Origin: Promethearchaeota archaeon
Lineage (GTDB): Archaea > Asgardarchaeota > Lokiarchaeia > Sigyniarchaeales > SOKP01
NCBI GenBank assembly: GCA_030603385.1
Contig: JAUVXW010000004.1
Coordinates: 93,088-157,087 of the forward strand
Direction of reading: 5' to 3'
Length of the DNA: 64,000 bases
Shown: positions 1 to 64,000 of the stretch, one piece after another
How positions within the stretch are numbered: position 1 is the first letter of the stretch
Layout: each line of letters opens with the position of its first letter
Translations under genes and position numbers: made by a program
The notes under the pieces: model-generated
The model's input: only the letters and a program-made list of their open reading frames with translations
The model's database searches: none
Told to the model about the DNA's origin: nothing

Positions 1-601
1 CATGCGAGACCATACCAGGATTTGTTCCAATGTAAGAATTTTCTCCAATTTCTATAAATCGATCACCAGCAAGTTGTTCTTCTATAACCGTTCCTTTTCC
101 AATTTTATTAGTCCGTGTAAAATTAAACATCCATTTTAATAGCCAGGGAAATGGTCCTCTTGAAAAAGCATTTTTCGGATATTTAATCGTAAAACTACGA
201 AAGTGGTAAAAATTTAAAGTTTTACTGGGTATATTTCTTGGAATAATCCCTGATTTTGAAGGGGATCGCTTTTCTGAGATGCCCCAAAACCATCGGGTAA
301 TTAATGCTACAAAAAATAGATGTATTAAGTAGCATACGATAATTACAAGAGGTAGACATAAAGAAGCAATTAGAGAAGGTAAATTGGTAAATATTGAGAT
401 AAAATTCCTTACTTCTAAGAAAAAGGGTAAATAAAATAGCATTATAAACATCATGAAAATTATGGCTGGTACTAGGAAAGAGCCAAAATAAATGACAAAA
501 AATGCAGGTAAATACCAATGCAATTGTAAATTAATTTCTTCTTTAATAAGATTATTAGCAGGATCTACGTTTTTTGTTTCAGTTTCTTTTGTTTCCGCCA
601 C
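1..601 (-). CDS. Membrane protein with hexapeptide-repeat (left-handed beta-helix) acyltransferase-like domain, partial (runs off window start)
   Basis: Manually translated from GTG at 601: MAETKETETK..., hydrophobic helices, then KIGKGTVIEEQLAGDRFIEIGENSYIG. No stop before position 1. Absent from the ORF track. Confidence 0.7.
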   Translation of the reverse strand, partial: MAETKETETKNVDPANNLIKEEINLQLHWYLPAFFVIYFGSFLVPAIIFMMFIMLFYLPFFLEVRNFISIFTNLPSLIASLCLPLVIIVCYLIHLFFVALITRWFWGISEKRSPSKSGIIPRNIPSKTLNFYHFRSFTIKYPKNAFSRGPFPWLLKWMFNFTRTNKIGKGTVIEEQLAGDRFIEIGENSYIGTNPGMVSH

Positions 602-840
602 GATTTTTCCCTTTTAAGTAAAATCTTTCAAATTTCCACTATTTTCTTACGGTTTCTTTTTTTATATACTTGAGAGTATTTAAAAATTTTCAGATTAAAA
701 ATCATCGGATAAGTGGAAAAATAAGAGTGTTAAAAAACAATTATTTAATCTTTTTTTTTCTTTAGAAATTACTGACAAAACTTTATATACTAATCGCTCA
801 TTTTTTCCATAAAAGTCTATATGGCTTCGGCGAATTTAGA

Positions 841-3575
841 ATGAATAAAAATTGGAAATCTAAATATTTGGTATATTTAATAATAATAGGTTTTTCGATA
901 GTTATAATTAGCAAAAATAACGTTAATCTCAACCTAGAACAGGTTAATAATACAGATGTGGTAAAAGATAAATTTGGAACTAAATTGAAACAAGCTTCTG
1001 GGTATTGGGATCCACAAATTACCAAACCAGTAGGGGATGGACCTCGCAGTGTATTCATAGAAGACACAAACAACGATGGATATAATGATATTTGTACTGC
1101 TAATTTTGATGATGATAATGTCTCAATACTTTTATGGAATAATACAATTGGTGATTGGAACCCACTGATTACAAGATCTGTAGGGAATACCCCTTTCAGT
1201 GTATTCATAGAAGACACAAACAATGATGGATATAATGATATTTGTACTGCTAATTTGATTGATGATACTATCTCAATACTTTTATGGAATAATACAATTG
1301 GTGATTGGAACCCACTGATTACAAGATCTGTAGGGAATGCCCCTTACAGTGTATTCATAGAAGACACAAACAACGATGGATATAATGATATTTGTACAGC
1401 TAATTTTTACGATAATACTACCTCAATACTTTTAATAATAATACAATTGGTGATTGGAACCCACTGATTACAAGATCTGTAGGGAATTACCCTTTAAGTG
1501 TATTCATAGAAGACACAAACAATGATGGATATAATGATATTTGTACTGCTAATTTTTTTGATGATACGATCTCAATATTCTTGTGGAATAATATCAGTGC
1601 CAATTGGGACCCACAGATTACAAGATCTGTAGGAGAGGGACCTCGCAGTGTATTCATAGGAGACACAAACAATGATGGATATAATGATATTTGTACTGCT
1701 AATATTAATGATAATACTATCTCAATACTTTTATGGAATAATACAATTGGTGATTGGAACCCACAAATTATAAAATCTGGAATAATAAATCTACATAACT
1801 TATGTATAGGAGATGCTGATAATGATGGGGATAATGACATTGTCACCGCTAGTTCTGCTACAAATAATATCTTAATATTTTTATGGAATAATACGATTAG
1901 TGACTGGGATCCAGAGATTACAAAATCTGTAGGAAATGGCCCAGATATGGTATATATAGGAGATGCCAATAATGATGGGTATAATGACATTATTACTGCC
2001 AATCGTCTAGGTAATACGGTCTCAATACTTTTATGGGTACCTCATTATGTAAATATTAGTACACCCGAAAATAGCATATATAACAAACCGATGAGTGGAT
2101 ATTACCTTTGTTCCAACGGATTTGAAAATGATGAAATTGGAAGTGAACCTGAATGGTTTGAACAAATTGGTACTAATGGCGGAACTGTGCAAGTTATTGG
2201 AACGCTCGATGGCCATGAATATGTTCTTGATATTTATGATTCTTCAACAGGTATTTTAAACGCTCACGTAAGAAAATTACTTCCCTCAATGCCGTCTTCC
2301 GGGACTGTGGAATATTGGATGAGGGTTGATGATTCTACAAAAGTGTGTGGATTTCGTATTGATCAAGGCGCAATACCTAATGAAATGGTTACTATGCGCA
2401 CTTTTTTCAATTTCTTACAATATAATAACGGAACTGATTGGAACACCATTCGATTTATTTCTAATAATACTTGGTATCATATAAGAGTGGATTTCGAATG
2501 CACAACTGGGAACTACCAAGGTCTTTCACAATACTCATGGCGATTGTATGTAAATGATACTCAATATGGTGATTATCCCTTTGCTAATAATCAATCATAT
2601 GCATATAGAACCACTTGGTATAATGATTATTTACACGCTATGTCAGATTATCATTATTATCTTGATGCTATTGGCTTTTCTTGGGATTCTAAGTATCACA
2701 TAGGTGATAATTTAAATGAAGGAATGTTATTGAGCATTGAGGAAAATTTTGACCATGAGTGGATATGCTACTCAATTGATGGTTCGACCAATGTTACAAT
2801 ATTAGGAAATATACCATTTGCTTTTCCTAGTGATGGTCAACATTCAATTCAGGTATTTGCACAAGATTCGGCAGGGGATATAATTACGTCAGACTTAAGA
2901 TATTTTTTTATTGATACAACATCTCCAGAAATTATAATAAATTCACCAGCTCAAAATTATTATTTTGGGATGAATGCACCCACTTTTGATATTTCTATAA
3001 TAGAACCAAATTTAAATTCTACATGGTACACTTTAGATAGCGGAACAACTAATATTACATTTAGTGGATTGACTGGTACAATTAATCAAACAGAATGGGA
3101 AGGGTTTGGTCCTGGCCCGGTAACCATAGAGTTTTACGCAAATGATACTTTTGGCCTCGAGGATTATAATGAAGTGACAGTAATCAAAGAGCTAAATGCT
3201 CCATCAAGTAGTATATCGTTTATCCCCCATAGTGGAGTTAATATTGTAAATAAATCAACATTATTTTCTCTATCAGCAGATGATAGTATGGAATCTGGAG
3301 TTGCTGTAATTAGATATAAAGTAAATAATTCTAATTGGGTGGATTATATAAACTCATTCAGCTTGTCTGCGTATCCTGCCGGTGATTATTTGATCACATA
3401 TTATGCCATTGATGTAGCGGGTAATACAGAGATGGAACATTCAATTTTAGTAACCTTAGTGGACATACCTTCAAAATCTTCATCCACCATTCCTGGTTAT
3501 AATATGTTTCTTACTATTGGAATAATTTGTACACTTTTATTTATATTCTTTAGAAGGAAATATAAAATTAAATAA
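841..3575 (+). pseudogene. Secreted surface protein with seven FG-GAP/VCBS-like repeats, Ig-like domains and a C-terminal membrane anchor, split by a 1-nt frameshift near 1435
   Basis: ORFs 841-1467 and 1581-3575 share the DxNNDGYNDI repeat. Repeat 3 reads TTA-AT-AAT where sister repeats read TTA-TGG-AAT. Signal peptide at the N-terminus, IPGY + TM helix + basic tail at the C-terminus. Confidence 0.8.
1003..2037 (+). repeat. Seven tandem 150-nt (50-aa) coding repeats
   Basis: GTATTCATAG recurs at 1051, 1201, 1351, 1500 and 1650. Diverged copies near 1800 and 1950. Confidence 0.9.
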
Positions 3576-3777
3576 AATCTTTTTTTTATTTCTATCTTTA
3601 GTTTAATTTGAAATTAAAAATTTGATTCTTATTTTTTGTTTAAATAAAATAATTTCATTTGATATACAAAAGATAGCACAAATAAGAATATTGAAGTTTT
3701 CGGATAGAAGCATTAAAAATAAAGAATAAAGGAAAGCCGATTAACTTTTTAAGGCCTATAAAACTAATTTGTTGAAT

Positions 3778-3933
3778 TTAAGTTTTTTTCAAAAATGTGA
3801 TCACACGAAAGAGATGCAATTCAAAAAGCGTTTCATCTTGGGGAAATTCCTCTCTTAGTTCTTTAATCAGTTTTTCCTTTTCTTCATTTATTAAGTCTAA
3901 ATTTTTTAAAAGAATATCAATATCATACAACAT
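3778..3933 (-). CDS. Small 51-aa hypothetical protein, copy 1
   Basis: MLYDIDILLKNLDLINEEKEKLIKELREEFPQDETLFELHLFRVITFLKKT with GAGGGG upstream. Near-identical intact copy at 4978-5133. Confidence 0.7.
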   Translation of the reverse strand: MLYDIDILLKNLDLINEEKEKLIKELREEFPQDETLFELHLFRVITFLKKT

Positions 3934-3967
3934 GTATTTCCCCTCTAAAATTTAAAAAGATAAACGA

Positions 3968-4438
3968 CTAAGTGGTATTTTTATGATTCGAATCTCCTAT
4001 TAAATCTTCTTTGAACTTCCTCAAAACTGCTTCTTTAAAAGAATGAAAATCTTTCAAATTGTTCTGTAAGATATTGTATATAACCTCGTTATCAATTTCT
4101 AAATAAAAATGCCCTAAAAAATTACGGAATCTTACCATTTTAGTAAGTTGAGTTTTTAATTCCTCGTTTATAATTTCATGCTTGGCTAAGATTTTTATTA
4201 TATCTGTAAATGTTTCAGGTTTTTCTTTATTATTGAGTGTCACAATATGATTTCCAATGTCAATACATATATTTATACAAATTTCTAAGGCTCTCTGTGC
4301 TGCGAAATAATTTTTATAATTAGAAAGGAATTCATCTTTTCCTATCTCTTTAAGTTCGCGTAAATTTTCCAATAATTGATCTAATTTATTAAATCTAGTT
4401 AGAATTAAGTCCCGATTTACTTTAATCCTTAAGCACAT
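3968..4438 (-). CDS. HEPN (DUF86/HepT-like) RNase toxin
   Basis: RNFLGHFY RxxxxH motif, directly downstream of an MNT gene. Confidence 0.9.
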   Translation of the reverse strand: MCLRIKVNRDLILTRFNKLDQLLENLRELKEIGKDEFLSNYKNYFAAQRALEICINICIDIGNHIVTLNNKEKPETFTDIIKILAKHEIINEELKTQLTKMVRFRNFLGHFYLEIDNEVIYNILQNNLKDFHSFKEAVLRKFKEDLIGDSNHKNTT

Positions 4439-4862
4439 CCATTATGGTCATTTTATCATAAATATCAAGTAGCGGTTTAATCTCTAAATAATCGTATAAA
4501 ACTCTTATTTCAAACTCATGCTGAAATGTCTCATCTTTGGAGTGGATAATACGCCCACTTTTTATAATGTTATATAAAAATCGAGGTGTGGCATCATTCA
4601 AAACACAAAAATCTATTTCAATTTTGTTTCCAAATTCCTTCTCTATTTCCAAACTTAAATCAACTAGATATAAATAATGTTTTTTATATATACGATCTAA
4701 AAGTATTCCAAGATCTATATCACTAAATTCAGATCTATTACCTGATACATAAGAACCATACAAATAACACAATAGAACTTCATCTCGATTATTAAACACA
4801 ATATTTATTAACCTTTCCAGCTCAGTTATCGATATTATTCTATGCCTTTCTCGTTCCATCAT
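4422..4862 (-). CDS. Minimal nucleotidyltransferase (MntA-like) antitoxin
   Basis: YLYGSYVSG...SDIDLG motif, overlaps HEPN gene. Confidence 0.9.
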   Translation of the reverse strand: MMERERHRIISITELERLINIVFNNRDEVLLCYLYGSYVSGNRSEFSDIDLGILLDRIYKKHYLYLVDLSLEIEKEFGNKIEIDFCVLNDATPRFLYNIIKSGRIIHSKDETFQHEFEIRVLYDYLEIKPLLDIYDKMTIMDVLKD

Positions 4863-4977
4863 AATTTACAAATATTATTTCAGTTTCATAATTAATTATA
4901 AATATAGCTATGCAGTCTAATAACTTTTTATCCCGTATCTAATATAATTCAATGTAAGAAATGATTTTAAGATTAAA

Positions 4978-5133
4978 TTATGCTTTTTTTAAAAATTTGA
5001 TCACACGAAAGAGATGCAATTCAAAAAGCATTTCATCTTGGGGAAATTCCTCTCTTAGTTCTTTAATCAGTTTCTCCTTTTCTTCATTTGTTAAGTCTAA
5101 ATTCTTTAAAAGAATATCAATATCATATAACAT
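4978..5133 (-). CDS. Small 51-aa hypothetical protein, copy 2
   Basis: MLYDIDILLKNLDLTNEEKEKLIKELREEFPQDEMLFELHLFRVIKFLKKA, starting 4 nt after the RelE stop. Confidence 0.7.
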   Translation of the reverse strand: MLYDIDILLKNLDLTNEEKEKLIKELREEFPQDEMLFELHLFRVIKFLKKA

Positions 5134-5137
5134 GCCT

Positions 5138-5413
5138 TTAATATCTACTTCCATGAGCGATTATTAAGATCTCGATGATTTCTTCCTTAATTTCATATAC
5201 AATTCTATAGTTTTTAAAAATTATTTCTCTTAATTGATCATCCTCTCTATCTGGAAATTTTCGACCAATATTAGGAAACTGTTTTAATTGCTCAATCTTT
5301 TCAATTATCCCTTTAACAATTTCTCTAGCCTTTTCTGGAGAATCTTGTTCAATATAAGCAGAAATAGATTCAAGATCGTCTAACGCTCCAATAGACCATC
5401 TTATCACAACCAT
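5138..5413 (-). CDS. RelE/ParE-family toxin
   Basis: IRWSIGALDDLESI...FPNIGR...YRIVYEI...IAHGSR. Confidence 0.9.
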   Translation of the reverse strand: MVVIRWSIGALDDLESISAYIEQDSPEKAREIVKGIIEKIEQLKQFPNIGRKFPDREDDQLREIIFKNYRIVYEIKEEIIEILIIAHGSRY

Positions 5414-5586
5414 TTTTTCATCTTTTCCTTTACCTCTTCATGTGAAATATATTTACCTTCCCTAATTTGCTCTTGTGCCTTATTGATTTTTTCATTTACG
5501 TACAACTTATAAGCGATTTCTTCCACATTAAGATTATCAGGCAATTTTTTAATAAAATCAATTGCGTTTTCTTTTGCGGTTGTCAT
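5404..5586 (-). CDS. Antitoxin partner of RelE/ParE
   Basis: 60 aa, ends GKYISHEEVKEKMKKWL, overlaps the toxin start. Confidence 0.8.
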   Translation of the reverse strand: MTTAKENAIDFIKKLPDNLNVEEIAYKLYVNEKINKAQEQIREGKYISHEEVKEKMKKWL

Positions 5587-5965
5587 ATTGATAATAAGGT
5601 AATTTTAGAATTAATATGTATCTTTTGATTAATGAAATTTCTAAAAATTCCAAACCCATTTTTTATTTAAATATTACGGCTGATTTTTATAGATGATATG
5701 GTGTCTAAAATATCGACGAAAAAAAATTGAGAGCTTTTAGAATAAAATCATTAAAAATAAATTTACAAATTTGTATATATTCCATAGATTTACACAATTA
5801 TTAATTAATAAAAAGTAGAGTGGTTAATCAATAGCTTAATAATAACCCATCAATAATTTTATATTCGAATAAATAATAAAGTTATAGATAGGTTAAGGCA
5901 ATTAAATTTACCATTTAATACTCAAGCCGATAAAATTATTATTTTAACTTTCCAAACAATAATGG

Positions 5966-8227
5966 ATGAATAACATGACCGATAATTCGTTTTCGTTAAT
6001 AGATTTATATCCGAAGTATGTAATTAATGCAAAGGGAGAGAAGAAGAAGTTCGATGAAAACAGTATTGCGAAAATTTTAAATAAGGAAACCGGATTGGAT
6101 ATGCAAATTGCTGAAAAAGTGGCTGAGGATGTTATTCGTACAATAATAGGCCTAGGAATAGATGAAATTACTACAAATTATATACGTGAGTTAGTTTGTG
6201 TTGAATTAACTCAACGCGGACTAAATAAATACAGAAATCTGTTTGCTAGAGCTATTAATTTAGAAAGTATTGGATTCAAAATTGATGGTGGATTTATCAA
6301 TCAATACAAAAGTAAGCAACCCGATTGGGGGCCTATAGGATATATTACATATAAGAGGACTTATGCTAGAATAGTTGAAGGTGAAAACCGTAAGGAAGAA
6401 TTTTGGGAGACACTTAGACGGGTTGTGGAAGGATGTTATTCAATTCAGAAAGAGCATTGTATGAAGTTAAGTTTACCTTGGTCTGACCAAAAAGCTCAAA
6501 AATCAGCCCAAATAATGTTTGAAAAGATTTGGAATTTTAAGTTTTCCCCTCCTGGACGTGGCTTATGGATGATGGGAACTGAGTTCATTGCACGTCATGG
6601 TTCAATGTCTCTTAATAATTGTGGATTTGCATCAACAGAAGATATAGCCCTTAAATATTCAAAGGCGTTTGAATTTGTCATGGACGCTTTAATGTTAGGC
6701 GTAGGAGTGGGATTTGACACTAAAGGAGCAGGAAAAATAAAAATACAAAAACCTAAGGAAGGGACTTTTAATTTTGAGATAGATGATTCTAGAGAAGGAT
6801 GGGTCGAATCCCTAAAACTTATTCTTGAAGCTTACTTTTTAGGAAAACAAACCCCCACATTTGATTTTAGCAAGATTCGACTCGCTGGTACGCCAATTAG
6901 AGGATTTGGTGGTATTGCCTCTGGTCCAAAACCATTGAGAGAGATGCTAGAAGACATTCAGAAAATTCTCGAGGCACGTATAGGAAAGATGATTACATCC
7001 GTTGACATCGTAGACATTATGAATTATGTCGGCAAATGTGTAGTCGCGGGTAATGTACGGAGAAGTGCAGAAATTGCTTTAGGAGACCCTACCGATTTGG
7101 ATTTTGTAACTTGTAAACAAGACGAAAAAGCATTATATTCTCATAGATGGGCTAGTAATAATTCCGTTTTTGCCCTAAAGGGGTTAGATTATTCATTTAT
7201 TGCAGATCAAATAGCTATAAACGGAGAGCCTGGAATTTTTTGGTTAGAAAATGCTAGAAATTATTCAAGAATGGGTGATGCTCCTGATTATAAAGATAAG
7301 AAAGTAGCTGGGGTTAATCCATGTGGGGAACAAAGCTTAGAATCATTCGAGCTTTGTTGCCTTGTAGAGACTTTTCCGTCTCGTCATGATAGTTATGAAG
7401 AATTTGAAGAAACACTAAAATATGCTTATTTATATTCTAAATCTGTTACGTTAGTAAACACACATTGGAAAGAAACTAACGCAGTCATGCTTAAGAACAG
7501 GCGAATGGGAATTTCACAGACAGGAATAATTGAGGCTTTCGTTAAACATGGGAGAAGAATGGTTTTAGAATGGTGTGATAAAGCTTATAATTATTTGAGA
7601 GATTTAGATGAACAATATTCTGATTGGCTTTGTATACCGAAGAGTATAAAGATTACAACAGTGAAACCTAGTGGCACAGTGAGCCTACTACCCGGAGTAC
7701 CTCCTGGAATTCATTATCCCCATTCGGAATATTATATAAGGAGAATTAGACTCTCAAAAAATTCAGATTTAATTGAACATATAAAGAATGCTGGTTATAA
7801 GATTGAGGACGATTCATATTCACCAAACACAGTAGTGGCGGAGTTCCCAATTCATGAAAAACATTTCAATCGTTCTAAAAATGAAGTGTCAATTTGGGAA
7901 CAAGCAGCTAACGCGATCGATTACCAACGATTATGGTCCGATAACCAGGTAAGTATTACAATAACTTTTAAGTCAGAAGAAGCAGATCAAATTAAACATG
8001 TTCTACAATTTTGTGAAGATAAGCTTAAAAGTGCAAGTTTTCTACCAATTAAAGAACACGGCTATAAGCAAGCACCCTATGAAGAAATAACTAAAGAACA
8101 ATATGAAGAAATGAGTGCAAATACTAAGCCTTTACTTTTAGATGAGACAAAAGATAGAGCAATTGGGGTTAAATTCTGTGATGCGGATGGGGTCTGTGAA
8201 GTATCTATTGATCATAGTAAAAAATAG
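5966..8227 (+). CDS. nrdJ: Class II (B12-dependent) ribonucleotide reductase with N-terminal ATP cone
   Basis: PPGRGLW, NPCGEQ, TTVKPSGTVS motifs and C-terminal FCDADGVC. Confidence 0.93.
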   Translation: MNNMTDNSFSLIDLYPKYVINAKGEKKKFDENSIAKILNKETGLDMQIAEKVAEDVIRTIIGLGIDEITTNYIRELVCVELTQRGLNKYRNLFARAINLESIGFKIDGGFINQYKSKQPDWGPIGYITYKRTYARIVEGENRKEEFWETLRRVVEGCYSIQKEHCMKLSLPWSDQKAQKSAQIMFEKIWNFKFSPPGRGLWMMGTEFIARHGSMSLNNCGFASTEDIALKYSKAFEFVMDALMLGVGVGFDTKGAGKIKIQKPKEGTFNFEIDDSREGWVESLKLILEAYFLGKQTPTFDFSKIRLAGTPIRGFGGIASGPKPLREMLEDIQKILEARIGKMITSVDIVDIMNYVGKCVVAGNVRRSAEIALGDPTDLDFVTCKQDEKALYSHRWASNNSVFALKGLDYSFIADQIAINGEPGIFWLENARNYSRMGDAPDYKDKKVAGVNPCGEQSLESFELCCLVETFPSRHDSYEEFEETLKYAYLYSKSVTLVNTHWKETNAVMLKNRRMGISQTGIIEAFVKHGRRMVLEWCDKAYNYLRDLDEQYSDWLCIPKSIKITTVKPSGTVSLLPGVPPGIHYPHSEYYIRRIRLSKNSDLIEHIKNAGYKIEDDSYSPNTVVAEFPIHEKHFNRSKNEVSIWEQAANAIDYQRLWSDNQVSITITFKSEEADQIKHVLQFCEDKLKSASFLPIKEHGYKQAPYEEITKEQYEEMSANTKPLLLDETKDRAIGVKFCDADGVCEVSIDHSKK

Positions 8228-8468
8228 GTTAAATTTAAACTTCAATTAGTAATCATTCTAAATGTAATGCTATATCATAGGCGAATTTTAATAACCATTT
8301 ATTTAACTATGATCATTTATTTCAGTTCAAAAATCTATAATAATTTTTCACTCTGATAAGAAATAGTATTAAATTAACAAGAGATTAAGGTAAAAATTAT
8401 AAGGTATCTTAATGAAAATAAATTTAATACAATATTATTTATAATACAAATTTTGAATGTGATTTTGA

Positions 8469-9407
8469 ATGTCGGAAGAAGATCCGGTAGAAGAATTAGA
8501 AGAGATGGCAAAAAAGGCTAAACCACGAGCTAAAGCAAGAGCAAAACCAACAAAAAAGAAACCTAAAAAAACGACTAAAAAGGAGGTAGCGGCAGGAGCG
8601 GAGCCAAAACCTAAGAAGGCTGTTTATAAAGAAATGAAAGTTAATTTCTGGCGTACAAGACTGCACGATGAAGAACTTGGAATACATCAACAACTCAAAT
8701 ATCAAGCTAAAACTAGGTTTTTCTCCAAAAACTTTGATATCGAAGGAGTAGTAGAAATAAACAAGGAGAAAAAATATATTATTGCTTATAGTAAGGAATC
8801 GTGGGAAGAAAAACCTGAGGCAGAAAAAAGACTAGTCTGTAGAATTTTTACGATAATGGAAGAAAAAGTTACAGGTGCAGGTACCGCTAAAGGTGGGAAC
8901 TATAAGGGAAGTCTTGAACTAAGTATTACCCACTCATTAATCCAGAGCTATGAAATTAAACATCCTGCTCCAGTATTCTTTATGCAAATACCTAGAACAA
9001 TCAATTTAGTTCGAGTAGTTAGAGGTTGGAGATTAGTAGGAACACGATGGACATGGCCATTACTTCCAGAAGAGAAAGATGATAAATTCCAAATAGTTCG
9101 TGCAAAGGGGGTTATTGGACCAGGGAGAAATTACAATATATTCATTGGTGATGTAAAAATTGCACGTGTAGATGGACAAGTTATCCAGAAGAATTTTGAA
9201 ATTGAAGTTTATGATGAACAATATGCGAAAGACAAAACTTTTACTATTTACTTGATTTTATTTGGATGTATGTGTAATTTTATGAAGGAAGCAGAGAAGA
9301 TGGTTAAAAAAATGTATAAAAAAATGAAAAAGACAGCAACCTCAGATTATAAACCGCCAAGATATGAACTAACTTTGTTCAGGAACCCTCGTATGATGAG
9401 ACGTTAG
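8469..9407 (+). CDS. Hypothetical protein: Lys/Ala/Pro-rich N-terminus and possible tubby-C/LURP-one-like domain
   Basis: Low-complexity basic N-terminus, then a beta-rich region ending in a hydrophobic helix. Confidence 0.5.
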   Translation: MSEEDPVEELEEMAKKAKPRAKARAKPTKKKPKKTTKKEVAAGAEPKPKKAVYKEMKVNFWRTRLHDEELGIHQQLKYQAKTRFFSKNFDIEGVVEINKEKKYIIAYSKESWEEKPEAEKRLVCRIFTIMEEKVTGAGTAKGGNYKGSLELSITHSLIQSYEIKHPAPVFFMQIPRTINLVRVVRGWRLVGTRWTWPLLPEEKDDKFQIVRAKGVIGPGRNYNIFIGDVKIARVDGQVIQKNFEIEVYDEQYAKDKTFTIYLILFGCMCNFMKEAEKMVKKMYKKMKKTATSDYKPPRYELTLFRNPRMMRR

Positions 9408-9572
9408 AATAAAATTATATAATTTATGAAATCCAGATTTTTTTTTTTAATTTTTTAAATTTTAAGTACGTAAAACTGAAGAATTTGCCGAAATCTCTTT
9501 TTCTAATAATTTAAAATAAAAAAAGAATTAAAAAAAAATTTTATAAAATACTTCCTTATTCATTAAGATTTG

Positions 9573-10346
9573 TTATTTTATTCCAAGTTTGTCTTTCCAC
9601 TCTCTATAGCCACTAGTTTCTCGTCCTCGATGTATGGGTTTTTGCCCCATCTCTTTCTTATAGATGTCTCTTAGTGTTCGCTCATCAGAATTCTTAATTG
9701 CTTCTTTTTTTATGTTTTCCTCAATTTCGATCTCTTCTTCTATTTCTTTAACGTGGCTTAATACCCAAAACACACCTCTATTCCAGATCATGATTCCAAT
9801 AAAAATGATTCCAATAAAAAGCCAAACAAGTAGTCCTACCCACATAATCCACATTCCAAGTGAGAATTTATCCACCATCCCGCTCCAGACTTCTTTAACA
9901 AGCCCCAAGAATGCTGAGGGAAGAAGTCCTATAACAACACTTATAAGGGTTACATAGAGACCTAAGAGAGCAACGCCTATAAGCATGCGTAGTCCATAGT
10001 AGTCTGTCCATTTGTTTGCAATTAGACGATCTTTAAACATTATCTGGCATAATCGTACCATTCCTCCACGAAAAAGGGTATAGAAGAGAACTAATAAAAA
10101 TAAATTACCTGTGACTGCTCCAGCTATAATAGCTATCTGAAATCCAAGATCAAGGTCTAACCAAACATCCCAAGCACCTTTAGAGAATAAAAAATTAATA
10201 AGAACTCCCCATATACCTAGTACGAGTATTACCGTACCAAGGATAAATCCATAATAAATCAATTTTGCGTAGCGTAGATCCCATGTACTATAAACATCAA
10301 GTGGATTGGGTTCTCTATCCGGAGCTTTTCTTCCTGTACGCGGCAT
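9573..10346 (-). CDS. Multi-pass membrane protein, hypothetical
   Basis: Four hydrophobic segments, 257 aa. Confidence 0.75.
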   Translation of the reverse strand: MPRTGRKAPDREPNPLDVYSTWDLRYAKLIYYGFILGTVILVLGIWGVLINFLFSKGAWDVWLDLDLGFQIAIIAGAVTGNLFLLVLFYTLFRGGMVRLCQIMFKDRLIANKWTDYYGLRMLIGVALLGLYVTLISVVIGLLPSAFLGLVKEVWSGMVDKFSLGMWIMWVGLLVWLFIGIIFIGIMIWNRGVFWVLSHVKEIEEEIEIEENIKKEAIKNSDERTLRDIYKKEMGQKPIHRGRETSGYREWKDKLGIK

Positions 10347-10458
10347 AATTATTTCATCTTATGATTTTTTTTTTTAAATTTAGATTAAGTTTTAAAAATT
10401 CTATAATTTTATAATTGGTTATTATACTATTTATTTTTACTTAGTAATTATTAAAAAA

Positions 10459-10917
10459 TTACCACTCTATGACAGCTTGACAGAAAGTACATGTTGGAAC
10501 TTTTTCTTCTAGTTCTTCACCACAATATGGGCAGAATATTTTAACTTCTCCTGGTTTCTCCTTTGTTTGTTTTTTTCTTGCGGGTTTTTTCGCAGGTTCT
10601 TCTTCCTCTTCAATCCCTGCTTTGTCGAGTACTCTCTCTTTTGGAGTCATTTCCTCAGGTTTCTTTTTTGGCTTTTCGAATGGTTTATCTGATTTAACTA
10701 TTTTAGTGTTACAATCTGGACAGTATTCTTTAAGTCTAGTAGAGAGATATATTGCTAAAATAATTGCACCAATCCCGATTGTAGCGACTATAACAATAAC
10801 CCAGATAGTTTTCTGCGTTCTTGTTAATGGTTTCCTGCTAGGCTCTTCTACTTCATGTTTGCATATATTACAATAATTATATTTTATTTTCGGTGACATT
10901 TCTACCCAACTTTGCAT
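10459..10917 (-). CDS. LITAF-like zinc ribbon/membrane protein with C-terminal zinc ribbon
   Basis: CxxC-hydrophobic segment-CxxC, then CPYC/CTFC. Confidence 0.65.
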   Translation of the reverse strand: MQSWVEMSPKIKYNYCNICKHEVEEPSRKPLTRTQKTIWVIVIVATIGIGAIILAIYLSTRLKEYCPDCNTKIVKSDKPFEKPKKKPEEMTPKERVLDKAGIEEEEEPAKKPARKKQTKEKPGEVKIFCPYCGEELEEKVPTCTFCQAVIEW

Positions 10918-11029
10918 GTTTAATATGTGTTTTTTAATGAAAGATTATTTTAATTAAAAAACGTTTATATTACCTAATAATCAAGTTCTTTTTTTATAAA
11001 TTATTATATTCTTTTTATATGATCTAAAG

Positions 11030-12343
11030 TTGCGTGAGAATTCATTTTATATTGAAACTTATGGCTGTGCTTCAAATAAAGCAGATTCTTATATTATTTC
11101 AACAATTTTATCAAATTCAGGTTATGTTCAAGCAAAATTAGAAGATGCTCAATTTCTAATTATTAATACGTGTGGGGTCAAGGAACAGACTGAAAACAAG
11201 ATAAAGGACCGATTGAAAAAGTTACATGAATTATATCGCAATAAATCTAATATTTATGTCATTATTGCTGGTTGTTTACCTCACATCACACCTGAATATA
11301 TTAATGTTATTAAAAAGATTATCCCCTCATTTTCAGCTATTATAGATTTAGATAATTTTAAAGAACTTCCAGAAATATTCGATGAAATTAAACTTGGTAA
11401 TAAAAATCGAATTTACAAATCAGAAAGATCAATTGATAAGGCAGAAATTTTAATAAATCATTCAATTGGAAAAATCACAGGAATAATACCAATTTCAGAA
11501 GGCTGTCTCGGTTCTTGCACTTATTGTTGTGTTAAGCATGTCAGAGGAAAATTATATTGCTACAATCCTAAAAATATTGTTCAAAATGTCAAATATCAAT
11601 TAGAACAAGGGATTAAACAGATTTATTTAACTTCCCAAGATTGTAGTATTTATCAATATCAAGGGGCTCAATTATCGAGTTTAATAAAAGATATTATTAA
11701 TTTAGATTTTAAATTTTATTTAAGAATTGGAATGATTAATCCAAGCTTTTTAATTAATAATACAGAACAATTAATCTCAATTTTCAAACAACCAAAAGTA
11801 TATCAATTTCTACATATACCTATTCAATCTGGGAGTAATAAGATTCTTAAAGAGATGCAAAGAAAATATCTAATTTCTGATATCCTAGATAATCTTGAAC
11901 TTTTAAGAAATGAATTTCCTCATCTTACAATTTCCACAGATATCATATGTGGTTTTCCTGGTGAAACGGAATACGATTTCTATAGAACTATAAATTTTAT
12001 TAAGTGGTTAAAGCCTGATATTCTAAATATTTCAAAATTTACTCCTAGACCTGGCACAAAAGCAAAAAACATGAAGCAGCTAGACAGTAAATTAATAAAA
12101 AAAAGGTCAATAAGGTTATCGAACGTTTTTCGGAACAGTTTAAAGCATATCAACGATAATTGGAAAGACTGGGAAGGTGAGGTTCTTCTATTACACGAAG
12201 GATCTGAGAAATCCCAAGCTTTTGGGAGAAATTTTGCTTATAAAAATGTATTTATCGATAATTATAAAGGCAAATTCGGTAAATTTGTTAACGTCAAAAT
12301 AGAACGCGTTGAAGGTTTCAATTTGTTTGGAAAAATTATTTAA
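11030..12343 (+). CDS. tRNA methylthiotransferase (MiaB/MtaB radical SAM family)
   Basis: ETYGCASN, NTCGV, GCL, CLGSCTYC, TDIICGFPGET and a TRAM-like C-terminus. Confidence 0.92.
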   Translation: MRENSFYIETYGCASNKADSYIISTILSNSGYVQAKLEDAQFLIINTCGVKEQTENKIKDRLKKLHELYRNKSNIYVIIAGCLPHITPEYINVIKKIIPSFSAIIDLDNFKELPEIFDEIKLGNKNRIYKSERSIDKAEILINHSIGKITGIIPISEGCLGSCTYCCVKHVRGKLYCYNPKNIVQNVKYQLEQGIKQIYLTSQDCSIYQYQGAQLSSLIKDIINLDFKFYLRIGMINPSFLINNTEQLISIFKQPKVYQFLHIPIQSGSNKILKEMQRKYLISDILDNLELLRNEFPHLTISTDIICGFPGETEYDFYRTINFIKWLKPDILNISKFTPRPGTKAKNMKQLDSKLIKKRSIRLSNVFRNSLKHINDNWKDWEGEVLLLHEGSEKSQAFGRNFAYKNVFIDNYKGKFGKFVNVKIERVEGFNLFGKII

Positions 12344-12355
12344 TAAAAAAAAAGA

Positions 12356-12553
12356 TTATTTTTTAAATCTATCTACAAGTAATTCTCCATTCGCTCCGAC
12401 ATTTTCAGGGGTATTTTCGCGGATAATAATTGAAATATGAGGAAAATCTTCAGGGTATCCGTAAATTTCTTTAAATATTTTAGTAAATTGCTTAACTAGT
12501 TTTCTTTTAGTTTCTACATCTCGGGGTGGTCCTTCAATCATAATAATTGGTAT
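12356..12553 (-). CDS. 4-oxalocrotonate tautomerase family (DmpI-like), probable ATA start giving MPIIMIEGPP
   Basis: Family sequence (KRKLV...IIIRENTPENVGANG). The required N-terminal Pro follows an ATA at 12553, downstream of GAGGTGA. Confidence 0.85.
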   Translation of the reverse strand: MPIIMIEGPPRDVETKRKLVKQFTKIFKEIYGYPEDFPHISIIIRENTPENVGANGELLVDRFKK

Positions 12554-12675
12554 TTTTTTCTCACCTCATGATTAATAATGATGTTTTTTATATGAAAATA
12601 TTTATTCTTACTAACCCAAGTAAACTTCCTATTACTAACAATAGATTTAAATGTTATTCGTCTATAATCAAAAAT

Positions 12676-12996
12676 ATGCCATTCAAAGTTTTATTTATTG
12701 CACATGCACCTGATGCAGATTATAAAAAACATAGAAGTGTAATTGATACTGGAATGTATAAATTGTATTCTATAGTTGTTAAAAACCAAGAAGAGGCAGT
12801 ACAAGTATCCAAAGATTATTTGCAAAACGAATCAATAGAAGCTATATTATTGTGTCCTGGATTCAAACATGGTGATGTAGCTGAAATCTTTGAAGCTGTA
12901 GAAGGTAAAGCCAGTGTAAATGTAGCAAGAGGAGATGGCCCAAGTAGCAAGATTTCTGCGGAAGCTAGAAAAAGAGCAGGGTATTTTCGTTCATAA
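12676..12996 (+). CDS. DUF6506-like hypothetical protein
   Basis: AILLCPGF motif. Likely start MPFKVLF at 12676. Confidence 0.65.
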   Translation: MPFKVLFIAHAPDADYKKHRSVIDTGMYKLYSIVVKNQEEAVQVSKDYLQNESIEAILLCPGFKHGDVAEIFEAVEGKASVNVARGDGPSSKISAEARKRAGYFRS

Positions 12997-13043
12997 TTAA
13001 ATCTTACATAATCAACAAGATAAAATAACTAATTATTTTTCAG

Positions 13044-13952
13044 TTAATCCCTTCCTAATTTAAAAGCTTCTAATGCTTTTTTAGCTATATTATCACCCCA
13101 TTCTTGTACAAAATGTCCTGCGTCTTTGATTTCCATCGGTTTGGGGCATCTTGGTATCATTCCTCTTAAAATCTCCATCATGGGTAGTCCAAGTACGGGA
13201 TCTTGCATTCCGACAGCCATAAAAGATTCTCCATTCCATTTATCTTGGAACCAATCACGAGCTCTTCTTGATATTTCAGCACCTGGAGCATCATAACTAG
13301 TTGGAACTAATTGAGGAAATCTTCTAACGCCTGCTTTATACTTAATATCAAGAAAAGGTGCATCATAAGCAACAATATCATCTTGAATTAAAATTGGTGT
13401 TGATCTTAGCATCAAGCTTCCAACATTCATATCAGGAGTTTGACTTACCCAATCTCGAAAGCCTCTAAATCCTTGAGAGATCTCAAAGTCTCCTGTCCCT
13501 AATATCGTGTTCATTATTAGTAATTGTTTGAATTTAGTGGGGAATGTGAGAGGTAATGTAAGACCTAGAATTCCTCCCCAATCTTGACAGACAAGTGTTA
13601 TATTATTTAAATCTAATTCGCTTATAAATTCGATTAGGGAATTCCTATGGAAATCAAAAGTATAAATAGCATCCTCAACAGGTTTATCAGATCTCCCAAA
13701 TCCAAAATAATCAGGAGCCACAACTCGATAGCCTGCATTTAAAAAAATAGGTGCCATCTTACGGTATAGATATGCCCACGTTGGTTGCCCATGAAGGCAC
13801 AAAAATACTTCATTAGAACTTTTTGGACCTTCATCAATGTAATGCATTCTCAAATCTTCAAATCCTTTAAGATTATCAATGTAATGGGGTTTATAAGGGA
13901 AGTTAGGAAGATTCTTAAATCTTTCATCAGGTGTTCTTACAAAATCAATCAT
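13044..13952 (-). CDS. Haloalkane dehalogenase (alpha/beta hydrolase)
   Basis: RTPDERF, HGQPTW, QDWGG and GHFVQE motifs. Confidence 0.9.
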   Translation of the reverse strand: MIDFVRTPDERFKNLPNFPYKPHYIDNLKGFEDLRMHYIDEGPKSSNEVFLCLHGQPTWAYLYRKMAPIFLNAGYRVVAPDYFGFGRSDKPVEDAIYTFDFHRNSLIEFISELDLNNITLVCQDWGGILGLTLPLTFPTKFKQLLIMNTILGTGDFEISQGFRGFRDWVSQTPDMNVGSLMLRSTPILIQDDIVAYDAPFLDIKYKAGVRRFPQLVPTSYDAPGAEISRRARDWFQDKWNGESFMAVGMQDPVLGLPMMEILRGMIPRCPKPMEIKDAGHFVQEWGDNIAKKALEAFKLGRD

Positions 13953-14056
13953 CTAAAACCAACTCCTTATTATATTTTATGTATCTTATAATTTGAAATA
14001 CGTTAGAATATTAATTGATATATTCTAATATTAATCTTTTCAAGAGATATCAAGAA

Positions 14057-15238
14057 ATGACTAAAAAATTATATTGGGAATCTCCCTATGAAACTAAGTT
14101 TACAGCAAAAGTAATATCAATTAAAGAGTCTGGTTTTGTACTTGATAAAACCTTGTTTTATCCAGAAAGTGGTAATCAGGTAAGCGATCATGGTAATTTG
14201 AAAATTAAAAAGTTTAGATTTAAGATTGATGAAGTAACAAAACAAGGAGATGATATTATGCATCATATTACTGTCCCCTATAAAGACAAAATCAACATTG
14301 GAGATAAAGTGGAGGGTGAAATAGATTGGGAATATCGATATGGTTTGATGAAAGCTCACTCATCTCAGCACGTATTTTCAGCGGTTCTAAAAAATACAAA
14401 TGATATTGATACAATGCGTGCAAATCTTAATCATGAAGAAGTATTCCTTCAAACGTCTCAAAATTTAGATTATGAACAATTAAAAGAAATATTATATAAA
14501 GTAAATAACATTTGCACTTCAAAAAACTATAAAATAAGCGCAGAGATTATTCCTCTTATCAAGGCTCAAGAAATAGCTAATAAGATAAGAAGTCAAATTC
14601 CGAAAGAACCTCAAGTTCGCTTAATGGAGATTGAGAATCTAGATCTAGTGTGTTGTGGAGGAACTCATGTTCAAAATACGACAGAAATAGGCTGTCTATT
14701 CATCTATGATTTTAAAAAAGGGAATGAGATTAGATATTATGTAGGAAACAAAGCAACCCTGAATAGTTCAAATATTAATGTTAACCTGATTAATTTAGCT
14801 AATAGTTTAAACATACCCATTTTAAAAATACGAGAGATCGTCAAAAAACGTTTGGAACTCCTTGAAGATATTCAAAATCAACAGAAAGATTTATCCTATA
14901 AGTTCTTGGATGCTATTTCAAAAACACCTTATAAAGTAATTAATAATACATCTTTGTTTTATCTTGAGTTTGATATTGATATAAAAATTCTAAATAAATC
15001 CATAAGTATCTTTCCTCAAAATTCTCTTATTATTGTATTGATGGGAAATAATAGGTTAAGATTACTTTCCTTGAATGAAAGTATAGATGCAAATAAGATT
15101 TTACAAAATATAATTCAGAAATATGATGGTAAAGGAGGGGGAAATTCTAAATCTGCCCAGGCTGTTATAGGAAAAATGCCTGAAGATCTCTTATTTGAGA
15201 TAGAACAATTAATCAATAAAGAATTAGTAGTAAAATAA
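14057..15238 (+). CDS. AlaX-type alanyl-tRNA editing protein with DHHA1 domain
   Basis: HSSQH, CCGGTH and GKGGG motifs. Confidence 0.88.
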   Translation: MTKKLYWESPYETKFTAKVISIKESGFVLDKTLFYPESGNQVSDHGNLKIKKFRFKIDEVTKQGDDIMHHITVPYKDKINIGDKVEGEIDWEYRYGLMKAHSSQHVFSAVLKNTNDIDTMRANLNHEEVFLQTSQNLDYEQLKEILYKVNNICTSKNYKISAEIIPLIKAQEIANKIRSQIPKEPQVRLMEIENLDLVCCGGTHVQNTTEIGCLFIYDFKKGNEIRYYVGNKATLNSSNINVNLINLANSLNIPILKIREIVKKRLELLEDIQNQQKDLSYKFLDAISKTPYKVINNTSLFYLEFDIDIKILNKSISIFPQNSLIIVLMGNNRLRLLSLNESIDANKILQNIIQKYDGKGGGNSKSAQAVIGKMPEDLLFEIEQLINKELVVK

Positions 15239-15248
15239 AAAGTAAGGA

Positions 15249-16136
15249 TTATTTTAACCCGTGCTTCTCTAAAAAGGCTGTTAACCTGATACGATGGAAT
15301 TTTAATCCTAAATCATCCGGATTTTCACCAAAAGCAAGGGCTAATAATTCAGTTATATATAACACAGGTAAACCAAAAGTCTTGTTATCTATTTTTTCTG
15401 CTTTTTTCTGGTTACTATCAAATTGTTGATAACACGCAGGACAATTTACAATCATAACTTCTGCGCCAGCATTCATAGCACTCGTTAATTTATTTGATAA
15501 TATTTGCATAGCGGGTTCTTCTTCCGTATTGCCAACGCCAGTACCGCAGCATAGCATTTCTTCTTCATAATCAACTGGAATCGCACCTGCTGCCGCCACA
15601 ATTTCTCTCAATTTAACAGGTTTCATAGGATCATCGGTTTGTACTTTTTCGGAAGGTCTATTATAATGACAACCTGTATGGCACGCAACCTTTAGACCAG
15701 ATAAATCTTTTTTAACAAATTCTTTAATTTTTTCTGCTCCAAGTTCATGTAAAACTTCTACAAAATGCTTCACATTGATTGTACCTTTAAATTCTCTTCC
15801 GACGGTTTTTAATAATTTATTTATTTTCTCTTTTTCATGATCATCATGTTTTAATTCTTCATTAACAAGTTTAAGAGTTTGAAAACATCCATTACATAAA
15901 GAGATAATATTCTTTCCTTCTTCTTCGGCAATGGTTAGGTTTCTTGCACCCATCGCTAACCAGCTAAGATGATCAGTGCTATTGAAACCAACTGGATCTG
16001 GACAACATGCAAATGCAGCATCAGAAGTGTTAATTCCTAATTTATCAAAAACTTTTCTTGCAGATGCCTCAATAAACGGAATTCGATTACCAATGACGCA
16101 TCCTTGAAACATCTTGTATTCTTCAGCTTTAGCCAT
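15249..16136 (-). CDS. hdrB: Heterodisulfide reductase subunit B paralog
   Basis: GC...CC...CNGC and GCH...CCG...CPAC domains. Confidence 0.88.
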   Translation of the reverse strand: MAKAEEYKMFQGCVIGNRIPFIEASARKVFDKLGINTSDAAFACCPDPVGFNSTDHLSWLAMGARNLTIAEEEGKNIISLCNGCFQTLKLVNEELKHDDHEKEKINKLLKTVGREFKGTINVKHFVEVLHELGAEKIKEFVKKDLSGLKVACHTGCHYNRPSEKVQTDDPMKPVKLREIVAAAGAIPVDYEEEMLCCGTGVGNTEEEPAMQILSNKLTSAMNAGAEVMIVNCPACYQQFDSNQKKAEKIDNKTFGLPVLYITELLALAFGENPDDLGLKFHRIRLTAFLEKHGLK

Positions 16137-16302
16137 AATATTTACACTTTTTTAGAGTTAATTTTAGTAAATTAGTGTTTGTATTACTTAATATTTAGAT
16201 CTATTAAGAATTAATTAAAAAATTTGTTAAATAATTCAATAAGTTCTATATTACACACAAGAATAAAATAAATATAGAAAAAAATAGAAAAAATTTTGTC
16301 GT

Positions 16303-16734
16303 TTAATCTTTCTTTAACTTAATTCGTGCAAGTATTGTAAGAAATATACCCAAGAAACCATAACTACCGTGGACTATTCCTGAAACGATTCCTTCTACCT
16401 CTTCGACTATTGATCCCTCAAATATACCTGAAATAAAAAAGATTATCAGACTAATTAAACCCATACCAGCACCTAGACTAATTAGGAATTTTCCCAATCT
16501 ATAATGATCCATCGCAACAATAAGAGCTCCTGTGATAATAGATATTCCTCCTCCCATTGCTACATATCCTAAGACCTGTATAACAAGGGATACAATCTTA
16601 GCTACATCTTCTCCAACATCAGCCTCAATTAAATCAAAAAGTGTTTCGAAAAATGCAATACTCCCCACAACGGAACTAATAATCATTAAAATTCCGCCGA
16701 TTATACATAGTAGAATCCATTTTTTGTTTTCCAT
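16303..16734 (-). CDS. Membrane protein, paralog of 17921-18544
   Basis: Four TM segments, shared IIGGILMI.SS.VGSI. Confidence 0.75.
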   Translation of the reverse strand: MENKKWILLCIIGGILMIISSVVGSIAFFETLFDLIEADVGEDVAKIVSLVIQVLGYVAMGGGISIITGALIVAMDHYRLGKFLISLGAGMGLISLIIFFISGIFEGSIVEEVEGIVSGIVHGSYGFLGIFLTILARIKLKKD

Positions 16735-16860
16735 TATTTTTTAAACCTCTTAGATTTAGATTTATGTAATTTTAATTGTATGATTAAAATTTAAAAGCTT
16801 TTTCTATAATTTAAAAGTCTTAAAAAAATAGCTTTTTCTAAGATATAAAACGTGGGAAAA

Positions 16861-17676
16861 TTAGGTTTCAATTCTTTCCGGATGAGTATATATATTCATT
16901 CTAGCTCCACGTGCAAAACCTATTAATGTGATTCCATAAGCAAAAGCTAATCTAATACCCGATTCTATTGCCGCTGAGAATGAGGCTACAATAGGAATTT
17001 TGGCCTGTATCGCTTTTAAAACTGAATCACTTGTTAATCGACCGGTTGATGTTAAAAAAACGTTTTCAAAGCTATGCTTTTTCAGCAGCATTTCACCAAT
17101 TACTTTATCAATTGCGTTATGCCTACCAATATCTTCTTTTACAGCTAGTAAATTTCCTTCATTATCAAAAATAGCAGCACCGTGACATCCACCTGTTTCT
17201 CTATATAAAGGAGTAGCTAGTTGCATCTTTTTAATAGCAGAAAAAATTACATCTGAATTAATTTTTATTGATCCCTTAGACTTCAATTCTTCTTTAACAT
17301 TAGCACTGTCTAAACTGTTTTTAATTACTTTCCGCCAAGGTGAGGGAATACCACAGGTTGTATCAACAACTCTGCTTACTGGATTCATATCAATATCTTC
17401 AATTTTAAAGTCTACCGTATTTTGTAATTCGATAAAAATATTATTTTCTAATTCTGCTATTTTTATTTCTTTAACGTCATTAACGGAATTTATAATCCCT
17501 ACAGAAAATAAAAATCCAAATGCTAATTCTTTAAGGTCCTTAGGTAAACAGATGATATTTACCAGTGGTTCTGAATCAATAAATATATCAACAGGGCTTT
17601 CGATAAGAACGATATCTTGTAGATCTTCTTTTTCTTTTTTTTTAATTCTAGTGATATTTACTTTCCGCTTGAACAA
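16861..17676 (-). CDS. fdhD: Formate dehydrogenase accessory sulfurtransferase FdhD
   Basis: TGGCHGAA, EDIGRHNAIDK and TGR motifs. Confidence 0.92.
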   Translation of the reverse strand: MFKRKVNITRIKKKEKEDLQDIVLIESPVDIFIDSEPLVNIICLPKDLKELAFGFLFSVGIINSVNDVKEIKIAELENNIFIELQNTVDFKIEDIDMNPVSRVVDTTCGIPSPWRKVIKNSLDSANVKEELKSKGSIKINSDVIFSAIKKMQLATPLYRETGGCHGAAIFDNEGNLLAVKEDIGRHNAIDKVIGEMLLKKHSFENVFLTSTGRLTSDSVLKAIQAKIPIVASFSAAIESGIRLAFAYGITLIGFARGARMNIYTHPERIET

Positions 17677-17920
17677 AGTTTCGACCTATATCTAATTCTC
17701 TAAATTATTTTATAAACAGTAATCTAAAATAGTTATTGAAACATAAATTTTAAAAAAATCTTTTATCCATTATAAATTTGTAAAGTAAAATTGAATTAAA
17801 AAAAAAGTCATTTAATTTTGGCTTCTTTTGTGAGATTTCTTTCTCTTTTCAACAAGAATAATTGTTAATATTAACTATAAATATGGGAAGCAGTTAAAAA
17901 TAGAAAGTTAAACACTTTTA

Positions 17921-18544
17921 TCAATTTTCAAAACTGCTTCCACAGCTATTACAGAAAAGTGCATTTATAGGTAGTTCAACACCACAATTGGGGCAAAACT
18001 TATTCTCTGAAGTTATTGGTTGGGTAGATTCCCCCTCTTCCTCACTAATCTCCGTCGTTTTGGATTCTTCTTTTGCTTCTTTTTCCTTTTTTGGTTTTTT
18101 AATAAACATACGTCCAACAACTGCTGATGCAACACCTATAAATTGTAAACTGGCACCATAGGTAAAAAATCCTTTAAGTCTGGCTAAATAACTCAAAATC
18201 TGTGGATCGGAGATAACATCTGTAGCATCTACAATTTTTGAAATCAGCCATATTATCAATGCAAGCGATCCAAAAGTTAATCCAATACCAACTATCCATT
18301 TTCCTACCCTAATCTGATTCAACATTATTAAAAATGCTCCAACTATAATTGCTCCGCCACCCCAGTCTGCGATAAATCTGATTATAGTTAATATTATTTC
18401 TAGTAATGGTCTTAAATCTGGATCTACTTCAGTAGATATCATGTCATATAGAAATTCATAAATTCCGATACTCCCAACTGCAGAACTTAAAATCATTAGT
18501 ATTCCACCAATGATCAATAAGATGATTCCAGTTTTATGCTTCAT
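17921..18544 (-). CDS. Membrane protein with C-terminal zinc ribbon
   Basis: TM segments followed by CPNC...CNSC. Confidence 0.75.
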   Translation of the reverse strand: MKHKTGIILLIIGGILMILSSAVGSIGIYEFLYDMISTEVDPDLRPLLEIILTIIRFIADWGGGAIIVGAFLIMLNQIRVGKWIVGIGLTFGSLALIIWLISKIVDATDVISDPQILSYLARLKGFFTYGASLQFIGVASAVVGRMFIKKPKKEKEAKEESKTTEISEEEGESTQPITSENKFCPNCGVELPINALFCNSCGSSFEN

Positions 18545-18687
18545 ATTATTATTATCTCATTATCGTTTTTAATCTAATAATTATTATACATCCATTAAAA
18601 ATAATTAATATTATTGTTATTATTAATCATAATCAATAAGGAATATCGAAATAAAATTTATAAAATGAGAATACAAATTCAAAAATT

Positions 18688-19539
18688 TTAGGCAGCGATA
18701 AATAATCTGCCATTAGAACTATTTGAGATTTCTCCAGTTTTTTTATCAATTTTAGAATGATTTTTTTCAACAGAATGATCTCCACTATATTCGATAAATT
18801 TTCCAGTTATCTTTTCTCCGCTCATTAAAACAATTTCTTTTACTTCACCGATTTTCTTATAGGAGGGAAGTATTCTTGACACTTTACCTTTAACTACAAT
18901 TGTACCTCTGACTTGGTCTGCGCCTGCACATCGATTGCAGTTCCCCTCAACAATAATGGTCCCTCCATGACTGTGAATTCCTAATAGGGATCCAGCACTT
19001 CCACAAATCAATGTTGGGAATCTTTTTCCGGGTTTTGAGCCGTTTACCCAAGTTAAAGCTTCGTCACCTATTTTACCATGAACTTTTATTGTTCCATTTT
19101 GCATTCCTTTCCAAAAGCCTCTATAAGCAGCACCAACATAATGACCGGCATCTCCAGTAATCTCTAATTCACCACCATTTAACATTGCGCCAGCCCAATC
19201 ATCAGCATTCCCATTAACTAGTATTTTACCACCCGTCATTTTGTTGCCAACATGCATACCCACATTTCCATTTACAACAATTTCACCCGCACTCATCTTT
19301 TCACCGATGCGTTTGACATTGGAAAGATTGCCCTCTATAACGACTTTTAAATCAGCTATTTCTCCCGATTTTCCGGATATATCAAAAAAATCTCCTAAAG
19401 ATTTTTCTTCATTACCATGGAAAACTGTTAACTTCTTGATATCTGTTAAGGTTTTTCCAGCGAATTGATCTGGGCTAATAACATCTGCTTCTAAGGGAAA
19501 TTCAGATTCTTTCTTTAGCTTTAATTTAATTTCGGTCAT
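18688..19539 (-). CDS. fwdC: Formylmethanofuran dehydrogenase subunit C
   Basis: GXGXG repeats, GAAYRG and operon context. Confidence 0.92.
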   Translation of the reverse strand: MTEIKLKLKKESEFPLEADVISPDQFAGKTLTDIKKLTVFHGNEEKSLGDFFDISGKSGEIADLKVVIEGNLSNVKRIGEKMSAGEIVVNGNVGMHVGNKMTGGKILVNGNADDWAGAMLNGGELEITGDAGHYVGAAYRGFWKGMQNGTIKVHGKIGDEALTWVNGSKPGKRFPTLICGSAGSLLGIHSHGGTIIVEGNCNRCAGADQVRGTIVVKGKVSRILPSYKKIGEVKEIVLMSGEKITGKFIEYSGDHSVEKNHSKIDKKTGEISNSSNGRLFIAA

Positions 19540-19542
19540 AAT

Positions 19543-20868
19543 TTACATCCCCTTTTTCTTTTTTACTACTTCAACTAATCTTTCTAGAATCTCTTTATCT
19601 GTTAAACAATCTCCAGGAGCATCTTTCACTTTTCTCAATCTGATCGGAACATTATCCATTCGATATGCTGTACCTTCACATTCAATTCCTGCAATAGCGG
19701 GAGGTAATATAACATCAGCATTCACAGAAGTCGGAGTATGATGCGGTTCAATTGATATTAAAGGATGTTTAAACATGTTTTTTACTGCTGCTGCTGGAAA
19801 ATTGCTTGCAGGATCGGATGCTACTATTAAAGATGCATCAATTTCATTTCTAATTAGTACATCAACAGATGAAAATTCTCCCGGATTATATCGGGGATAT
19901 CCTTTTGAAAAATCAATAGAATATGAATATCCTGTTTGCCATGTGAATACTTGATTTGCTCCAGCAACATTATAGTGCCCTCTCATTGGAGTTAATAAAA
20001 ATTTCGTATAATCATTTAATTCCCTTACTAAACAAATTGCTGCATCGACATTTCTATGGTGTGAAAGAGATTGTGTTAAACCCATCCCGAAAAAGATAAC
20101 ACCAAAGTTACAGGTTTTTAATTTGTTTACCAATTCAATAATATTTTCCATCGGAACTCCAGAAATTTCTTTGCTGTCTAATTCGGTACCCCTAAGAATG
20201 GCTCTAATTGCGTTTAATAATTCATAATCTTCACTTGGTTTTACTTGAACGAATAAATCCGCTATTTGAGCAGTGTGAAAATTTCTAGGATCAACAACTA
20301 TTATAAATCTATCATTTCTTCCATCTTTTCTAAAATATCCTCTTACAAACTCACTATATCTACTAAGATGTCTCGGATGAGCATGAACAGGATTACAACC
20401 CCAAAAAACTATAAGATCTGCTCTATTCTTATATTCCCCTAAAGTTGAGGTGGGGGCTCCAACATCTTGAATTGCTAATAATGATGGACCATGACATACA
20501 GAAGCAGTATTATCTAATACAGCACCTAAAATTTCTGCTAATTCAACTCCTTTACCTTGAGCCTCACATTCAGTACTAGAAAATCCATATAGCAACGGTC
20601 TTTTAGCTTTTACTAAGATATCCGCTGCTTTATTTAGTGCTTCATCCCAAGATACTTCCTTAAAAGAACCATTATATTTAATTAAAGGTTTTTCATATCG
20701 ATGATCACTAGGATTTGAAGCAAAATATTTTTTAGCACCTATTTGGCAGCCGTTTCTAACTTCTATAACTTTGTTTTCTTTAATATCAACATCTACTTCC
20801 AAATCATCACATAAAGTTCCACAAAAAGGACAAACTACATCTGTGATTGTATTGATTTTTTCTACCAT
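19543..20868 (-). CDS. fwdB: Formylmethanofuran dehydrogenase subunit B (Cys form)
   Basis: CPFCGTLCDD, SVCHGP and PMRGHYNV motifs. Confidence 0.93.
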   Translation of the reverse strand: MVEKINTITDVVCPFCGTLCDDLEVDVDIKENKVIEVRNGCQIGAKKYFASNPSDHRYEKPLIKYNGSFKEVSWDEALNKAADILVKAKRPLLYGFSSTECEAQGKGVELAEILGAVLDNTASVCHGPSLLAIQDVGAPTSTLGEYKNRADLIVFWGCNPVHAHPRHLSRYSEFVRGYFRKDGRNDRFIIVVDPRNFHTAQIADLFVQVKPSEDYELLNAIRAILRGTELDSKEISGVPMENIIELVNKLKTCNFGVIFFGMGLTQSLSHHRNVDAAICLVRELNDYTKFLLTPMRGHYNVAGANQVFTWQTGYSYSIDFSKGYPRYNPGEFSSVDVLIRNEIDASLIVASDPASNFPAAAVKNMFKHPLISIEPHHTPTSVNADVILPPAIAGIECEGTAYRMDNVPIRLRKVKDAPGDCLTDKEILERLVEVVKKKKGM

Positions 20869-20870
20869 AT

Positions 20871-21266
20871 TCAAGCCTCCTTTAATGTATTTATTAATTC
20901 TACTGCGCCTAATACTTTGCCATTTGGAATTGCTTCAACAGTTGCTTTCATACCTTTATAAGTCGGCGTTCCACAAGATTGTGAATCAGGATTTACAACT
21001 TGATTAGCCCATGGGCCCATAGGTATGAAAATAATTCCTGGATGAGGTCCTTCTTCTGATATTGTAGAATAAACTAAAACCTCACCAAAATCAGTAGCAA
21101 CTTTTATCGGAGTTCCTACAAGACAATCTAGTTTCTTAAAATCTTCTTTATCAAATGCACAGATCGCAGCAGCACGTACACTTTCTCTAGATACTTTCCC
21201 GCCTTCAAGTGCAACACCTTGATCTATTGTTCGACATGTAATTAATATTAAATTATTCATACTCAT
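20871..21266 (-). CDS. fwdD: Formylmethanofuran dehydrogenase subunit D
   Basis: RTIDQG, FIPMGPWAN and GTPTYKG motifs. Confidence 0.92.
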   Translation of the reverse strand: MSMNNLILITCRTIDQGVALEGGKVSRESVRAAAICAFDKEDFKKLDCLVGTPIKVATDFGEVLVYSTISEEGPHPGIIFIPMGPWANQVVNPDSQSCGTPTYKGMKATVEAIPNGKVLGAVELINTLKEA

Positions 21267-21270
21267 TTTT

Positions 21271-21993
21271 CTATTCCTCCTTCTCTGCTTCACTCCATCG
21301 TAAAGTTTTTAATCGTTCCAAAAGCGGTTCCCAAAACATTTTACTAAATTCTCCTGATGTTTTAACATCAGTAATCTCTAATTTAACCGCTCCCGTAGGA
21401 CAACCATTGTCACAAGAACCACAGAAAACGCATTTCTCTTCATCTACAGCCACATTTGGGACGGACTCCCATCCTTTATCTGATTTTTCTGGAACAGATA
21501 TTGCCCCTGACGGACATACCTCATAGCAAGTTTGACATCCACCAGGACATTCTTCATCAACGATGCTTATTTTCCCATCTGTATATTGTTTAACAACTCT
21601 TTCAATATCATTATAACTAGCAATCTTTTTTGCTTCAAATTCCAATTTAGGAACAACATGTTCTTTTACTATTTGGATATCGTTTAGCTCAATGACTTCA
21701 CCATCTTTTTTTAATGTCAGGGCACTAAAAGGACACATATATACACAAGTTCCGCAGAAAACACAAGCTTCAGGGTCATATATCTCAGGTATTATATCTT
21801 CTAAAGTTGGAAAACGACGGGATGTACCAACAGGGCCTCGTGAAATTGCGTCTTTGGGACAAACCCGGGCGCAAGTTCCGCAACCAATACATTTGGTTTT
21901 ATCTAATATTAATTCTAAACTTTCAGTAAGGAATTGAACTTTTACATGCTCTATCTCTTTACTAATTGATCTTGAAATTTTTGGAAATGAAAT
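21271..21993 (-). CDS. fwdF: Polyferredoxin (FwdF-like), probable ATT start, 240 aa
   Basis: Frame is open upstream of the track's start and contains CIGCGTCARVCP and CVFCGTCVYMCP. Begins at ATT after GAGGTG and an in-frame TAA. Confidence 0.82.
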   Translation of the reverse strand: MSFPKISRSISKEIEHVKVQFLTESLELILDKTKCIGCGTCARVCPKDAISRGPVGTSRRFPTLEDIIPEIYDPEACVFCGTCVYMCPFSALTLKKDGEVIELNDIQIVKEHVVPKLEFEAKKIASYNDIERVVKQYTDGKISIVDEECPGGCQTCYEVCPSGAISVPEKSDKGWESVPNVAVDEEKCVFCGSCDNGCPTGAVKLEITDVKTSGEFSKMFWEPLLERLKTLRWSEAEKEE

Positions 21994-22003
21994 TTAAAAC
22001 ACC

Positions 22004-22261
22004 TCATTTAACTTCAATTATTTCTAACAGTATTGCAGACTGGGGACAATTTTGAATGCAAACTCCACAGCCGTCGCAATTTACTTTTCGGTTTTCATCA
22101 TAAACATCAAAAGCTATACCATTTTTGACCAATATTACCGCATTTTTTTCACTTAAAAAACTCTTAGTTTTTAATTGGTCAAAATTGATTGGACATGAGA
22201 CCACACATATATTACAACCAGTACAGATGTTTCGGTTAACTTTAAGCTTGTAAACTTGCAT
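22004..22261 (-). CDS. fwdG: 2x[4Fe-4S] ferredoxin (FwdG-like)
   Basis: CTGCNICVVSCP and CDGCGVCIQNCP motifs. Confidence 0.85.
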   Translation of the reverse strand: MQVYKLKVNRNICTGCNICVVSCPINFDQLKTKSFLSEKNAVILVKNGIAFDVYDENRKVNCDGCGVCIQNCPQSAILLEIIEVK

Positions 22262-22554
22262 AATCTTCCCTTATTTTTAATTAGAGATAATAAAAAAGTC
22301 TGACAAAAGCGTATAATTTTTGTAGCTTTAAAATTGATTAATAATTTCTTTCTATATGATGAATTATGTATTTAACTTAATTTGTAGAAAGTATATTTTT
22401 ATAAAAAATTTGTTGTATGATTTATTAAGTTCAAATAATAAAAAGAGCTTAAATCAGAGATCGAAATTTTACTATTCCTTAAACTTATTAATTCCTACAC
22501 GAATCTTATATTAATTAGCTAATTTAATTTTGACTTTTATCGTAGTCTGATAAC

Positions 22555-23697
22555 ATGGAATCTACAAAAAGTGAAGATTGTCTTATTTTTTATGCTTTAA
22601 CTCCCGAAATTACTAAATTACGCCAAGTATATAATATAATCGGGAATTTTATGCAGAACAAGCAATCTATTGATCCTTCTGATCGATTTAATCTGATTTG
22701 GTTTCAAGATGATGGGCCAAATTATTTAGATAATTTTACATTTGACCCAGAATATATTTCAAAGACTTTAAAGTCATTAGGTAAAGTTATTACTAAAGCA
22801 AATATCGCTGGTGGCGTATTTATTGCGATAACATTTATCATTGAAGTATTCAAAAAGATTTCTGAAAAGTTCTTTCGGTTATTGATATTGGTTGACGATG
22901 GCGCATATGAAATCCCTGATGAATATCTCCCAGCACTTGAAGAATTAATTAAAAAAGTCAAGGATATGCCTTTTTTTATCGATATTATCTTGATGGGAAG
23001 TCCCTATTCTAATCAAGCTCAGAAATTATTGAAACTAGCAAATTTATCGAATGGAGAATTATATGGAATCAAAAATATAAAAGATCTAAGTCCAATCTTA
23101 ACAGAGTTATCAGAAAAGAAGCGTGTTTCAGAACCTTCGTTTGTAAAACAAAAATTACGAATGATACTCCCTGATAACCAACCATTTTACATAAATTTGG
23201 CGGATGACACTAAAAACGTTAATAATATAGCAACATGTTCCATTTGTTTTCATAAAGATGATCAGGGTATAGTAAAATGTCCTTCTTGTGATACTTCTGC
23301 TCATGAAGTATGTTGGGCACAATGGTCAGAAACTTCCAATATTGGAATTCCTCATGTGTTTAGATGCCATAATTGTTTCAATATATTAAAGCTTGATAAA
23401 GACTATATACGGGATGTTCGAGCAGGAAAGATACCAACTATTGCAGAATTAACTAAAATGAAAAAAAGGAATATTATTGAATATCTGCATGAAATTGAAT
23501 CTAAACGCGAACCTAAAGTTGTTCATACTGAAGATCCAATGGCAGTTGAAATTCGAGGGATGGTTGAAGCAACAAAATCGCAACCTAAAGAAGAAATTAA
23601 AAGAAAAAAAGTATCAGTACATATTTGCCCTAATTGTAGCAAAATTATGATGGGTGATAGGAAAAACTGTCCTTCTTGTGGATTTGTTATGTTTTAG
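22555..23697 (+). CDS. vWA-like domain + RING/PHD-like finger + C-terminal zinc ribbon
   Basis: LLILVDDG vWA-like strand; CxxC..CxxC..HxxC..CxxC; CPNC/CPSC. Confidence 0.7.
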   Translation: MESTKSEDCLIFYALTPEITKLRQVYNIIGNFMQNKQSIDPSDRFNLIWFQDDGPNYLDNFTFDPEYISKTLKSLGKVITKANIAGGVFIAITFIIEVFKKISEKFFRLLILVDDGAYEIPDEYLPALEELIKKVKDMPFFIDIILMGSPYSNQAQKLLKLANLSNGELYGIKNIKDLSPILTELSEKKRVSEPSFVKQKLRMILPDNQPFYINLADDTKNVNNIATCSICFHKDDQGIVKCPSCDTSAHEVCWAQWSETSNIGIPHVFRCHNCFNILKLDKDYIRDVRAGKIPTIAELTKMKKRNIIEYLHEIESKREPKVVHTEDPMAVEIRGMVEATKSQPKEEIKRKKVSVHICPNCSKIMMGDRKNCPSCGFVMF

Positions 23698-23858
23698 AAA
23701 TATAAACTTAAAGCTAGAACGTAATAATACAATTATTTCATTCCTAAATCTTGGAATTGAGATTTTATAAACCATATATTTAAATAATTTAGGGCTAAAA
23801 CTAATAATAAGTTGATTTAATAGGCTTTTTTAGACTTGTATTAATTTGGGTAAAAAAT

Positions 23859-25517
23859 ATGGATTCAGATGTATTTACTTTTCTTGTTGGAGGTAAAGCA
23901 GGAGAAGGAGTAAAAAAAGCAGGTTCTGTAGCAGCACATATGTTCTCGAGTATGGGTAGGCACATTTTCCAGATGGATGATTATATGAGTTTAATAAGAG
24001 GTGGTCATAACTTTTCTGTTGTAAGCACAGCTCCTAGATGGATTAGCAGTCATTATATGAAAGCAAATCTGGTTGTAAACTTTGATAAACGTAGCTGTGA
24101 AGCTCATATGAACGATATTGCAGAAAAAGGGATAATGATTTTTAATTCTGATGAACAAGAAAATGAGCGCGGCATTGGAATTCCATTAACTTCAGAAGCA
24201 AAAAAATATCCGATGAAAAGTTTAATGTATGGAGTAGGTGCCGTAGCTATTTTATCAGCTACAATTGGGTTTGAAAAAGAGAAAATGAATCAAATTATTG
24301 AAGAAGAATATTCAAGAGGAATAGAAGATAATATTGCTTTTGCCAACAAAATTTATGACTTAGTGTATCCTGATTGTGGCAAGAAATTTACATTAGATAA
24401 AGGAGATAAAAAGAGACCCATTATTACTGGAAATGAAGCAATTAGTCTAGGAGCAATAGCGGGGGGATTAGATGTTTATTATGGTTATCCTATGACTCCT
24501 GCATCAACAATCTTACACACACTCGCTCGTGAAGCTAATAATTTCGGTTTAGCTGTTGTTCATGCTGAAGGTGAAATTGCAGTCATTAATATGGCAATTG
24601 GCTCAGCTTTCACAGGAGCAAGAGTCATGGTTGGCACGAGTGGTGGTGGTTTCGCTCTTATGACCGAAGGTTTCTCTTTAGCAGGTATCACGGAGGCTCC
24701 AGTATTAGTTATATTATCTCAAAGACCGGGACCAGCAACTGGAGTTCCCACTTACACTGAACAAGCTGATTTAGCTTTTGCTTTGACAGCGGGGCATGGA
24801 GATTTCTTGAGAATTGTGACTTCCCCTAGAACAGTTAGAGAAGCATATTATCTTTCAGGTGAAATGTTAAATTTAGTATGGAAATTTCAAACACCGGGGA
24901 TAATATTAACTGAAAAACATCTTTCAGAGAGTAGCATGACGGTTGAAATTGATGTAGAGAAATCAAAATGGGAAGAGCCGAAAATGCATATAGTTGGTGA
25001 TTATAAACGATATTTAGATACTGATGATGGAGTTTCTCCTATGTTATTTCCACCATCAAACCAAATTATAAAATGGAATAGTTATGAACATGATGAATTT
25101 GGTATAACAACAGAAAATGCTGAGAAGATATCTTTAATGCACGATAAAAGAAATAAAAAGTTAAAAATACTAATAGAATACTTAAAGGGACAAGATACTG
25201 TTAGAATAATTCGTGGTGAAAATCCTACTAATATCTTCACCTATGGTTCAACTTATATGAGTGTTTTAGAAGCTCTTCGATATGCAAGTTTAAATCCCAC
25301 AATCGTTGCGCCAATTTATTTGAGTCCATTACCTATCTGGAAATTAGAAGAATTCAAAGAACAAGAAAATATCGTTATCGAGCAAAGCTCTACGGGACAA
25401 TTTACTAAGCTCTTAAAAGAAAAAGCAGGGATGAAGATAAGAAATACAATTAAGAAGTATGACGGAAGACCATTTGATCCAATTGATTTAGCAAAAAAAC
25501 TAAAGGAGGTGCTTTAA
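23859..25517 (+). CDS. 2-oxoacid:ferredoxin oxidoreductase alpha subunit (gamma-alpha fusion)
   Basis: GGKAGEG, IRGGHN, YPMTP, TSGGGF and QRPGPATG motifs. Confidence 0.92.
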   Translation: MDSDVFTFLVGGKAGEGVKKAGSVAAHMFSSMGRHIFQMDDYMSLIRGGHNFSVVSTAPRWISSHYMKANLVVNFDKRSCEAHMNDIAEKGIMIFNSDEQENERGIGIPLTSEAKKYPMKSLMYGVGAVAILSATIGFEKEKMNQIIEEEYSRGIEDNIAFANKIYDLVYPDCGKKFTLDKGDKKRPIITGNEAISLGAIAGGLDVYYGYPMTPASTILHTLAREANNFGLAVVHAEGEIAVINMAIGSAFTGARVMVGTSGGGFALMTEGFSLAGITEAPVLVILSQRPGPATGVPTYTEQADLAFALTAGHGDFLRIVTSPRTVREAYYLSGEMLNLVWKFQTPGIILTEKHLSESSMTVEIDVEKSKWEEPKMHIVGDYKRYLDTDDGVSPMLFPPSNQIIKWNSYEHDEFGITTENAEKISLMHDKRNKKLKILIEYLKGQDTVRIIRGENPTNIFTYGSTYMSVLEALRYASLNPTIVAPIYLSPLPIWKLEEFKEQENIVIEQSSTGQFTKLLKEKAGMKIRNTIKKYDGRPFDPIDLAKKLKEVL

Positions 25518-25521
25518 AAAA

Positions 25522-26361
25522 ATGGATGATCTTAAAACTTATGCTGAAATTACATGGTGCCCTGGATGTGGTAATTTTGGGATCTTTACAGCTGTAAGAA
25601 ATGCAATCCCTCTTTTAGAAGAAAAAGGTATTAAGAGAGATAATATTGTAATAACTTCAGGGATTGGCTGTCATGGAAAAATTTTTGATTATCTTAATTT
25701 AAGTGGTTTTTATGGACTACACGGTCGTAATTGTTCAAATTCAGAGGGTATAAAAATTGCAAATCCAGATTTAAAAGTAATTAACTTTTCTGGAGATGCG
25801 AATGGATTGGCGGAAGGTTTGGCACATACAATTTTCGCAGCAAAAAGAAACCAAGATATAACGTTTATTCTACATAATAACAGTGTTTACGCTCTCACAA
25901 CGGGTCAATTTTCTCCATTAGCAGAAAAAGGTTGGAAAGGTCCATCTACACCCAGAGGAAGCTACGAAGAACCATTTAATCCGATGTCTTTAATGATCGA
26001 GGCAGGTGCAACTTTCGTAGCAAGAGGTTTTGCGGGAGATACAAAGCATCTCACTGATATTATAGTACAAGGAGTTGAACATGAAGGTTTTTCCTTCATA
26101 GAAATACTACAACCTGCTGTTCCATACCATAAATGGACTGAATATAGAGAACAAGTTGAATACCTTGTAAAAGAACCGGAAACATATTTTAAAGCTTTTA
26201 AAGCTGCCAAGGAGAATCATAAATTTACTTTAGGGGTGTTTTATCGAACTCAAAGACCTGTTTATCACAAAGAGTTATATGCAGATCATAATCCTATAAC
26301 AGATAGAATAAATAGAAAGGTCAGGTTAGAGAAAATTCGGAAAATACTTGAATCCAAATGA
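25522..26361 (+). CDS. 2-oxoacid:ferredoxin oxidoreductase beta subunit (TPP-binding)
   Basis: WCPGCG, SGIGC, LHGR and NNSVYALTTGQ motifs. Confidence 0.92.
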   Translation: MDDLKTYAEITWCPGCGNFGIFTAVRNAIPLLEEKGIKRDNIVITSGIGCHGKIFDYLNLSGFYGLHGRNCSNSEGIKIANPDLKVINFSGDANGLAEGLAHTIFAAKRNQDITFILHNNSVYALTTGQFSPLAEKGWKGPSTPRGSYEEPFNPMSLMIEAGATFVARGFAGDTKHLTDIIVQGVEHEGFSFIEILQPAVPYHKWTEYREQVEYLVKEPETYFKAFKAAKENHKFTLGVFYRTQRPVYHKELYADHNPITDRINRKVRLEKIRKILESK

Positions 26362-26393
26362 AAGAATTTATGAATTTTGAAAATATTAGGTAT

Positions 26394-26921
26394 TTAGTTA
26401 AATGTATCGTAAATCTTTTCAATTTCTTTAAGGATTTTTGAATATAGAGCAGAGGATATCCTAAATGTAGTATTTTCTACGAGATGATGGAGAAAATTTT
26501 TACATTTTTCTATACCAACAAATTTTAGGCGTGTTGCTTTGATGAGGACACCTAAAGTACCCGTGACTTTTAAGTCCAAAGTCCTAGCAATTTCCCGTGC
26601 TGCTAAATCATCAATGATAATAATACTTTCACCAGTATTATCCTGAAGTTCCTTTGCAAGGGCTAATACTGACGCTTCTCCGGTATGAATGTGTAATTCC
26701 TCTAGTCTATCAACGAGTTGCCTATTTATTGGTTCCTTTAATAAAAGCCAACTAGAAAAGGAATCTTTTAAAACTGTAAATTCAGCAACATTGTCATCGC
26801 TTAATACCTCTTTTTTAATGATTAATGTGGTGTAACATTCAGTAAAAAGCTTTGGTACTAAAGATAATGCACCAATTTTGCTTAGATATATCAAAGGTGA
26901 AGCATTTATAATTCCAATCAT
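26394..26921 (-). CDS. DUF3368 PIN-domain toxin
   Basis: NASPLI, GEASVL, IIDD..AR and VTGTLGVL motifs. Confidence 0.88.
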   Translation of the reverse strand: MIGIINASPLIYLSKIGALSLVPKLFTECYTTLIIKKEVLSDDNVAEFTVLKDSFSSWLLLKEPINRQLVDRLEELHIHTGEASVLALAKELQDNTGESIIIIDDLAAREIARTLDLKVTGTLGVLIKATRLKFVGIEKCKNFLHHLVENTTFRISSALYSKILKEIEKIYDTFN

Positions 26922-26933
26922 ATTCTTGGCTAT

Positions 26934-27233
26934 TCAATCTAAGGCATATTCAATATCTTCCTTTATAGCTTGTTCATCGTATCCTGATACATTTCGCTTT
27001 TTTAATTCCTCCATCATCTTTCTTAGCGAGACCCCAGCCTTTTCCGCAGCCTTCCAGGCACTCATGTTTTTTTCTCCTACTTGGTTACAAAGAACTACAA
27101 ACATTTCCTCAGATAGACTTTTCTCTAATAATTGACGGATGTAGGATGATTTATCTTTTTTTTTTAATCTTGCCATTAAAAACCTTAACTTTTCATCAAG
27201 ATCATCATCTATTCTTACTGATAGAATTTTCAT
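26934..27233 (-). CDS. UPF0175-family antitoxin (RHH + HTH)
   Basis: LSVRIDD...SAWKAAEKAGVS, upstream of the PIN gene. Confidence 0.85.
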   Translation of the reverse strand: MKILSVRIDDDLDEKLRFLMARLKKKDKSSYIRQLLEKSLSEEMFVVLCNQVGEKNMSAWKAAEKAGVSLRKMMEELKKRNVSGYDEQAIKEDIEYALD

Positions 27234-27277
27234 GATTGTTCTATGTATACTAGATCATCTCTAGTATATATAATTAT

Positions 27278-27466
27278 TTGCAAGGGAGTCATTTTTGGGG
27301 GGATATCTATTATGATGAAAGCTTTGATGTGACTATAGATTCGCTCGATAATGTTTACATTGTTGGTTCTTGTTGTTGCAGTTTTGGGGCAGGATCTAGG
27401 GACATGGTTTTGCTTAAATACATTCAAGATATATTTAAATCAATAATTAATTTTAATCGAATCTAG
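27278..27466 (+). pseudogene. Isolated beta-propeller (SBBP-like) repeat remnant
   Basis: Single repeat DVTIDSLDNVYIVG...SFGAGSRDMVLLKY. Confidence 0.5.
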
Positions 27467-27907
27467 ATAGAGTATAATATGGAGATCATAACCCTATTAC
27501 TAACAGACTGTCGAGATATATACGATTAGATAAAATTCGCAAAAATCTTGAATCTAAATAAGGAACAAGTTTTATTTTTAAATAATATTTTAAGTAATAT
27601 AAAAAAAAATAGTAGTATAGGATATTCGTTAATAAGACTTGATATTTTGGAAGTACAATCGAAAAGAAAATGAGAAATATTATAAGAAAAATTTAAATAT
27701 AGAAATTTTTTTTTTGAGATAAAGCCTATTGTAATCATTTTCTTAGTTTGGAATTTTGTCGTTTATTTTTTTGTATTTTTTTCCCCATAAAATTAAGTAT
27801 GGGCAAAAATCTTTAAATATGTGGAAGATAATTATCTATATAACAAACTCTTGAAAAATAACAAAATTTAATAAAATAATAAAAAATTATTAGTGGAGGA
27901 AAAAAAA

Positions 27908-28186
27908 ATGGCAGGTTCTGAATATATTAGTTGGAGTCCTATTAGGCGCCTTATGAAACTATAATAATCAACTCGATTATTTCTTCAAAATAATGGCGCT
28001 TTAATCGTTGCTCGTGATGCAGTTAACGAGCTCGTTGAATGGATGGGTAGCTCCGCTGAGAAACTTACTAAAAGTGCTTTAACTTTAACTAAACACTCTA
28101 AAAGAAAGAAAATCACGAGCTTCCTTTAGAATTCCTAAAAAAACGTGAAAAATGACATTCTTTTAGCGATTAAATACTTCAAATAA
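27908..28186 (+). CDS. Archaeal histone, 72 aa, three exons (27908-27959, 27990-28119, 28150-28186)
   Basis: Spliced product MAGSEYISWSPIRRLMKHNGALIVARDAVNELVEWMGSSAEKLTKSALTLTKHSKRKKITRNDILLAIKYFK has histone-fold motifs (PIRRLMK; KHSKRKKITRND). GTGGAGG upstream and T-run downstream. Missed by the ORF track because both inserts contain stops. Confidence 0.92.
27960..27989 (+). other. BHB-type mRNA intron 1 of the histone gene (30 nt)
   Basis: Central helix UGAA/UUCA, bulges AC|U and AA|A, exon helix AGGCGCC..UUA/UAA..GGCGCUU. Removal gives AAA CAT AAT. Confidence 0.88.
28120..28149 (+). other. BHB-type mRNA intron 2 of the histone gene (30 nt)
   Basis: Central helix CACG/CGUG, bulges AG|C and AA|A, intron stem UUUAG/CUAAA. 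Removal gives ACG AGA AAT GAC. Confidence 0.88.
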
Positions 28187-28211
28187 GTTAAAGTGAACTT
28201 AAAATTATAAA

Positions 28212-28223
28212 TCTTTTTTTTTT
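28212..28223 (+). terminator. Oligo-T terminator after the histone gene
   Basis: TCTTTTTTTTTT about 25 nt past the stop. Confidence 0.5.
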
Positions 28224-28456
28224 ATTATTATTATTATCTTATCGATAAAATTCAAGTTAAATGTTCCTTTAAAGGCTCTGCATGACAAAACACAGGGCAA
28301 CCATGAGGAAAAGTTTAACAACCATACTTATAGTCTAATTCTCTAATAAAATAGCTTCTTGGATAGGATAAAGAGAGCAGATTGAGTACGTTAGAAACGA
28401 ATCAGAAACACACTTTCAAATGATATACAATAAATAATAGTCTTTTAAAGATAGAC

Positions 28457-28714
28457 TTAATGCTTTTGGAAGCTGGGGGATTTTAGATCAATTATTCGAT
28501 GTTTGCTTGGGTTAAATATCCATTCGTTTTTACATTTTTTAGAACAGAAATAGTGCTTTGGAATTTTTTGAGTGATATTTATAAATACAAATTTATAAGG
28601 CCTATCATAATTACTCTGATACTGTTTTACAGGTTTTCCACACAATTCACAATTTTTTTTCAAGATGATCATACTTTCATTTATTTCTTCTGCGGAATCT
28701 TTAAAAAATTTCAT
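28457..28714 (-). CDS. Small TRASH/zinc-finger-like protein
   Basis: CELCGK...YFCSKKC. Confidence 0.6.
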   Translation of the reverse strand: MKFFKDSAEEINESMIILKKNCELCGKPVKQYQSNYDRPYKFVFINITQKIPKHYFCSKKCKNEWIFNPSKHRIIDLKSPSFQKH

Positions 28715-28854
28715 TTTTTTTCTTTTTTCGCATTTTACAATTTTAGCATCTATTACTTTAACTAATATAATAGTTTGCCTATAAAATTATTGTTTATATT
28801 TATTATAGTAAGATGAAATGAAAAAATAGCAATATATGACGAAAGCTAAAAGTT

Positions 28855-30213
28855 TTAACCTAGATTGATACGACCAATTGCCCTAAAAGATAGATTCTTA
28901 TTGAATATTTCATAATCGTAGATTCTTCTTCCATCTACAAGATTAGGAGTTTTCATGTATTTTTTAAAGTCATCTGGAGTTAATTTTTTAAATTCATCCC
29001 ATTCTGTTATTATTAAGGCACATTCAGAATTTTTTAAGGCGTCTTCAACTGAATTAGCATATTTTATCTTATCTCCTAATTCTATTTCTGCTGTTTCATT
29101 AGCTTTAGGATCATAACCTTCTATATTTGTTACGCCCCTTTTTATTAGTTCATTAATAACTCTAATACTAGCTGCTTCTCGCATATCGTCTGTACCTGGC
29201 TTGAAAGCAAGCCCTAATAAAGTGACTTTTTTACCAGCTAATTTTCCTGTCAATTGTTCAGCAAGATTAACAATATGAATTGCTTGGTCATCATTTATAC
29301 CCAAAACTGCTTCTAATAACCTAGAGGTATACCCTTTAGATTTTGACCAAGCCTTTATAGCGTTCACATCTTTATGGAAACAGGATCCACCAAAACCAAC
29401 TCCTGCTCCTAAAAATCTATGGTTCAATCGATAATCTAGACCCACCCCTTTCATGACCTGAACGATATCAACATTTGGCACCAATTCAGCGAAATTGGCA
29501 AATTCATTTGCATAACTAATCTTAGTTGACAGTAGGCAATTATTTCCATACTTTACTAACTCAGCACTTTCTAAATTCATCCTTAAAATTGGACAATTTT
29601 CTAAATGATCTCCATAAAAATATTCATAAAATTCTTGAAGCATCGCACCACTTTTCTCATCAAACTCTCCAATTACAATTCTATCTGGATGCAAAGTGTC
29701 TTCAATAGAACGACCTTCAGCTAAAAATTCAGGCTGCATGCACAGTCCATAATCTTTTCCTGGTTCTTTACGTGATACTTCATTTATAATCTTAGATACC
29801 AAATTTCGAGTAGTCCCGGGTACTACAGTCGATCTTACAACAATTAGATGATAATTCTCTTTTTTCTTCAATGCCTCTCCAATTTCTCTAGCTGTACTCT
29901 CTATAAAACCTAAATCAATACTTTTATCTTCTCTCATAGGTGTTCCTTGAGTGATCATCGAAATATCTGTTTCTAATACCGCCTTGACGGGATTAGTTAG
30001 GCATTGGAGAAGCTCCGGAACATTTTTTTTAATATTAGTCATCATATCCTGTAATTCCGCTTCAAAAAATGGAGCCTTTCCATCATTAATTATCGCCGCT
30101 TTTTTTTCATTATGTGTGGATGCTAATACTTTTATATTTTTCTCAGCGAAACAAGCAGCAGAGCATAAACCTATAAATCCAGTCCCTAAGATTGAAACTT
30201 TATATTTATACAT
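28855..30213 (-). CDS. UDP-glucose/GDP-mannose 6-dehydrogenase
   Basis: GTGFIG, STVVPGT, PEFLAEG, GFGGSCF and FKPGTDDMRE motifs. Confidence 0.93.
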   Translation of the reverse strand: MYKYKVSILGTGFIGLCSAACFAEKNIKVLASTHNEKKAAIINDGKAPFFEAELQDMMTNIKKNVPELLQCLTNPVKAVLETDISMITQGTPMREDKSIDLGFIESTAREIGEALKKKENYHLIVVRSTVVPGTTRNLVSKIINEVSRKEPGKDYGLCMQPEFLAEGRSIEDTLHPDRIVIGEFDEKSGAMLQEFYEYFYGDHLENCPILRMNLESAELVKYGNNCLLSTKISYANEFANFAELVPNVDIVQVMKGVGLDYRLNHRFLGAGVGFGGSCFHKDVNAIKAWSKSKGYTSRLLEAVLGINDDQAIHIVNLAEQLTGKLAGKKVTLLGLAFKPGTDDMREAASIRVINELIKRGVTNIEGYDPKANETAEIELGDKIKYANSVEDALKNSECALIITEWDEFKKLTPDDFKKYMKTPNLVDGRRIYDYEIFNKNLSFRAIGRINLG

Positions 30214-30481
30214 TATAAATCAATATTAGTATTTTGTTTTTAAATAGTTAAATTTTGAAAAATAGTTAAATTTTCTTTTTCAAACTTATATATAGATACT
30301 AAACTAATGAAACTATATCTTTAATTTAAAGTTAAGAAACATACAAATAAATTTATAATTTAACGAATCTAGTATTAAATTTGTGTTCTCTTCCAATGAA
30401 AGTTGGAAGCATGGGAATTCTATGGGTAGGATTTTAAAATTAATTTTTCAATATTAATACAAAATAAGGTTAAACGATAAA

Positions 30482-31768
30482 ATGAAAGATATAAGAAAAG
30501 AATTAAAAATTACGAATGAGGCATTAAAAGCTGTAAATGATTTTCTCTTGGATGAAAAAAATCCATTAATAAATAAACTATTCGAAGTAATCGAAAAATA
30601 CGGTGGAGTCGAAGAAATCAACAAAAAAGCTAAAGAAGAAAGTCAATTAGACAACCTATTAGATAAATTGAAACATAAAAAGCTAGATTATATCCAAGAT
30701 ATTGAATGGTTGATTAAACAAAGAGAAAAAAATGCTTTTATTAGTATACCTGATTATAGAAAAAAAATTCTTGGAGATAAATTATCTGAGATTACATTTG
30801 ATAAGGATTTTGCTGTCACATTAGAGCTTTCAGCATGTCAATATTTTCCATTTTTTATAGATATTGTAAAAGCTGCAATTGAAGATCAGAATTTAATGCC
30901 GAGTAGAATAATCCGCGTTAGAAAAATGAAAGAACAAGAAGAGGATGGCGATTTATTAGCTATGGCAGCTGCGATGCAAATTATAGGAGCGACTTATGTA
31001 GAAACATTAGATACCAAGGGAACGGCTCCTGGCCCTGATGGATTACCGATAAATGTACATCTTGGTGGACCCGAAACCATAACAGGTTATTTTGGAGGAA
31101 TTGGGCAACCTAACGATCTTGCATTAAAGTGGATTGATGAATATCTTTATTATTATACTAATTATGGTATCAAGCAAGTTTTAAATGTTAATCCTGGAAC
31201 CGTCCTTCTTGGATACTTCATGCATAAACTTGGAATAAATAATGAATTCAAAATCTCAGTATATATGGGAAATGATAATCCCTACGCTTGTTTGTGGACT
31301 CTTTTAACAGCAAAATTATTTGCCAGAGAAGATGGAACAAGTTCGTTGATTGGTTTTAATCTTGCTAATTCCGTAAATAATGAAACGATTGAACTCTCTG
31401 CTTATATTAGAAAAGAATTTGATTTTGAAGATGTTGTTAGATTTGAACATCATGTAATTGAGACACAGAAAAGTATTGTACGCCAACCATATGATCGAAG
31501 GGACGAATTAGTGGAGGTTGCTACGAAAGTAAAAAATATCAGTGCTAAACATGAAGGTGGTGATGTAGAAATGGATAAAAACAGAGAATATCCTTCAGAT
31601 ATTTTAGATTATTTTAGAGATAAGCAAGAGATTATTGATTCGGGTCATTGGGAATTTATGCGTAGAAATCACCTTGATAGATATATTGCTGTAAATACTA
31701 CAGCTAAAATATTAACTGAAAATGGCATTGATATTATTGCTGCCCAAAATCTTCATAAATATGAATAA
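30482..31768 (+). CDS. Conserved hypothetical protein, likely an enzyme co-transcribed with dapA-fae
   Basis: 428 aa with conserved-looking ETLDTKGT...NVHLGG..TITGYFGG and SAKHEGG; 22 nt gap to the next gene. Confidence 0.75.
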   Translation: MKDIRKELKITNEALKAVNDFLLDEKNPLINKLFEVIEKYGGVEEINKKAKEESQLDNLLDKLKHKKLDYIQDIEWLIKQREKNAFISIPDYRKKILGDKLSEITFDKDFAVTLELSACQYFPFFIDIVKAAIEDQNLMPSRIIRVRKMKEQEEDGDLLAMAAAMQIIGATYVETLDTKGTAPGPDGLPINVHLGGPETITGYFGGIGQPNDLALKWIDEYLYYYTNYGIKQVLNVNPGTVLLGYFMHKLGINNEFKISVYMGNDNPYACLWTLLTAKLFAREDGTSSLIGFNLANSVNNETIELSAYIRKEFDFEDVVRFEHHVIETQKSIVRQPYDRRDELVEVATKVKNISAKHEGGDVEMDKNREYPSDILDYFRDKQEIIDSGHWEFMRRNHLDRYIAVNTTAKILTENGIDIIAAQNLHKYE

Positions 31769-31790
31769 ATTGAAGTGAGTTGACTAAAAT

Positions 31791-33278
31791 ATGGGAAAAT
31801 TTGATTTTCGACCTAAAGGTGTTATGCCTGCTATGGTAACGCCGTTTAATAAGGATGAATCTATAAATGAAGAGAATTTAAGAAATTTAGTAAATTTTCT
31901 TATCGAACAAGGTGTAACTGGTCTTGTTCCAGTTGGTACTACTGGAGAATTTGTTAATATGACATTCAAGGAGCGTTTAAAAGTTATTGAAATTGTTGTG
32001 GATGAAGTAAATGGCAGAGTTCCAGTGATTGCTGGGACTGGGGAAACAGGTACAAAATTAGTTGTTGATGCTACTAATGCTGCCACTAACATTGGTGCTG
32101 ATGCAGTATTAATAGTCACACCTTATTATTTAAAACCTAAAGCAAAAGGATTATATGATCATTATTATACTATTACGGAAAAAACAGATATTCCAATAGT
32201 TTTATACAACATCCCCCCTTGTACTGGAGTGGAATTGCCATGGACCGTTGTTGAAGATTTAGTTGATATTGAAAATATCGTAGCAATAAAAGATTCGAGT
32301 GGAGATTACAAATATTTTTCGGCATTATTAGAAAAAGTAAGTGATAAGATCTCAGTTTTGATTGGATGGGATGAAAATGTGTTGGGGGCCTTAGCTGGGG
32401 GTGCTGCAGGTTGTATATTGGGATCAGCTAATATTTTTCCTAAAATATGGATTGAAATATATGATCATGTGAAAAATAATCATTTAGAAGAAGCACAGGT
32501 TCTTCAAAAAAAAGTACAAAAGTTAGCAAGACTATTAATAAATTCTGGTGCATTAGGGGTAAAATCATGTTTAAATATGATGAAAATTCCAGTAGGGACT
32601 ACACGTAAACCACTTGTGCTAGGAGACGCACTCTCTTATGAGATTAAAGACGAGTTACGGGTTGAACTTGAAAAATTAGGTTTTATTAAAAAAACAGAAA
32701 TCCAATTTGAATTTGGAGACAAGTCACTTATAAGTCGTTTTTATGCTGTCGGAATTACTCCTCAGAAAATCTCTGATTTCGACTTAAAAGTAGGGGAATC
32801 TCTAGTAGGGGATCGTGCAGAACTTGCTCATATTGACCTTCTAATCGGTAAAAAAAATGGACCTGTTGGTAATGCCTATGCTCAAGCTTTAACTAATCCA
32901 GAAGAAGGACGTGAAGGGCTTCAAGTCATACTTGAACCTAATATGCAAATTAAACCACCGACAATTATGATTCCTACCATTCGTCCAACTTCTCTCCGTC
33001 ATGCTAGTCTTACTTATGGGCCTGCTCAGGCTGCTATTGCTAAAGCTGTTATGCAATGTGTTGAAGATGGAATTCTTCCGAAAGAATTAGCTGAAGAAAT
33101 CGTTCTAATTGTTAATGTTTTTGTTCATCCAAGTGCTAGTGCCAGAAAAAGAGTATTTATTAATAATTATAAGGCAACTCGAAATGCTATCCGAAAAGCA
33201 ATGGAAGGCTTACCAACTGTAGACGATGGAATAGAGAACGCAGAAATTGCACGACATCCTTTTAGGAACGATCCATAA
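31791..33278 (+). CDS. DapA-family class I aldolase fused to a C-terminal formaldehyde-activating enzyme (Fae) domain
   Basis: GTTGE, YNIP and IKDS motifs, then VGESLVG..AHIDLLIG..GPVG..GPAQAAIAKAV..VFVHP..NYKAT. Confidence 0.88.
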   Translation: MGKFDFRPKGVMPAMVTPFNKDESINEENLRNLVNFLIEQGVTGLVPVGTTGEFVNMTFKERLKVIEIVVDEVNGRVPVIAGTGETGTKLVVDATNAATNIGADAVLIVTPYYLKPKAKGLYDHYYTITEKTDIPIVLYNIPPCTGVELPWTVVEDLVDIENIVAIKDSSGDYKYFSALLEKVSDKISVLIGWDENVLGALAGGAAGCILGSANIFPKIWIEIYDHVKNNHLEEAQVLQKKVQKLARLLINSGALGVKSCLNMMKIPVGTTRKPLVLGDALSYEIKDELRVELEKLGFIKKTEIQFEFGDKSLISRFYAVGITPQKISDFDLKVGESLVGDRAELAHIDLLIGKKNGPVGNAYAQALTNPEEGREGLQVILEPNMQIKPPTIMIPTIRPTSLRHASLTYGPAQAAIAKAVMQCVEDGILPKELAEEIVLIVNVFVHPSASARKRVFINNYKATRNAIRKAMEGLPTVDDGIENAEIARHPFRNDP

Positions 33279-33664
33279 ATTCAAATTTTAATTTCTTCTT
33301 ATTTTATGTTTGAATAAAAAATAACGTAATAATTGTAGACTCTATTAAGAAAATTTGGGAAAATATATTAGCACTACATTTGGCTATCGAAAAATATAGA
33401 AAGTATCTGGTACAATTCCTTTAAGTAAGAGCGCAGAAAACATTAAAAAATTTTTATTGAAAGATTAGAACTAATTTTTTGTAAAACTACTTTTTTCTAT
33501 TCATTTATTAGATTTTATAAATTATTAATTGAAATCCTTTAGTATGTTTATTTTTTAAACTCAAACCGCATAAATTTAATACTTCATAACGCTAATATTG
33601 ATAATCTTAAGTATTTCTATAATTATTAGTAAATTCAAATAAATAATTATGAAGATTAACAGAG

Positions 33665-34162
33665 ATGAAAAATGATATGGCAGAGCAAATATTGGAAATA
33701 GAAGTTGGAGCAGAAGCTCCTAATTTTTGTCTTCCAGATAAGGATAATAAAGAAGTATGCTTGAACGATTTTAAAGGAAAATTTGTTGTACTCTACTTTT
33801 ACCCTAAAGATAATACACCGGGATGTACAACCGAAGCAATAGGATTTACAGGAATCTTGCCTGAACTGCAAAAATTAGACACTGTTGTTATTGGCATTAG
33901 TCCGGATAGCCCTGAATCACATGCTAAGTTTATAAAGAAGAAAAACTTGAAAGTTACACTTCTTAGCGATGTTGATAAAAAAGTAATTAAAGAATACGGT
34001 AAATGGGCTAAGAAAAAATTTAGAGGTAAAAAATATATGGGTGTTGTTCGGAGTACATTTTTAATAAATCCTAACGGAAAGATAGTGCATATTTGGCCCA
34101 AAGTTTCTGTCAAGGGGCATCCTGAAGATGTTCAAAATGTTTTAACTGAATTAAGGAAATAG
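33665..34162 (+). CDS. bcp: Peroxiredoxin Bcp
   Basis: YFYPKDNTPGCTTEA motif. Confidence 0.92.
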   Translation: MKNDMAEQILEIEVGAEAPNFCLPDKDNKEVCLNDFKGKFVVLYFYPKDNTPGCTTEAIGFTGILPELQKLDTVVIGISPDSPESHAKFIKKKNLKVTLLSDVDKKVIKEYGKWAKKKFRGKKYMGVVRSTFLINPNGKIVHIWPKVSVKGHPEDVQNVLTELRK

Positions 34163-34176
34163 TACTGTTTTAAATT

Positions 34177-34761
34177 ATGAATGTTAAAGAAGCAATTGAG
34201 AAAAGAAGAGCTTACCGATCTCTTGATCCAATTGAAACAACTGATGAGTTAATTCGAGATCTTGCAGAAATAGTTAAAATTACCCCTTCATGTGTTAATA
34301 AGCAACCTTGGAGATTTATTTTTGTTAAGGATAAAGCACAATTAAACAGATTATTTACGATTGTATCAAAAGGGAATAAATGGGTTGAAAAGACTTCAAT
34401 GATTATTGCTGTATTTAGTAAACCTGAAAATGATTGTATTATTGGAGACCGTCTTTATTATTTATTTGATACTGGAATGGCTACAGCATTTTTGATACTA
34501 CGGGCTACAGAATTAGGCTTAGTTGCACACCCCATTGCAGGCTTTAAAGAACCCCAAGCAAAAGAGATTCTTGAAATTCCTGATGAGATGAGATTAATTA
34601 CTCTTGTTATTATTGGAAAACATTCAAAAGATGTAAATCCTGTTCTATCTAATGCAATGAAATTAGGAGAAAAACAAAGACCTCCTCGAAAACAGTTAGA
34701 AGATTTTATCTTCATAAATAGCTATAATAATAAATTCCATGAAGAAACAGGTAAAAATTAA
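34177..34761 (+). CDS. Nitroreductase family protein
   Basis: RRAYR and PSCVNKQPW motifs. Confidence 0.88.
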
Positions 34762-36848
34762 TGAGTTATAACTTAAAAATGAGTAATAGAAATCATTTAT
34801 CCAATGAAAAAAGCCCTTATTTACAACAACATGCTGAAAATCCTGTTAATTGGTATCCATGGGGAAAAGAGGCTTTTAATAAAGCTCAAGAGGAAGATAA
34901 ACCAATTTTTTTATCAATAGGATACTCAACATGCCATTGGTGCCATGTTATGGCTCATGAATCTTTTGAGGATGACGAAGTCGCTGTATTGATGAATGAA
35001 GCGTTTATATCTATTAAAGTGGATAGGGAAGAGCGCCCAGACATTGATAAAGTTTATATGACAGTATGTCAGACGATGACAGGCTCGGGAGGGTGGCCTT
35101 TAACTATAATAATGACTCCTGAAAAAAAACCATTCTTTGCCGGAACTTATTTTCCAAAGCATACAAGATTTGGACGAATCGGATTAATAGACTTAATTAA
35201 ACGAATCAAAGATCTATGGAATAATCAGAAGAGTGAGTTAGTAAATTCTGCTGATCAAATTACTTACAACTTACAGAATATAGATCAAGAATCACCTGGA
35301 GAGATAATTACCGAAGATACTCTTAGGAAGGCATATCAATTACTCTTAAGACAATATGATGAAACTAATGGTGGTTTTGGTAATCGCCCTAAATTTCCTA
35401 CGCCTCATAACCTTATATTTTTACTTAGGTTTTGGAAACGTACTGGTGAAAAAAAAGCATTAGAAATGGTTGAGAATACACTTCAAGCAATGCGAAAAGG
35501 TGGCATCTATGATCATATTGGTTTTGGCTTTCATCGATATTCAACTGATTCAATTTGGCTTGTCCCTCATTTTGAGAAGATGCTCTATGATCAAGCACTA
35601 ATTGCTATAGCTTATATCGAAACTTATCAAGCTACTAAAAATGAAGAATATAAAAAAATAGCTCAAGAGATACTTACTTACGTCTTAAGAGATATGATAT
35701 CAAAAGAGGGAGGATTTTATTCTGCTGAAGATGCAGATAGTGAAGGAGAAGAAGGAAAATTTTATGTTTGGTCTGAGAAAGAATTAGTAGGTATCCTTGA
35801 TAAGGATGAATTAGATCTTGCCGTTAAAATCTTTAACGTGAAAGAATCTGGTAATTATTTAGAAGAAGCAACCGGTAAAAAAGCAAATAAAAATATCTTA
35901 TATCTTAATAATAATTTAGAAAAGGAAATCCAAGAGAGAATTGAAAGAATTCGGATTAAATTATTTAAAGAAAGAGAAAATCGAATTCATCCTCATAAAG
36001 ACGATAAAATATTAACAGATTGGAATGGATTGATGATCACAGCTTTAGCTAAAGCAGCTAAAGCGTTCCATGATGAGGAATATTTAAATTTTGCTAAGAA
36101 AACAGCTAATTTCATTCTGTCAAATCTTCGTGATTCAAATAAAAAATTATTACACCGATATAAAGAGGGGATTTCAGAAATTAATGGTTATTTGACTGAT
36201 TATGCTTTTTTCATCTGGGGGCTCATTGAATTATATGAAGCTACTTTTGATATTTTTTATTTAAAAACTGCTCTTGAATTACACGAGATTCAAAATAAGG
36301 ATTTTTGGGATAAGATTATCGGTGGTTTTTACTTCACTGCTGATAATAGTGAAAAATTATTAACTAGACAGAAAGAAATTTATGATGGTGCTATTCCATC
36401 TGGAAATTCAATTGCTTTACTTAATCTATTAAGATTAAGTTATTTAACAGGAAATTATAAATTAGAAGAAAAGGCAGATACATTAAATAGAGTTTTTTCT
36501 GAAAAGATAAAAGCTAATCCCTTGGCTTATACACAATTTTTAGTCGCAATTGATTTTGCTATTGGTCCGTCTTATTCATTAGTTATTGGAGGTAATACTG
36601 ATGATAATGATACCACTGAAATGATAGTAGCAATTAATAATTCTTATATTCCAAACAAAGTGTTTATTCATAGAAAGACTGAGCAAGAATTACCAGATAT
36701 AGATACATATTCCAATTTTGTGCAATTTTTCGAGAACCTTGAGGGTAAAGCAACGGCATACGTATGTATTAATAAAACGTGTAAACCTCCTACTCATGAA
36801 ATAAGTAAAATGCTGGAATATCTTAATGGAAACTGGAATGAAAAATAA
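34761..36848 (+). CDS. YyaL/SPATA20-like thioredoxin-domain protein
   Basis: [21 protein letters not shown] and [11 protein letters not shown] motifs. Confidence 0.92.
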
Positions 36849-36918
36849 AAATCATAAAATAGTTTAAACTATTTATTTATTAATCATTAATTCCTTTCTT
36901 AAAAAAATAAAAAGATAT

Positions 36919-37296
36919 CTATGAAGTAGAACTTAGTTTCGACACAATTAAAGCTTCCATTTCATCTAAAGATTTAACTCCGTTCATTTCTTCCTGATTT
37001 ATTAATAAATCAAATGCGTTCCCGTTCTTTAAATAAGCTGAAGGGTAAGTTGCATCAGAGATTTCATACTTTTCTTCAAATTCGTCTTTATGTAAAAATT
37101 CTGCGTCAATATCTAAATTATTAATAAATTTTTTCCAGTCTTTTTTCATACCAAAAGTAGAGAAAGTTTGAGCGCATAAATTACACTGATAAGTGCTTGG
37201 TCGTACTAATTTGTGCCAAAAATCTTTAACTATATTTATTACCCCTGAATCTGCATTATATACAAAAACTAATTTTTTATCATTCATATTAACCAC
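36919..37296 (-). CDS. Conserved hypothetical protein
   Basis: VFVYNADSG...YQCNLC. Confidence 0.7.
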   Translation of the reverse strand: MVNMNDKKLVFVYNADSGVINIVKDFWHKLVRPSTYQCNLCAQTFSTFGMKKDWKKFINNLDIDAEFLHKDEFEEKYEISDATYPSAYLKNGNAFDLLINQEEMNGVKSLDEMEALIVSKLSSTS

Positions 37297-37552
37297 GTAA
37301 GTAATTATTATTTCGCTAATATTAATAGAGTTAGTTAAAAATTTTAATCTACTTCTTATTTAAAATAAATTTATCCTCAATTTAAACAGAAAATTATATG
37401 ATAAATGGAATAAAAGCCGTTAAATCATAAAAAAAAGAGTAAGTAAAGAAATTCTGAAATTTTTAGATTCATATATAATGTCGGTATTTTTTTCATCCGT
37501 TTGAATTTTTAAATAATTATAGATTTATTGTTTTAATCACAAAAATATTAAA

Positions 37553-38410
37553 GTGTACATTATGCAAAGTTCAAAATATAGCATTGAAGATTATCAAAGA
37601 GCTGGTGATGATATGTTTAATAGACTTCATCTAGACTCTTATCCCGTGTCGATAAAGTATATAAAAAATATTGAAGACGATATTCCTGTAGGAGTTAGAA
37701 GACCTATAGATACTAAAGAAAAAATGTCTATTTGTCAAGCATTTACTTATGCACGCAGATTTAGACAGAAGTTATGCATCACAGCAGCGGATAATTTCTG
37801 CACTCCGTCTTCCGTTGCACACGGATGGGTTCCTCTCACGATGGAAGAATTTGTTGAATCTCAAGTTCGTCAAAAATGGTCAAAAGACGCTCAAGCTGAA
37901 AAAAGAAGAGCAGAACATACATACGCACAAAACTTTAAGAATATTATTGAGTTAGCGTATCGTGGTGTAATTGTTTCTCCGTTAACGGAAACCCCCGTTA
38001 TTCCAGATGCCATAATGATTTATTGTAATGGTCCGAAACTAACATACATTATAAATTCGCTAAACTATGAACACAAGCGTAAATATAGAATACAATCAAC
38101 ATTCGAAGGTTTTGGTGAAAGTTGCGCCAAAGGAGGATTAATGCCGTTTATTACCCGAAAATGCCAAATAGTTATTCCAGGCACGGGAGACCGCTCATTT
38201 GCTGGAATTCAAGATCACGAACTAGGAATTGGAATGCCCGCAAGCTATATTTTCTATGTATTAGAGAATTTATTTCAAACGGGGGCAGGGCAGGGTTTAA
38301 AGTTTCCATTAAGGCAATTAATTCCAAAATTGGATGAAAAATTAACTCCTGGGTTCAAATATATGCGAGAAATAATAGATAAAAAATTAAGTGAAATGAA
38401 AAATGAGTAA
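37553..38410 (+). CDS. DUF169 family protein
   Basis: SICQ..ARR and PGTGDR motifs. Confidence 0.8.
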   Translation: MYIMQSSKYSIEDYQRAGDDMFNRLHLDSYPVSIKYIKNIEDDIPVGVRRPIDTKEKMSICQAFTYARRFRQKLCITAADNFCTPSSVAHGWVPLTMEEFVESQVRQKWSKDAQAEKRRAEHTYAQNFKNIIELAYRGVIVSPLTETPVIPDAIMIYCNGPKLTYIINSLNYEHKRKYRIQSTFEGFGESCAKGGLMPFITRKCQIVIPGTGDRSFAGIQDHELGIGMPASYIFYVLENLFQTGAGQGLKFPLRQLIPKLDEKLTPGFKYMREIIDKKLSEMKNE

Positions 38411-38431
38411 AAAATTTAATTTTTAGACACT

Positions 38432-38818
38432 TTAATATAATTCTCTTATTTTTCCCATACGCTTTCGATTAACACCCATATCACTCCACCCCAATCTTGC
38501 TGCTGATCGAAAATGTATAAGCTTGGTTGAATCATCAAAATAAAATTCAACATCATCTACAAATTTGAATGTAGCAGTTCTAAATTCAAAATGCAAATAA
38601 TTTTTTGTTTCGGTAATCATTTTTGTTCTTTTAAATGATGTAATTATATTTTTGATTCTTCCTTTTGCTTCAGCAACTGTTGAGCTATATTGTATAGGTT
38701 CCATCCTATGTTTTTCATCAGTACTTTGAGTGGAAACGCAATTTGGAGATTTTGGGCAAGGATGAAATTTTCCATCAATAATCCCAATTGGTTTTTTAGA
38801 TGTTTTGATATCCATCAC
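38432..38818 (-). CDS. DUF1499 family protein
   Basis: CPKSPNCVS, FVDDVEF and SDMGVNRKR motifs. Confidence 0.88.
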   Translation of the reverse strand: MMDIKTSKKPIGIIDGKFHPCPKSPNCVSTQSTDEKHRMEPIQYSSTVAEAKGRIKNIITSFKRTKMITETKNYLHFEFRTATFKFVDDVEFYFDDSTKLIHFRSAARLGWSDMGVNRKRMGKIRELY

Positions 38819-38939
38819 TTTTATTGCTTTTATTATAGAAGAACTGAATTTAGTTTAAATAAATTAAGATTTTAAGTTAAAAAAAATAAAACTTAGACTT
38901 CTTAAAAAACAAGGTGAAAGCTTCTTTTTTTTTATATTT

Positions 38940-40225
38940 CTAAATACTAAGTATTTCCTTTATCAGTGAAGATATTTTTTGATAGTCAAATACTGATACA
39001 TTTGCTGTTCTCTTGAAAGCCTTTATTTGATCGATGTAATGTTCTTCAAATTGATTTAGAAAATAGATTAATCGTTCTTTTAAACTTTGGTGAGCCGGTT
39101 TGGATAAAAATAAGGCTAATTTAACTTCTTTACCATATGCTGCATGAATGTATAAACCTTTATAACTAATTTCTTTCATGGAAGTAGTTCCACCTATTTC
39201 TGATACAAAAGAATCCATTGCTGATAAAAAACCTGATATTAGTTCTTTATCTACTGGATAATCTTCGCTTGAATGTGAGATCATAGTAACTCCTGAGTCA
39301 GGATCGATTACTAAAAGACTCCTGAAAATATTCTGGAATTTTGGTTTTATAGCTATTGAATGGTCTTCCGTCAATAATATTTCTTTCGGTAAAAGCTCAT
39401 ACATGGAATAAGATTTGGGTTTATACGCTTCACTTTCTTTGAAATAGTAATTAGAAATTTTAGTTAATCGAGATTGAGTTCTAATTGGTTCATGTGGAAG
39501 CTTTTGAATATACTCGTCTCTTAAATTTACATCATGATCTTTAGACTTCTTTCCTTTAAATATTCCGAGTATTTTTTGATGAATCGGGTCGATTACATAA
39601 AACCAGGCTCGCAATTTTTGCATATCCGAAATTAATCTTTCTAAACCTATATTACTGACAGAACTTGGCGTTGTAACGAAAACAGTCCATAAAGCTATTT
39701 TTGATGCTTCACTTATCTTATAAACCGTATCTTTATAATTCTCTTCAGTCATCTCCTCTCCGGTTCTAACAAAAACAGCCTCAGTTCTTAATAATGGTTT
39801 TTTCTTAATTAGATACAGATCTAATCCATAATCTTTGATTGAAGAAGTATTATACACACTAATCCCCCAATCTGCCCCTTGATCTGCGAATATATCTATT
39901 AACTCTTGCTTAGAGATAAAATCAAATCTTGTTAGATAATCGTGCTTCCTATATATGTTAAAGGTGTGCTGTATTTTTTCTGTAAATTAGGATTTTTTTG
40001 ATACTTTCTAAATAAATAGATAGCTATATAATCAAGCAACTCTAATTTTGTTAAGGATTCATCATCGGGAGTAGGAATATCATTCTTGTTCATAAAATCA
40101 TATATTTCTTTAAATCTACTTCTTACTATTAAACAATTTAGACATAAGATTCCAAACTTACCTTCATTTTCTTTTCGAATGGTTTCTAGTATTTTTGTTG
40201 AAGAGGTCAAAGTTTCAGAATTCAT
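38940..40225 (-). pseudogene. Frameshifted gene with a C-terminal longin/roadblock-like domain (ORFs 39932-40225 and 38940-39857)
   Basis: The second frame is open across the first ORF's stop (HDYLTRFDFISKQELIDIFAD). C-terminus has ELISGFLSAMDSFVSEI. Confidence 0.6.
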
Positions 40226-40291
40226 ATTGGTAATTAGATCATTTTGGTTTTAAAATATTGTTATAATAATTCGTAGCTTTGTTCTTCTAAT

Positions 40292-40921
40292 TTATTTTAC
40301 TTTAAAAAGGCGGTAAGCATCTCTAAACCTTAGAAATGCCGTTAGTAATACCAAAGATGAAAAAATCCATAATATAATACCTCTCCATGGGATTAAAATC
40401 GTTGTGAGGAATAAGAATATTAGAGTTTCAGAGCGTTCCATAAGACTGTGATTGTAATAAATAACTTTTTCTTCGGTTTCTAAGTTTTCTTTCTTAACTA
40501 TACCCCCAATTAATAAGAAAATAGTAATACATAACACAATTGCTCCAAGAGAAAAAATACCTGGCCACATTAAAATTAAAGGATCAGTTGAAATTATTGA
40601 TATAATAATAGATACTTCGACAGTTCTATCACTAAAAATATCAAATATCCCCCCAAAAGATGTTGGACCTTCTGATCGTGCTATAGCGCCGTCCAAAACA
40701 TCTAAAAAGAATGAAACACACATTAAAACCGCTGAACATATAATCAATTCTAATTTCCAAATTAGTTTTCCACTTAGGAAAATAAATAAGGCACTTAATA
40801 GACCAGTAATTAATGCTGTAAGAGTAATTTGATTTGCTGAAATCTTTTCTAAAAATAATTTTCTAGCAAATTTCTCAAAGAATTTGTTTAACTTGGTTTT
40901 AGAAAGCCATTTATCAATCAT
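40292..40921 (-). CDS. CDP-alcohol phosphatidyltransferase
   Basis: ANQIT and DVLDGAIAR...GGIFDIFSDR motifs. Confidence 0.9.
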   Translation of the reverse strand: MIDKWLSKTKLNKFFEKFARKLFLEKISANQITLTALITGLLSALFIFLSGKLIWKLELIICSAVLMCVSFFLDVLDGAIARSEGPTSFGGIFDIFSDRTVEVSIIISIISTDPLILMWPGIFSLGAIVLCITIFLLIGGIVKKENLETEEKVIYYNHSLMERSETLIFLFLTTILIPWRGIILWIFSSLVLLTAFLRFRDAYRLFKVK

Positions 40922-40993
40922 AGAGCCAAGTATTTTATATATGGCTTAAAATTTAAAAATTAGGAAAAGGAATAAGAGTTTTAAAAGTTGTCT

Positions 40994-42991
40994 CTATAAT
41001 CTTCTAGTTATAATTGAGTAAATTTGTTCACCAGTAAACCCTTTAATATCAATCGCTGAGCATCTGCAATTGCCCGAACAAGCGCCACATCCTTTACATA
41101 ATGCTTCATTAATTTTAGCTATAAGACCAAATCTTTTATCATCAACAAGTTCAATTGCTCCATATGCACAATTTTCTACACACATTCCACAGCCAATACA
41201 ACGCTCTGGACGAATTACTGCAAAAAATGGTTCAATTTCAACTTCACCTTTAGCCATCAAACCAGCTGCACTTGAAGCTGCTCCCTTAGCTTGAGCAACA
41301 GCATCAGGAATATCTTTTGGGCCTTGAGCAACACCCGCGATGAAGATTCCCTCTGTTAAAGTATCTACAGGTCTTAATTTTGGATGTGCTTCTAAAAAAA
41401 ATCCATCAGCTGATCTTTGAATTCTTAGTAGAGAAGTTATTACATCTGCATCTGCTCGAGGCTCTAAACCACAAGATAAAACAAACAAATCTACTGTTAA
41501 TTCAATTGGTTGTTGAAGTAATGTATCCTCAGCTCTTATTATAATATTGTGATTATCATCTTCGATTACTTCTGCTATTCTACCTCTCACAAAATTGATT
41601 CCGTAGTTTCGCCCTGCAGATTCGTAAAATTCCTCATAACCCTTTCCAAAAGCTCGAATATCCATATAAAAAATATAAATATCTGCATCTGGATGCTTTT
41701 CCTTATATTGCCTTGCTTGCTTAGTTGCATACATACAGCAGACTCTTGAACAATATTGATTTCCTCCTTCTCTGAAATTTCTACTTCCCACACATTGAAG
41801 AAAGGCAATGCTATGGGGTTCTTTAAGATCCGAAGGTCTAACAGGCTTTCCTATAACTGGTCCAAAAGAACTTAATAAACGTTCCATTTGAAATCCAGTA
41901 ATAACATTAGGATACCTTCCATATCCATATTGTTTAAGTTCAGTTGGATCATATAAATCCCACCCGGTTGCTACTATTATTGTGCCTACTTTTACTTTTA
42001 GATATTCAGGTTCATCATCAAATTTAATTGCTTCAGGCTCACAGACATCGATTCGCTCACAAATTCCACATTTGATGCAATTATCCATATCTATTGTAAA
42101 TTGTCCCGGGACCGCTTGGGGAAATGGGACATAAATTGCTTTTCTTGTAGCTAAACCTAATTCAAACTCATTTCCAACAATAATAGGACAAGAATCAATA
42201 CAGATTCCACAAGCAGTACATTTCACTTGATCTACATAATGAGGTTTTTTCAGAATGGTTACATCAAAATTTCCTATATATCCAGTTACTTCTACTACCT
42301 CAGAATAAGTTAAAAGTTCAATATTTTTTTCACGTGATACTTCAGACATTTTAGGAGTAAGGATACAGCTTGAACAGTCCATAGTTGGGAACGTTTTATC
42401 AAGTTGAGCCATATGGCCACCAATAGTTGGTGTTTTTTCAACTAAATACACTTTATAACCCTCTGTAGCAAGATCTAAAGCAGCATTCATCCCTGTAATT
42501 CCTCCTCCGATGATTAAACAAGAGGGTTCTACACTTACCGTTTGTACTTCTAATGGTATTAATTCTCTTGATTTTGCTACAGCCATTCTTATAAGATCTT
42601 TAGCAGTTTCATAAGCTCCTTCTGGCTCTTTCATATGAACCCATGTTGAGTGCTCTCTAATATTCGCCATTTCAAAAAGGAACTGATTTAATCCTGCTTC
42701 TTTACAGGCAATCCTAAAAGTTGGTTCATGCATTCTTGGAGAACATGCTGCAACAATCACTCTATTAACTAATCCCGCCTCAATGTCTTCTTTAATCATT
42801 TTCTGACCTACGTCAGAACAAAAAAACTTATATTCTCTTGCGATTTCGACATTTGGAAGGGTCTTCGCATATTCTACTAAATCTGGAACTGAAACTACAC
42901 CACCAATATTAATTCCGCAGTGACATACATATACTCCTATTCTAGATCTTTCATTCCCTGTGATTTCTATTTCTTTTTTAATTTCTGTCAA
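40994..42991 (-). CDS. hdrA: Heterodisulfide reductase subunit A (Cys form)
   Basis: CHCGINI, NIRE, GGGITG, KTFPTMDC, CSRVCC and ferredoxin motifs. Confidence 0.95.
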   Translation of the reverse strand: MTEIKKEIEITGNERSRIGVYVCHCGINIGGVVSVPDLVEYAKTLPNVEIAREYKFFCSDVGQKMIKEDIEAGLVNRVIVAACSPRMHEPTFRIACKEAGLNQFLFEMANIREHSTWVHMKEPEGAYETAKDLIRMAVAKSRELIPLEVQTVSVEPSCLIIGGGITGMNAALDLATEGYKVYLVEKTPTIGGHMAQLDKTFPTMDCSSCILTPKMSEVSREKNIELLTYSEVVEVTGYIGNFDVTILKKPHYVDQVKCTACGICIDSCPIIVGNEFELGLATRKAIYVPFPQAVPGQFTIDMDNCIKCGICERIDVCEPEAIKFDDEPEYLKVKVGTIIVATGWDLYDPTELKQYGYGRYPNVITGFQMERLLSSFGPVIGKPVRPSDLKEPHSIAFLQCVGSRNFREGGNQYCSRVCCMYATKQARQYKEKHPDADIYIFYMDIRAFGKGYEEFYESAGRNYGINFVRGRIAEVIEDDNHNIIIRAEDTLLQQPIELTVDLFVLSCGLEPRADADVITSLLRIQRSADGFFLEAHPKLRPVDTLTEGIFIAGVAQGPKDIPDAVAQAKGAASSAAGLMAKGEVEIEPFFAVIRPERCIGCGMCVENCAYGAIELVDDKRFGLIAKINEALCKGCGACSGNCRCSAIDIKGFTGEQIYSIITRRL

Positions 42992-43004
42992 TTTATTCTT
43001 TCAC

Positions 43005-43990
43005 CTATATTAATTGTTCTTTAACCATACTTAAGAATGGATCAATAGGAATGAATGGAGAAACACCAGATAATTCATGATTTTTAATTAAACCCAATGA
43101 GTTAGGATCCATCCCAAATGCAACCCCTAAGAGCTGAGTTATATATATTACAGGAATTTTGAATGGTTCACCAATTATATTTCCATAAATATTATTTACC
43201 TCCACTTGACCTAAATCGAGCTGGAGATGACAGAAGGGGCAACAATTAATTATAATATCAACTCCTACATCTCTCATATTAACTAGTTTTTCTCTAGTAA
43301 AATCAGCTGCGACTTCCTTAACAGCTGTTCTAACAGCTCCACCCGCACCGCAACACATATATTTATCTTTATAATCAATGCTTTTAGCACCAGTAATTTC
43401 GACAATTTCATCAAGAAATCTAGGTGCTTCATATTCACCTTGCCAAGGTCGTTTATCACTTGGTTTTACAATATGGCATCCATAATGAACACCTACTTTT
43501 AAATCTGAAAATTTTAACTTTATATGATCTTTTAAATAATCTAGTCCCATATCAAGATATAGGGCTTGAACAATGTGTTTTGGTTCTAGATTCCCTTTAT
43601 ACTCACGATTAATTTTAGCAAGATGTTTATTAACTTCTTTTTTCAATTCGAACTCATGTTCAAGTTCATACCATGCATCTTTTAGAGTTCCATAACAACC
43701 ATTGCAACCAGTAATGGGATTTACTCCTATTTCTTCTGCAATAGAAATATTTCTAGCAGCAATTACGAGCCAAGTTGGAATATGAAATGCTCTAAAAACA
43801 CCTGGTGCAGGACAGCATGAGGCTCCTGGTAAATCTAAAAGCTCAGCACCAAGGTGATCAAAAACACTTCTAATTGATACTTCAATCATAGGATATCTAT
43901 TGGGGATTTTGTCTAGAATCGATTTGATATCTAGTTTACACAGCCCAAAAAGAATCCATATCTCCACTTATAATCATTAGTTATACTCAT
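43005..43990 (-). CDS. hdrB: Heterodisulfide reductase subunit B, two exons (43990-43936, 43906-43005)
   Basis: Spliced N-terminus MSITNDYKWRYGFFLGCVIPNRYPMIE restores the FLGC..PNRYP motif, followed by CCPAPG, CNGC, HYGCH, CCGAGG and CPFC. Confidence 0.92.
43907..43935 (-). other. Relaxed BHB (BHL-type) mRNA intron in hdrB (29 nt)
   Basis: Intron stem CUAGA/UCUAG, central GUGU/ACAA, bulges AA|A and AA|U, exon helix UUGGG/CCCAA. Removal gives TGT GTA ATC CCC. Confidence 0.85.
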
Positions 43991-44470
43991 TTTAATTAAT
44001 TATTCTAGATTAATTACCTTAGACTTTAAAATTAATAGAATATTAAATAATTTCTCTTTATTATTTATACTTATTATGTGGCAAGATTCTAAATTTAAAG
44101 AATAATTCTTTTTTATAATCTTATTTTCTAATTGAAATTTAATAGAGAAAGATTTTTCTTTTAATTAAAATCGAAATTTTTTAAAGTATTTATATAAATT
44201 TTTGTTGGTTAATTCCAAAAAAATAGATTAATATCTCATAAAAAGTCAATTTTAATGGATTGCGTTTAGGAATCTTATCCAAAATCTGAAAATTTGTAAA
44301 ATCCTCTTTTCCACATGGCTCCAACAATTCTTTTTATTATTAATTCAGATTGTTGAGAAATTTCCTTTTTTTTTAATGTGCTAATAATATCGAATATCAT
44401 ATAGGAAGTGCGTTCATCTAACCAAATGGATTCTAAAATTTCTATAAAACAAGAACTCTTATAATCGAAC

Positions 44471-46795
44471 TTAGTTTATTATTTTTTCTATTTCTTTTTC
44501 TAAATCAGATCCATTTTTGCTTAAGAGTGGTACATTTCTTTCATGCTTCATATACTTCACAAAATCCAATATATAAGAAATTAAGATCTCGGGTTTAAAT
44601 TTCCAAGCTCGATTTTTATTAAAAACCATACAATCTATATTTATTTTGACTGTATCATCGATCTTATTTAATATGTATTCTAACATCAGACCGTAGACGC
44701 ATATTTGAGGAAGAGATTTTAATATTTCTGTTTTATCTGGTTTATAATCAGCAATTACTATACAATTATTATTAATTAAAAGTAAATCAATATGACCAGT
44801 ATAAACTACATTCCATTTCTCTATTACCTTCCATGCAGGAATTTCCATAGCAAGAGCATTATCTTCATTCAAAATAATATGTTTTAATATTGGATTATGG
44901 TGAGGAGTGCCACCACTTCCTTTAAATAAGTTAAAATTTTCTCTAACTTTTTGGCATAAATAAAAGTCTTTATTATATATAGAGATTTGATTCTGCTTTT
45001 TTAATTCTTGAAATAAATATTTCTCAATTAATTCAGTTTTCAATTGATTGTTATTTTCACCTTTTAAATAAAAATCAGAAGCCCTAGGGTTTGATTTCAA
45101 ATTAAAAAAGGCTTCAGGTATCTCTCCATTTAAAATTTTATTGAAAAATTGTAATAGAAGATTTTTGAGAATTGGATTATTAATCTTATTAACTTTTTCT
45201 TCATTTAAATGAAAATCGTAATTTATATTTTGATGAATAAACTGTTTATGCCTTAAATATCTTAATTTATCCAATAAGATTAAAAAATGACCTTGAGTTG
45301 AAGGTTTTAAATGGTTTGTAATGAAGATTTTAAATTTACTATAAGTTTGCGGTGCGATAAAATTAATTTTGTTTTTTACTACTTCAATTAGATCATATAA
45401 CCGACCACCACGATAACCAATTTCGTGGGCAAATTCTTGAGGTTCCAAATTAGTATTTTTAAATAACTTAAGAAGGAAAAGGGTTTCAATATGAAAAAAA
45501 TCTGTTAATTTTTTATACATTAACTCAATAAAATCATCTTTAGAGTAATTTTGTCCTTCATATCGACCTAATAAATCTCTTAAAAAGGGATATAACCGAT
45601 TAGATTTTTCAGTGATATATCTATAATTCCTATCCTCACCAAAAATCCTTTCAAAGTATTCTGCGGTTGCTGAAAATGGGATATCTTTTTTTACTCTTAC
45701 CTGATAAAATAATAAAGATAAGGCAAAGATTTGAGGGAAATAATAATTAATTTCATTACTTTCAGCAATATAAATTATTTCAAATCCAGAATTTATTATT
45801 GAATCGTATAAATTCCTGGAATTGTTAATAAAATATTCATCAATGACATTTAATATAGATTCTATTACAAATTTTTCTTTTAGGTTTTCTTTAACCCAAA
45901 ATTTTAACTTTTTAATATAAATCTTTAAATAATTTTCTATTTTTTGTTTGTACTCCTTTTCATTTAATGTAAAATACCCTGTCATCAACTGGCTATAAAG
46001 TTCGCTTAATTTGCTGTAATTAACTCTCAAATTTTTGCTTTTACTCAAAAATCTAACAAACTCTTTTTGATTTAATTCGATATCTTTATGATAGTTGATA
46101 TGAATTAGACAAAGGCTACTAGCCATAATTTTAGGATTTTTTATTTTCAAAGAATTATATAATGTTCGAAATCTATTTTCTGTATTTCGAGAATCAATAA
46201 ATAAATTAAAAAGTCTAAATGTTTGTTCTATATCATCCTTATTAAATATATAATTATGACAGTTACTTAGAGAATTTAAGAATTTAAAGTTTAGAGATAT
46301 GTAATTTTTAACTATTTTTTTGTATTCCCCCTCTGAGAGTAATTGGGGGCGTATTAATTCATATACAAATTCATACTCAGGAATTCTCTTTAAAATTCGA
46401 TATAAATTTGGTAATATTTCTCTAAGAATGCTCACTTTTTGGTTTAATTTAATAGCAAACGAATTTTGAGATATATTCTGAGAGCTTTTACGTAATGAAC
46501 AATAAAGTAAGCTCATAGCAAAATATTTAGGCAGAATCACTCTAAATTTTGAGAGAAATATTTCAAATGGACTGATGCTTCCTTTATTTTCTAAATATGT
46601 TAGAATATCATAGTAAATCTTTTTGGACAATTTAAGGTAATCCGTGGATAAATCAAGTTTTTGAATATATTGAGCTATTTTATTAAAGACATTAAATTCC
46701 CAATTTTCCTGCTCCTTAATCATATTAAAAGAAGATATTGTTTCAAGATTAGGTTCATTTTCATTTCTAAAATCTATCACATTATCTGAATTCAT
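44471..46795 (-). CDS. Large protein with TFIIB/cyclin-like helical repeats and a C-terminal PD-(D/E)XK nuclease
   Basis: C-terminal EIP..TGHIDLL..IADYKP..Q..YG. Three repeats resembling P..xAxSLxY. Confidence 0.7.
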   Translation of the reverse strand: MNSDNVIDFRNENEPNLETISSFNMIKEQENWEFNVFNKIAQYIQKLDLSTDYLKLSKKIYYDILTYLENKGSISPFEIFLSKFRVILPKYFAMSLLYCSLRKSSQNISQNSFAIKLNQKVSILREILPNLYRILKRIPEYEFVYELIRPQLLSEGEYKKIVKNYISLNFKFLNSLSNCHNYIFNKDDIEQTFRLFNLFIDSRNTENRFRTLYNSLKIKNPKIMASSLCLIHINYHKDIELNQKEFVRFLSKSKNLRVNYSKLSELYSQLMTGYFTLNEKEYKQKIENYLKIYIKKLKFWVKENLKEKFVIESILNVIDEYFINNSRNLYDSIINSGFEIIYIAESNEINYYFPQIFALSLLFYQVRVKKDIPFSATAEYFERIFGEDRNYRYITEKSNRLYPFLRDLLGRYEGQNYSKDDFIELMYKKLTDFFHIETLFLLKLFKNTNLEPQEFAHEIGYRGGRLYDLIEVVKNKINFIAPQTYSKFKIFITNHLKPSTQGHFLILLDKLRYLRHKQFIHQNINYDFHLNEEKVNKINNPILKNLLLQFFNKILNGEIPEAFFNLKSNPRASDFYLKGENNNQLKTELIEKYLFQELKKQNQISIYNKDFYLCQKVRENFNLFKGSGGTPHHNPILKHIILNEDNALAMEIPAWKVIEKWNVVYTGHIDLLLINNNCIVIADYKPDKTEILKSLPQICVYGLMLEYILNKIDDTVKINIDCMVFNKNRAWKFKPEILISYILDFVKYMKHERNVPLLSKNGSDLEKEIEKIIN

Positions 46796-46989
46796 TTGAT
46801 TCTTTTGGTTTGATTTTAAAATAGGATTAAATATTTTAAAATTACTTTGAGTGTGAAGGTTTTCAGTATAATTGTTGGATTTTTTTCCAGTATAAAAAGT
46901 GAATTGACTGATGTCTATTTCATCATTCTCTTGTCTCTTCGTTTTAAAAAAAGCAAACAGCTCTTTTTTATTGTCTTTATAATAAAAAA

Positions 46990-47538
46990 ATGAAACAATA
47001 TAAAAAATACAAAAAACCTTCTGATAAAGTAAAAGGAGCCCGAATTTTATTAAATTTAATTAAGTCCGGAATTATAAATGTTAGAACTATCGGTTGTCTT
47101 GCCCAATGGTACAAGATTGAAAGGATTGGGCAAGATATTTTGAACAAACTTCCGACTTCTTTAGGTAAACTCAATAAAAGTACCAATAGATTCGAGTTTA
47201 ATAGCCAAAGACTACCCATAAATAGAGCTAAGGTGTATGTTTGGTATTGCCTAGTTCTTGCAATGATGCCTGTACCTCTTGGTAGCTATACGGCATTTGT
47301 ATTAGATACATTTCCAGGAGATGAGCCTGATAAAGGAAAAACACCTGGCTTGGGTTTTATGAAATTGATCTCTACAAATACGATTTTTGAAGAGTACTGG
47401 AGAAAGTTTATGAAAACTCCTTATTTTTTTTCTTCTGCCTTTGCTCGCTCTTTTTTTAATTTGGCTGCGTTATCTAATAATTTTCTGAATCCAACAGCCT
47501 TCATCAAATTCTGGCACTCCTCTACAGCTTCTGGATAA
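46990..47538 (+). CDS. Hypothetical protein, 3' end overlapping hdrC convergently
   Basis: 182-aa ORF with ATG start, no recognised motif. Confidence 0.45.
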   Translation: MKQYKKYKKPSDKVKGARILLNLIKSGIINVRTIGCLAQWYKIERIGQDILNKLPTSLGKLNKSTNRFEFNSQRLPINRAKVYVWYCLVLAMMPVPLGSYTAFVLDTFPGDEPDKGKTPGLGFMKLISTNTIFEEYWRKFMKTPYFFSSAFARSFFNLAALSNNFLNPTAFIKFWHSSTASG

Positions 47539-48014
47539 GAATGGACTGTTGGGGGTAAAGGTGGTAATCCATAGGATTCTCTTAAATCTCTCCATTTTTT
47601 ATTTGCTTCTCCATTTGCAGGAACGCCATGTCCAGTCGCATAAAAGATATTATTAGCTAACCCGAAATGGCTGTCTAAAATATACCCTTCTTCAACTGCG
47701 ATATTTCTAAGTTTAATAATCATATCAGTGACAGGAATATCTCTCGGACAGCGCTCATAGCAATAATAACAAGTCGAACATAACCAAATATCAATATCCT
47801 GTAGAACAGATTCGTCACCTGTTAAAGCACGGCGGAGAACAGAACGAGTCCTGTATGCCGTACGACGCCCACTTGGGCAACTCCCAGTACAAGTACCACA
47901 ATTTATACATGCTCTTAATTTCTCTAAACCAGCATCAACAAATTTTTGCGCAATTCTTGAACTTGTGGACTTGTAAACTTTTCTTTTAATATACTTTTCT
48001 ACATTATCGCTCAT
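47421..48014 (-). CDS. hdrC: Heterodisulfide reductase subunit C
   Basis: CINCGTCTGSCP, IWLCSTCYYCYERCPR and TGHGVP motifs. Confidence 0.93.
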   Translation of the reverse strand: MSDNVEKYIKRKVYKSTSSRIAQKFVDAGLEKLRACINCGTCTGSCPSGRRTAYRTRSVLRRALTGDESVLQDIDIWLCSTCYYCYERCPRDIPVTDMIIKLRNIAVEEGYILDSHFGLANNIFYATGHGVPANGEANKKWRDLRESYGLPPLPPTVHSYPEAVEECQNLMKAVGFRKLLDNAAKLKKERAKAEEKK

Positions 48015-48268
48015 AATTATCTCGAATCTCGTTTATAATTTTAAAAAGTAGATTTGCGGTTTTGTAAAAAAACAAGGTATTTACTTACTGTGTTTGATCA
48101 AACAAAATCATTGATAATCTTATGAAGGTAAAAGTATTTTTCTTAAAAAAATTTGTTATCGATACTTAATAACTAAATTTATTTTAAGAGTTATTTGTTA
48201 TATTATACATTTTTATAAGGAAAAGTAAATTTGTTAAAATGTTAGGTTAGATTGTTTTTCTTATGAAT

Positions 48269-48496
48269 TTAATCATATAACCTATATAATTCATCTAAAT
48301 ATTTCATTTGATTTTCCTTAGATAAGAAAGCTATCTCTTTTTTCAGAATTTTCTTTTTTTCCTTAGAGATATCTAAATTTTTCAATCTTTCCCGAACTTC
48401 TTTTGGTAATACTGTAAAAATTCTCGAGAAATATTTCTTTATTTCTGAAATCTCTTCTAAGTCTTTATTGTTTATATCTCCGTTAATGTTCATCAC
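48269..48496 (-). CDS. Small hypothetical protein
   Basis: 75-aa ORF that looks helical. Confidence 0.55.
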   Translation of the reverse strand: MMNINGDINNKDLEEISEIKKYFSRIFTVLPKEVRERLKNLDISKEKKKILKKEIAFLSKENQMKYLDELYRLYD

Positions 48497-48671
48497 CAGA
48501 ATTCTTCTAATTAAAGAAAATAAAAATGATATAATAAAGAATTTGGAGTCCAGTTCTTGGATTAATAAATATTAATAATTAATTAAATCCCAAATCTACC
48601 TTATATCTTCGGAATTGAAAAGGAGAATGTACTTTGGAGAAAATAAAAGATATTTCTTCGATTAATCTCCA

Positions 48672-49700
48672 CTACAATATATATTTCTTTAAGATTTCAT
48701 CATTTTCTATTTCGGTAAAAATTTCTTTACTAAGATTTTGATAATCTTTTCCATATACTACTTTACCTTTAGACTCCTCCAAATCAGAATACCTCAAGGT
48801 AAGGGATGCTGCATATTTTAAAATTTCTTCATTAAATTCGTCTTGAATAATAGTTATTGGGCCAGGTACATCTTGAACTTCCATTATTAAATCAATTGGC
48901 TTCTTATGTTGAAGTAGCATGTTATTTTCAATTTCATTTCTTCCGACGATAATTTTATTATCATTAAAACGAAAATGCCGTCCATACTTTAAAATATGTA
49001 TATCTTCCATTTTCAGTATTTTATTGAATTTTAAATAATCTCTCATGCGGTTTGAAAAATTCTTATCTGTTAATAAACACCCACCACATGCATAATATTC
49101 ATCCATTAATCCCTGCTTTCTGACTACCTCTAATTGTACTTTTCTGCTTCTCCCTTTTATTCCTAATAATTTCGATCTATCAATTAATCCTCGTTCTTCA
49201 TAAATTGTTGGCTTTAATTGAAGAGCAGATAATGGTCTTAAAAGTTTTCCTTCAAGACCAGATTCTTTCTCTACTATATTAAGCGCTTTCATATGTTGAG
49301 ACTTTGGTCTTTGGTTGAGTACCTCACCTGTAAATATGAAATCTGCCTTTATTTTCTTTTTAAATTCTTTTGCTTTTTTCAAAATATATATTCTACAATC
49401 AATGCAAGGATTAAGATTTTTTCCATATCCAAATTTTGGATTACGAATAATCTCTAAATAATCATCTCCTTTTGATAAAGAATAGATCTTTATTCCAAGC
49501 TTTTCATGGAATAAGTTTAACCCACAATCTGAATGACTGAGTACTTTATCACACAGACAAAAAGGAGATTTAAAGTTTAGCCCTATAACATCAAATCCTT
49601 GTTGTTTTATTAATAAACATGCCGTCAGACTATCTAATCCACCAGAGACTAACCCAAGTCCCACTAAATTATCTTTTTTCTTAATTTCGATGTCAGTCAT
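48672..49700 (-). CDS. ThiI-like PP-loop tRNA sulfurtransferase with C-terminal NFACT-R/DUF814-like domain
   Basis: SGGLDS, NPCIDCRI, TGEVLNQRPKSQ and GGCLLT motifs. Confidence 0.88.
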   Translation of the reverse strand: MTDIEIKKKDNLVGLGLVSGGLDSLTACLLIKQQGFDVIGLNFKSPFCLCDKVLSHSDCGLNLFHEKLGIKIYSLSKGDDYLEIIRNPKFGYGKNLNPCIDCRIYILKKAKEFKKKIKADFIFTGEVLNQRPKSQHMKALNIVEKESGLEGKLLRPLSALQLKPTIYEERGLIDRSKLLGIKGRSRKVQLEVVRKQGLMDEYYACGGCLLTDKNFSNRMRDYLKFNKILKMEDIHILKYGRHFRFNDNKIIVGRNEIENNMLLQHKKPIDLIMEVQDVPGPITIIQDEFNEEILKYAASLTLRYSDLEESKGKVVYGKDYQNLSKEIFTEIENDEILKKYIL

Positions 49701-49712
49701 CTTTCTCCGCCT

Positions 49713-49988
49713 TTAAATCTTTTTGATTAAAAGAATCCATATTTTTTTCTCATTATCTACTTCTTTGATATCTATCAATTCCCCAATATTTTGTCTTTTA
49801 CAATTATTGGGAATGGTTTTTACAGCAGCAGGAAAATCTAATGTTAATTCTAATATTTCACCAGGATTCATTTTTTCCAATGCTAATTTAGTGAATACAA
49901 AAGTCATTGGGCAAACCTTTCCTCTTATATCTAAGTTTTGTATCTTATTATATTGTTTTTCTTTATTGTCATTCAAAACATACATCAC
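49713..49988 (-). CDS. TusA/SirA sulfur carrier
   Basis: LDIRGKVCPMT motif. Confidence 0.88.
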   Translation of the reverse strand: MMYVLNDNKEKQYNKIQNLDIRGKVCPMTFVFTKLALEKMNPGEILELTLDFPAAVKTIPNNCKRQNIGELIDIKEVDNEKKIWILLIKKI

Positions 49989-50787
49989 CTATGTTATATT
50001 CATGTGTTTCAACTAAATCTATAGCTTGATCTCCACATGCTAAACAATTCTCATTTCTGACAACCTTTATAAAGCTAAATCTATATTTTAATAAATCTAA
50101 AAACAGTATTCTATTAGTTATTAAATCTCCTAATTTTAAAACATACTTAATTGCTTCATTTGCTTGAATACAACCTACAATACCTGGAATTAGACCAATT
50201 ACTCCTGCTTGAGAACAAGACATAGATGGCTCATGTTCTGTTATATCACCAAAAACGCATCTATAGCAAGCTGTTTTTTCCTGTGGATTGACAGTTATAA
50301 TTTGACCGTTAAATCGTATAACACCAGCTATACTAAAGGGAATATCTAGATTAACACAAGCGTCATTAATTAACATTTTTGTAGGTATATTATCAGAGCC
50401 ATCAATAACAAAATCAGAATCTTTTAAAATCTCTTTAATATTATCTGGTAAGAGAATTTCATTAACAACCTCTATATTTACATCAGGATTTAATTTATGT
50501 AATTTTTCGTAAGCACTTTGAGTTTTTTTCTTATTTAAATCATTATTAAAGTGAAGAATTTGCCTGTGCAGATTTGATAATTCTACCACATCAAAATCTA
50601 CAATTTTTATACTTCCTATTCCCGCAGCAGTTAAATAATACGCGGCAGGAGACCCTAGTCCTCCACATCCAATTATAGTTATTTTTGAATCTAATAGTTT
50701 TTTTTGTCCTATTCCTCCTATTTCTTTCAAAACAATTTGTCGGGAGTATCTTTCTATTTGTTCGATAGTAAAATCCATAAAAATCAA
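49969..50787 (-). CDS. ThiF/MoeB/UbaA E1-like adenylyltransferase
   Basis: RYSRQ, GCGGLG, SNLHRQ, CYRC and CLAC motifs. Confidence 0.92.
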   Translation of the reverse strand: MIFMDFTIEQIERYSRQIVLKEIGGIGQKKLLDSKITIIGCGGLGSPAAYYLTAAGIGSIKIVDFDVVELSNLHRQILHFNNDLNKKKTQSAYEKLHKLNPDVNIEVVNEILLPDNIKEILKDSDFVIDGSDNIPTKMLINDACVNLDIPFSIAGVIRFNGQIITVNPQEKTACYRCVFGDITEHEPSMSCSQAGVIGLIPGIVGCIQANEAIKYVLKLGDLITNRILFLDLLKYRFSFIKVVRNENCLACGDQAIDLVETHEYNIGDVCFE

Positions 50788-51010
50788 ATTTTAATTCCTT
50801 TTTTTTAACTTTGAATAAAATGAGTAATACTGATAGAAGAACATAATACAATGAAACAATAAAACTTTAAACCATTTATTTTTTATCTTAATTTTTTATA
50901 ATTATACTCTATTAGTTATTAAAGAAAAACTTAAATTATGTTAACAAATAACAAATAAATCATAATCTGAATAAGAAGAAACTTATTATAAATAAATGAG
51001 AGTTGATTAA

Positions 51011-51376
51011 ATGAGAAAGGTTACAAAAGTATTATTGCTCTTAAAAGATATGATTTATGAATCAACTAGTCCATTGGAAATACTTCGATTTGCCAAGTAT
51101 TATAGAAGTAAGGGACTTGATGTTATTGTTGTGCTTTGGGGGCCAATGGGAATTATACTTGGAAAAAAAAATAAAGTTGGAAGAATGCGATATGATGATG
51201 AGATAACCGAATGCCTTACGATGGGGATACACTTCAAATGCTGCGATCTTGCTGCTAATCTTATTGGTTTGGATGAATCAGAGTTAATTAAAGGTATAGA
51301 TTTAGTCGAATCATATGTAGTTGCAGATTTATTAATAAAATATCAAGAAGAGGGACAATTGATTTTCTCATTATAG
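51011..51376 (+). CDS. DsrE-family protein
   Basis: 121 aa, FKCCDLAA, sulfur-relay context. Confidence 0.65.
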   Translation: MRKVTKVLLLLKDMIYESTSPLEILRFAKYYRSKGLDVIVVLWGPMGIILGKKNKVGRMRYDDEITECLTMGIHFKCCDLAANLIGLDESELIKGIDLVESYVVADLLIKYQEEGQLIFSL

Positions 51377-51408
51377 AATAAAATTTAGATTGTAATCAAA
51401 GAACCATT

Positions 51409-52356
51409 TTAATAATGCTCTACTTCTGGATGCACTTCTTTAACAAATTTAAAATTAAAAATCTTATCACGCGTAAGTTTTTCTTTAATGTATCCTAGTC
51501 TGTGCATAGTATTTATAAACCCCTCTGTAGATTTCAAATATCCTTCTGAAAGGGCTACACAATACTTGGGAGAAATTTCAAGAACAGCTTTCACATATTG
51601 TTTATTATTATTAAGAATCGTGAAAGTTCTTGAGATTATCTCTGCTGCCTTACTTTGAGATTCTCTGAGCAAAAATGAGGCTTTTTTATGATGTTGAAGG
51701 AATGTAAACACTAATTCTGGGTAATCCTCAATTAAGGTTTCATGGAAAAAGATACCATAACTAGGATTATTTGCTAATAAATAATGTGCGGGAATAATTA
51801 AATGAGATTTTAAAATTGTCCGTGCAAAAACTACTAACGCAGGAGTTCCTACGCCTCCTTCTAATATACCCTTTTGCATATCAATTGCTATAAATTCAGC
51901 TTGTTTGTAATTTTTTACTTTAATATCATTTTTCAAATTATATTTTTCTAAATAGTAACTTAGTATTGCATCATGGATAGAGCCAACACTCGGAGTTCCT
52001 ATAGAATATCCTTTAAATTGGAGAAGAGTTTCATATATATTACCATTTAATTGTGATATAGGTTTATAGTTTTGTTTACCAATCATAATTGTTCCTTCAA
52101 CATGTCCTCCAGCAACACACTTAATAGGAACACCATTGTCTATTCCAATTACCGCAGGAGGTAACCCCATATAACCCACATCCAACTCGCCGTTTTTAAA
52201 AGCTTCTACCATAAGAGGACCAGTACCAAATAGAAACCATTTAACCTTTATTTTTAAGTCTCTTTCTAGCTTATCATCTCCCATTAATATAAAATTTGTA
52301 TGATATGCAGTTGAGAGATGACCAATTTTTAATTCTTTTTTTATAGTAAAATTCAC
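51409..52356 (-). CDS. ABC substrate-binding protein (SsuA/NMT1-like)
   Basis: GHLSTAYH, LDVGYMGLPP and GSIHD motifs. Confidence 0.82.
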   Translation of the reverse strand: MNFTIKKELKIGHLSTAYHTNFILMGDDKLERDLKIKVKWFLFGTGPLMVEAFKNGELDVGYMGLPPAVIGIDNGVPIKCVAGGHVEGTIMIGKQNYKPISQLNGNIYETLLQFKGYSIGTPSVGSIHDAILSYYLEKYNLKNDIKVKNYKQAEFIAIDMQKGILEGGVGTPALVVFARTILKSHLIIPAHYLLANNPSYGIFFHETLIEDYPELVFTFLQHHKKASFLLRESQSKAAEIISRTFTILNNNKQYVKAVLEISPKYCVALSEGYLKSTEGFINTMHRLGYIKEKLTRDKIFNFKFVKEVHPEVEHY

Positions 52357-52492
52357 TTATTTTATTTATTTAGTATTATCAACAATCTTATTACCATTTA
52401 ATAATTATAATCTAAAATATTAAGTTATTTAATTGCATTTATAAAAATATATAAGTTAAAATCTCAATTTATACTATTTTGACTGTTAACCT

Positions 52493-52780
52493 ATGCTAAA
52501 TGTAAAAATAATATTTTTATCAGTATTGGTTGATATTACTCAAATCGAGGAATTAACCCTTCCCGTAGATGATGGATCAAATATCAAAAATATGCTAGAA
52601 CAATTATCTTCAAAATTTGGGAAGAAATTTGAAGATTTGATTTTTAAAGCTTCAGAAAATTTAAGTAAATATGTAATTGTAACTATAAATGGAAAAGACA
52701 TTCGAACTTTAGAGGGGCTTAATACAAAAATACAAATTGATGATGAAATTTCCTTCATACCAGCTATCGCAGGAGGATAG
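52493..52780 (+). CDS. MoaD/SAMP ubiquitin-like sulfur carrier
   Basis: C-terminal PAIAGG. Confidence 0.9.
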   Translation: MLNVKIIFLSVLVDITQIEELTLPVDDGSNIKNMLEQLSSKFGKKFEDLIFKASENLSKYVIVTINGKDIRTLEGLNTKIQIDDEISFIPAIAGG

Positions 52781-52951
52781 GGTCATTTCTCTTAAAATTC
52801 TCAATTTACCTTTTATTTTGAATGATTAGAAATATTTCAAGTGTTTTAGTTAGAGATAATATGTTTTTAAATAGAAAAACTAAAAAAAAATCGAGAATAA
52901 ATATTTATATCTTATTGAATGAAATAAATTTAGTAACTAAAACTTAATTAA

Positions 52952-53037
52952 GCCAGCGTATCCGAGTAGTTTAAGGAGGCGGCCTGCAGAGCCGTTGCTT
53001 TTCAGCATCGTGGGTGCAAATCCCACCGCTGGCTCCA
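52952..53037 (+). tRNA. tRNA-Cys(GCA) with encoded CCA and a long variable arm
   Basis: Acceptor GCCAGCG/CGCTGGC, anticodon stem GCGGC/GCCGT with loop CTGCAGA, T-stem GTGGG/CCCAC, U73 discriminator. Confidence 0.9.
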
Positions 53038-53168
53038 ATTTTTCCATTTCAAAACTAATAAATCTTAAATTCCTATGGATAAAAATTTGTCTACTAATCT
53101 CTTTTATTTTTCTTCTTCTTTAAAATTGATACAAATTTATAAATACCTCATAATTGAACATATAATCT

Positions 53169-54011
53169 ATGAGTGTTTTTGATTTAATGATTAAACGTAG
53201 ATCTGTTAGAGTATTTAAAGATCAAGAAGTTCAACAAAATATTATAGATAAACTTCTGGATGTTGCGAATAATTGTCCTTCTGGAGGAAATATACAGCCT
53301 ATATCAATAATTACTGTGCAGACCGCTGAAGGTCGATATCATTTAGGAAATTTGATTGGATCACAACCTTGGGTAAGAAATGCTCAATTATCAATGATTT
53401 TTTGTATTGATTTTTATAGAATAAAGAAATGGGCGACTTTATCCAATACTGCTTTTAAGGGTGAAAACGCTCTTTCACACTTTCTCATAGCTTATGCTGA
53501 CCTAATGTGTGCTGCTCAAAATGTTGTCATCACGGCAGAAAGCTTTGGGCTTGGATCAGTTTATGTTGGATCAATTCAAGGACTTGTTGATGAAATTAGA
53601 GAATATTTCTCAATACCCAAATTAGTTCTCCCTATGATGCTGCTATGTATAGGGTATCCTGAATCTATTCCAAATACTATCCCTAAATTAAATCGGAATA
53701 TTATCCTACATAAAGAAAAATATATATCCTTGGGTGATGCTGAAATTCAAGAAGCATATGAAGATAAGTATGGAGATTTTGATGAAGACCCTGAGAAGTA
53801 CTTTATGAAAGCATATATTGAAGTTATTGAAGCAAGTAAGCAACAAGGCGATAGATGGTTAAAATTAGCAAAGAAAAGACTTAAAAGATTAAAAATAACG
53901 AATCACGCCCAATTCTTATTTAAATTAAGATACCCTACTGATGCAATGGTAAGCATGAATGAAAAACTAATCCAATCTTTTAGAAATGCAGGTTTTAATT
54001 TTTTTAAATGA
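53169..54011 (+). CDS. Nitroreductase (NfsA-like)
   Basis: RRSVR, PSGGNIQP and AAQN..AESFGLGSVYVG motifs. Confidence 0.88.
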   Translation: MSVFDLMIKRRSVRVFKDQEVQQNIIDKLLDVANNCPSGGNIQPISIITVQTAEGRYHLGNLIGSQPWVRNAQLSMIFCIDFYRIKKWATLSNTAFKGENALSHFLIAYADLMCAAQNVVITAESFGLGSVYVGSIQGLVDEIREYFSIPKLVLPMMLLCIGYPESIPNTIPKLNRNIILHKEKYISLGDAEIQEAYEDKYGDFDEDPEKYFMKAYIEVIEASKQQGDRWLKLAKKRLKRLKITNHAQFLFKLRYPTDAMVSMNEKLIQSFRNAGFNFFK

Positions 54012-54032
54012 ATTTTCATTATGTAATGCGTA

Positions 54033-54326
54033 TTATCTTTCAGTATATCCAACGAATCCACCAACTAAAACGAGAACTCCTCCTACTAAACTAGTATAAA
54101 TTATCATTATAATACCTATAACCACACAAATAATCCAATTTATTTCTACAAATTTATGGGGTATGATTATACTTAATAGGATAATTGCTGCTAATATAAT
54201 TGAAAGTACTAATAAGATTACCTTTGAGTTATCTAAATTCTTACCACCAAATCCTAATATTGCATCTATTAAGCCTATCGCTCCGCCCAAACCTGCTAAT
54301 AATTTCATTATATCCTGATTTTGCAT
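54033..54326 (-). CDS. Small membrane protein
   Basis: Hydrophobic, 97 aa. Confidence 0.7.
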   Translation of the reverse strand: MQNQDIMKLLAGLGGAIGLIDAILGFGGKNLDNSKVILLVLSIILAAIILLSIIIPHKFVEINWIICVVIGIIMIIYTSLVGGVLVLVGGFVGYTER

Positions 54327-54495
54327 TTCATATACCTCATTTAAAACCTAAGAATATTATTGTAACAATCTTGATTTGGTATATTTATATTTTACTTAGT
54401 AATAGGTAAAAACTTCAAATTATAATGAAATTATTTATATAAAAAAGCTTTTATTTATCTTGAAAATCAAATTATTAAATATTTACTCAAGGTTT

Positions 54496-54786
54496 ATGAA
54501 GAATTTCGAAAAAGTAGAAAAAATCTTAAAAAAGCATAAAAAATATTTGAGGAATAAGTTCTATATAGAGAAAATAGGTGTTTTTGGGTCTTATTCAAAG
54601 GGTACACAGAAAAACAAAAGTGATATCGATATTTTTGTAGAATTTTATCAACCTATTGGATGGAAATTCTTCACATTAAAAGAATTTCTTGAAAAAATTT
54701 TAGGAATGAACGTTGATTTAGCAACAAGAAATTCATTAAGACCTCAAATGAAGGAAGACATTTTAAAAGACGTGATGTATGTATGA
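54496..54786 (+). CDS. Minimal nucleotidyltransferase antitoxin
   Basis: GVFGSYSKG..SDIDI motif. Confidence 0.9.
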   Translation: MKNFEKVEKILKKHKKYLRNKFYIEKIGVFGSYSKGTQKNKSDIDIFVEFYQPIGWKFFTLKEFLEKILGMNVDLATRNSLRPQMKEDILKDVMYV

Positions 54787-55154
54787 AAGAAAGAACACCT
54801 AAAATATATTTTGAGGATATAATCACCTTTATTGAACGGATTGAATCTTACATTCAGGATTTAAATTTTGAAAATTTTAAAGAAAATCAATTAGTTATTG
54901 ATGCTGTTATAAGAAATTTAGTGTTAATTGGTGAGGCTTCAAGAAATATTTCCTCTGAGATTAGAAAGAAATCCTCTAATGTCCCTTGGTCTGAGATGAT
55001 TGGATTGAGAAATCTAGCCACTCACGGCTATTTCAAAATAGACCTTACAATTATTTGGGATATAATTACTAAAGATATCCCTGAAAATAAACAATCTATT
55101 CAAAATATATTTAGTGAATTGCTTAAAGAATCGAAAGAAAATAATAAGAAATAA
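54783..55154 (+). CDS. HEPN (DUF86) toxin
   Basis: IGEA..W..MIGLRNLATHGY motif, ATGA overlap with MNT. Confidence 0.9.
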   Translation: MKERTPKIYFEDIITFIERIESYIQDLNFENFKENQLVIDAVIRNLVLIGEASRNISSEIRKKSSNVPWSEMIGLRNLATHGYFKIDLTIIWDIITKDIPENKQSIQNIFSELLKESKENNKK

Positions 55155-55530
55155 AGATTTTTAAGCTCTATTCATAATTTTCATTTTTAGAGTATAATAC
55201 TCACCAAGTAATAGGTAAAAACCAATATACAAGAACTATCTAATTGATATTTAATTGAGTGCAAAATTTTACATCATCTTCATATCCAAAGGTTTTTAAT
55301 AATTTTGCATGGGAGGATTTCAATATTTTATGTGGGATATTTCTTTTAGACAAACCCAATTCAACCTAATTTGGTTAAAATATTTGGATGGATTATAAGC
55401 TGTAATTATAATTCCTTTTCTTTGATAAAATGGCAATTCATTATGAACATGATGTGGAATTCAAAATAAGGTTTAATTAATTAAATCTTTGGATTAATTC
55501 ATATAAAAAATTCAACCTACTTCAATTATT

Positions 55531-57756
55531 TCAAGTCTTTAGTTTTATAAAGATTTTATTAGCAAAAGAATTTAATAAAACTGTTGTAACACTCAATGCC
55601 ATAGCAATCATAGCCCAAATAGGATGAACTAACCCAAAAATACCAGCAACTACTCCAATTGCATTAAATAAAAATGCTAAGATTATATTTTGAACTGTCT
55701 TTATATAACTAGATTTTCCAATAGAGTAAGCATCCAAAATACCTTTTAATCGCTCGTTTACTAAAATAATATCGGCTGATTCTATTGCAATATCTGTACC
55801 AGCACCAATAGCTATTCCTATATCTGCTTGCATAAGAGCAGGAGCATCATTAATCCCATCACCCACCATAACCACTTTATTTCCTTGAGACTGAAGCTCT
55901 CTAATTTTTGCTGCCTTTTCTTGAGGTAATACCTCTGCCAGAACTTTTCTAATTCTTAAATCTTTTGCGATGGCTTTCGCAACATACCAATTATCACCGG
56001 TAATGATAATTGGTTCAATTCCAGCATTCTCGAGTAATATGACTGTTTCTTTAGCATCCTCTTTTAAAACATCTCCTATCGCAATAAGTCCAATCATTTT
56101 CTTATCTTCTACAACATCTATTAAGGTTAAACCCTGATTCTCTAAATCAATTCTTTGTTTATTAAAAGCGTCAATTGTTATCCCTTCACTCTTAATAAAC
56201 CGTAAATTTCCCGCAAGTATAACCTTACCATTTATACTGCCTTTAACACCTTGACCGGGTATTCCTTGAAAATTATTTACTTCTTGTAGAATCACATTTT
56301 TAGAGAGAGCATATTCTACTATTGCTTTTCCTATTGGATGAGTCGATCCAACTTCAATGCTTGCGACTAATGAAAGTAATTCTTTTTCATCATAATATTC
56401 AGCCAATAAAATATCTACTATTTTAGGTTTTCCAATAGTTAAAGTGCCTGTTTTATCCAAAACAATTTTATTTACATCCTTAAACGCTTGGAATGCTTCC
56501 CCAGAACGCATAAGAATACCTCGTTGCGCAGCAATTCCCCCTCCACGTATCATGGCTAATGGTGTAGCCATCCCTAAAGCGCAAGGATAACCCATTATTA
56601 AGACTGCTAAACTAGCAAAGATAGCTTGCTCAAAGTTAAACCTTCCTATAAGTGCCCATGCTCCGATTGTCCAAAGAAAAAAAGCGATGATTGCAGCTGA
56701 AAACACAATTCTAACAAAGTATTTTAATACATAATCAATCAAAATTATAATTCCTGGTTTAAGGGCACGAGCTTCCTGAATATGCTGAGATATCTGTTGG
56801 AGGAAAGATTTTTCTCCTATTTTAGAAACTTCTACAATTAATGTGCCATGTTGATTTAGAGAACCACCAATCACTTCATCTCCGTGATCTTTTATGATTG
56901 GAACAGATTCTCCAGTCACAAGACTTTGATCTACAGAAGAGATACCTTTAATTACAATCCCATCGACTGGAATTCTTTCCCCTGATCGTATTCTAACTTT
57001 ATCTCCTTTATTAACTAATTCAATAGGAGTTTCTTCTTCTCTACCATCATCTTTTATAACTCTAGCTGTAGAAGGTTGAAGTTCCATAAGCTTTTTAATG
57101 GCTTGGGAAGATCGTGTTCTTACAAATAAAGATACATAACCAGACAATATATGATAAGTGGTTACGAATACACTTACTGCAAAAAAATCTGCGGTTGGCC
57201 ATGGTTGAGCAAAAAAACCATAAATGCCTCCCATTAAACCACCAAATGCCGCAAACTCTAATAGTACATGTTGGTTAAGAATCCATCGCCGTATTGATGC
57301 CCATGCCATATGTTTAATATACCAACCAGGAATAAACATCGTGATTATTGCTATTATAAGCATTAGCCATGGCAAGAACTGTAATTTAAATCCCAACCAC
57401 ATAAAAATCATCAATGTTAATGAGATTATTGTTAATAGGATAGCTATAAATAATCGTTTCTTTTCTTTTTGTAATTCTTGTTCTTCTTCTTCGAAACTTC
57501 TAACTTTATTAGGATCTCTAATTTTAAAACCTAAATCACGTAAAGTTTCTTTAATTTTATCGGAATTAATTAAATTAATATCATATTGAACTAGTGTTTC
57601 TTCATGTGCTAAACTCACTCCTACTTCTTTAACTCCATTTATACGTAGGAGCGCTTGTTTGATTGTTTGAGTGCAAAAAGAGCATTGCATACCCCCAATT
57701 TTAATTAGAATCTTCTCAAGCGACTCATTCATCGTATTTGAAGCCATTATAACCAA
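55531..57756 (-). CDS. Heavy-metal P1B-type ATPase (CopA-like)
   Basis: GMQCSFC, TGES, CPC-type YPCALG, DKTGT and GDGINDAP motifs. Confidence 0.92.
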   Translation of the reverse strand: MVIMASNTMNESLEKILIKIGGMQCSFCTQTIKQALLRINGVKEVGVSLAHEETLVQYDINLINSDKIKETLRDLGFKIRDPNKVRSFEEEEQELQKEKKRLFIAILLTIISLTLMIFMWLGFKLQFLPWLMLIIAIITMFIPGWYIKHMAWASIRRWILNQHVLLEFAAFGGLMGGIYGFFAQPWPTADFFAVSVFVTTYHILSGYVSLFVRTRSSQAIKKLMELQPSTARVIKDDGREEETPIELVNKGDKVRIRSGERIPVDGIVIKGISSVDQSLVTGESVPIIKDHGDEVIGGSLNQHGTLIVEVSKIGEKSFLQQISQHIQEARALKPGIIILIDYVLKYFVRIVFSAAIIAFFLWTIGAWALIGRFNFEQAIFASLAVLIMGYPCALGMATPLAMIRGGGIAAQRGILMRSGEAFQAFKDVNKIVLDKTGTLTIGKPKIVDILLAEYYDEKELLSLVASIEVGSTHPIGKAIVEYALSKNVILQEVNNFQGIPGQGVKGSINGKVILAGNLRFIKSEGITIDAFNKQRIDLENQGLTLIDVVEDKKMIGLIAIGDVLKEDAKETVILLENAGIEPIIITGDNWYVAKAIAKDLRIRKVLAEVLPQEKAAKIRELQSQGNKVVMVGDGINDAPALMQADIGIAIGAGTDIAIESADIILVNERLKGILDAYSIGKSSYIKTVQNIILAFLFNAIGVVAGIFGLVHPIWAMIAMALSVTTVLLNSFANKIFIKLKT

Positions 57757-57775
57757 ATTATTATTATTATCTAAA

Positions 57776-57994
57776 TTATGTAACAGGAAATCCTAATTTT
57801 TCTAACTTTCTCTTTAAAGATTCTATCGTAATCTTTTCCTCATCAAATAAAATTTTAACTTTCTGGGTTTTATGATCTGCTTTAATACTTATAACTCCTT
57901 GTTCATTTTTTAATACCGTCTGAATACGCGCTTCGCAATTATTACAATGAATTGCTTTATTTTTTGCAATAAGTTCTACATTTACTGGTTTAAT
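57776..57994 (-). CDS. CopZ-like heavy-metal chaperone (HMA domain), probable ATT start, 72 aa
   Basis: (M)KPVNVELIAKNKAIHCNNCEARIQTVLKNEQGV...LEKLGFPVT. No ATG/GTG/TTG in frame after the upstream stop, so absent from the track. Confidence 0.8.
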   Translation of the reverse strand: MKPVNVELIAKNKAIHCNNCEARIQTVLKNEQGVISIKADHKTQKVKILFDEEKITIESLKRKLEKLGFPVT

Positions 57995-58101
57995 TTTAAA
58001 TCACATTTAGTTTTAATTTAAATGATTAAAAACTTACTATCCAAAAATATTTAATTTCTAGTTTGATAGAATTAACTATATTTAATCTTTAAAGAAGAAA
58101 A

Positions 58102-59505
58102 TTATTCAATACAACAACTAATAACAGAAATATCTCGTTTGAATGATTGGGCAGTAAGCTTAATAGCTTCTGATAATGTCGGAAAAATGTGAATAGTATT
58201 AATTACATCATCAAGCATCATATGATTTTTAATAATCATAATACCTTCATGAATTAGATCAGCAGCATTAGGAGATAGAATATGAATACCTAATATTTCT
58301 TCAGTTTTCCGATTAATAACAATTTTTACTACTCCTCTATCTTCATTAATGATTTTTGATTTAGGTACAAAACTAATTGGAATAGTATTACATCTGCAAT
58401 CAAATCCCAATTGATTGGCTTGGAGATCAGTTAAACCAACACTTCCAACTTGAGGGTTGGTAAAAATGGCATGGGATATCACACTGTAATCCATTTTGAT
58501 TTTTTCATCTGTTAAAGCATTAGTTGCCGCAATCATTCCTTCTCTAGCAGCAACAGTTTCGAGCATTGGTTCTCCTATTACATCCCCTGCCGCCCATATA
58601 TTTTCGCTAGCATTCATGAACTCATCGACAATAATTTCTCCTTTTTTTCCTAAATTTATTCCGATCTCTTCTAATCCAATATTTTTAGTATTTGGTCTTC
58701 TTCCTGTGGCAACCAATATTTGGGTTGCTTTAAAAATTAATTCATTGTTATTGTGAATTACATATATCTTTATTTCAGAACCTTCCATTTCAACTTTCTT
58801 TATTTCAGCATTGGAGTATATTTCGATTCCCTCATCTTGAAGATATTCTTTCAGATAATGAGATATCTCAGGTTCTTCATTTGGTACTATATTATCCAAC
58901 ATTTCAAAAAGATACACTTTTGTTCCAAATCGAGAAAACAATTGAGCGAATTCAACTCCTAACGCACCCCCACCAAAAATTATCATTGTTTTTGGCAATT
59001 TTTTTAATTGAAGTGCTTCAATATTAGTAATATAATTAATTTGCTCAATACCATTTATTGGTGGGATAAAAGATGAAGATCCTGTAGCAATAATAAATTT
59101 TTTTGCTTTATACAATTTTTGATTATCTACTTGAATTTCTGAGTTTGAAACGAATTTAGCATTTCCTTCAACAAGTCCAACATTTGGTAATTTTTTTAAA
59201 ACATTCTCATATTTCTCATGTTGTAATTCTTTTAAGAGGTTATTTTTTCCCTCAATAATCTGCTGATATTTAAATGATATAGAAGATTTAATCCCTTGAA
59301 ATCTTTGTTTTTTTGATTCATGAATGAAATCCCCAATATTTAGTAAATATTTCGTAGGTACACACCCTACATTAACACAAGTCCCACCTAATCCAATCAC
59401 ATCATTATTCACCATTAATGTTTTAGCTTTGAGCTCATTTGCTTTCATTCCTGCTGCGAATCCTGCTGCACCGCCACCCATAATAATTAAATCATACGGA
59501 TCCAT
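58102..59505 (-). CDS. merA: Mercuric reductase
   Basis: GGTCVNVGCVP, FPTLSE and C-terminal SCC. Confidence 0.85.
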   Translation of the reverse strand: MDPYDLIIMGGGAAGFAAGMKANELKAKTLMVNNDVIGLGGTCVNVGCVPTKYLLNIGDFIHESKKQRFQGIKSSISFKYQQIIEGKNNLLKELQHEKYENVLKKLPNVGLVEGNAKFVSNSEIQVDNQKLYKAKKFIIATGSSSFIPPINGIEQINYITNIEALQLKKLPKTMIIFGGGALGVEFAQLFSRFGTKVYLFEMLDNIVPNEEPEISHYLKEYLQDEGIEIYSNAEIKKVEMEGSEIKIYVIHNNNELIFKATQILVATGRRPNTKNIGLEEIGINLGKKGEIIVDEFMNASENIWAAGDVIGEPMLETVAAREGMIAATNALTDEKIKMDYSVISHAIFTNPQVGSVGLTDLQANQLGFDCRCNTIPISFVPKSKIINEDRGVVKIVINRKTEEILGIHILSPNAADLIHEGIMIIKNHMMLDDVINTIHIFPTLSEAIKLTAQSFKRDISVISCCIE

Positions 59506-59608
59506 TTTCTTTCAGCTTATAAGTTAAAGTTTCTTACTTAGTTTTTTAAATTATTACAATTAGTTGATTTTAAATTAGTAAACTAATTTTACAATTACTG
59601 GGATATAA

Positions 59609-59761
59609 TCAGCAACAATGTTTTCTTCGTGTTTGTGATTTTAAGGTCTTTTTGGAGTTTAGGTTATTTGTTTCTCTCTTAAAAGACAATTCAATACCAC
59701 AAAATTCACAAAATTGATAATCAACATCAGTTATTGTTGCTCCACAATTAGGACATTTCAA
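59609..59761 (-). CDS. 50-aa zinc-ribbon protein ending in Cys-Cys
   Basis: MKCPNCGATITDVDYQFCEFCGIELSFKRETNNLNSKKTLKSQTRRKHCC, TTG start after GAGGA. Confidence 0.65.
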   Translation of the reverse strand: MKCPNCGATITDVDYQFCEFCGIELSFKRETNNLNSKKTLKSQTRRKHCC

Positions 59762-60274
59762 TTTAACATCCTCAAATAATGAGATATTATGTAATCTTTT
59801 AATAAAAAGTAGGAACTACATTTTTTAATATTAATCATTTATTATTATAAATTCAAGATATAAATAAGTCTATAATTTTATAAATAAAGTGTTTTTTGTT
59901 CAAATTGTAAAAGTTAAATTTGAATTACAAAAATGATTAAAAATTCGAGAGTAAATTCTCGTCTCAGTCAATAACTAAAAATTATTTAATGTTATCATTG
60001 ATTTCTTTATCCATCTTTGTTTTCTCTTGCTAGAATCTGTAATCAAGAGGTACTACTATATGCGAATAATACTCAACTTCATCCATGAGCGTTTTGTTTC
60101 CACTTAAAAATTCCTTTACAACCTTAATATTCTAAACTCATTAATTATCTATTTACTAGTATTTATCCTTGTTTAACTGTCCATAAAAGGATAATTACTA
60201 AACAATTATATCTCTCTTTTATCGAGGTAAAATTTTGTTCTTTTTTTAGTCCAAGGATGATTGATGGATTTTAA

Positions 60275-60559
60275 TTTATAATATTCGAGATAATTTTTGT
60301 TCCCAAATCGGAAGAAACTGCAGATAAGCCTGATTTTATAGTTTATATGGATAATATCCCTATAATACATGTTGAGGGTAAAAATCCTTATGATCCTGTT
60401 GATAAATGGTTATCGGCTGACACTACAAATCGACTTTTTGACCAAGTCTATAGATTCAGAGGAAGAGAAGATAATAACATTCCCATAATTGTTACTGATT
60501 TTATTCATATTTGGGTTATAGATAAAGACTCTCCTAATTCGATAGTTTTAAATTACTAA
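60275..60559 (+). pseudogene. Remnant of a restriction-enzyme-like PD-(D/E)XK N-terminal domain
   Basis: KPDFIVYMDNIPIIHVEGKNP, truncated. Confidence 0.5.
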
Positions 60560-60668
60560 AATTTTATTCTTCTTCAAGTTGGTTAACTTCGATTTAAAGA
60601 TTGAAATTGCTCAAAATTAGTAAAAATTATTATAGTCAATCTTGAGGAGAAATTTTCAAATGTGAATT

Positions 60669-61235
60669 ATGGATTTTATCGTATTAATTTTAATTGCAAT
60701 AGCTTTAGCAATGGATGCATTTGCGGTTTCTATTTCTTGTGGAATCATTATAAAAGATGTGAAATTAAAACATGCATTAAAAATCGCTTTTTTTACTGGT
60801 TTTTTTCAAGGATTTCTTACATTTTTAGGTTGGCTTGGGGGAATTTATATTGCATATTTAATATCGAATATTGATCATTGGATTGCATTCGTTCTACTTG
60901 TAGTAATTGGGACTAAAATGATTTATGAATCTATAAAAATTGATTCAGATGAGAATAAAAAGTTTAATCCGCTCAAATTTTCAGTTTTAATATTATTGGG
61001 CATTGCAACGAGCATTGATGCTTTAGCTATAGGGTTAAGTTTTGCCCTCTTGAATGTTTCCATTTTAGTTCCAGTAATATTAATCGGAATTATGGCATTT
61101 GGTTTTTCTGTATTTGGAGTTCTCATTGGAAAAAAAGCTGGTCAAGTTTTCGGGAATAAAGTCGAAATAATTGGTGGGTTTATTTTAATCGGAATAGGAG
61201 TAAATATATTGATTAACCATTTATTTTTTGCATGA
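60669..61235 (+). CDS. mntP: Manganese efflux pump MntP
   Basis: ALAMDAFAVS, DHWIAF and ATSIDALAIG motifs. Confidence 0.92.
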   Translation: MDFIVLILIAIALAMDAFAVSISCGIIIKDVKLKHALKIAFFTGFFQGFLTFLGWLGGIYIAYLISNIDHWIAFVLLVVIGTKMIYESIKIDSDENKKFNPLKFSVLILLGIATSIDALAIGLSFALLNVSILVPVILIGIMAFGFSVFGVLIGKKAGQVFGNKVEIIGGFILIGIGVNILINHLFFA

Positions 61236-62082
61236 ATTCTTTCCAATTATGTTCAATAAATAAGATTTTTGGTTTTTCTAGAAAAAGGGTATTTAAGGTT
61301 TTCTTTTTTAGTGGTCTTTTTTTATTTATGATATTGATAGTTACTTAATGATGATCAATATCACTCATATACTTCTCATATAATTTTATTATATTGTCTT
61401 GCAGATTGCCGTTTCCTTACGTCTCCAAATAGAACAATCGCGCATGCTAAGGATAAGATTATTCCTTCCATATATGTCAGTTGCAATTGGGGCAATAATT
61501 TTCCCATGAATTAAAAGTGATTTTAATTAATTAATAATTTCCTCTTTTCCTTGAATTGTAAGTTCATTACTATTTATACTTTAAGTGAAAGTAAAATGCG
61601 GTGGATTGGAAAAATAATAGTTTTAACAATACATCATCCTATAAAAAGTAATTAATAGTTCCGCGTCCCATTTTTTAAGTGAATTTTCTGACCATAAAAT
61701 TCGTTTATTTCTTTTTAACAATTTCCCAGCTCCATGAAGTTCATTACCATATGAACTTATTTTTAAATGGGTGGAGGAAATCGGGAAACGGTGATATTAT
61801 TTATTCCCACTAATCTTGTTTATTTTAGTATGAGAAAAAATGTGTTTAGTATCAGTTAATAATTGAACATTTACCAAATCGTTTTAATATAATTTTCAAT
61901 TTTTAAGTAGGCATCAATTTAAATATTAAATCATACAAATTTGGTGATGATTTTTTAAGTTTTTTAAGTTAAACTCTATAATTTTGCAGAAAAGTCTTTT
62001 TATATTAGATAACCCTAATGTTTAAATAACAACAATAACAACTCTCACATGGAAAATTATAAAAAATAATAATAAAATAAAG

Positions 62083-63009
62083 ATGATTTTTATGTTAATC
62101 ATAGATCTAATGGTTCCACTTTTTCTGGCGTTTAGAGAGGGGTTAGAGGCAATTCTTGTGGTGGTTTTGATTCTATTATACTTAAAGAAGACGGATCAGC
62201 GATTTTATTATAAGTATGTCTATATTGGAAGCATTTTAGCGATTTTTTCGAGTGTTATATTTGCAATTGTATTTACAGCTATATTTAGGGGATTTTCTGG
62301 TACAGCGGAGCAAATATTTGAAGGTGTTGCTTTCATTATTTCGGGACTTTTTGTTGTAACGTTAGTTTTATGGATGAGCAAGGAAGGACCTAAAATGAAG
62401 AAACATCTGGAAGAAAAGGTTGAGCTTTCAATTGAAACAGGAAGAGTTTTATCAATATCAATTCTTACATATGTGATTATCATTCGAGAAGGAATTGAAT
62501 TGGTGCTTTTACTAACAGGGGCAACATCTGTTGGATCTCTGAACCAGGTAGACGTCATATTAGGTTCTTTAATTGGTCTTGGTATTTCAGTGGGCTTAGG
62601 ATTGCTTATCTACTTTGGGGTGAAAAACATTAATTTATCCAAGTTCTTTAAAGTAACCAATGTTATTCTTATATTGTTTGTAGCAGGCTTAATTACATAT
62701 GGAATACATGAGCTTATTGAAGCTGGAGTAGTAAATCCTATCATCCAAGAAGTATGGAACATTAAACATATCCTACCTGACAAATTTCCTGATGATAATC
62801 CATTAACCCCAGAATGGCTTGAAATTATTGGATCGCTGTTAAAAGCGTTATTTGGATATAATGCGAATCCTTCTTTGTTAGAACTAATAATATATCCAAG
62901 TATACTAATTTCAATTGGTATTATTTCATTGAAATTGTGGAAACGAACGAATGCTACTTTATTAATGGAGTTAGAAGAAGAAAAACAAACCAAAATTTCT
63001 TTAGATTAA
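62083..63009 (+). CDS. FTR1-family iron permease
   Basis: REGLE and REGIE motifs. Confidence 0.9.
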   Translation: MIFMLIIDLMVPLFLAFREGLEAILVVVLILLYLKKTDQRFYYKYVYIGSILAIFSSVIFAIVFTAIFRGFSGTAEQIFEGVAFIISGLFVVTLVLWMSKEGPKMKKHLEEKVELSIETGRVLSISILTYVIIIREGIELVLLLTGATSVGSLNQVDVILGSLIGLGISVGLGLLIYFGVKNINLSKFFKVTNVILILFVAGLITYGIHELIEAGVVNPIIQEVWNIKHILPDKFPDDNPLTPEWLEIIGSLLKALFGYNANPSLLELIIYPSILISIGIISLKLWKRTNATLLMELEEEKQTKISLD

Positions 63010-63716
63010 TTTTTTTTTTATTTTATTTTTTTTTATTCATGCGACAGATCCTTTTTCTTCATTTTGTTAAGTTATTGTGATGCCTTGTAAAATTTTTTAT
63101 GTCAAAATTTATCATCAATAAACCTGAATATTAGGCATTATGGAAAATTTGATTTCATTTTCTTTTCTTATAATGAATTCTAAAATCCTATAAATCGTAG
63201 AATATTCTATATCATCAACCTTTATTTCGATTTTTGTATAATAATAATCGTGATATATTGTTTCAAGGGACTTCATTAAATTCCATTTATTAATTTGAAT
63301 CGGAATCATAGAAGCTTTTAACTCTTTTATTTCTCTTAAATGATCTTCAATTGTTAGAAAAAATTCACAACGTCAAAAATAACAATCCATCTATTCCTAA
63401 AACCATTAATATATCCTAAGTGTAATAAAAGAAGTAAAATAACTCAAAATAAAAGTATGAATAAAGATGAAATAATTCAATGGTTTACTACCTTCATCAA
63501 TAATTTCACATTAGACTGGTTTAGAGGACAAAAGCTAACATTTGAAAGCATTCATGAAATGAGAAAATAACCTTATTATTTATTATATCCCGCTAACCCT
63601 TAATTGACAGAAATGTTAATTGAGTTGTTCCCTAATAGAATGAAATACATATAAAAGGATTAAACCTAATCATTAACTACTTACAAATTATATTTTACTA
63701 TGATGATGAAAATCAT

Positions 63717-64000
63717 ATGAAATCAAATACAAAATCAAAAAAAAAAAGTTTTCTTACTATAATAAGCCTTTTTATGCTTATTCTTTACATTTTCCCTTTA
63801 AGCATTAAGCCTTTTCAAGGAATTCATGTTGATTTGAATGAAAATAGTATAAATCATCTATATTCTAAAAGTTTAAAATTAGAAATTTCTGGATCGATAG
63901 TTGAAAATCCTATTTTTATTAATGGAAGTGCAACAGGTTTAACAGCGCATAATTGGACTTGGGCGGAGGAACAGGATTGGTGTAGCGGTTCAGGTACTTT
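63717..64000 (+). CDS. Secreted surface protein (NosD/parallel beta-helix type N-terminus), partial
   Basis: Signal peptide, then PIFINGSATG..AHNWTWAEEQDWCSGSGT. Open to the window end. Confidence 0.7.
   Translation, partial: MKSNTKSKKKSFLTIISLFMLILYIFPLSIKPFQGIHVDLNENSINHLYSKSLKLEISGSIVENPIFINGSATGLTAHNWTWAEEQDWCSGSGT

Follow-up and report, generated by a model that had tools for sequence, protein, structure and literature searches.

Candidate bulge-helix-bulge mini-introns in the histone and hdrB genes of an Asgard archaeon

For more than 20 years, endonuclease splicing of archaeal mRNA has been confirmed for a single gene, cbf5 (PMC2738675). Its pre-mRNA carries a bulge-helix-bulge (BHB) intron in Crenarchaeota (Watanabe 2002; Yoshinari 2006; Yokobori 2009, PMC2738675). 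The inserts described here resemble that intron in several ways. Both are of the tRNA type but lie within a protein-coding transcript, both are linked to a hetero-oligomeric EndA, and both are gained and lost sporadically among relatives and easily taken for a frameshift or a pseudogene. The cbf5 intron is spliced by an endonuclease and an RNA ligase, and the same enzymes are proposed here. However, cbf5 is a single gene interrupted once, in Desulfurococcales and Sulfolobales, and experiments have demonstrated that it is spliced, whereas splicing is predicted from sequence here. The present case also spans many genes unrelated to one another (a histone family, with five or more sites, hdrB, uvrB, moxR, RNase HII and others), the host lineage is an Asgard class, and the inserts share a stereotyped build of about 30 nt with a biased A-N-N-U-C loop. 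A literature search found no published report of BHB introns in Asgard mRNA.

Archaeal tRNA and rRNA genes contain BHB introns as well, including non-canonical and multiple ones (Marck & Grosjean 2003; PMC5829648; 10.64898/2026.10.13.758758). For Asgard tRNA introns, repeated lineage-specific gains have been reported in a preprint census, which does not treat mRNA (10.64898/2026.10.13.758758). The motif, the cut rule and the enzymes are those considered here. What differs is the host molecule: in an mRNA, the reading frame survives only if the intron is removed with single-base precision, and the exon strand of the helix is itself coding sequence. The tRNA genes of the present genome have BHB introns too, at canonical and non-canonical positions.

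In eukaryotes, HAC1 and XBP1 mRNAs are cut by the endonuclease IRE1 and joined by RtcB or Trl1, with RtcB joining the exons in animals. This splicing is a regulated stress switch. Here too a tiny non-spliceosomal mRNA intron would be taken out by a protein endonuclease acting on a pair of structured sites, and its removal would change the frame or the product. The endonuclease there is not EndA/TSEN, however, and the sites are two stem-loops rather than a BHB. The (alpha-beta)2 endonuclease is the ancestor of eukaryotic TSEN.

The window, which is the whole stretch of 64,000 nucleotides that was analysed, had been given a sequence-only reading. This proposed that inserts of 30, 30 and 29 nt interrupt a histone gene twice and hdrB once, in a probable Asgard archaeon. 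The inserts are real, at 27960-27989 and 28120-28149 (histone) and 43935-43907 (hdrB), and with the exons joined the genes encode a complete histone of 72 aa and an HdrB of 318 aa. Its relatives are Promethearchaeia, so the organism is indeed an Asgard archaeon. The features are as follows.

27806..27819, + strand: putative BRE/TATA-like promoter box AAAATCTTTAAATA, 5' of the histone gene
27908..27959, + strand: histone exon 1 (M..RRLMK, then base 1 of the His codon); ORF start at 27908
27960..27989, + strand: histone intron 1 (site A), 30 nt, phase 1, with an in-frame TAA
27954..27957, + strand: exon side (UGAA) of the 4-bp central helix in intron 1, pairing with 27984-27987 (UUCA)
27958-27960 and 27988-27990, + strand: bulges of intron 1
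27990..28119, + strand: histone exon 2, with a Pfam CBFD_NFYB_HMF match under the cut-off
28120..28149, + strand: histone intron 2 (site B), 30 nt, phase 2, with an in-frame TAG
28114..28117, + strand: exon side (CACG) of the central helix in intron 2, pairing with 28144-28147 (CGUG)
28118-28120 and 28148-28150, + strand: bulges of intron 2
28150..28186, + strand: histone exon 3, including the stop codon
43936..43990, - strand: hdrB exon 1 (MSITNDYKWRYGFFLGCV, then base 1 of the Ile codon), with ATG at 43990
43907..43935, - strand: hdrB intron, 29 nt, phase 1; read on from exon 1, the frame gives V, N and stop immediately
43938..43941, - strand: exon strand (GUGU) of the hdrB central helix, facing 43909-43912 (ACAA) with 3 pairs and G.A
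43935-43937 and 43906-43908, - strand: bulges of the hdrB intron
43005..43906, - strand: hdrB exon 2, including the stop codon, with the TIGR03288 match and two CCG domains
40994..42991, - strand: hdrA-like gene downstream of hdrB (NF040770 HdrA2, E = 1e-268, under the curated cut-off)
43991..47420, no strand: 3.4-kb stretch between hdrC and hdrB, in this genome only; context, outside the intron
44471-46795, - strand: 774-aa ORF inside that stretch
47421..48014, - strand: hdrC (TIGR03290, 181 bits)

Histone exon 2 alone scores 19 bits on PF00808, under the cut-off of 21.4. The spliced protein is 96% identical to an insert-free ortholog (L006) that passes the NCBIfam archaea_histone model with 52.7 bits against a cut-off of 50, and by way of this ortholog the split gene classes as an archaeal histone with an HMf-type fold. 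The box AAAATCTTTAAATA is kept, in alignment, upstream of orthologous histone genes at three other loci and presumably serves as the histone promoter.

For the second gene, exon 2 scores 348.5 bits on TIGR03288 (CoB-CoM heterodisulfide reductase subunit B, cut-off 345.15). PF02754, the CCG domain, is matched twice, and hdrC and hdrA-like genes lie in the same locus. Family score, domains and neighbours all point to HdrB. In two related genomes (G019 and G002) hdrC and hdrB are adjacent, versus 3.4 kb apart here, and identity to G019 is 96% from hdrB exon 2 onward but ends abruptly at the intron. The 774-aa ORF in between had no family match in searches with Pfam/NCBIfam-type profiles.

The placement of the inserts follows from relatives that lack them. 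At the junctions, the histone orthologs that lack the inserts (about 28) have RRLMKHNGA and KK(I/V)TR(N/D)D. Insert-free hdrB homologs read GC(V/I)(I/A)PNR in 29 genus orthologs, 13 further ones and 77 loci; the hdrB intron is absent from 77 of 80 species-representative loci. The predicted splice junctions KHNGA, KITRND and GCVIPNRYP are identical to these orthologs, base for base. The sequence-only reading had derived the same in-frame joints from the bulge cut rule, and had suggested alignment with intron-less orthologs as a check: about 28 histone and more than 100 hdrB homologs bear it out, placing the boundaries precisely where the bulges would be cut. Cleavage behind base 2 of each bulge would therefore yield a functional joined RNA. 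All three junctions split a codon, C plus AU (His), AG plus A (Arg) and A plus UC (Ile), and these conserved codons arise only when the joining is done at the level of RNA. The spliced products are predicted to show up as junction-spanning reads or peptides, for example LMKHNGALIVAR and YGFFLGCVIPNR.

The inserts share a common plan of 1 nt, a 9-nt stem, a 5-nt loop, a 9-nt stem, 4 nt and 2 nt, which adds up to 30. In the histone gene, each intron has one protein-compatible placement, and a perfect 4-bp helix sits in exact register there. Intron 1 pairs TGAA with TTCA (4 of 4) between bulges ACU and AAA, and intron 2 pairs CACG with CGUG (also 4 of 4) between AGC and AAA, with the cut after the second base of each bulge; both inner hairpins have 7 of 9 pairs. 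At random genome positions a perfect helix in register is found in 2.5%, and in combination with at least 7 of 9 inner pairs in 0.064%. Introns 1 and 2 both reach the stricter level. The three regions also fold more stably than shuffled sequences (z = -3.9, -2.1 and -2.5).

The hdrB insert is less regular. GUGU and ACAA form 3 pairs plus G.A, the 5' bulge (AAA, cut after the second A) is clean, and the 3' site lies in an internal loop. The inner hairpin has 6 of 9 pairs in strict register, or 8 of 9 if one bulged U is allowed (manual pairing). In this genome the hdrB motif is a relaxed, HBh'/BHL-like form. Two 3-nt bulges on opposite strands with a 4-bp helix between them are thus predicted for the histone introns and, relaxed, for hdrB, so that the single architecture claimed by the sequence-only reading holds for the former but is not canonical in the latter. 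Its claim of exon-exon pairing outside the bulges stands for intron 1, with 3 adjacent bp and more beyond a 1-nt bulge, but is not clear for intron 2 (1 adjacent bp only) or hdrB (adjacent outer helix absent). A 5' bulge starting with A and an intron ending in AA describe these three inserts; among 19 inserts compared more widely, 15 have A at the head of the 5' bulge, the last two intron bases are AA or AT, and the 3' bulge begins with A in every one.

The same sites are occupied in other genomes. Intron 1 is also present in G019 and G077_C6, with changes confined to the loop. Intron 2 is found in both of these and, with a different sequence, in G007, where UACG/CGUA replaces CACG/CGUG (a compensatory change from C-G to U-A) and the 9-bp inner stem is fully paired. 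At a further histone site, A', the stems have diverged among three genomes and 8-9 of 9 positions still pair; there and at site B', diverged stems keep pairing through G.U/U.G swaps. One change in intron 2 of G019 breaks a central-helix pair. The hdrB intron recurs in three other assemblies (L240, L242 and L084/L261), with exon 2 intact and 78-86% identical. Differences between these introns fall at unpaired positions or restore a G.U pair, and in L240 and L242 the strand reads ACAU, giving all 4 central pairs including G.U. This covariation shows that the fold has been maintained in evolution.

For hdrB there is one alternative, which we consider unlikely. The exon-2 frame is open from a GTG at 43967, so an unspliced HdrB with a different N-terminus is conceivable, in which the 29 nt are ordinary coding sequence. 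The ORF 43005-43967 runs open across the insert, the frame is likewise open in the other three insert-bearing genomes, and the motif is relaxed in this one. The product would begin MEIWILFGLCK... and would lack the Y-G-F-F-L-G-C-V before IPNRYP, a motif conserved even in paralogs of 57-61% identity and, as encoded by exon 1, in all homologs compared. The TIGR03288 match of exon 2 begins at profile position 11, which leaves the first ten positions to be expected upstream. Exon 1 moreover retains its ATG, has a Shine-Dalgarno site (GGAGG-type) in L242, and differs between genomes by synonymous or conservative changes in its own frame. Excising the insert at its boundaries regenerates the conserved junction with no base out of place.

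Both genes might instead carry dead insertions, the histone copy and the hdrB allele then being pseudogenes or N-terminally altered proteins that involve no splicing. An insert-free histone paralog, 88% identical, lies on another contig (C10) of the same genome, so losing the intron-bearing copy would be tolerable. There are several hdrB paralogs too, the inserts are sporadic among relatives, and between this genome and G019 4 of 5 differences in the histone exons alter an amino acid (manual count). Yet the exons are intact in every insert-bearing copy, in at least 3-4 lineages per site, and the exact register of the BHB to the protein junction is kept, with compensatory changes. A dead insertion has no reason to keep that register. 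Together with like inserts in uvrB, RNase HII, moxR, uppS and a relative's uL11, this makes dead insertions very unlikely.

Translational recoding, either ribosome bypass as in T4 gene 60 or a frameshift across the insert, would suit short, hairpin-forming inserts with stop codons at the start or within, but it has next to no chance of being correct: matching take-off and landing codons are absent, and with all three junction codons split between the flanks no such pair gives the conserved His, Arg or Ile. The assembly is a draft in 58 contigs, its contamination estimated at about 7%, but an assembly artefact, named by the sequence-only reading as a possible refutation, or a sequencing artefact is hardly credible, since the same inserts recur at identical sites in independently assembled genomes (G019, G077, G007, L240, L242, L084).

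We therefore regard it as very probable that the three inserts are archaeal BHB introns in protein-coding transcripts, removed by the tRNA-splicing enzymes. The genome encodes the machinery that the sequence-only reading presupposed: an EndA alpha gene with Tyr/His/Lys catalytic residues (assigned by eye), a His-less EndA beta paralog, and RtcB. Asgard EndA is reported to belong to the (alpha-beta)2 class, with an L1 loop, which has been linked to a broad substrate range (PMC5829648), and by analogy the host enzyme may accept relaxed motifs such as that of hdrB. In the proposed mechanism, exon bases -6 to -3 of the pre-mRNA would pair with intron bases 25-28, forming a 4-bp helix between two 3-nt bulges on which the 9-bp intron hairpin with its 5-nt loop would stack. 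Heterotetrameric (alpha-beta)2 EndA would cleave after base 2 of each bulge, and RtcB would ligate the exons and probably circularise the intron. The full histone, and HdrB with its conserved N-terminal Y-G-F-F-L-G-C-V-I-P-N-R, would be encoded solely by the spliced mRNA. From the sequences we infer cleavage, ligation and translation of the spliced product; that splicing might also gate expression is speculation.

Such inserts are not confined to this window. ORFs of this genome were compared with 1.6 Mb of a relative, G006, and inserts were picked by protein alignment only. This homology-only sample, drawn from both genomes, contains ten further inserts with the geometry of the three. The helix is perfect in 6 and has 3 of 4 pairs in the other 4, and the inner stem never falls below 5 of 9 pairs in register. 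Counting just the helix, P = 2e-5; when at least 7 of 9 inner pairs are demanded as well, P = 9e-15. Comparable inserts sit in uvrB, RNase HII, moxR and uppS, and in the uL11 gene of G006. They are stereotyped mini-introns of 28-32 nt, and their presence varies among close relatives. We estimate some 15-25 per genome, at most tens, mostly at lineage-specific sites. The sequence-only reading had suggested such a scan and expected many introns genome-wide, which was right in kind, but the sample suggests tens and not hundreds, and the 64-kb window is richer than average.

If the splicing reading is true, with tens of introns per genome placed in genes for housekeeping and energy metabolism, this splicing would be a general layer of gene expression and no longer a curiosity. 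Current annotation pipelines are misled: they break the histone into fragments and give hdrB an intact ORF whose N-terminus is false. Sites present or absent in near-identical genomes offer a tractable system for the gain and loss of protein-spliced introns in the closest archaeal relatives of eukaryotes. They also allow the breadth of substrates accepted by the (alpha-beta)2 endonuclease to be explored.

A more tentative reading, which we hold at somewhat less than even, is that these inserts are an actively spreading family of 30-nt endonuclease-spliced mini-introns, built as 1 + 9 + 5 + 9 + 4 + 2 nt with an A-N-N-U-C pentaloop, that repeatedly colonises protein-coding and tRNA genes of Promethearchaeia. 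This would mean ongoing mRNA intron gain in the archaeal lineage closest to eukaryotes. There are several hints. Insert presence differs between genomes 96-97% identical at the locus, and one small histone family has at least five distinct sites, some 12-15 nt apart. Ten insert sites include none common to this genome and G006, over 1.6 Mb and with a method that detects differences only. Of 15 independent sites, about 9 have a loop ending in UC, against an expectation of about 1, and one 12-mer of the hdrB intron here recurs unchanged in the intron of uL11 in G006.

The source genome, G000, is a 3.9-Mb draft in 58 contigs, of which C36 holds the window (G000:C36:93088-157087, G+C 30%). Two genes in the window, a histone gene and hdrB, are interrupted by short inserts:

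27908, + strand: ATG of histone exon 1, where the reading frame halts after 19 codons
27960-27989, + strand: histone intron 1 (site A), 30 nt, past which the frame picks up again
28120-28149, + strand: histone intron 2 (site B), 30 nt; the frame is broken after 28119 and picks up past the insert
28186, + strand: end of the histone gene
43990, - strand: ATG of hdrB exon 1, 18 codons
43935-43907, - strand: hdrB intron, 29 nt
from the insert down to 43005, - strand: hdrB exon 2

Joining the exons yields a stop-free histone of 72 aa and a stop-free HdrB of 318 aa. The NCBIfam archaeal histone model is passed by an insert-free ortholog of the window histone. hdrB lies between hdrC and an hdrA-like gene, and its exon 2 passes the curated HdrB model TIGR03288 (348.5 bits, cut-off 345.15). 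This match begins at profile position 11, so the N-terminal start is expected further upstream.

Both histone inserts are absent from about 28 orthologs in the genus, which read RRLMKHNGA and KK(I/V)TR(N/D)DILLAIKYF. Similarly, 29 hdrB orthologs from the genus, among them the 96-97%-identical locus of the relative G019, have no insert and read GCVIPNRYP; 13 more homologs and 77 of 80 species-representative loci are also insert-free.

The exon-2 frame of hdrB is open through the insert from GTG 43967, which means that an annotator would take the gene for intact and give it a false N-terminus. An unspliced product starting there is formally conceivable. It would lack Y-G-F-F-L-G-C-V directly before IPNRYP, a motif kept in every homolog examined.

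At all three inserts the junction codon is split across the exons: C/AU for His, AG/A for Arg and A/UC for Ile. The conserved residue therefore arises only once the RNA is joined, so neither bypassing nor frameshifting by the ribosome can account for it. Inteins and self-splicing introns, like translational bypass, are rejected on the grounds of split codons, in-frame stops and size.

In the pre-tRNA form of the BHB (bulge-helix-bulge) motif, each strand reads, 5' to 3', flanking helix, 4-bp central helix, and a bulge that is cut after its second base. This register was used throughout. Applied to the histone gene, the cut rule gives exactly the joins of the insert-free orthologs. Fold geometry is as follows, with an arrow at the cut:

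Intron 1: central helix UGAA/UUCA, 4 of 4 paired; bulges AC↓U and AA↓A; inner hairpin 7 of 9; 3 adjacent outer pairs, and more past a 1-nt bulge
Intron 2: central helix CACG/CGUG, 4 of 4 paired; bulges AG↓C and AA↓A; inner hairpin 7 of 9; 1 adjacent outer pair
hdrB intron: central strands GUGU/ACAA, 3 pairs plus G.A; clean 5' bulge AA↓A; inner hairpin 6 of 9 in strict register; no outer pairs

Introns 1 and 2 each have a single protein-compatible placement, and both show the perfect helix and the inner stem there. At random genome positions (L = 30), a perfect central helix is found at a rate of 2.5%, and one with at least 7 inner pairs at 0.064%. The 3' site of the hdrB intron sits inside an internal loop, and its inner hairpin reaches 8 of 9 (paired by eye) if one bulged U is allowed. 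The sequence-only reading, which had described three BHB inserts, is confirmed in its observation, with two qualifications: the G000 hdrB motif is a relaxed form, and the adjacent outer helix has 3, 1 and 0 pairs in intron 1, intron 2 and hdrB.

Selecting inserts by fold would be circular. A sample was therefore drawn without structural criteria, from 1.6 Mb (48%) of the complete relative G006. In both directions, the complete ORF set of one genome (G000 or G006) was compared with six-frame DNA of its counterpart. This yielded some 1085 ortholog-like pairs of ORFs; one indel, acidic and of low complexity, was left out. By protein alignment alone, six G000 inserts are absent from G006, and four G006 inserts are absent from G000:

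G000: moxR, 32 nt
G000: a gene on contig C18, 31 nt
G000: a gene on contig C10, 30 nt
G000: uvrB, 30 nt
G000: second histone, 30 nt
G000: hdrB, 29 nt
G006: gene at 337487, 30 nt
G006: uppS, 30 nt
G006: uL11, 28 nt
G006: GHMP kinase, 31 nt

At protein-compatible placements the 4-bp helix is perfect and in register in six of these ten, and one pair short (3 of 4) in the remaining four. Of the 9 inner-stem positions, 5 to 9 are paired in register, with at least 7 in eight inserts. Counting only the helix, the Poisson-binomial P is 2e-5; once the inner stem is included it falls to 9e-15. The homology-defined inserts of G000 and G006 are therefore, as a class, BHB-shaped. The common build is 1 (bulge) + 9 (stem) + 5 (loop) + 9 (stem) + 4 (central strand) + 2 (bulge) = 30 nt.

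Sequence likeness among 19 introns of this kind is at chance: 4 pairs have at least 8 bases in common, versus 3.9 in shuffles. The apical 5-nt loop of these 19 is biased to A-N-N-U-C (in the window at 27970-27974, 28130-28134 and 43925-43921). It ends in UC at some 9 of 15 independent sites, where base composition predicts about 1. All 19 have A as the opening base of their 3' bulge. An identical 12-mer, ATCAAATCGATT, lies at the hairpin tip of the G000 hdrB intron (43929-43918, - strand) and of the G006 uL11 intron (L143:9378-9405). A longest match of that length is reached in 2% of shuffles, and the remaining intron pairs are no more alike than chance.

Inserts of this kind recur among relatives. 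In the small histone family of the genus they occupy at least five distinct sites, with the 4-bp helix in register at every one:

Site A: G000, G019 and the contig C6 copy of G077
Site A', 12 nt downstream of A: G061 (L197), the contig C12 copy of G077 (L198) and G076 (L200)
Site B: G000, G019, G007 and the C6 copy of G077 (L199)
Site B', 12-15 nt upstream of B: the C12 copy of G077, and G076
A further site: the C6 paralog

The site-B intron of G007 is unrelated in sequence; its inner stem is perfect, and a double change from C-G to U-A gives it UACG/CGUA in place of CACG/CGUG. The three stems at site A' have diverged, and 8-9 of 9 positions are still paired. Between the C6 copy of G077 and G000 there are four intron changes: three in a loop or bulge, and one from U-A to U-G. 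G077 has two histone copies with two introns apiece, at sites that differ between the copies.

The hdrB intron is present in three more assemblies (L240, L242, and L084 = L261), with an intact exon 2 that is 78-86% identical to that of G000. The introns differ in a loop base, a bulged stem base (U, A or C) and intron base 27. The latter is U in L240 and L242, which makes a full 4-pair helix with a G.U. Given that the same inserts are found in other assemblies, they are not assembly artefacts. The genes that bear them stay intact.

G000 also carries what such splicing would need. There are two genes with a tRNA splicing endonuclease (EndA) domain, of about 200 aa each, and an RtcB ligase gene:

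L001 1453-2049, - strand: EndA alpha
L002 1438-2040, - strand: EndA beta

In one EndA gene the catalytic Tyr/His/Lys can be made out by eye, and its alignment falls in the catalytic half of fused-dimer models; the other has no such His and matches their structural half. By sequence, the two are an alpha-beta pair. Asgard archaea are reported to have an (alpha-beta)2 EndA with an L1 loop, linked to cleavage of relaxed motifs (PMC5829648). According to the same paper, Yoshinari 2006 connected the splicing of cbf5 mRNA with a hetero-oligomeric EndA.

ARAGORN and the Rfam tRNA model each detect only 22 tRNA genes in the 94%-complete G000. Several contain BHB inserts, at canonical and non-canonical places: in one gene the insert measures 27 nt and its position is non-canonical; in another it measures 21 nt and lies at the canonical position. 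Many G000 tRNA genes are probably concealed by introns, and this picture fits a cell heavily dependent on the BHB splicing pathway. Lengths of 83-106 nt are common among the 22, with C27:87582-87682 and C34:95147-95239 as examples. The tRNA-Cys (GCA) in the window, at 52952-53037, is 83-86 nt, some 10 nt over the usual length, and shows no clean BHB insert by the simple rule.

The proposal that these mRNAs are spliced by the tRNA machinery is supported by comparative evidence. All three inserts are predicted, from sequence, to be spliced from mRNA as BHB introns. The predicted junction words in spliced RNA are ATGAAACATAATGGC, ATCACGAGAAATGAC and TGTGTAATCCCCAAT, the junction peptides LMKHNGALIVAR, ITRNDILLAIK and YGFFLGCVIPNR, and the cut ends would fall after 27959/27989, 28119/28149 and 43936/43907.

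Splicing of this type is not new. In the openly accessible literature, archaeal pre-mRNA splicing is confirmed only for cbf5, and other cases are described as predictions (PMC2738675). That same literature holds no report of mRNA introns for Asgard, Lokiarchaeota or Prometheoarchaeum, and a 2026 preprint on Asgard tRNA introns makes no mention of mRNA. The mechanism is of a known kind; what is new is the scale, the stereotyped 30-nt form and the host lineage, an Asgard one.

As to that scale, we estimate from the sample about 15-25 mini-introns per genome, or about 0.5% of genes. This adds the two histone introns of the window, RNase HII, and sites common to both genomes, which a G000/G006 comparison cannot detect. 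Three introns in 64 kb is then an above-average density.

Genome-wide scans fared less well. Two versions of a scan for BHB geometry plus ORF fusion returned real counts close to a parallel-pairing decoy (749 versus 707 at L = 30, for example), and 20 versus 11 when 60 or more open codons were required on each side. It gave no intron list, because the signal is swamped by gene boundaries and off-frame open stretches. A scan for the loop motif TC-W-W-N-TCGA, best of 70 registers, gave 19 matches, fewer than the 28 or so that chance predicts. Just two of them are convincing: histone intron 1 and an intron in G000 RNase HII, found separately in this way. A MAFFT alignment of 13 same-length inserts came out of register. 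With an in-register covariance model of 5 sequences, other true introns score 9-17 bits, the background level in 15 kb, so it has no genome-scale use.

A 30-nt BHB insert lies at L079:17487-17516 in G006, syntenic with the window, in the homolog of a 146-aa C36 ORF (...STYSCNL/CAVTF...). It is absent from G000 and has a second copy at G006 position 691070.

hdrC abuts hdrB in G019 and in another relative, G002; in G000 there are 3.4 kb between them (43991-47420), with a 774-aa ORF. Relative to these two genomes the spacer is found in G000 only. The intron might have arrived with this insertion, in a homing-element-like swap of the 5' end. As a general explanation this is rejected on the arrangements in L242 and L240: L240 has the G000-type upstream region, and in L242, which carries this intron too, hdrC lies right beside hdrB, making the intron independent of the 3.4-kb stretch. 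From exon 2 onward G000 is 96% identical to G019, and this identity is lost at the intron; in G000, exon 1, the intron itself and roughly 50 bases at the start of exon 2 are closer to the L240 and L084 alleles. This suggests that the hdrB intron was brought in by recombination with an intron-bearing allele.

The 774-aa ORF itself (44471-46795, - strand) matches no Pfam or NCBIfam family. Relatives of full length, with 29-37% identity, are limited to 4 of the 53 genomes in the genus; it is a sporadic accessory gene. Residues 510-746 or so are like a stand-alone protein of about 245 aa found in almost all genus members, and the C-terminus (..GHIDLL..IADYKPDK..) looks, by eye, like a PD-(D/E)xK nuclease.

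What the first reader, a model, noticed from the sequence alone, without database searches (positions are those of the whole stretch)
27960..27989. Histone intron 1: near-canonical bulge-helix-bulge
5' strand AGGCGCC-UUA-UGAA-[AC|U]-AU-AAUAAUC and 3' strand GAUUAUU-UC-UUCA-[AA|A]-UAA-U-GGCGCUU. This gives a perfect 4-bp central helix, two 3-nt bulges, a GC-rich exon helix and a 7-bp intron stem after two mismatches. Unspliced, TAA TAA stops translation after 18 codons. Splicing builds a His codon across the junction (C|AT). The exons are otherwise intact, which argues against decay.
Basis: partly seen in the sequence, partly recalled or inferred. Interest (0 to 1): 0.9.

Follow-up and report, generated by a model that had tools for sequence, protein, structure and literature searches.

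The report
tRNA-type mini-intron in Asgard histone gene
A histone gene of a Loki-type Asgard archaeon is broken by a 30-base insert shaped like a tRNA intron, and comparison with relatives indicates it is cut out of the mRNA by the tRNA-splicing enzymes, which the papers I could search document inside only one other archaeal coding gene (cbf5).

Summary
Window 27960-27989 is a 30-nt, stop-bearing insert in a histone-fold gene (27908-28186, +). [quoted passage not shown]

Cutting after the second nucleotide of each bulge gives ...LMK-H-NGA.... This is exactly what an intronless paralog in the same genome and many orthologs read.

The strongest evidence is a syntenic locus in a close relative (92-95% identical). 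It lacks precisely these 30 nt, with no sliding ambiguity, but keeps the gene's second intron (28120-28149).

Related Promethearchaeota carry 30-31-nt inserts of the same architecture at five positions in this histone family. A more distant histone paralog in this genome, uvrB, an AMP-phosphorylase-like gene and a LOR-like gene carry one too. Two EndA genes and RtcB are present.

No RNA data could be obtained, so splicing is inferred, not shown.

Best reading (0.86): an mRNA intron removed by the tRNA-splicing endonuclease and RtcB. The closest precedent is the crenarchaeal cbf5 intron.

Earlier notes of this scan flagged this same gene and other genes of this genome.

The parts
27836..27852 (+). 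Upstream block; its core ATATAACAAACTCTT (27838-27852) is shared with the intronless paralog on C10, and the whole upstream region is 95% identical in the syntenic locus L128. It is a likely archaeal promoter region.
   Evidence: Sequence comparison. Promoter function is inferred, not tested.
27895..27899 (+). Shine-Dalgarno-like GGAGG, 8 nt before the ATG.
   Evidence: the same GTGGAGGA motif precedes the C10 paralog and L128.
27908..27959 (+). Exon 1 (M1-K17 plus the first base of the His18 codon).
27944..28001 (+). Complete BHB motif of intron 1: exon-exon outer helix, 3' bulge AAA, central helix UGAA/UUCA, 5' bulge ACU, and the intron hairpin.
27960..27989 (+). Intron 1 (30 nt, with TAA TAA in frame). 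This is the finding.
   Evidence: It is exactly absent from L128.
27990..28119 (+). Exon 2 (last two bases of the His18 codon, N19-T60, plus two bases of the Arg61 codon). It covers loop L1, helix alpha-2 and loop L2 of the histone fold.
   Evidence: Pfam PF00808, E = 0.0018 for this exon alone. The intact ortholog scores 35.2 bits.
28120..28149 (+). Intron 2 (30 nt, with TAG and TAA in frame): central helix CACG/CGUG, bulges AG|C and AA|A, 23-nt hairpin.
   Evidence: Junction AG|A (Arg) matches KKVTRNDIL of the paralog.
28150..28186 (+). Exon 3 (last base of the Arg61 codon to K72, stop TAA 28184-28186).
28214..28223 (+). Run of ten T, 28 nt after the stop codon; a likely archaeal oligo-T terminator.
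   Evidence: Terminator function is inferred.

Best explanation

Proposed mechanism:
1. The gene is transcribed with both of its 30-nt introns.
2. In the pre-mRNA, the last four exon-1 bases before the cut (UGAA) pair with four bases near the 3' end of the intron (UUCA). The flanking exons pair with each other (AGGCGCC-UUA with UAA-U-GGCGCUU), and the rest of the intron forms a hairpin.
3. This presents two 3-nt bulges, four base pairs apart, to the heteromeric tRNA-splicing endonuclease EndA. EndA cuts after the second bulge nucleotide on each strand (AC|U and AA|A).
4. RtcB joins the exons, creating the codon CAU (His18).

Only the spliced mRNA encodes the 72-residue histone. The unspliced mRNA stops after 18 codons.

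Shown here: the structure, the exact junction, the presence/absence polymorphism, the recurrence of the same architecture at other sites and in other genes, and the presence of the enzymes.

Inferred: the cleavage and ligation themselves.
For: 1. Structure. All elements are present. The region folds with z = -5.4, and the BHB conformer lies within 1.8 kcal/mol of the minimum-energy fold.

2. Junction. The spliced product reads RRLMK-H-NGALIVARD. The own-genome paralog at C10 and orthologs L003-L006 read LMKHNGA without an insert.

3. Exact indel. L128 is a syntenic locus 92-95% identical in the gene and both intergenic flanks. It reads ...ATGAAAC|ATAATGGCGC..., lacking exactly 27960-27989. The gap cannot slide by even one base, so the DNA-level indel boundaries equal the predicted endonuclease cut sites. 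L128 still carries intron 2.

4. Recurrence. Inserts of 30 nt (one site has 31-nt forms) with a 4-bp exon/intron helix, 3-nt bulges and a 23-24-nt hairpin occur at five positions of this histone family. They are found in G019, G101 (two genes, two introns each), G150 (another genus, same site as intron 1), G007, G020, G073, G099 and Loki-Castle contigs. At every site, cutting after the second bulge base restores the residues of the intronless homologs. The histone paralog on G000:C6 also carries one. Shuffle P per site is 0.001-0.05.

5. Covariation.
- G150 keeps UGAA/UUCA and the bulges, but all seven stem pairs are different Watson-Crick pairs.
- In intron 2, the exon synonymous change ATC to ATT is matched by CGUG to CGUA in the intron.
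- All five substitutions seen in intron 1 among G019, G101 and metagenome contigs lie in the loop or the 3' bulge. The chance value is about 0.01.

6. Exon helix. The outer helix is built from synonymous codon choices (AGG CGC ... GGC GCT) in a 31% GC genome. Exon-exon duplex energy is -9.6 to -14.2 kcal/mol in intron bearers, against a median of -1.6 in 74 intronless copies.

7. The genes are alive. dN/dS is 0.04-0.09 against intronless orthologs, 0.04-0.05 between intron-2 bearers (G000 against the Loki-Castle copies) and about 0.14 against G150, all with dS above 1. In G101 and G150 the best-scoring member of this histone subfamily is itself interrupted.

8. Machinery. There are two tRNA_int_endo genes (C44, C9) and one RtcB gene (C39). 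Asgard EndA is reported as the broad-specificity (alpha-beta)2 type (PMC5829648).

9. Other genes of this genome. My own scan found the same 30-nt architecture splitting three other genes. In uvrB, the helicase N-domain lies before the insert and UvrB_inter after it. In an AMP-phosphorylase-like gene, Glycos_trans_3N lies before and Glycos_transf_3 after, and the junction falls in the KHSTGG motif. In a LOR-like gene, the LOR domain begins directly after the insert.
Against: There is no RNA-level evidence: no junction read, no circular intron and no peptide was available.

Within the small clade that carries intron 1 (G000, G019, G101) there are too few substitutions to show purifying selection (about 7 nonsynonymous to 4 synonymous changes, dN/dS 0.25-0.59, not distinguishable from 1).

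This genome has an intronless paralog (C10, 88% identical), so loss of this copy could be tolerated.

The motif is relaxed on the intron side (two mismatches after the 5' bulge). In a naked-RNA model the central helix is populated only about 8-10% of the time.

A crude genome-wide scan gave no clean excess of BHB-like 30-mers.
Confidence: 0.86

Rival explanations
1. The gene is a recently inactivated histone paralog (a pseudogene). A small hairpin-forming element inserted twice, and the copy is no longer expressed as protein because the intronless paralog on C10 covers the function.
For: An intronless paralog exists in the same genome. dN/dS within the intron-1 clade is not significantly below 1. 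No RNA or peptide evidence is available.
Against: The insert boundaries coincide to the base with canonical BHB cut sites, and the four intron bases before the 3' bulge are complementary to the site-specific exon sequence. The same holds at five positions of this histone family and in a more distant histone paralog.

The exon helix is built from synonymous codons. All intron substitutions avoid the stems.

Intron-2 bearers have diverged to dS of about 2 with dN/dS of 0.04-0.05.

In G101 both genes of this subfamily carry two introns each.

The same inserts split uvrB, for which earlier notes of this scan report a single copy; I did not count copies myself.

The Shine-Dalgarno site and the upstream region are conserved.
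Confidence: 0.08
2. The insert is skipped by the ribosome rather than removed from the RNA. This would be programmed translational bypassing, as in phage T4 gene 60 or the mitochondrial byp elements: take-off before the stop codon and landing 30 nt downstream.
For: A stop codon follows closely after the insertion point, a hairpin lies inside the gap, and the gap is short and in frame.
Against: Bypassing needs matching take-off and landing codons, and none exists. The His codon CAU is not present in the unspliced RNA. Landing on the only downstream AAA (27987-89) resumes in a frame that meets UAA within five codons (read).

Related inserts of 31 nt (the intron-2-site insert in L133 and the G099 insert at the K|RKK site) change the frame in exactly the way the BHB cuts predict.

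Bypassing does not explain the exon-intron 4-bp helix or the two 3-nt bulges.
Confidence: 0.02
3. The insert is an assembly artefact, or a DNA element excised at the DNA level in some cells, so that the functional gene is the intronless DNA form.
For: Contigs of runs X1 and X2 (kind not on record) contain both insert-bearing and insert-free histone sequences.
Against: The insert is present in three independent species-level assemblies (G000, G019, G101) and in contigs of public runs (records 5 and 12).

The insert-free contigs differ elsewhere in sequence, so they are relatives, not excision products.

The insert has no terminal direct or inverted repeats.
Confidence: 0.02

Closest known systems
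BHB intron in the cbf5 (pseudouridine synthase) pre-mRNA of Crenarchaeota (Watanabe 2002; Yoshinari 2006; Yokobori 2009, PMC2738675)
   Same: Both are short BHB introns inside a protein-coding sequence of an archaeon with a hetero-oligomeric splicing endonuclease. Both show gain and loss among related lineages. The sizes are similar (36 bp in Staphylothermus cbf5, per PMC2738675).
   Different: The phylum differs (Asgard/Promethearchaeota rather than Crenarchaeota), and so does the gene (a histone). Here there are two introns in a 219-nt coding sequence, and five intron positions across the orthologs and paralogs of this subfamily. The size is nearly constant at 30 nt. The same organism also carries such inserts in other genes. 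Splicing of cbf5 was shown experimentally; here it is inferred.
Archaeal tRNA and rRNA BHB introns, including the heavily interrupted tRNA genes of Asgard archaea (bioRxiv 10.64898/2026.10.13.758758)
   Same: The motif (two 3-nt bulges, 4-bp helix), the predicted enzymes (EndA, RtcB) and the picture of repeated gains at sites where the exon context lets the motif form are the same.
   Different: The host RNA is an mRNA. Half of the motif must therefore be built from codons, here through synonymous codon choice, and the cut must preserve the reading frame.
Unconventional HAC1/XBP1 mRNA splicing in eukaryotes (Ire1 endonuclease; ligation by Trl1 in yeast or RtcB in animals)
   Same: It is spliceosome-independent: a small intron is excised from a coding mRNA by an endonuclease that recognises RNA structure, and the exons are then joined by a tRNA ligase.
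   Different: The endonuclease and the recognition motif differ. That system is stress-regulated. There is no evidence here for regulation.
Translational bypass elements (T4 gene 60; mitochondrial byps)
   Same: Both are short, stop-containing, hairpin-forming inserts in otherwise intact coding sequences.
   Different: There are no matching take-off and landing codons. The junction codon exists only after RNA joining. Bypassing was considered as a rival and rejected.

Membership tests
Archaeal BHB intron (EndA substrate) | [quoted passage not shown] | tested here: met
   UGAA/UUCA lies between ACU (5' strand) and AAA (3' strand). The 3' bulge is canonical. The 5' bulge is followed by two mismatches, so this is a relaxed form.
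Archaeal BHB intron (EndA substrate) | Flanking helices: an exon-exon helix outside and an intron helix inside. | tested here: met
   The outer helix has 3 + 7 bp with one unpaired U. The inner stem has 7 bp after two mismatches.
Archaeal BHB intron (EndA substrate) | Symmetric cuts within the bulges give the functional mature RNA. | tested here: met
   Cuts at AC|U and AA|A give CAU (His) and the frame of the intronless homologs. The DNA indel in L128 has exactly these boundaries.
Archaeal BHB intron (EndA substrate) | The host encodes the splicing endonuclease and the RtcB ligase. | tested here: met
   Two PF01974 genes (99 and 71 bits) and one PF01139 gene (558 bits) are present.
Archaeal BHB intron (EndA substrate) | The intron is actually excised from the transcript (spliced junction, free or circular intron). 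| not testable with these tools
   No RNA run holding this locus was listed. The one read-laying run gave only contigs of unknown kind.
Archaeal BHB intron (EndA substrate) | The structure is maintained by compensatory change among homologs. | tested here: met
   In G150 the intron at the same site has seven different Watson-Crick stem pairs. All five substitutions in close relatives fall at unpaired positions. Exon and intron covary in intron 2 (C-G to U-A). Whether the G150 intron is homologous to intron 1 is not proven.
Archaeal histone (HMf-type, Pfam PF00808) | The sequence matches the histone-fold profile over helix alpha-1, loop L1, helix alpha-2, loop L2 and helix alpha-3, without insertions. 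| tested here: met
   Exon 2 alone scores 19 bits, below the 21.4-bit cut-off. The intronless ortholog L003, 96% identical to the spliced product, scores 35.2 bits over profile positions 6-65.
Translational bypass element (gene 60 / byp) | Identical take-off and landing codons flank the gap. | tested here: not met
   No matching in-frame codon pair exists. The codon CAU is absent from the unspliced sequence.
Any curated RNA family (Rfam 15) | A match above the gathering score. | tested here: not met
   The only hit in 27600-28500 is a chance sub-threshold potC match (22.5 against 44 bits) on the opposite strand.

The most novel reading that the evidence does not exclude
Lokiarchaeial genomes harbour a turning-over population of tRNA-type mini-introns of about 30 nt. 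These enter protein-coding genes and are precisely lost from them, and histone genes are a hot spot. If so, endonuclease-plus-ligase splicing of mRNA is a routine and obligatory step of gene expression in close archaeal relatives of eukaryotes. Precise losses such as that in L128 would imply recombination with copies of spliced mRNA.
Probability: 0.5. Interest if true: 0.9.

Novelty: new variant of a known kind. Interest (0 to 1): 0.8.

Why it matters
Interrupted protein-coding genes are regarded as a eukaryotic hallmark. In archaea, the papers I could search document splicing inside a coding sequence for cbf5 only.

Here a 219-nt histone gene carries two introns, relatives carry introns at three further positions, and other genes of the same genome carry the same 30-nt architecture. 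If this is confirmed at the RNA level, three things follow:
- mRNA splicing by the tRNA machinery would be common in Asgard archaea.
- Intron gain and loss could be studied on a short time scale, because a locus only about 5% diverged differs by exactly one intron.
- Standard gene callers would be shown to truncate or miss real genes in these genomes. Public records already list 62-63-residue fragments ending in ...KKITSF(L), which is the read-through into intron 2.

Tried and rejected
RNA evidence:
- No RNA holder was listed for 27700-28400.
- The single read-laying run put two contig sets of unknown kind (X1, X2) and two small cold-seep metatranscriptomes (X5, X6) on the locus. X5 and X6 laid nothing. 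X1 and X2 hold both insert-bearing contigs and insert-free relatives, including a loose end that leaves the reference exactly at 27959 and continues with exon-2-like sequence. Their kind is unknown, so this is not evidence of splicing.

Spliced-junction searches:
- An exact-pattern scan of metagenome contigs for the spliced intron-2 junction found one unrelated chance match.
- A protein search with exon 2 found no product identical to the spliced G000 protein; the best hit was 93% identical.

Genome-wide scans for BHB-like inserts that restore long ORFs:
- They are dominated by adjacent-gene false positives and gave no clean peak at 30 nt: 24 candidates at 30 nt against 8-11 at 29 and 31 nt, but 20 at 32 nt.
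- Of eight 30-nt candidates checked by domain architecture, three were supported (uvrB, AMP-phosphorylase-like, LOR-like). Four looked like neighbouring genes. One, a gene with FAD-binding and 4Fe-4S domains, stayed unclear.

Other checks:
- The intron has no other copy in the genome.
- A pattern hit in G147 at the intron-1 site was not a histone.
- MAFFT broke the register of the four-sequence alignment, so pair counts were made in fixed register by script instead.
- The 56-residue database proteins starting at MKHNGA are start-codon miscalls, not a further intron.
- The sigma-70 promoter scan does not apply to archaea.

Full report
What is there.

The window is AT-rich (about 31% GC). It belongs to a 3.9-Mb, 58-contig genome. 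Close relatives of this genome are titled Promethearchaeota or Promethearchaeia (Loki-type Asgard) MAGs.

At 27908-28186 on the + strand lies a gene with a GGAGG Shine-Dalgarno site 8 nt before the ATG. Read straight through, it gives MAGSEYISWSPIRRLMKL, then two TAA stops. It continues in the same frame as NGALIVARD...KRKKITSFL, meets TAG and TAA, and ends NDILLAIKYFK.

Removing 27960-27989 and 28120-28149 (30 nt each) gives a 72-residue protein. An intronless ortholog 96% identical to it matches the archaeal histone family PF00808 above the cut-off. Exon 2 alone scores E = 0.0018.

The observation.

- central helix UGAA (27954-57) with UUCA (27984-87)
- 5' bulge ACU (27958-60) and 3' bulge AAA (27988-90)
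- outer helix AGGCGCC-UUA with UAA-U-GGCGCUU
- after two mismatches, a 7-bp stem with loop AACUC

The region folds far better than shuffles (z = -5.4). The minimum-energy fold leaves the central helix open. The full BHB conformer is only 1.8 kcal/mol higher.

Is the junction right?

The same genome has an uninterrupted paralog (C10:17175-17378, 88% identical). It reads ...RRLMKHNGAV... and ...KKVTRNDIL..., which are exactly the residues created by cutting at AC|U / AA|A in intron 1 and AG|C / AA|A in intron 2. Orthologs L003-L006 in sister species read MKHNGA without an insert.

The most telling comparison is L128, a contig from a public assembly. It is syntenic and 92-95% identical through the upstream intergenic region, the gene and the downstream region. 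It reads ...AGGCGCCTTATGAAAC|ATAATGGCGC.... So it lacks exactly the 30 nt 27960-27989 while keeping intron 2. The gap cannot be moved by a single base, so the boundaries of a natural DNA indel coincide with the two predicted endonuclease cut sites.

Recurrence.

I searched 135 genomes of the family and 154 of the order and fetched the interrupted hits. Database fragments added further loci. Inserts of the same build occur as follows:
- intron-1 site: G019 and G101:C6 (near-identical to ours), and G150 in another genus
- intron-2 site: G019, G101:C6, L128, G007, and two Loki-Castle contigs, where the insert is 31 nt
- after ...NGA(L/V): G073, G101:C12, G099
- between K55 and R56: G101:C12, and G099, where the insert is 31 nt
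- between D63 and I64: G020
- in the more distant histone paralog on G000:C6

All have the same parts: four exon bases pairing with four intron bases, a 3-nt bulge on each strand, and a 23-24-nt hairpin. In every case, cutting after the second bulge base regenerates the residues of the intronless homologs. This includes the two sites with 31-nt inserts, where the insert shifts the frame by one.

A composition-matched shuffle produces such a motif in any frame-restoring register with P = 0.001-0.05 per site. For six independent positions the joint value is about 1e-12.

Signs of selection on the RNA structure.

- The G150 intron keeps UGAA/UUCA and both bulges, but its seven stem pairs are all different Watson-Crick pairs (register checked).
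- In intron 2, the Ile codon ATC of G000 (helix CACG/CGUG) is ATT in the Loki-Castle copies and GTT in G007. In both of those cases the intron reads CGUA instead of CGUG.
- The five substitutions seen in intron 1 among G019, G101 and metagenome contigs fall in the loop or the 3' bulge, never in a stem.
- The GC-rich outer helix is made of synonymous codon choices that most intronless copies do not use. Exon-exon duplex energy is -9.6 to -14.2 kcal/mol in intron bearers, against a median of -1.6 in 74 intronless copies.
- Five intronless copies do share the helix. This fits either precise loss or a pre-adapted site.

Is the gene alive?

Against intronless orthologs, dS exceeds 1 while dN is 0.07-0.10, giving a ratio of 0.04-0.09. 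Between intron-2 bearers that have diverged to dS of about 2, the ratio is 0.04-0.05. Against the G150 gene it is about 0.14.

Within the young intron-1 clade there are too few changes to test this, and this is a real gap in the evidence.

In G101 both genes of this subfamily carry two introns each. In G150 the best-scoring member is the interrupted one.

Machinery and context.

The genome encodes two tRNA_int_endo proteins and RtcB. This fits the report that Asgard archaea have the broad-specificity (alpha-beta)2 endonuclease (PMC5829648), the type earlier linked to archaeal pre-mRNA splicing.

My own scan for 30-nt BHB inserts that restore long ORFs recovered three further genes:
- uvrB, where the junction falls in YYDYYQPE|AY, with helicase domains before and UvrB_inter after
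- an AMP-phosphorylase-like gene, where the junction falls in the KHSTGG motif, with Glycos_trans_3N before and Glycos_transf_3 after
- a LOR-like gene

The 29-nt insert in hdrB in this window (43907-43935, minus strand) likewise restores FLGCVIPNRYP, with a weaker helix.

Rivals.

- A pseudogene with hairpin insertions does not explain the base-exact match to BHB geometry at many sites, the site-specific exon-intron complementarity, or the strong purifying selection in long-diverged intron bearers.
- Ribosomal bypassing fails for lack of matching take-off and landing codons, and because the His codon does not exist before joining.
- An assembly artefact is excluded by three independent assemblies and by public contigs.

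What is missing.

No RNA evidence could be obtained, so excision is inferred.

Comparison with the known.

The closest precedent is the cbf5 intron of Crenarchaeota (PMC2738675). A recent preprint describes very intron-rich tRNA genes in Asgard archaea, and its only use of 'protein-coding' refers to neighbouring genes used as synteny anchors. My three literature searches found no report of BHB introns in Asgard protein genes.

Earlier notes of this scan had already flagged this same gene and several other genes of this genome. I re-derived the cases I cite.

Noticed in passing
window 28120-28149 (+): Intron 2 of the same gene has central helix CACG/CGUG and bulges AG|C and AA|A. It sits inside a 9-bp distal exon-exon helix (CUAAAAGAA with UUCUUUUAG). 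G007 has two compensatory changes in that helix (CCAAGAGAA with UUCUCUUGG). In G019 the intron side of the central helix has mutated to AGUG, which leaves 3 of 4 pairs.
   Followed up: partly
window 43907-43935 (-): A 29-nt insert near the start of hdrB. Removing it restores ...FLGCVIPNRYPMIEV.... The central helix has only three Watson-Crick pairs plus a G-A mismatch, and the bulges are AA|A and AA|U.
   Followed up: partly
G000:C6:about 1290-1320 (own genome, outside the window): A second histone paralog carries a 30-nt BHB insert (helix GAAG/CUUU, bulges AA|U and AU|A). It restores RHAGRK-K-LTLGDMDL.
   Followed up: partly
G000:C4:251907-251936; C10:126771-126800; C55:17369-17398: The same 30-nt BHB architecture splits uvrB, an AMP-phosphorylase-like gene (inside the KHSTGG motif) and a LOR-like gene. 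Domain order across each junction is continuous.
   Followed up: partly
all histone-family introns examined (loci L001, L002, L008, L019, L111-L115, L133): The 3' bulge is AAA or AAG in 12 of the 15 inserts examined (11 of 12 in histone genes). The insert length is almost always exactly 30 nt (1 + 23-nt hairpin + 4 + 2). Neither feature is part of the textbook BHB definition. They may reflect an enzyme preference or the mode of insertion.
   Followed up: no
L060, L061, L064, L083, L091 (intronless histone genes of relatives): These intronless copies carry the same exon context as the intron-1 site (AGGCGCCTTATGAAAC|ATAAYGGYGC). This is either a footprint of precise intron loss or a site already able to host the intron.
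   Followed up: partly
L112 and L113 (G101:C12 and G101:C6): One genome (99% complete) has two genes of this histone subfamily, each with two introns, at four different positions. No uninterrupted copy of the subfamily appeared among the listed matches.
   Followed up: partly
proteins P0003, P0011, P0091 (public databases): Gene callers have deposited 62-63-residue histone fragments ending in ...KKITSF(L). This is the read-through into intron 2. One of them comes from the original Loki-Castle metagenome (LCGC14_1046730).
   Followed up: yes
window 52952-53037 (+): The only tRNA called in the 64 kb is a tRNA-Cys of 86 nt. That is longer than a standard tRNA, so it may itself contain an intron.
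   Followed up: no
G000:C10:119015-119044: A 30-nt BHB-like candidate in a gene with FAD-binding and 4Fe-4S domains, just after ...LDRTFPTDD. The predicted junction does not give a recognisable motif, so the boundaries may be wrong or the candidate may be false.
   Followed up: partly

What the first reader, a model, noticed from the sequence alone, without database searches (positions are those of the whole stretch)
28120..28149. Histone intron 2 splits the conserved DNA-binding L2 loop/helix-3 motif
Central helix CACG/CGUG, bulges AG|C and AA|A, intron stem UU..UUUAG/CUAAA..AA, outer exon pairing UAAAAGAA/UUCUUUUA. The insert carries TAG and TAA in frame. Splicing forms AG|A (Arg) and restores KRKKITRNDI, with the histone-fold Arg-to-Asp spacing. 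Two introns in a 219-nt coding sequence would make histone supply depend on two splicing events.
Basis: partly seen in the sequence, partly recalled or inferred. Interest (0 to 1): 0.88.

Follow-up and report, generated by a model that had tools for sequence, protein, structure and literature searches.

The report
Second tRNA-type intron in histone gene
A histone gene of an Asgard archaeon is broken twice by 30-base inserts shaped like tRNA introns. Cutting out the one examined here at its predicted sites rebuilds the protein's DNA-binding end exactly, a kind of mRNA splicing that the papers I could search report for only one other archaeal coding gene.

Summary
Window 28120-28149 is a 30-nt insert that an intact paralog elsewhere in this genome lacks. 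Removing it restores KRKKITRNDI.

It folds as a relaxed bulge-helix-bulge (BHB) motif:
- central helix CACG/CGUG
- bulges AG|C and AA|A
- an inner hairpin
- a distal 9-bp exon-exon helix

A second 30-nt BHB insert lies at 27960-27989.

Three other species carry an insert at the same site. One of them (G097) differs by five compensatory base-pair changes. One 99%-complete relative has only intron-bearing copies of this near-universal histone subfamily. The genome encodes two EndA subunits and one RtcB.

Best reading (about 0.8): a tRNA-type intron cut from the histone pre-mRNA by EndA and rejoined by RtcB.

Caveats:
- No public RNA run covers the gene.
- This copy's fold is weak.
- This genome also holds an intact paralog, so here histone supply does not depend on splicing.

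The scan has reported the same kind of mini-intron on other DNA of this genome (another histone gene, uL11, uvrB, rpoA and others). In the papers searched, only cbf5 is reported as a spliced archaeal coding sequence.

The parts
27895..27899 (+). GGAGG ribosome-binding-like motif 8 nt upstream of the ATG, preceded by an A/T-rich promoter-like stretch
   Evidence: Read directly. The block AGTGGAGG is conserved in all four intron-2 carriers and in the intact paralog. The 5' flank 27851-27907 is 94.7% identical to G091, against 82-86% for the surrounding intergenic DNA.
27908..27959 (+). Exon 1 (Met1 to the first base of His18)
   Evidence: Alignment with the intact paralog and the spliced translation.
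27960..27989 (+). Intron 1: 30 nt, BHB-type, carrying two in-frame TAA codons
   Evidence: Central helix UGAA/UUCA, bulges AC|U and AA|A, a 7-bp inner hairpin and a 10-bp outer exon helix. Fold z = -5.4. The four substitutions seen across the three carriers all fall in the 5-nt hairpin loop.
27990..28119 (+). Exon 2 (rest of His18 to the first two bases of Arg61); the core of the histone fold
   Evidence: As a fragment it matches PF00808 at E = 0.0018, 19 bits, below the 21.4-bit cut-off. It is 96-97% identical to G091 and G113.
28098..28106 (+). 5' strand of the distal exon-exon helix (CUAAAAGAA)
   Evidence: Pairs 9 of 9 with 28158-28166. There are two compensatory pairs against G097. The helix is 9/9 only in site-d carriers and 5-8/9 in 66 other family members.
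28114..28117 (+). Exonic strand of the central BHB helix (CACG)
   Evidence: Pairs with 28144-28147. The pair C-G becomes U-A in G097. Thr codon ACG followed by AG is found in all four site-d carriers. Among the 66 sequences without an intron at this site it is found once, in G023's intron-a-bearing gene.
28118..28120 (+). 5' bulge AG|C; the predicted cut is after 28119
   Evidence: Three unpaired bases in the minimum-energy fold. The cut position matches the paralog junction.
28120..28149 (+). Intron 2: 30 nt, BHB-type, the finding itself, carrying in-frame TAG and TAA
   Evidence: Absent from the intact paralog. Kept at the same site in G091, G113 and G097.
28121..28143 (+). Inner hairpin h' (UU..UUUAG, loop AAUUC, CUAAA..AA)
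   Evidence: Seven of nine pairs in this genome. G097 has a perfect 10-bp hairpin in the same place.
28144..28147 (+). Intronic strand of the central helix (CGUG)
28148..28150 (+). 3' splice-site triplet AA|A; the predicted cut is after 28149
   Evidence: Same register as all other inserts of this histone family, where the 3' triplet is always AA|A or AA|G. In this copy it lies in a larger internal loop, not a closed 3-nt bulge.
28150..28186 (+). Exon 3 (last base of Arg61 to Lys72, plus TAA); helix 3 of the histone fold
   Evidence: 100% identical to G091.
28158..28166 (+). 3' strand of the distal exon-exon helix (UUCUUUUAG)
28214..28223 (+). Run of ten T, a likely archaeal transcription stop
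   Evidence: Read directly. A T-run is kept in all four carriers. Its function is inferred.

Best explanation
Window 28120-28149 is a tRNA-type (bulge-helix-bulge) mini-intron inside the coding sequence of an archaeal histone gene.

Proposed mechanism:
1. In the pre-mRNA, the exon bases CACG pair with the intron's own 3' end CGUG.
2. This presents the 5' cut site in a 3-nt bulge next to an intron hairpin. The 3' cut site lies two bases past the helix.
3. The heteromeric splicing endonuclease EndA (alpha and beta subunits) cuts after 28119 and after 28149.
4. RtcB joins the ends, creating the Arg61 codon AG|A.

Together with removal of intron 1 (27960-27989), this gives a 72-residue histone.

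What is shown and what is inferred:
- Shown here: the anatomy, the exact junction, conservation with compensatory change, and the presence of the enzyme genes.
- Inferred: cleavage, ligation and translation of the product.
For: 1. Exact junction. There are two clean 30-nt insertions relative to the intact paralog. The only product-preserving register has a 4/4 central helix.

2. Family-wide pattern.
- Twelve inserts at five different sites were checked by script.
- Eleven have a 4/4 central helix in a register that removes a clean 30-31 nt.
- G091's site-d insert has 3/4.
- G097's insert, read by eye because the aligner mis-split it, has 4/4.
- In each case the intron's 3' end is complementary to its own exon context.
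- A fixed-sequence mobile element would not show this tailoring.

3. Covariation. G097's intron at the same site differs at five pairs on both sides: one in the central helix, two in the inner hairpin and two in the distal exon helix. None of 500 shuffles and no slid register reaches this. Its fold has z = -6.3.

4. Exon codons fit the intron.
- The distal helix is 9/9 only in carriers and 5-8/9 in 66 others.
- Thr-ACG followed by AG occurs in 4 of 4 carriers.
- It occurs in only 1 of the 66 sequences without an intron at this site.

5. Necessity in relatives.
- The subfamily is present in 80 of 81 genomes sampled from the family.
- In G113 (99% complete), both copies carry two introns each.
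- In G097 (86% complete), the only copy carries this intron.

6. The gene looks alive.
- No stop or frameshift occurs in the exons of any carrier.
- Against G091, exons differ by 2.7%, introns by 6.7% and flanking intergenic DNA by 14-18%.

7. Machinery. Two EndA paralogs of about 200 aa and one RtcB are present. Asgard archaea are reported to have the broad-specificity (alpha-beta)2 EndA with the L1 loop (PMC5829648).

8. The genome's single uL11 gene has a 37-nt frame-breaking insert. Removing it at a BHB register restores the conserved GGPPIGP motif.
Against: - No RNA evidence: none of the RNA or RNA-labelled runs laid held a contig on the gene.
- This copy's fold is weak. z = -1.85 for 80 nt and -1.1 for the core, and the inner stem has a 2x2 mismatch.
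- The 3' cut site sits in a 7x7 internal loop closed only by a distal helix, so the motif is relaxed, not canonical.
- G091 has a G-A mismatch in the central helix.
- Within the three two-intron species, dN/dS is 0.25-0.6 on 6-10 substitutions. Intronless paralogs give 0.03-0.08.
- This genome holds an intact close paralog, so nothing here forces the gene to be functional.
- The intron is rare: 4 of 135 family genomes.
Confidence: 0.8

Rival explanations
1. Decaying spare copy. The inserts did arise as BHB-type introns, but this two-intron paralog is no longer needed in this lineage. It is spliced poorly or not at all, and the intact paralog on contig C10 supplies the protein.
For: - An intact paralog exists in this genome, and G091 has two.
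- dN/dS is raised inside the two-intron clade.
- Intron 2 folds weakly here.
- G091 has a mismatch in the central helix.
- G113's copy lost its stop codon and runs on for six more residues before the next stop.
Against: - Exons and promoter are far better conserved than the flanking DNA.
- No stop or frameshift occurs in any exon in four species.
- Five of the six amino-acid replacements fall at positions, and to residues, also seen in intact family members.
- All four substitutions in intron 1 spare its stems.
- G113 has no intronless copy to fall back on.
Confidence: 0.13
2. Not an intron at all. The 30-nt inserts are small DNA-level insertions or repeats that stay in the mRNA. Either the gene is simply broken, or the stops are read through or recoded.
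For: Both inserts are multiples of three and stay in frame. No RNA data exclude retention.
Against: - Four in-frame stops (TAA, TAA, TAG, TAA) would all need recoding, while the gene itself ends in TAA.
- Two extra 10-residue inserts would disrupt a 69-72-residue fold that 80 of 81 relatives keep uninterrupted.
- Intron d has no other near-identical copy in the genome, so it is not a repeat family here.
- The reverse-complement match between each insert's 3' end and its own upstream exon is unexplained by insertion.
- The compensatory changes are likewise unexplained.
Confidence: 0.03
3. Assembly or binning artefact: the inserts are errors of one metagenome assembly.
For: The genome is a 58-contig assembly with 7% estimated contamination.
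Against: The same two inserts occur in two other species' assemblies at 92-95% identity, and intron 2 occurs in a fourth. The stretch 26900-30300 around the gene is held by DNA runs of about ten studies.
Confidence: 0.01

Closest known systems
BHB intron in the cbf5 (pseudouridine synthase) pre-mRNA of Crenarchaeota (Watanabe 2002; Yoshinari 2006; Yokobori 2009, PMC2738675)
   Same: A short intron inside an archaeal coding sequence, recognised by its BHB shape and removed by a heteromeric splicing endonuclease. It is gained and lost along lineages.
   Different: - Different gene (a histone) and a different lineage (Asgard).
- Two introns in one 219-nt coding sequence.
- A uniform 30-nt size.
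- At least five insertion sites within one small gene family.
- Splicing is demonstrated for cbf5 but not here.
Non-canonical tRNA introns of Asgard archaea (PMC11291895; bioRxiv 10.64898/2026.10.13.758758)
   Same: The same motif and presumably the same enzymes. Both show many positions, repeated gains and multiple introns per gene.
   Different: Those papers treat tRNA genes only. The text search found no mention of mRNA in the 2026 preprint, and neither paper reports introns in coding genes. Here the host is an mRNA, so splicing must also keep the reading frame.
BHB intron in the 5' UTR of HVO_1309 mRNA, Haloferax volcanii (PMC7714728)
   Same: An mRNA that is a substrate of the archaeal splicing endonuclease, confirmed in vivo and in vitro.
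   Different: It lies in the untranslated leader, not in the coding sequence, and it is cut by a homodimeric-type enzyme.
HAC1/XBP1 unconventional mRNA splicing in eukaryotes (own knowledge; the RtcB link is cited in PMC5829648, refs 5-7)
   Same: Spliceosome-independent removal of a short intron from an mRNA by an endonuclease acting on stem-loops, followed by an RtcB-type or tRNA ligase. Removal changes the protein's C-terminal part.
   Different: The cutting enzyme is Ire1, not EndA. The event is stress-regulated. No BHB motif is involved.

Membership tests
Archaeal BHB intron (EndA/RtcB-spliced) | Four-base-pair central helix between the exon and the intron's 3' end | tested here: met
   CACG (28114-28117) pairs with CGUG (28144-28147), 4 of 4 Watson-Crick. 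It is kept as UACG/CGUA in G097 through a change on both sides. G091 has 3 of 4.
Archaeal BHB intron (EndA/RtcB-spliced) | Three-nucleotide 5' bulge followed by an intron helix (h') | tested here: met
   AG|C is unpaired in the minimum-energy fold and is followed by a hairpin with 7 of 9 pairs. G097 has a perfect 10-bp hairpin.
Archaeal BHB intron (EndA/RtcB-spliced) | Three-nucleotide 3' bulge closed by an adjacent exon helix (h), as in the canonical hBHBh' form | tested here: not met
   After AA|A only one U-A pair is adjacent. The 9-bp exon helix lies beyond a 7x7 internal loop. The motif is therefore the relaxed HBh' type. The literature assigns that type to (alpha-beta)2 and epsilon2 enzymes (PMC5829648).
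Archaeal BHB intron (EndA/RtcB-spliced) | Cuts at the symmetric bulge positions give a functional, in-frame junction | tested here: met
   Cutting after 28119 and after 28149 gives AG|A (Arg) and KRKKITRNDI, matching the intact paralog.
Archaeal BHB intron (EndA/RtcB-spliced) | Structure kept by compensatory change in relatives | tested here: met
   Five pairs change on both sides, and no shuffle of 500 reaches this. The comparison has only two independent lineages, so the sample is small.
Archaeal BHB intron (EndA/RtcB-spliced) | Broad-specificity splicing endonuclease and RNA ligase encoded in the genome | tested here: met
   Two PF01974 genes with open frames of about 200 aa, and one RtcB gene. 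I did not check the subunit assignment (alpha versus beta) or the L1 loop.
Archaeal BHB intron (EndA/RtcB-spliced) | Intron absent from the mature RNA | not testable with these tools
   No contig of the RNA or RNA-labelled runs laid lies on 27500-28600.
Archaeal histone (HMf type, PF00808) | Sequence match to the histone-fold family over all three helices | tested here: met
   - Exon 2 alone scores 19 bits, below the 21.4-bit cut-off.
- The intact paralog, 88% identical to the spliced product, scores 36.8 bits.
- The paralog aligns end to end with HPhA, HMfA and HMfB.
- The spliced product itself could not be submitted, because it has no reference.
Archaeal histone (HMf type, PF00808) | Conserved L2 Arg and helix-3 Asp at a fixed spacing | tested here: met
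   After splicing, R56 and D63 are seven residues apart, as in the aligned HPhA 'RKTVKVED'. Unspliced, the gap is 17 residues with two stops.
Pseudogene | Stops or frameshifts in exons; neutral evolution | tested here: inconclusive
   No exon lesions occur in four species, and exons are more conserved than the flanks. However, dN/dS of 0.25-0.6 inside the young clade cannot be told from neutrality on 6-10 changes.

The most novel reading that the evidence does not exclude
The 30-nt BHB mini-introns of this Asgard lineage are a spreading population that copies itself to new sites in mRNAs.

Supporting observations:
- Intron 2 (site d) shares 21-22 of 30 bases with the intron at site c, 17 nt upstream, in another histone gene.
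- The two differ mainly in the four bases that must pair with the local exon.
- Five sites are occupied within one 70-codon gene family.

[quoted passage not shown] Gain would occur by reverse splicing or a similar copy mechanism, using only tRNA-splicing enzymes.
Probability: 0.25. Interest if true: 0.9.

Novelty: new member of a known kind. Interest (0 to 1): 0.72.

Why it matters
- In the papers I could search, the only spliced archaeal coding sequence is cbf5. A 2020 study states this outright (PMC7714728). No paper found describes BHB introns in Asgard protein-coding genes or in any histone gene.
- A histone gene that needs two endonuclease-ligase splicing events would show that mRNA splicing by the tRNA machinery is more than a one-gene curiosity. 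[quoted passage not shown]
- Standard gene callers will miss or truncate such genes. The Pfam scan of this genome missed this one.
- Different introns at five sites in one small family give a tractable system for asking how introns are gained.

Tried and rejected
- **Transcript evidence.**
  - The run search found one RNA run and two 'metatranscriptomic WGS' runs holding 5-6% of the words of 26900-30300.
  - Laid on 27500-28600, they gave no contig at all.
  - Splicing is therefore neither shown nor contradicted.
  - The DNA run X1 covers only parts of the stretch.
- **Genome-wide scan of my own.**
  - I looked for BHB-shaped inserts of 14-80 nt whose removal fuses two open frames.
  - It gave about 6,700 candidates. 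Decoy geometries with the 3' strand slid by 2 nt either way gave the same number.
  - The filter was dominated by tandem genes and said nothing, so I dropped it.
- **Synteny.** Only G091 shares the flanking genes. G113's copy matches over about 400 nt only. Orthology therefore rests on the gene tree.
- **Single or double origin of the site-d intron.**
  - The tree does not unite G097 with the two-intron clade.
  - The AU test does not reject uniting them either (p = 0.295).
  - The question stays open.
- **Alternative genetic code or read-through.** Rejected: four stops of two kinds would need recoding, and the gene ends in TAA.
- **Shifted helix register in G091 (UCAC/GUGA).** It would remove 32 nt and create a TGA, so it cannot rescue that copy's mismatch (worked out).
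- **Repeat family.** A blastn-short search of intron 2 against the genome found no second copy.
- **PDB sequence search.** At E = 1e-5 it found nothing. At E = 1 it found the archaeal histones.
- **Spliced protein.** It was not sent to database tools because it has no reference.

Full report
**What is there**

The window is part of contig C36 of a 3.9-Mb, 31% G+C archaeal assembly.
- Earlier notes of this scan call it an Asgard (Promethearchaeota, Loki-type) archaeon.
- My only check of that label is indirect: the nearest Atlas cluster of its histone is 'Archaea 100%, commonest Promethearchaeota'.

At 27908-28186 (+) an open frame starts MAGSEYISWSPIRRLMK. It runs into TAA TAA, resumes as a histone core, runs into TAG and TAA, and ends ...NDILLAIKYFK*. 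The whole stretch stays in one frame.

A Pfam scan of the genome finds four other histone genes but misses this one. One of the four, on C10 (P0001), is intact. Aligned with the window gene it shows two clean 30-nt insertions, at 27960-27989 and 28120-28149. Removing both gives a 72-residue protein, 88% identical to P0001. The finding's coordinates are exactly the second insertion.

**The structure**

The archaeal rule is a 4-bp helix flanked by two 3-nt bulges, with a cut after the second bulge base.
- Under this rule, the only register that yields the paralog's product pairs CACG (28114-28117) with CGUG (28144-28147). The bulges are AG|C and AA|A.
- Between them the intron forms a hairpin: UU, a 2x2 mismatch, UUUAG, then a 5-nt loop.
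- A 9-bp helix joins exon 2 (28098-28106) to exon 3 (28158-28166).
- The unconstrained minimum-energy fold of 28093-28172 gives these same helices.

The motif is relaxed rather than canonical. The 3' cut site lies in a 7x7 internal loop, with one adjacent U-A pair.

The fold is weak: z = -1.85, and 12 of 200 shuffles fold as well. The geometry is not cheap, though. A Watson-Crick 4/4 central helix plus at least 7 of 9 inner pairs at a 30-nt spacing occurs at 2e-4 of genome positions.

Intron 1 is a stronger example: UGAA/UUCA, AC|U, AA|A, a 10-bp outer helix, z = -5.4.

**Relatives**

A protein search of 81 genomes of the family finds this histone subfamily in 80, almost always uninterrupted. 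I built a covariance model of the intron-2 region and searched 54 genus genomes and 135 family genomes with it.
- It finds the insert at this site in four genomes only.
- This genome, G091 and G113 all carry both introns at 92-95% DNA identity.
- G097 carries intron 2 only.

G097's intron has a different sequence but the same shape:
- central helix UACG/CGUA
- a perfect 10-bp hairpin
- distal helix CCAAGAGAA/UUCUCUUGG
- fold z = -6.3

Against the window's version, five pairs change on both sides. Zero of 500 shuffles and no slid register reaches that. Only two independent lineages are compared, so this is good evidence but thin.

The exons are fitted to the intron.
- The distal helix is 9/9 only in the four carriers and 5-8/9 in 66 other family members.
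- The exon hexamer YACGAG, with the Thr codon ACG, is in all four carriers.
- Among the 66 sequences without a site-d intron it occurs once, in G023's intron-a-bearing gene.

**A family habit**

The same small histone family carries 30-31-nt inserts at four further sites in other genomes:
- after Lys17/His18 (site a, also in another genus)
- after Ala21 (site b)
- after Lys55 (site c)
- after Asp63 (site e)

Twelve inserts were checked by script.
- Eleven have a 4/4 central helix in a register that removes a clean 30-31 nt.
- G091's site-d insert has 3/4.
- The 3' triplet is always AA|A.
- G097's insert, which the aligner mis-split, reads UACG/CGUA with AA|G by eye.

In each case the intron's last bases before AA are the reverse complement of its own upstream exon. 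That is what a BHB intron needs, and an inserted element would not provide it.

Intron 2 and the site-c intron share 21-22 of 30 bases, a level reached by 2 of 100,000 shuffles. They differ mainly in the exon-pairing bases.

**Is the gene alive?**

For:
- No exon lesion occurs in any carrier.
- Against G091, exons differ by 2.7%, introns by 6.7% and neighbouring intergenic DNA by 14-18%. The promoter-proximal 57 nt are also conserved.
- All four substitutions in intron 1 fall in its 5-nt loop.
- G113 (99% complete) has no intronless copy of the subfamily. Its two copies carry two introns each.
- G097 (86% complete) has only the intron-bearing copy.

Against:
- Inside the young two-intron clade, dN/dS is 0.25-0.6 on 6-10 changes. 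Intronless paralogs give 0.03-0.08.
- G091 has a G-A mismatch in the central helix.
- G113's copy lost its stop codon.
- This genome has an intact paralog.

**Machinery**

Two EndA-domain genes of about 200 aa and one RtcB gene are present. This fits the (alpha-beta)2 enzyme with the L1 loop that the literature assigns to Asgard archaea. That type accepts relaxed motifs (PMC5829648).

As a spot check that mRNAs are substrates here, I looked at the genome's single uL11 gene. It has a 37-nt frame-breaking insert, and removing it at a BHB register restores GGSASGGPPIGP.

**Transcripts**

None could be had. The RNA runs found hold no contig on the gene.

**Position in the protein**

The paralog aligns end to end with HPhA and HMfA.
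- The split codon (Arg61) lies between the L2 'RKK' residues and the conserved helix-3 Asp.
- Unspliced mRNA would give an 18-residue peptide.
- Removing intron 1 alone would give a 63-residue protein lacking helix 3.

**Known or new**

The papers I could search report one spliced archaeal coding sequence, cbf5, and one 5'-UTR case in Haloferax.
- Asgard studies describe abundant tRNA introns only.
- No paper found describes introns in histone genes.
- This scan has already reported the same kind of mini-intron on other contigs of this genome.

The mechanism is therefore a known kind. This is a new member, notable for two introns in one 219-nt gene and for signs of site-to-site spread.

**Verdict**

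The intron reading is supported at about 0.8, short of RNA proof.

Noticed in passing
window 27960-27989: Intron 1 of the same gene is a near-canonical BHB: UGAA/UUCA, AC|U, AA|A, a 10-bp outer helix, z = -5.4. All four substitutions seen among the three carrier species fall in its 5-nt hairpin loop. A gene in another genus (G023, L067) has a different 30-nt intron at exactly this site, with the same central helix.
   Followed up: partly
L004:1296-1325 (G000:C6): A more distant histone paralog of this genome looks truncated (…RHAGRKNF*). It has a 30-nt insert with a BHB register (GAAG/CUUU, AA|U, AU|A). Removing it gives …GRKKLTLGDMDLAMTIL*.
   Followed up: partly
L066:599-628 (G113:C12) compared with window 28120-28149: The intron at site c of another histone gene shares 21-22 of 30 bases with intron 2 (2 of 100,000 shuffles reach this). 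The differences are concentrated in the four exon-pairing bases. This hints that these introns are copied between sites.
   Followed up: partly
L037 (G113:C6:145005-148412): G113's two-intron copy is 92% identical to the window over only about 400 nt (promoter, gene, terminator). The flanks are unrelated (52-63% identity). The small gene cassette has therefore moved or been transferred between species. This copy also lost its stop (TAA to TCA) and runs on for six more residues before the next stop.
   Followed up: partly
L108:1871-1907 (G000:C41:68091-68127, minus strand): The only uL11 gene of the genome carries a 37-nt frame-breaking insert (UGGG/CUCA, AG|U, AA|U). Removing it restores the conserved GGPPIGP motif.
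   Followed up: partly
window 52952-53037: tRNA-Cys (GCA) is 86 nt long and has an extra 4-bp hairpin (UGCU-UUUC-AGCA) where the short variable loop should be. It could be a mini-intron or an unusual extra arm. No clear BHB register was found.
   Followed up: partly
window 27926-27959: In the cold-seep DNA run X1, a short contig matches exon 1 up to its last base and then continues with intronless histone sequence (…ATAACGGTGCTGTTAT). It is DNA of a relative or allele without intron 1, not evidence of splicing.
   Followed up: no

What the first reader, a model, noticed from the sequence alone, without database searches (positions are those of the whole stretch)
43907..43935. Frameshifting 29-nt intron next to the first Fe-S cysteine of hdrB
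The ORF track's N-terminus (MEIWILFGLCKLDIK...) is an artefact. The real start at 43990 reads MSITNDYKWRYGFFLGCV and then meets TAG inside the insert ACTAGATATCAAATCGATTCTAGACAAAA. The insert has a CUAGA/UCUAG stem directly under an AAA bulge. Its central helix has 3 Watson-Crick pairs plus G-A, and its 3' side is a loop closed by UUGGG/CCCAA, a relaxed BHL motif. Removal gives GCVIPNRYP, matching the paralog's GCVIGNRIP at 15249-16136. Relaxed motifs imply a broad-specificity EndA. hdrA starts 13 nt after the hdrB stop, so a polycistronic mRNA would be spliced.
Basis: partly seen in the sequence, partly recalled or inferred. Interest (0 to 1): 0.88.

Follow-up and report, generated by a model that had tools for sequence, protein, structure and literature searches.

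The report
tRNA-type mini-intron in Asgard hdrB
A 29-base insert that breaks the reading frame of an energy-metabolism gene (hdrB) in an Asgard archaeon is very probably a tRNA-style intron that must be cut out of the messenger RNA, a kind of splicing that the papers I searched confirm for only one archaeal protein gene (cbf5).

Summary
On the minus strand, ATG 43990 opens MSITNDYKWRYGFFLGCVN* and stops at a TAG inside a 29-nt insert (43907-43935). The rest of HdrB (IPNRYP...) continues in another frame.

About 20 orthologues in the same genus read GCV|IPNRYP without interruption. The insert is real DNA. It recurs at the same codon in six hdrB genes: five genomes of two genera, plus an independent metagenome contig.

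- All six fold alike: GUGU helix, AAA bulge, then a hairpin.
- The substitutions are compensatory or structure-neutral. G056 has a 31-nt version with a re-paired stem and a perfect 4-bp central helix.
- G056 has stops in both frames. G070 has an hdrC-coupled ATG with a strong ribosome-binding site in the exon-1 frame. Only removal of the insert gives HdrB in every carrier.
- Exon 2 is under strong purifying selection.
- The genome encodes alpha and beta EndA subunits, with the Lys/Arg loop linked to broad specificity, and RtcB.
- A histone gene in the same window has two 30-nt BHB introns with covariation.

No RNA data for this organism could be obtained, so splicing is inferred. The 3' splice site is relaxed (BHL-like).

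This scan has reported similar Asgard mRNA mini-introns on other DNA. In the papers I searched, only cbf5 is confirmed.

The parts
43936..43990 (-). hdrB exon 1: ATG 43990 to the 5' cut after GUGUAA. It encodes MSITNDYKWRYGFFLGCV plus the first base of the Ile codon, and carries the first Cys of the N-terminal CCG domain.
   Evidence: It is homologous to the N-termini of intron-less orthologues. Substitutions among carriers are mostly synonymous in this frame. In G070 this ATG overlaps the hdrC stop (TAATG) behind GAGGAGGAG.
43907..43935 (-). 29-nt intron ACUAGAUAUCAAAUCGAUUCUAGACAAAA. Layout: third base of bulge 1 (43935), 22-nt hairpin h' (43913-43934), H(b) ACAA (43909-43912), and the first two bases of the 3' bulge or loop, AA (43907-43908).
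   Evidence: It is 90-100% identical among five carriers whose exon 2 is only 76-78% identical. A 31-nt homologue with compensatory changes occurs in G056.
43938..43941 (-). Central helix strand H(a), GUGU, in exon 1. It pairs with ACAA (43909-43912). Bulge 1 is AA|A at 43937, 43936 | 43935.
   Evidence: H(b) is ACAA in G000, JGI and G104 (G.A), ACAU in G045 and G070 (G.U), and ACAC in G056 (G-C, a perfect 4 bp).
43900..43948 (-). Span closed by the outer exon-exon helix h: UUGGG (43944-43948) pairs with CCCAA (43900-43904). It encloses a 2x4 or 3x5 internal loop that holds the 3' cut, AA|U (43907|43906).
   Evidence: Minimum-energy fold. All carriers have GGG...CCC here, whereas most intron-less orthologues have GGA...CCT.
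43005..43906 (-). hdrB exon 2 (…IPNRYP to the stop codon): 300 codons, including the rest of CCG domain 1 and all of CCG domain 2.
   Evidence: dN/dS is 0.06-0.13 between carriers. G000 has no closer paralogue than about 41% identity.
40994..42991 (-). hdrA. It starts 13 nt after the hdrB stop, with GGTGA in the spacer, so it is probably on the same transcript.
43991..47416 (-). Island between hdrC and hdrB that is absent from the closest relatives. It holds an AT-rich promoter-like leader, a 774-aa ORF (44471-46795) and an antisense 182-aa ORF (46990-47538).
   Evidence: The same layout is in JGI contig L055. The leader is shared with G045 and G056.
47421..48014 (-). hdrC. In most relatives it lies directly upstream of hdrB.

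Best explanation
The 29 nt at 43907-43935 are a bulge-helix-bulge-type (relaxed, HBh'/BHL) intron in the hdrB messenger RNA.

Proposed mechanism:
- The transcript folds so that the exon bases GUGU pair with the intron bases ACAA.
- An AAA bulge sits between that helix and a 5+3-bp intron hairpin.
- A GGG/CCC exon-exon helix closes a loop that holds the 3' site.
- The heteromeric (alpha-beta) splicing endonuclease EndA cuts after GUGUAA and after ...ACAAAA.
- RtcB joins the exons, giving ...GFFLGCV-IPNRYP..., the normal HdrB N-terminus with its first Fe-S cysteine.

Shown here: the insert, its fold, its conservation with compensatory change, the need to remove it, and the presence of the enzymes. 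Inferred: the cutting and joining themselves.
For: 1. The break and its exact repair.

2. The insert is real DNA, not an assembly slip. It is found in G000, in an independent JGI contig with the same layout, and in G104 (named in GenBank as a Promethearchaeota MAG), G045, G070 and G056.

3. Structure is conserved rather than sequence.
- All six minimum-energy folds give H, then the AAA bulge, then h'.
- Against G000, the G056 stem has G-C changed to A-U, A-U changed to U-A, and one added pair.
- Its H goes from G.A, through G.U (G045, G070), to G-C.
- The bulged base inside h' varies U/A/C.
- The single G104 change adds a G-C pair.

4. The intron is 90-100% identical where exon 2 is 76-78% identical.

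5. Removal is the only reading that works in all carriers. G056 has a stop in both frames inside its 31-nt insert. In G070 the exon-1 ATG overlaps the hdrC stop behind GAGGAGGAG.

6. The gene is under selection: dN/dS 0.06-0.13, with exon 2 intact in all six. It is the only close copy in G000.

7. The enzymes are present.
- EndA alpha (198 aa) has Tyr/His/Lys. Its best structural match is the Aeropyrum alpha subunit, and the CSL residues K44 and R46 align to its K-P-R.
- A His-less 200-aa paralogue fits the beta subunit.
- RtcB is present.
- The CSL confers cleavage of BHL motifs (PMC3241643).

8. The same window holds a histone gene with two 30-nt near-canonical BHB inserts. They are absent from about 10 congeners. 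G007 has a different intron at site 2 with a compensatory change in H, CACG/CGUG to UACG/CGUA.

9. The architecture is the same as in the histone introns: 1 + hairpin + 4 + AA.
Against: - There is no RNA evidence. The RNA and DNA runs that I laid hold only intron-less G019-like relatives, and none covers 43920-44150.
- The 3' half is not a canonical 3-nt bulge. It is a 2x4 internal loop in G000 and 1x3 in G104 and G056, and H has a G.A in G000.
- The unspliced frame from GTG 43967 is open in five of the six carriers and keeps a Cys.
- The carriers are few and related, and recombination among alleles weakens both the dN/dS argument and the conservation argument.
- The intron lies only 55 nt from the start codon, so splicing has to outrun coupled translation.
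Confidence: 0.8

Rival explanations
1. No splicing. HdrB is translated from GTG 43967 in the downstream frame as MEIWILFGLC-KLDIKSILDK-IPNRYP..., which keeps a cysteine with ten extra residues before the conserved IPNRYP. A variant of this idea is a truncated protein from the ATG at codon 7 of exon 2.
For: The frame is open from a GTG or ATG in G000, JGI, G104, G045 and G070. The variable base of the hairpin bulge falls on a third codon position of this frame.
Against: - G056 has TAA in this frame inside its insert.
- The GTG/ATG is a by-product of the conserved Lys-Trp codons and has no ribosome-binding site, whereas G070 has a coupled ATG plus GAGGAGGAG in the other frame.
- The extension adds 0.1 bit to the CCG match, against 13 bits for a true N-terminus.
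- Changes in this frame are G>R, L>V, K>E and K>I.
- The Cys spacing becomes C-x40-CC, outside the x31-39 of the CCG signature as I know it.
Confidence: 0.06
2. The insert is a disabling insertion, for example a small palindromic DNA element or a recombination scar that came with the 5' module or the 3.5-kb island. On this reading, hdrB in the carriers is dead or dying.
For: - The insert sits exactly where homology to the closest relative, G019, breaks.
- A 3.5-kb island replaces 56 nt.
- The insert is absent from most of the 54 congeners and 135 family genomes searched.
- It is an imperfect palindrome.
Against: - Six carriers in two genera and two HdrB clades all keep a 300-303-codon exon 2 with dN/dS 0.06-0.13.
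- G070 has the insert without any island.
- The insert is more conserved than synonymous sites, and it changes by compensation.
- G000 has no replacement copy.
Confidence: 0.07
3. Recoding on the ribosome. Either a -1 frameshift at GUA-AAC gives GCV-KLDIKSILDK-IPNRYP, or a T4 gene 60-like bypass jumps over the hairpin.
For: A stop codon directly follows the putative take-off site, and a hairpin starts 3 nt later. This resembles the gene 60 layout as I know it.
Against: - There is no X XXY YYZ slippery heptamer (the site reads U GUA AAC).
- There is no matching take-off and landing codon pair that keeps the frame in all carriers. Landing of the Asn tRNA on AAU runs into UCC UAA in G056.
- The frame offset differs between carriers: 29 nt in five, 31 nt in G056.
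Confidence: 0.03

Closest known systems
cbf5 pre-mRNA intron of Crenarchaeota (Desulfurococcales and Sulfolobales; Watanabe 2002, Yokobori 2009, PMC2738675)
   Same: - A short intron inside an archaeal protein-coding sequence.
[quoted passage not shown]
- A host with a hetero-oligomeric, broad-specificity EndA.
- Patchy gain and loss among relatives.
- Easily mistaken for a frameshift.
   Different: - A different phylum (Promethearchaeota/Asgard) and a different gene (hdrB, in an hdrCBA cluster).
- A stereotyped 29-31-nt size.
- It sits 55 nt from the start codon.
- Splicing is shown experimentally for cbf5 and not for this intron.
Non-canonical archaeal tRNA introns with HBh' or BHL motifs (Marck and Grosjean 2003; cleavage of BHL by Aeropyrum EndA, PMC3241643)
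   Same: One canonical half (4-bp-type helix, 3-nt bulge, flanking helix) and one loop-like half. Cleavage of the loop half depends on the CSL lysine, and the EndA alpha of this genome has that residue.
   Different: The substrate is an mRNA with no tRNA body. The exon half of the motif is made of codons (Cys-Val, Gly, Pro).
Heavily interrupted tRNA genes of Asgard archaea (bioRxiv 10.64898/2026.10.13.758758; PMC11291895)
   Same: The same lineage and the same presumed machinery. 44 of 60 Asgard genomes have two EndA paralogues, and gains are repeated and patchy.
   Different: Those papers deal with tRNA genes only. The terms mRNA and cbf5 do not occur in the first paper.
Earlier follow-ups of this scan on Asgard protein genes (cold-shock gene, uL11, RNase HII, thiolase; notes e1-5425605, e1-5519658, e1-2077309, e1-5585349)
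   Same: Inserts of about 30 nt with a BHB shape at conserved sites of coding genes in Promethearchaeota. One of these notes reports exact removal in environmental RNA.
   Different: Other genes and other genomes. These are unchecked AI notes and I do not count them as evidence here. This hdrB intron has a weaker 3' half.

Membership tests
Archaeal BHB intron (EndA substrate), strict hBHBh' form | [quoted passage not shown] | tested here: not met
   The 5' bulge AA|A is canonical. H is 3 Watson-Crick pairs plus G.A in G000, and 4 bp in G045, G070 (one G.U) and G056. The 3' site lies in a 2x4 internal loop in G000, and in a 1x3 loop or 2-nt bulge in others.
Archaeal BHB intron, relaxed HBh'/BHL form | One canonical half (H, 3-nt bulge, flanking helix of at least 2-3 bp), with the second cut in a loop closed by a helix | tested here: met
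   GUGU/ACAN, an AAA bulge and the 5-6-bp helix CUAGA/UCUAG lie directly adjacent. The loop is closed by a GGG/CCC-type helix in all six minimum-energy folds. Only 0.5% of shuffles reach this register.
Archaeal BHB intron (any form) | Cuts after the second bulge base on each side give the correct mature sequence | tested here: met
   GUGUAA|A...AA|U gives TGT GTA ATC CCC, which reads GCVIP and is identical to the intron-less orthologues.
Archaeal BHB intron (any form) | Structure kept by compensatory change among homologues | tested here: met
   G056 against the others: two double changes and one added pair in h'. The H pair goes G.A, G.U, G-C. The unpaired bulge base is free to vary. There are only six sequences.
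Archaeal BHB intron (any form) | The host encodes a splicing endonuclease able to cut relaxed motifs, and an RNA ligase | tested here: met
   Two PF01974 genes are present. The alpha subunit has Tyr/His/Lys and the CSL K-P-R, and the beta subunit lacks the His. RtcB scores 558 bits. The role of the CSL is described in PMC3241643.
Archaeal BHB intron (any form) | Excision and exon joining seen in RNA | tested here: inconclusive
   One run search and one laying of reads. The contigs belong to intron-less relatives with G019-type exon 1, and none covers the intron of this organism.
Programmed -1 ribosomal frameshift | A slippery heptamer X XXY YYZ 5-9 nt before a structure | tested here: not met
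   The site reads U GUA AAC. The offset needed differs between the 29-nt and the 31-nt carriers.
Translational bypass (T4 gene 60 type) | Matching take-off and landing codons that keep the frame | tested here: not met
   No GUA or AAC/AAU landing site keeps the frame in all carriers. In G056 it runs into UAA.
HdrB (CCG-domain subunit of heterodisulfide reductase) | Two CCG domains (PF02754), with hdrC and hdrA as neighbours | tested here: met
   PF02754 matches in two stretches. hdrA is 13 nt downstream. hdrC is upstream, beyond the island.

The most novel reading that the evidence does not exclude
The hdrB intron is one member of a genome-wide set of 29-31-nt EndA-spliced mRNA introns in Promethearchaeota. 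It is also mobile: it moves between hdrB alleles of different genera and HdrB clades together with a short tract of flanking exon, by homing-like gene conversion or reverse splicing. On this reading, protein-catalysed mRNA splicing with intron gain and loss is an ordinary feature of the closest archaeal relatives of eukaryotes.
Probability: 0.3. Interest if true: 0.9.

Novelty: new member of a known kind. Interest (0 to 1): 0.7.

Why it matters
- Gene callers read this hdrB with a false N-terminus that lacks the true first Fe-S cysteine context. Annotation of Asgard metabolism genes is therefore affected.
- EndA/RtcB splicing of coding mRNAs has been confirmed, in the papers I could search, only for cbf5 in Crenarchaeota (PMC2738675). 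Finding it in core energy-metabolism and chromatin genes of Asgard archaea would show that intron-bearing, protein-spliced mRNAs are routine in the lineage closest to eukaryotes.
- This case also shows that a relaxed 3' site is tolerated in an mRNA.
- It gives a small, testable substrate: 64 nt, two enzyme genes and one ligase gene, all from one genome.
- The patchy distribution, with exon 1 and intron conserved across genera, offers a way to study how such introns spread.

Tried and rejected
- **RNA evidence.** The look-up of sequencing runs gave no run holding half or more of the words. Laying X16 and X17 (RNA), X9 and X1 showed only contigs of intron-less relatives. Their loose ends read ...GGTTTTTTTTTAGGATGTGTAATTCCTA..., which is G019-type exon 1. 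Nothing covers 43920-44150, so there is no evidence for or against splicing.
- **Assembly artefact.** Rejected, because an independent JGI contig and four other genomes carry the insert.
- **Repeated or mobile DNA element.** The insert and the whole 3.5-kb island are single-copy in G000. Full-length homologues of the 774-aa ORF in six family genomes are not next to hdrB.
- **Integrative element with an att duplication.** The far junction, TAAGGAG|TTTTCAT at 47416/47417, has no hdrB-like sequence.
- **My first BHB register** (bulge between h and H on the 5' strand). It was wrong. The canonical order is h-H-B-h', which I checked against the tRNA 37/38 logic from my own knowledge.
- **The other two frame-equivalent cut registers.** They give poor H and h' scores ((2,1) and (3,0) against (3,5)).
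- **Order-wide intron pattern scan.** It added only G057, which is a chance hit in non-hdrB DNA.
- **MAFFT alignment A1.** It misaligns the G056 hairpin, so I counted pairs by register in a script instead of using count of structure pairs.
- **Pfam on the 774-aa and 182-aa ORFs.** No family matched.

Full report
**What is there.** The window is AT-rich. The one carrier whose public record title I saw, G104 of the same genus, is named a Promethearchaeota MAG. The window therefore most likely comes from an Asgard archaeon. It is contig C36 of a 3.9-Mb assembly that is 94% complete.

On the minus strand, ATG 43990 opens MSITNDYKWRYGFFLGCVN and meets TAG. The remainder of HdrB (IPNRYPMIEVS..., 300 codons, two CCG domains) runs in another frame from 43907/43906 to the stop at 43005. 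hdrA follows 13 nt after the hdrB stop.

**Comparison with relatives.** About 20 orthologues of the same genus (85-97% protein identity) read ...YGFFLGCV|IPNRYP... with no insert. In them, the hdrC stop and a GGAGG lie just upstream.

Against the closest genome, G019:
- DNA identity is 96% from hdrA up to 43908, the 3' edge of the insert.
- Identity resumes at 94% at 47417, inside the ribosome-binding site after hdrC.
- G000 therefore has 3,508 nt in place of 56 nt.
- The extra block holds the insert, a diverged exon 1, an AT-rich leader, a 774-aa ORF and an antisense ORF.

An independent JGI metagenome contig (L055) has the same layout with scattered synonymous differences. The arrangement is therefore not an assembly error.

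**More carriers.** A DNA search of the genus found the same insert in G104. A degenerate pattern scan of 135 family genomes found it in G045, G070 and G056 of a second genus, with no hits to the reversed control pattern.

| Carrier | Insert | Difference from G000 |
|---|---|---|
| JGI contig | 29 nt | none |
| G104 | 29 nt | one base |
| G045, G070 | 29 nt | two bases |
| G056 | 31 nt | same ends, different interior |

All six have an intact exon 2 of 300-303 codons. On an HdrB tree the carriers are scattered:
- G000 and JGI are nested among intron-less congeners.
- G104 is basal to them.
- G045 and G070 form the sister group.
- G056 is in a distant HdrB clade.

**Structure.** The canonical order on each strand is outer helix, central helix H, 3-nt bulge, other outer helix, with the cut after the second bulge base. 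This is my own knowledge, and the description in bioRxiv 10.64898/2026.10.13.758758 agrees with it.

In that register:
- Exon 1 ends GUGU-AA|.
- The intron is A, a 22-nt hairpin, ACAA, then AA|.
- Exon 2 starts with U.
- H is GUGU/ACAA (three Watson-Crick pairs plus G.A).
- Bulge 1 is AAA.
- h' is CUAGA/UCUAG, continued after one bulged U by AUC/GAU.
- The 3' cut lies in an internal loop closed by UUGGG/CCCAA.

Unconstrained folding of 64-66 nt gives this architecture for all six carriers. Only 0.5% of shuffled inserts reach at least 3 H pairs and at least 4 h' pairs in a frame-restoring register.

The variation is what a structured RNA predicts:
- In G056, two stem pairs are changed on both sides (G-C to A-U, A-U to U-A) and one pair is added.
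- The weak H pair is G.A, G.U or G-C in different carriers.
- The bulged base inside h' is U, A or C.
- The single change in G104 adds a G-C pair at the loop.

The intron is 90-100% identical among five carriers whose exon 2 is only 76-78% identical.

**Why it must be removed.**
- In G056 both the exon-1 frame and the downstream frame hit a stop inside the insert. No unspliced ORF can join the cysteine to IPNRYP there.
- In G070, hdrC is directly upstream. Its stop overlaps the exon-1 ATG (TAATG) behind GAGGAGGAG, so translation starts in the exon-1 frame and would end at TAG after 20 codons.
- The ORF-track N-terminus from GTG 43967 adds 0.1 bit to the CCG match, whereas the true N-terminus of an intact orthologue adds 13 bits.
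- Exon 2 is under strong purifying selection between carriers: dN/dS 0.059 for G000-JGI at dS 0.37, and 0.13 for G000-G104.
- G000 has no other copy closer than about 41% identity.

Recombination among alleles is evident, so these selection figures are not a clean post-insertion measure. Even so, six intact genes on diverged backgrounds argue against a dead gene.

**Machinery and precedent in the same genome.** G000 has two PF01974 genes.
- The 198-aa protein carries the Tyr/His/Lys catalytic set. Its best match is the alpha subunit of the Aeropyrum pernix heterotetramer. Its K-P-R aligns with K44 and R46 of the Crenarchaea-specific loop.
- That loop confers cleavage of non-canonical and BHL motifs (PMC3241643).
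- The 200-aa paralogue lacks the His, as a beta subunit does.
- RtcB is present.
- ARAGORN finds only 18 tRNA genes, 7 of them with introns. This fits the heavily interrupted tRNA genes reported for Asgard archaea.

Following a note of this scan, I checked the histone gene at 27908-28186.
- It has two 30-nt inserts with perfect 4-bp central helices.
- G019 and G136 share both inserts, and about ten congeners have neither.
- G007 has a different 30-nt insert at the second site. Its central helix is UACG/CGUA instead of CACG/CGUG, a change on both sides.
- The hdrB insert has the same build: one base, a hairpin, four H bases, then AA.

**History.**
- Exon 1 of G000 is 91% identical to that of G045, a different genus, and 72% identical to that of G019, its closest relative. 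Exon 2 shows the reverse: 77% against 95-96%.
- The first 45 nt of exon 2 differ at 8 positions between G000 and G019, against about 2 per 45 nt further on. JGI and G104 differ at only 2 of these 45.
- G000, JGI, G045 and G056 also share an AT-rich leader.

The intron therefore travels with a short 5' module by recombination. Whether this is homing-like is open.

**Limits.**
- Splicing itself was not seen. The single run search and read laying returned only intron-less relatives.
- The 3' site is relaxed.
- There are six carriers, and they are related.

**Known or new.** In the papers I could search, confirmed splicing of an archaeal coding mRNA is reported for cbf5 only, with other cases merely predicted (PMC2738675). 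My searches on Asgard, BHB and mRNA returned tRNA work only.

This scan has already reported similar mini-introns in other Asgard genes on other DNA, one of them with RNA support. Those are unchecked notes and I do not count them as evidence. No earlier follow-up concerns hdrB.

I file this as a new member of a known kind, with about 0.8 confidence that it is spliced.

Noticed in passing
window 27908-28186 (+); introns 27960-27989 and 28120-28149: A histone gene is split by two 30-nt near-canonical BHB inserts (H is UGAA/UUCA and CACG/CGUG). G019 and G136 share both, and about ten congeners have an uninterrupted gene. G007 has a different 30-nt insert at site 2 with a compensatory change in H (UACG/CGUA).
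   Followed up: partly
window 44471-46795 (-): A 774-aa AT-rich ORF lies in the island between hdrC and hdrB, with no Pfam match. Full-length homologues (29-36% identity) occur in six family genomes, none beside hdrB. Its last 240 residues or so (HIDLLL...IADYKPDK, which looks like PD-(D/E)xK) occur as a stand-alone gene of about 245 aa in nearly every genome of the family.
   Followed up: partly
window 46990-47538 (+): A 182-aa ORF with no Pfam match runs out of the island across its junction (47416/47417) and 118 nt antisense into the 3' end of hdrC. It is conserved in the JGI contig.
   Followed up: no
window 43991-44100 (-); L088, L090, L055: An AT-rich leader (TATAAATAATAAA...TTAATTT.AA..CTAAG.TAA) is shared by G000, JGI, G045 and G056 upstream of exon 1. 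It has no Shine-Dalgarno sequence. It is probably a separate promoter for hdrB-hdrA in carriers where hdrC is not adjacent.
   Followed up: no
whole genome G000: ARAGORN calls only 18 tRNA genes in 3.9 Mb, 7 of them with anticodon-loop introns of 8-53 nt. Most tRNA genes are presumably hidden by non-canonical introns.
   Followed up: no
L059 (G019) histone intron 2: In G019 the central helix of histone intron 2 has C changed to A (CGUG to AGUG). This leaves three pairs plus G.A, the same weakening as in the G000 hdrB intron.
   Followed up: no
L094 (G057:C159:4461-4498): This hit matches the intron-end pattern by chance. It lies in non-coding, non-hdrB DNA and forms no hairpin, so it is not a carrier.
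   Followed up: yes
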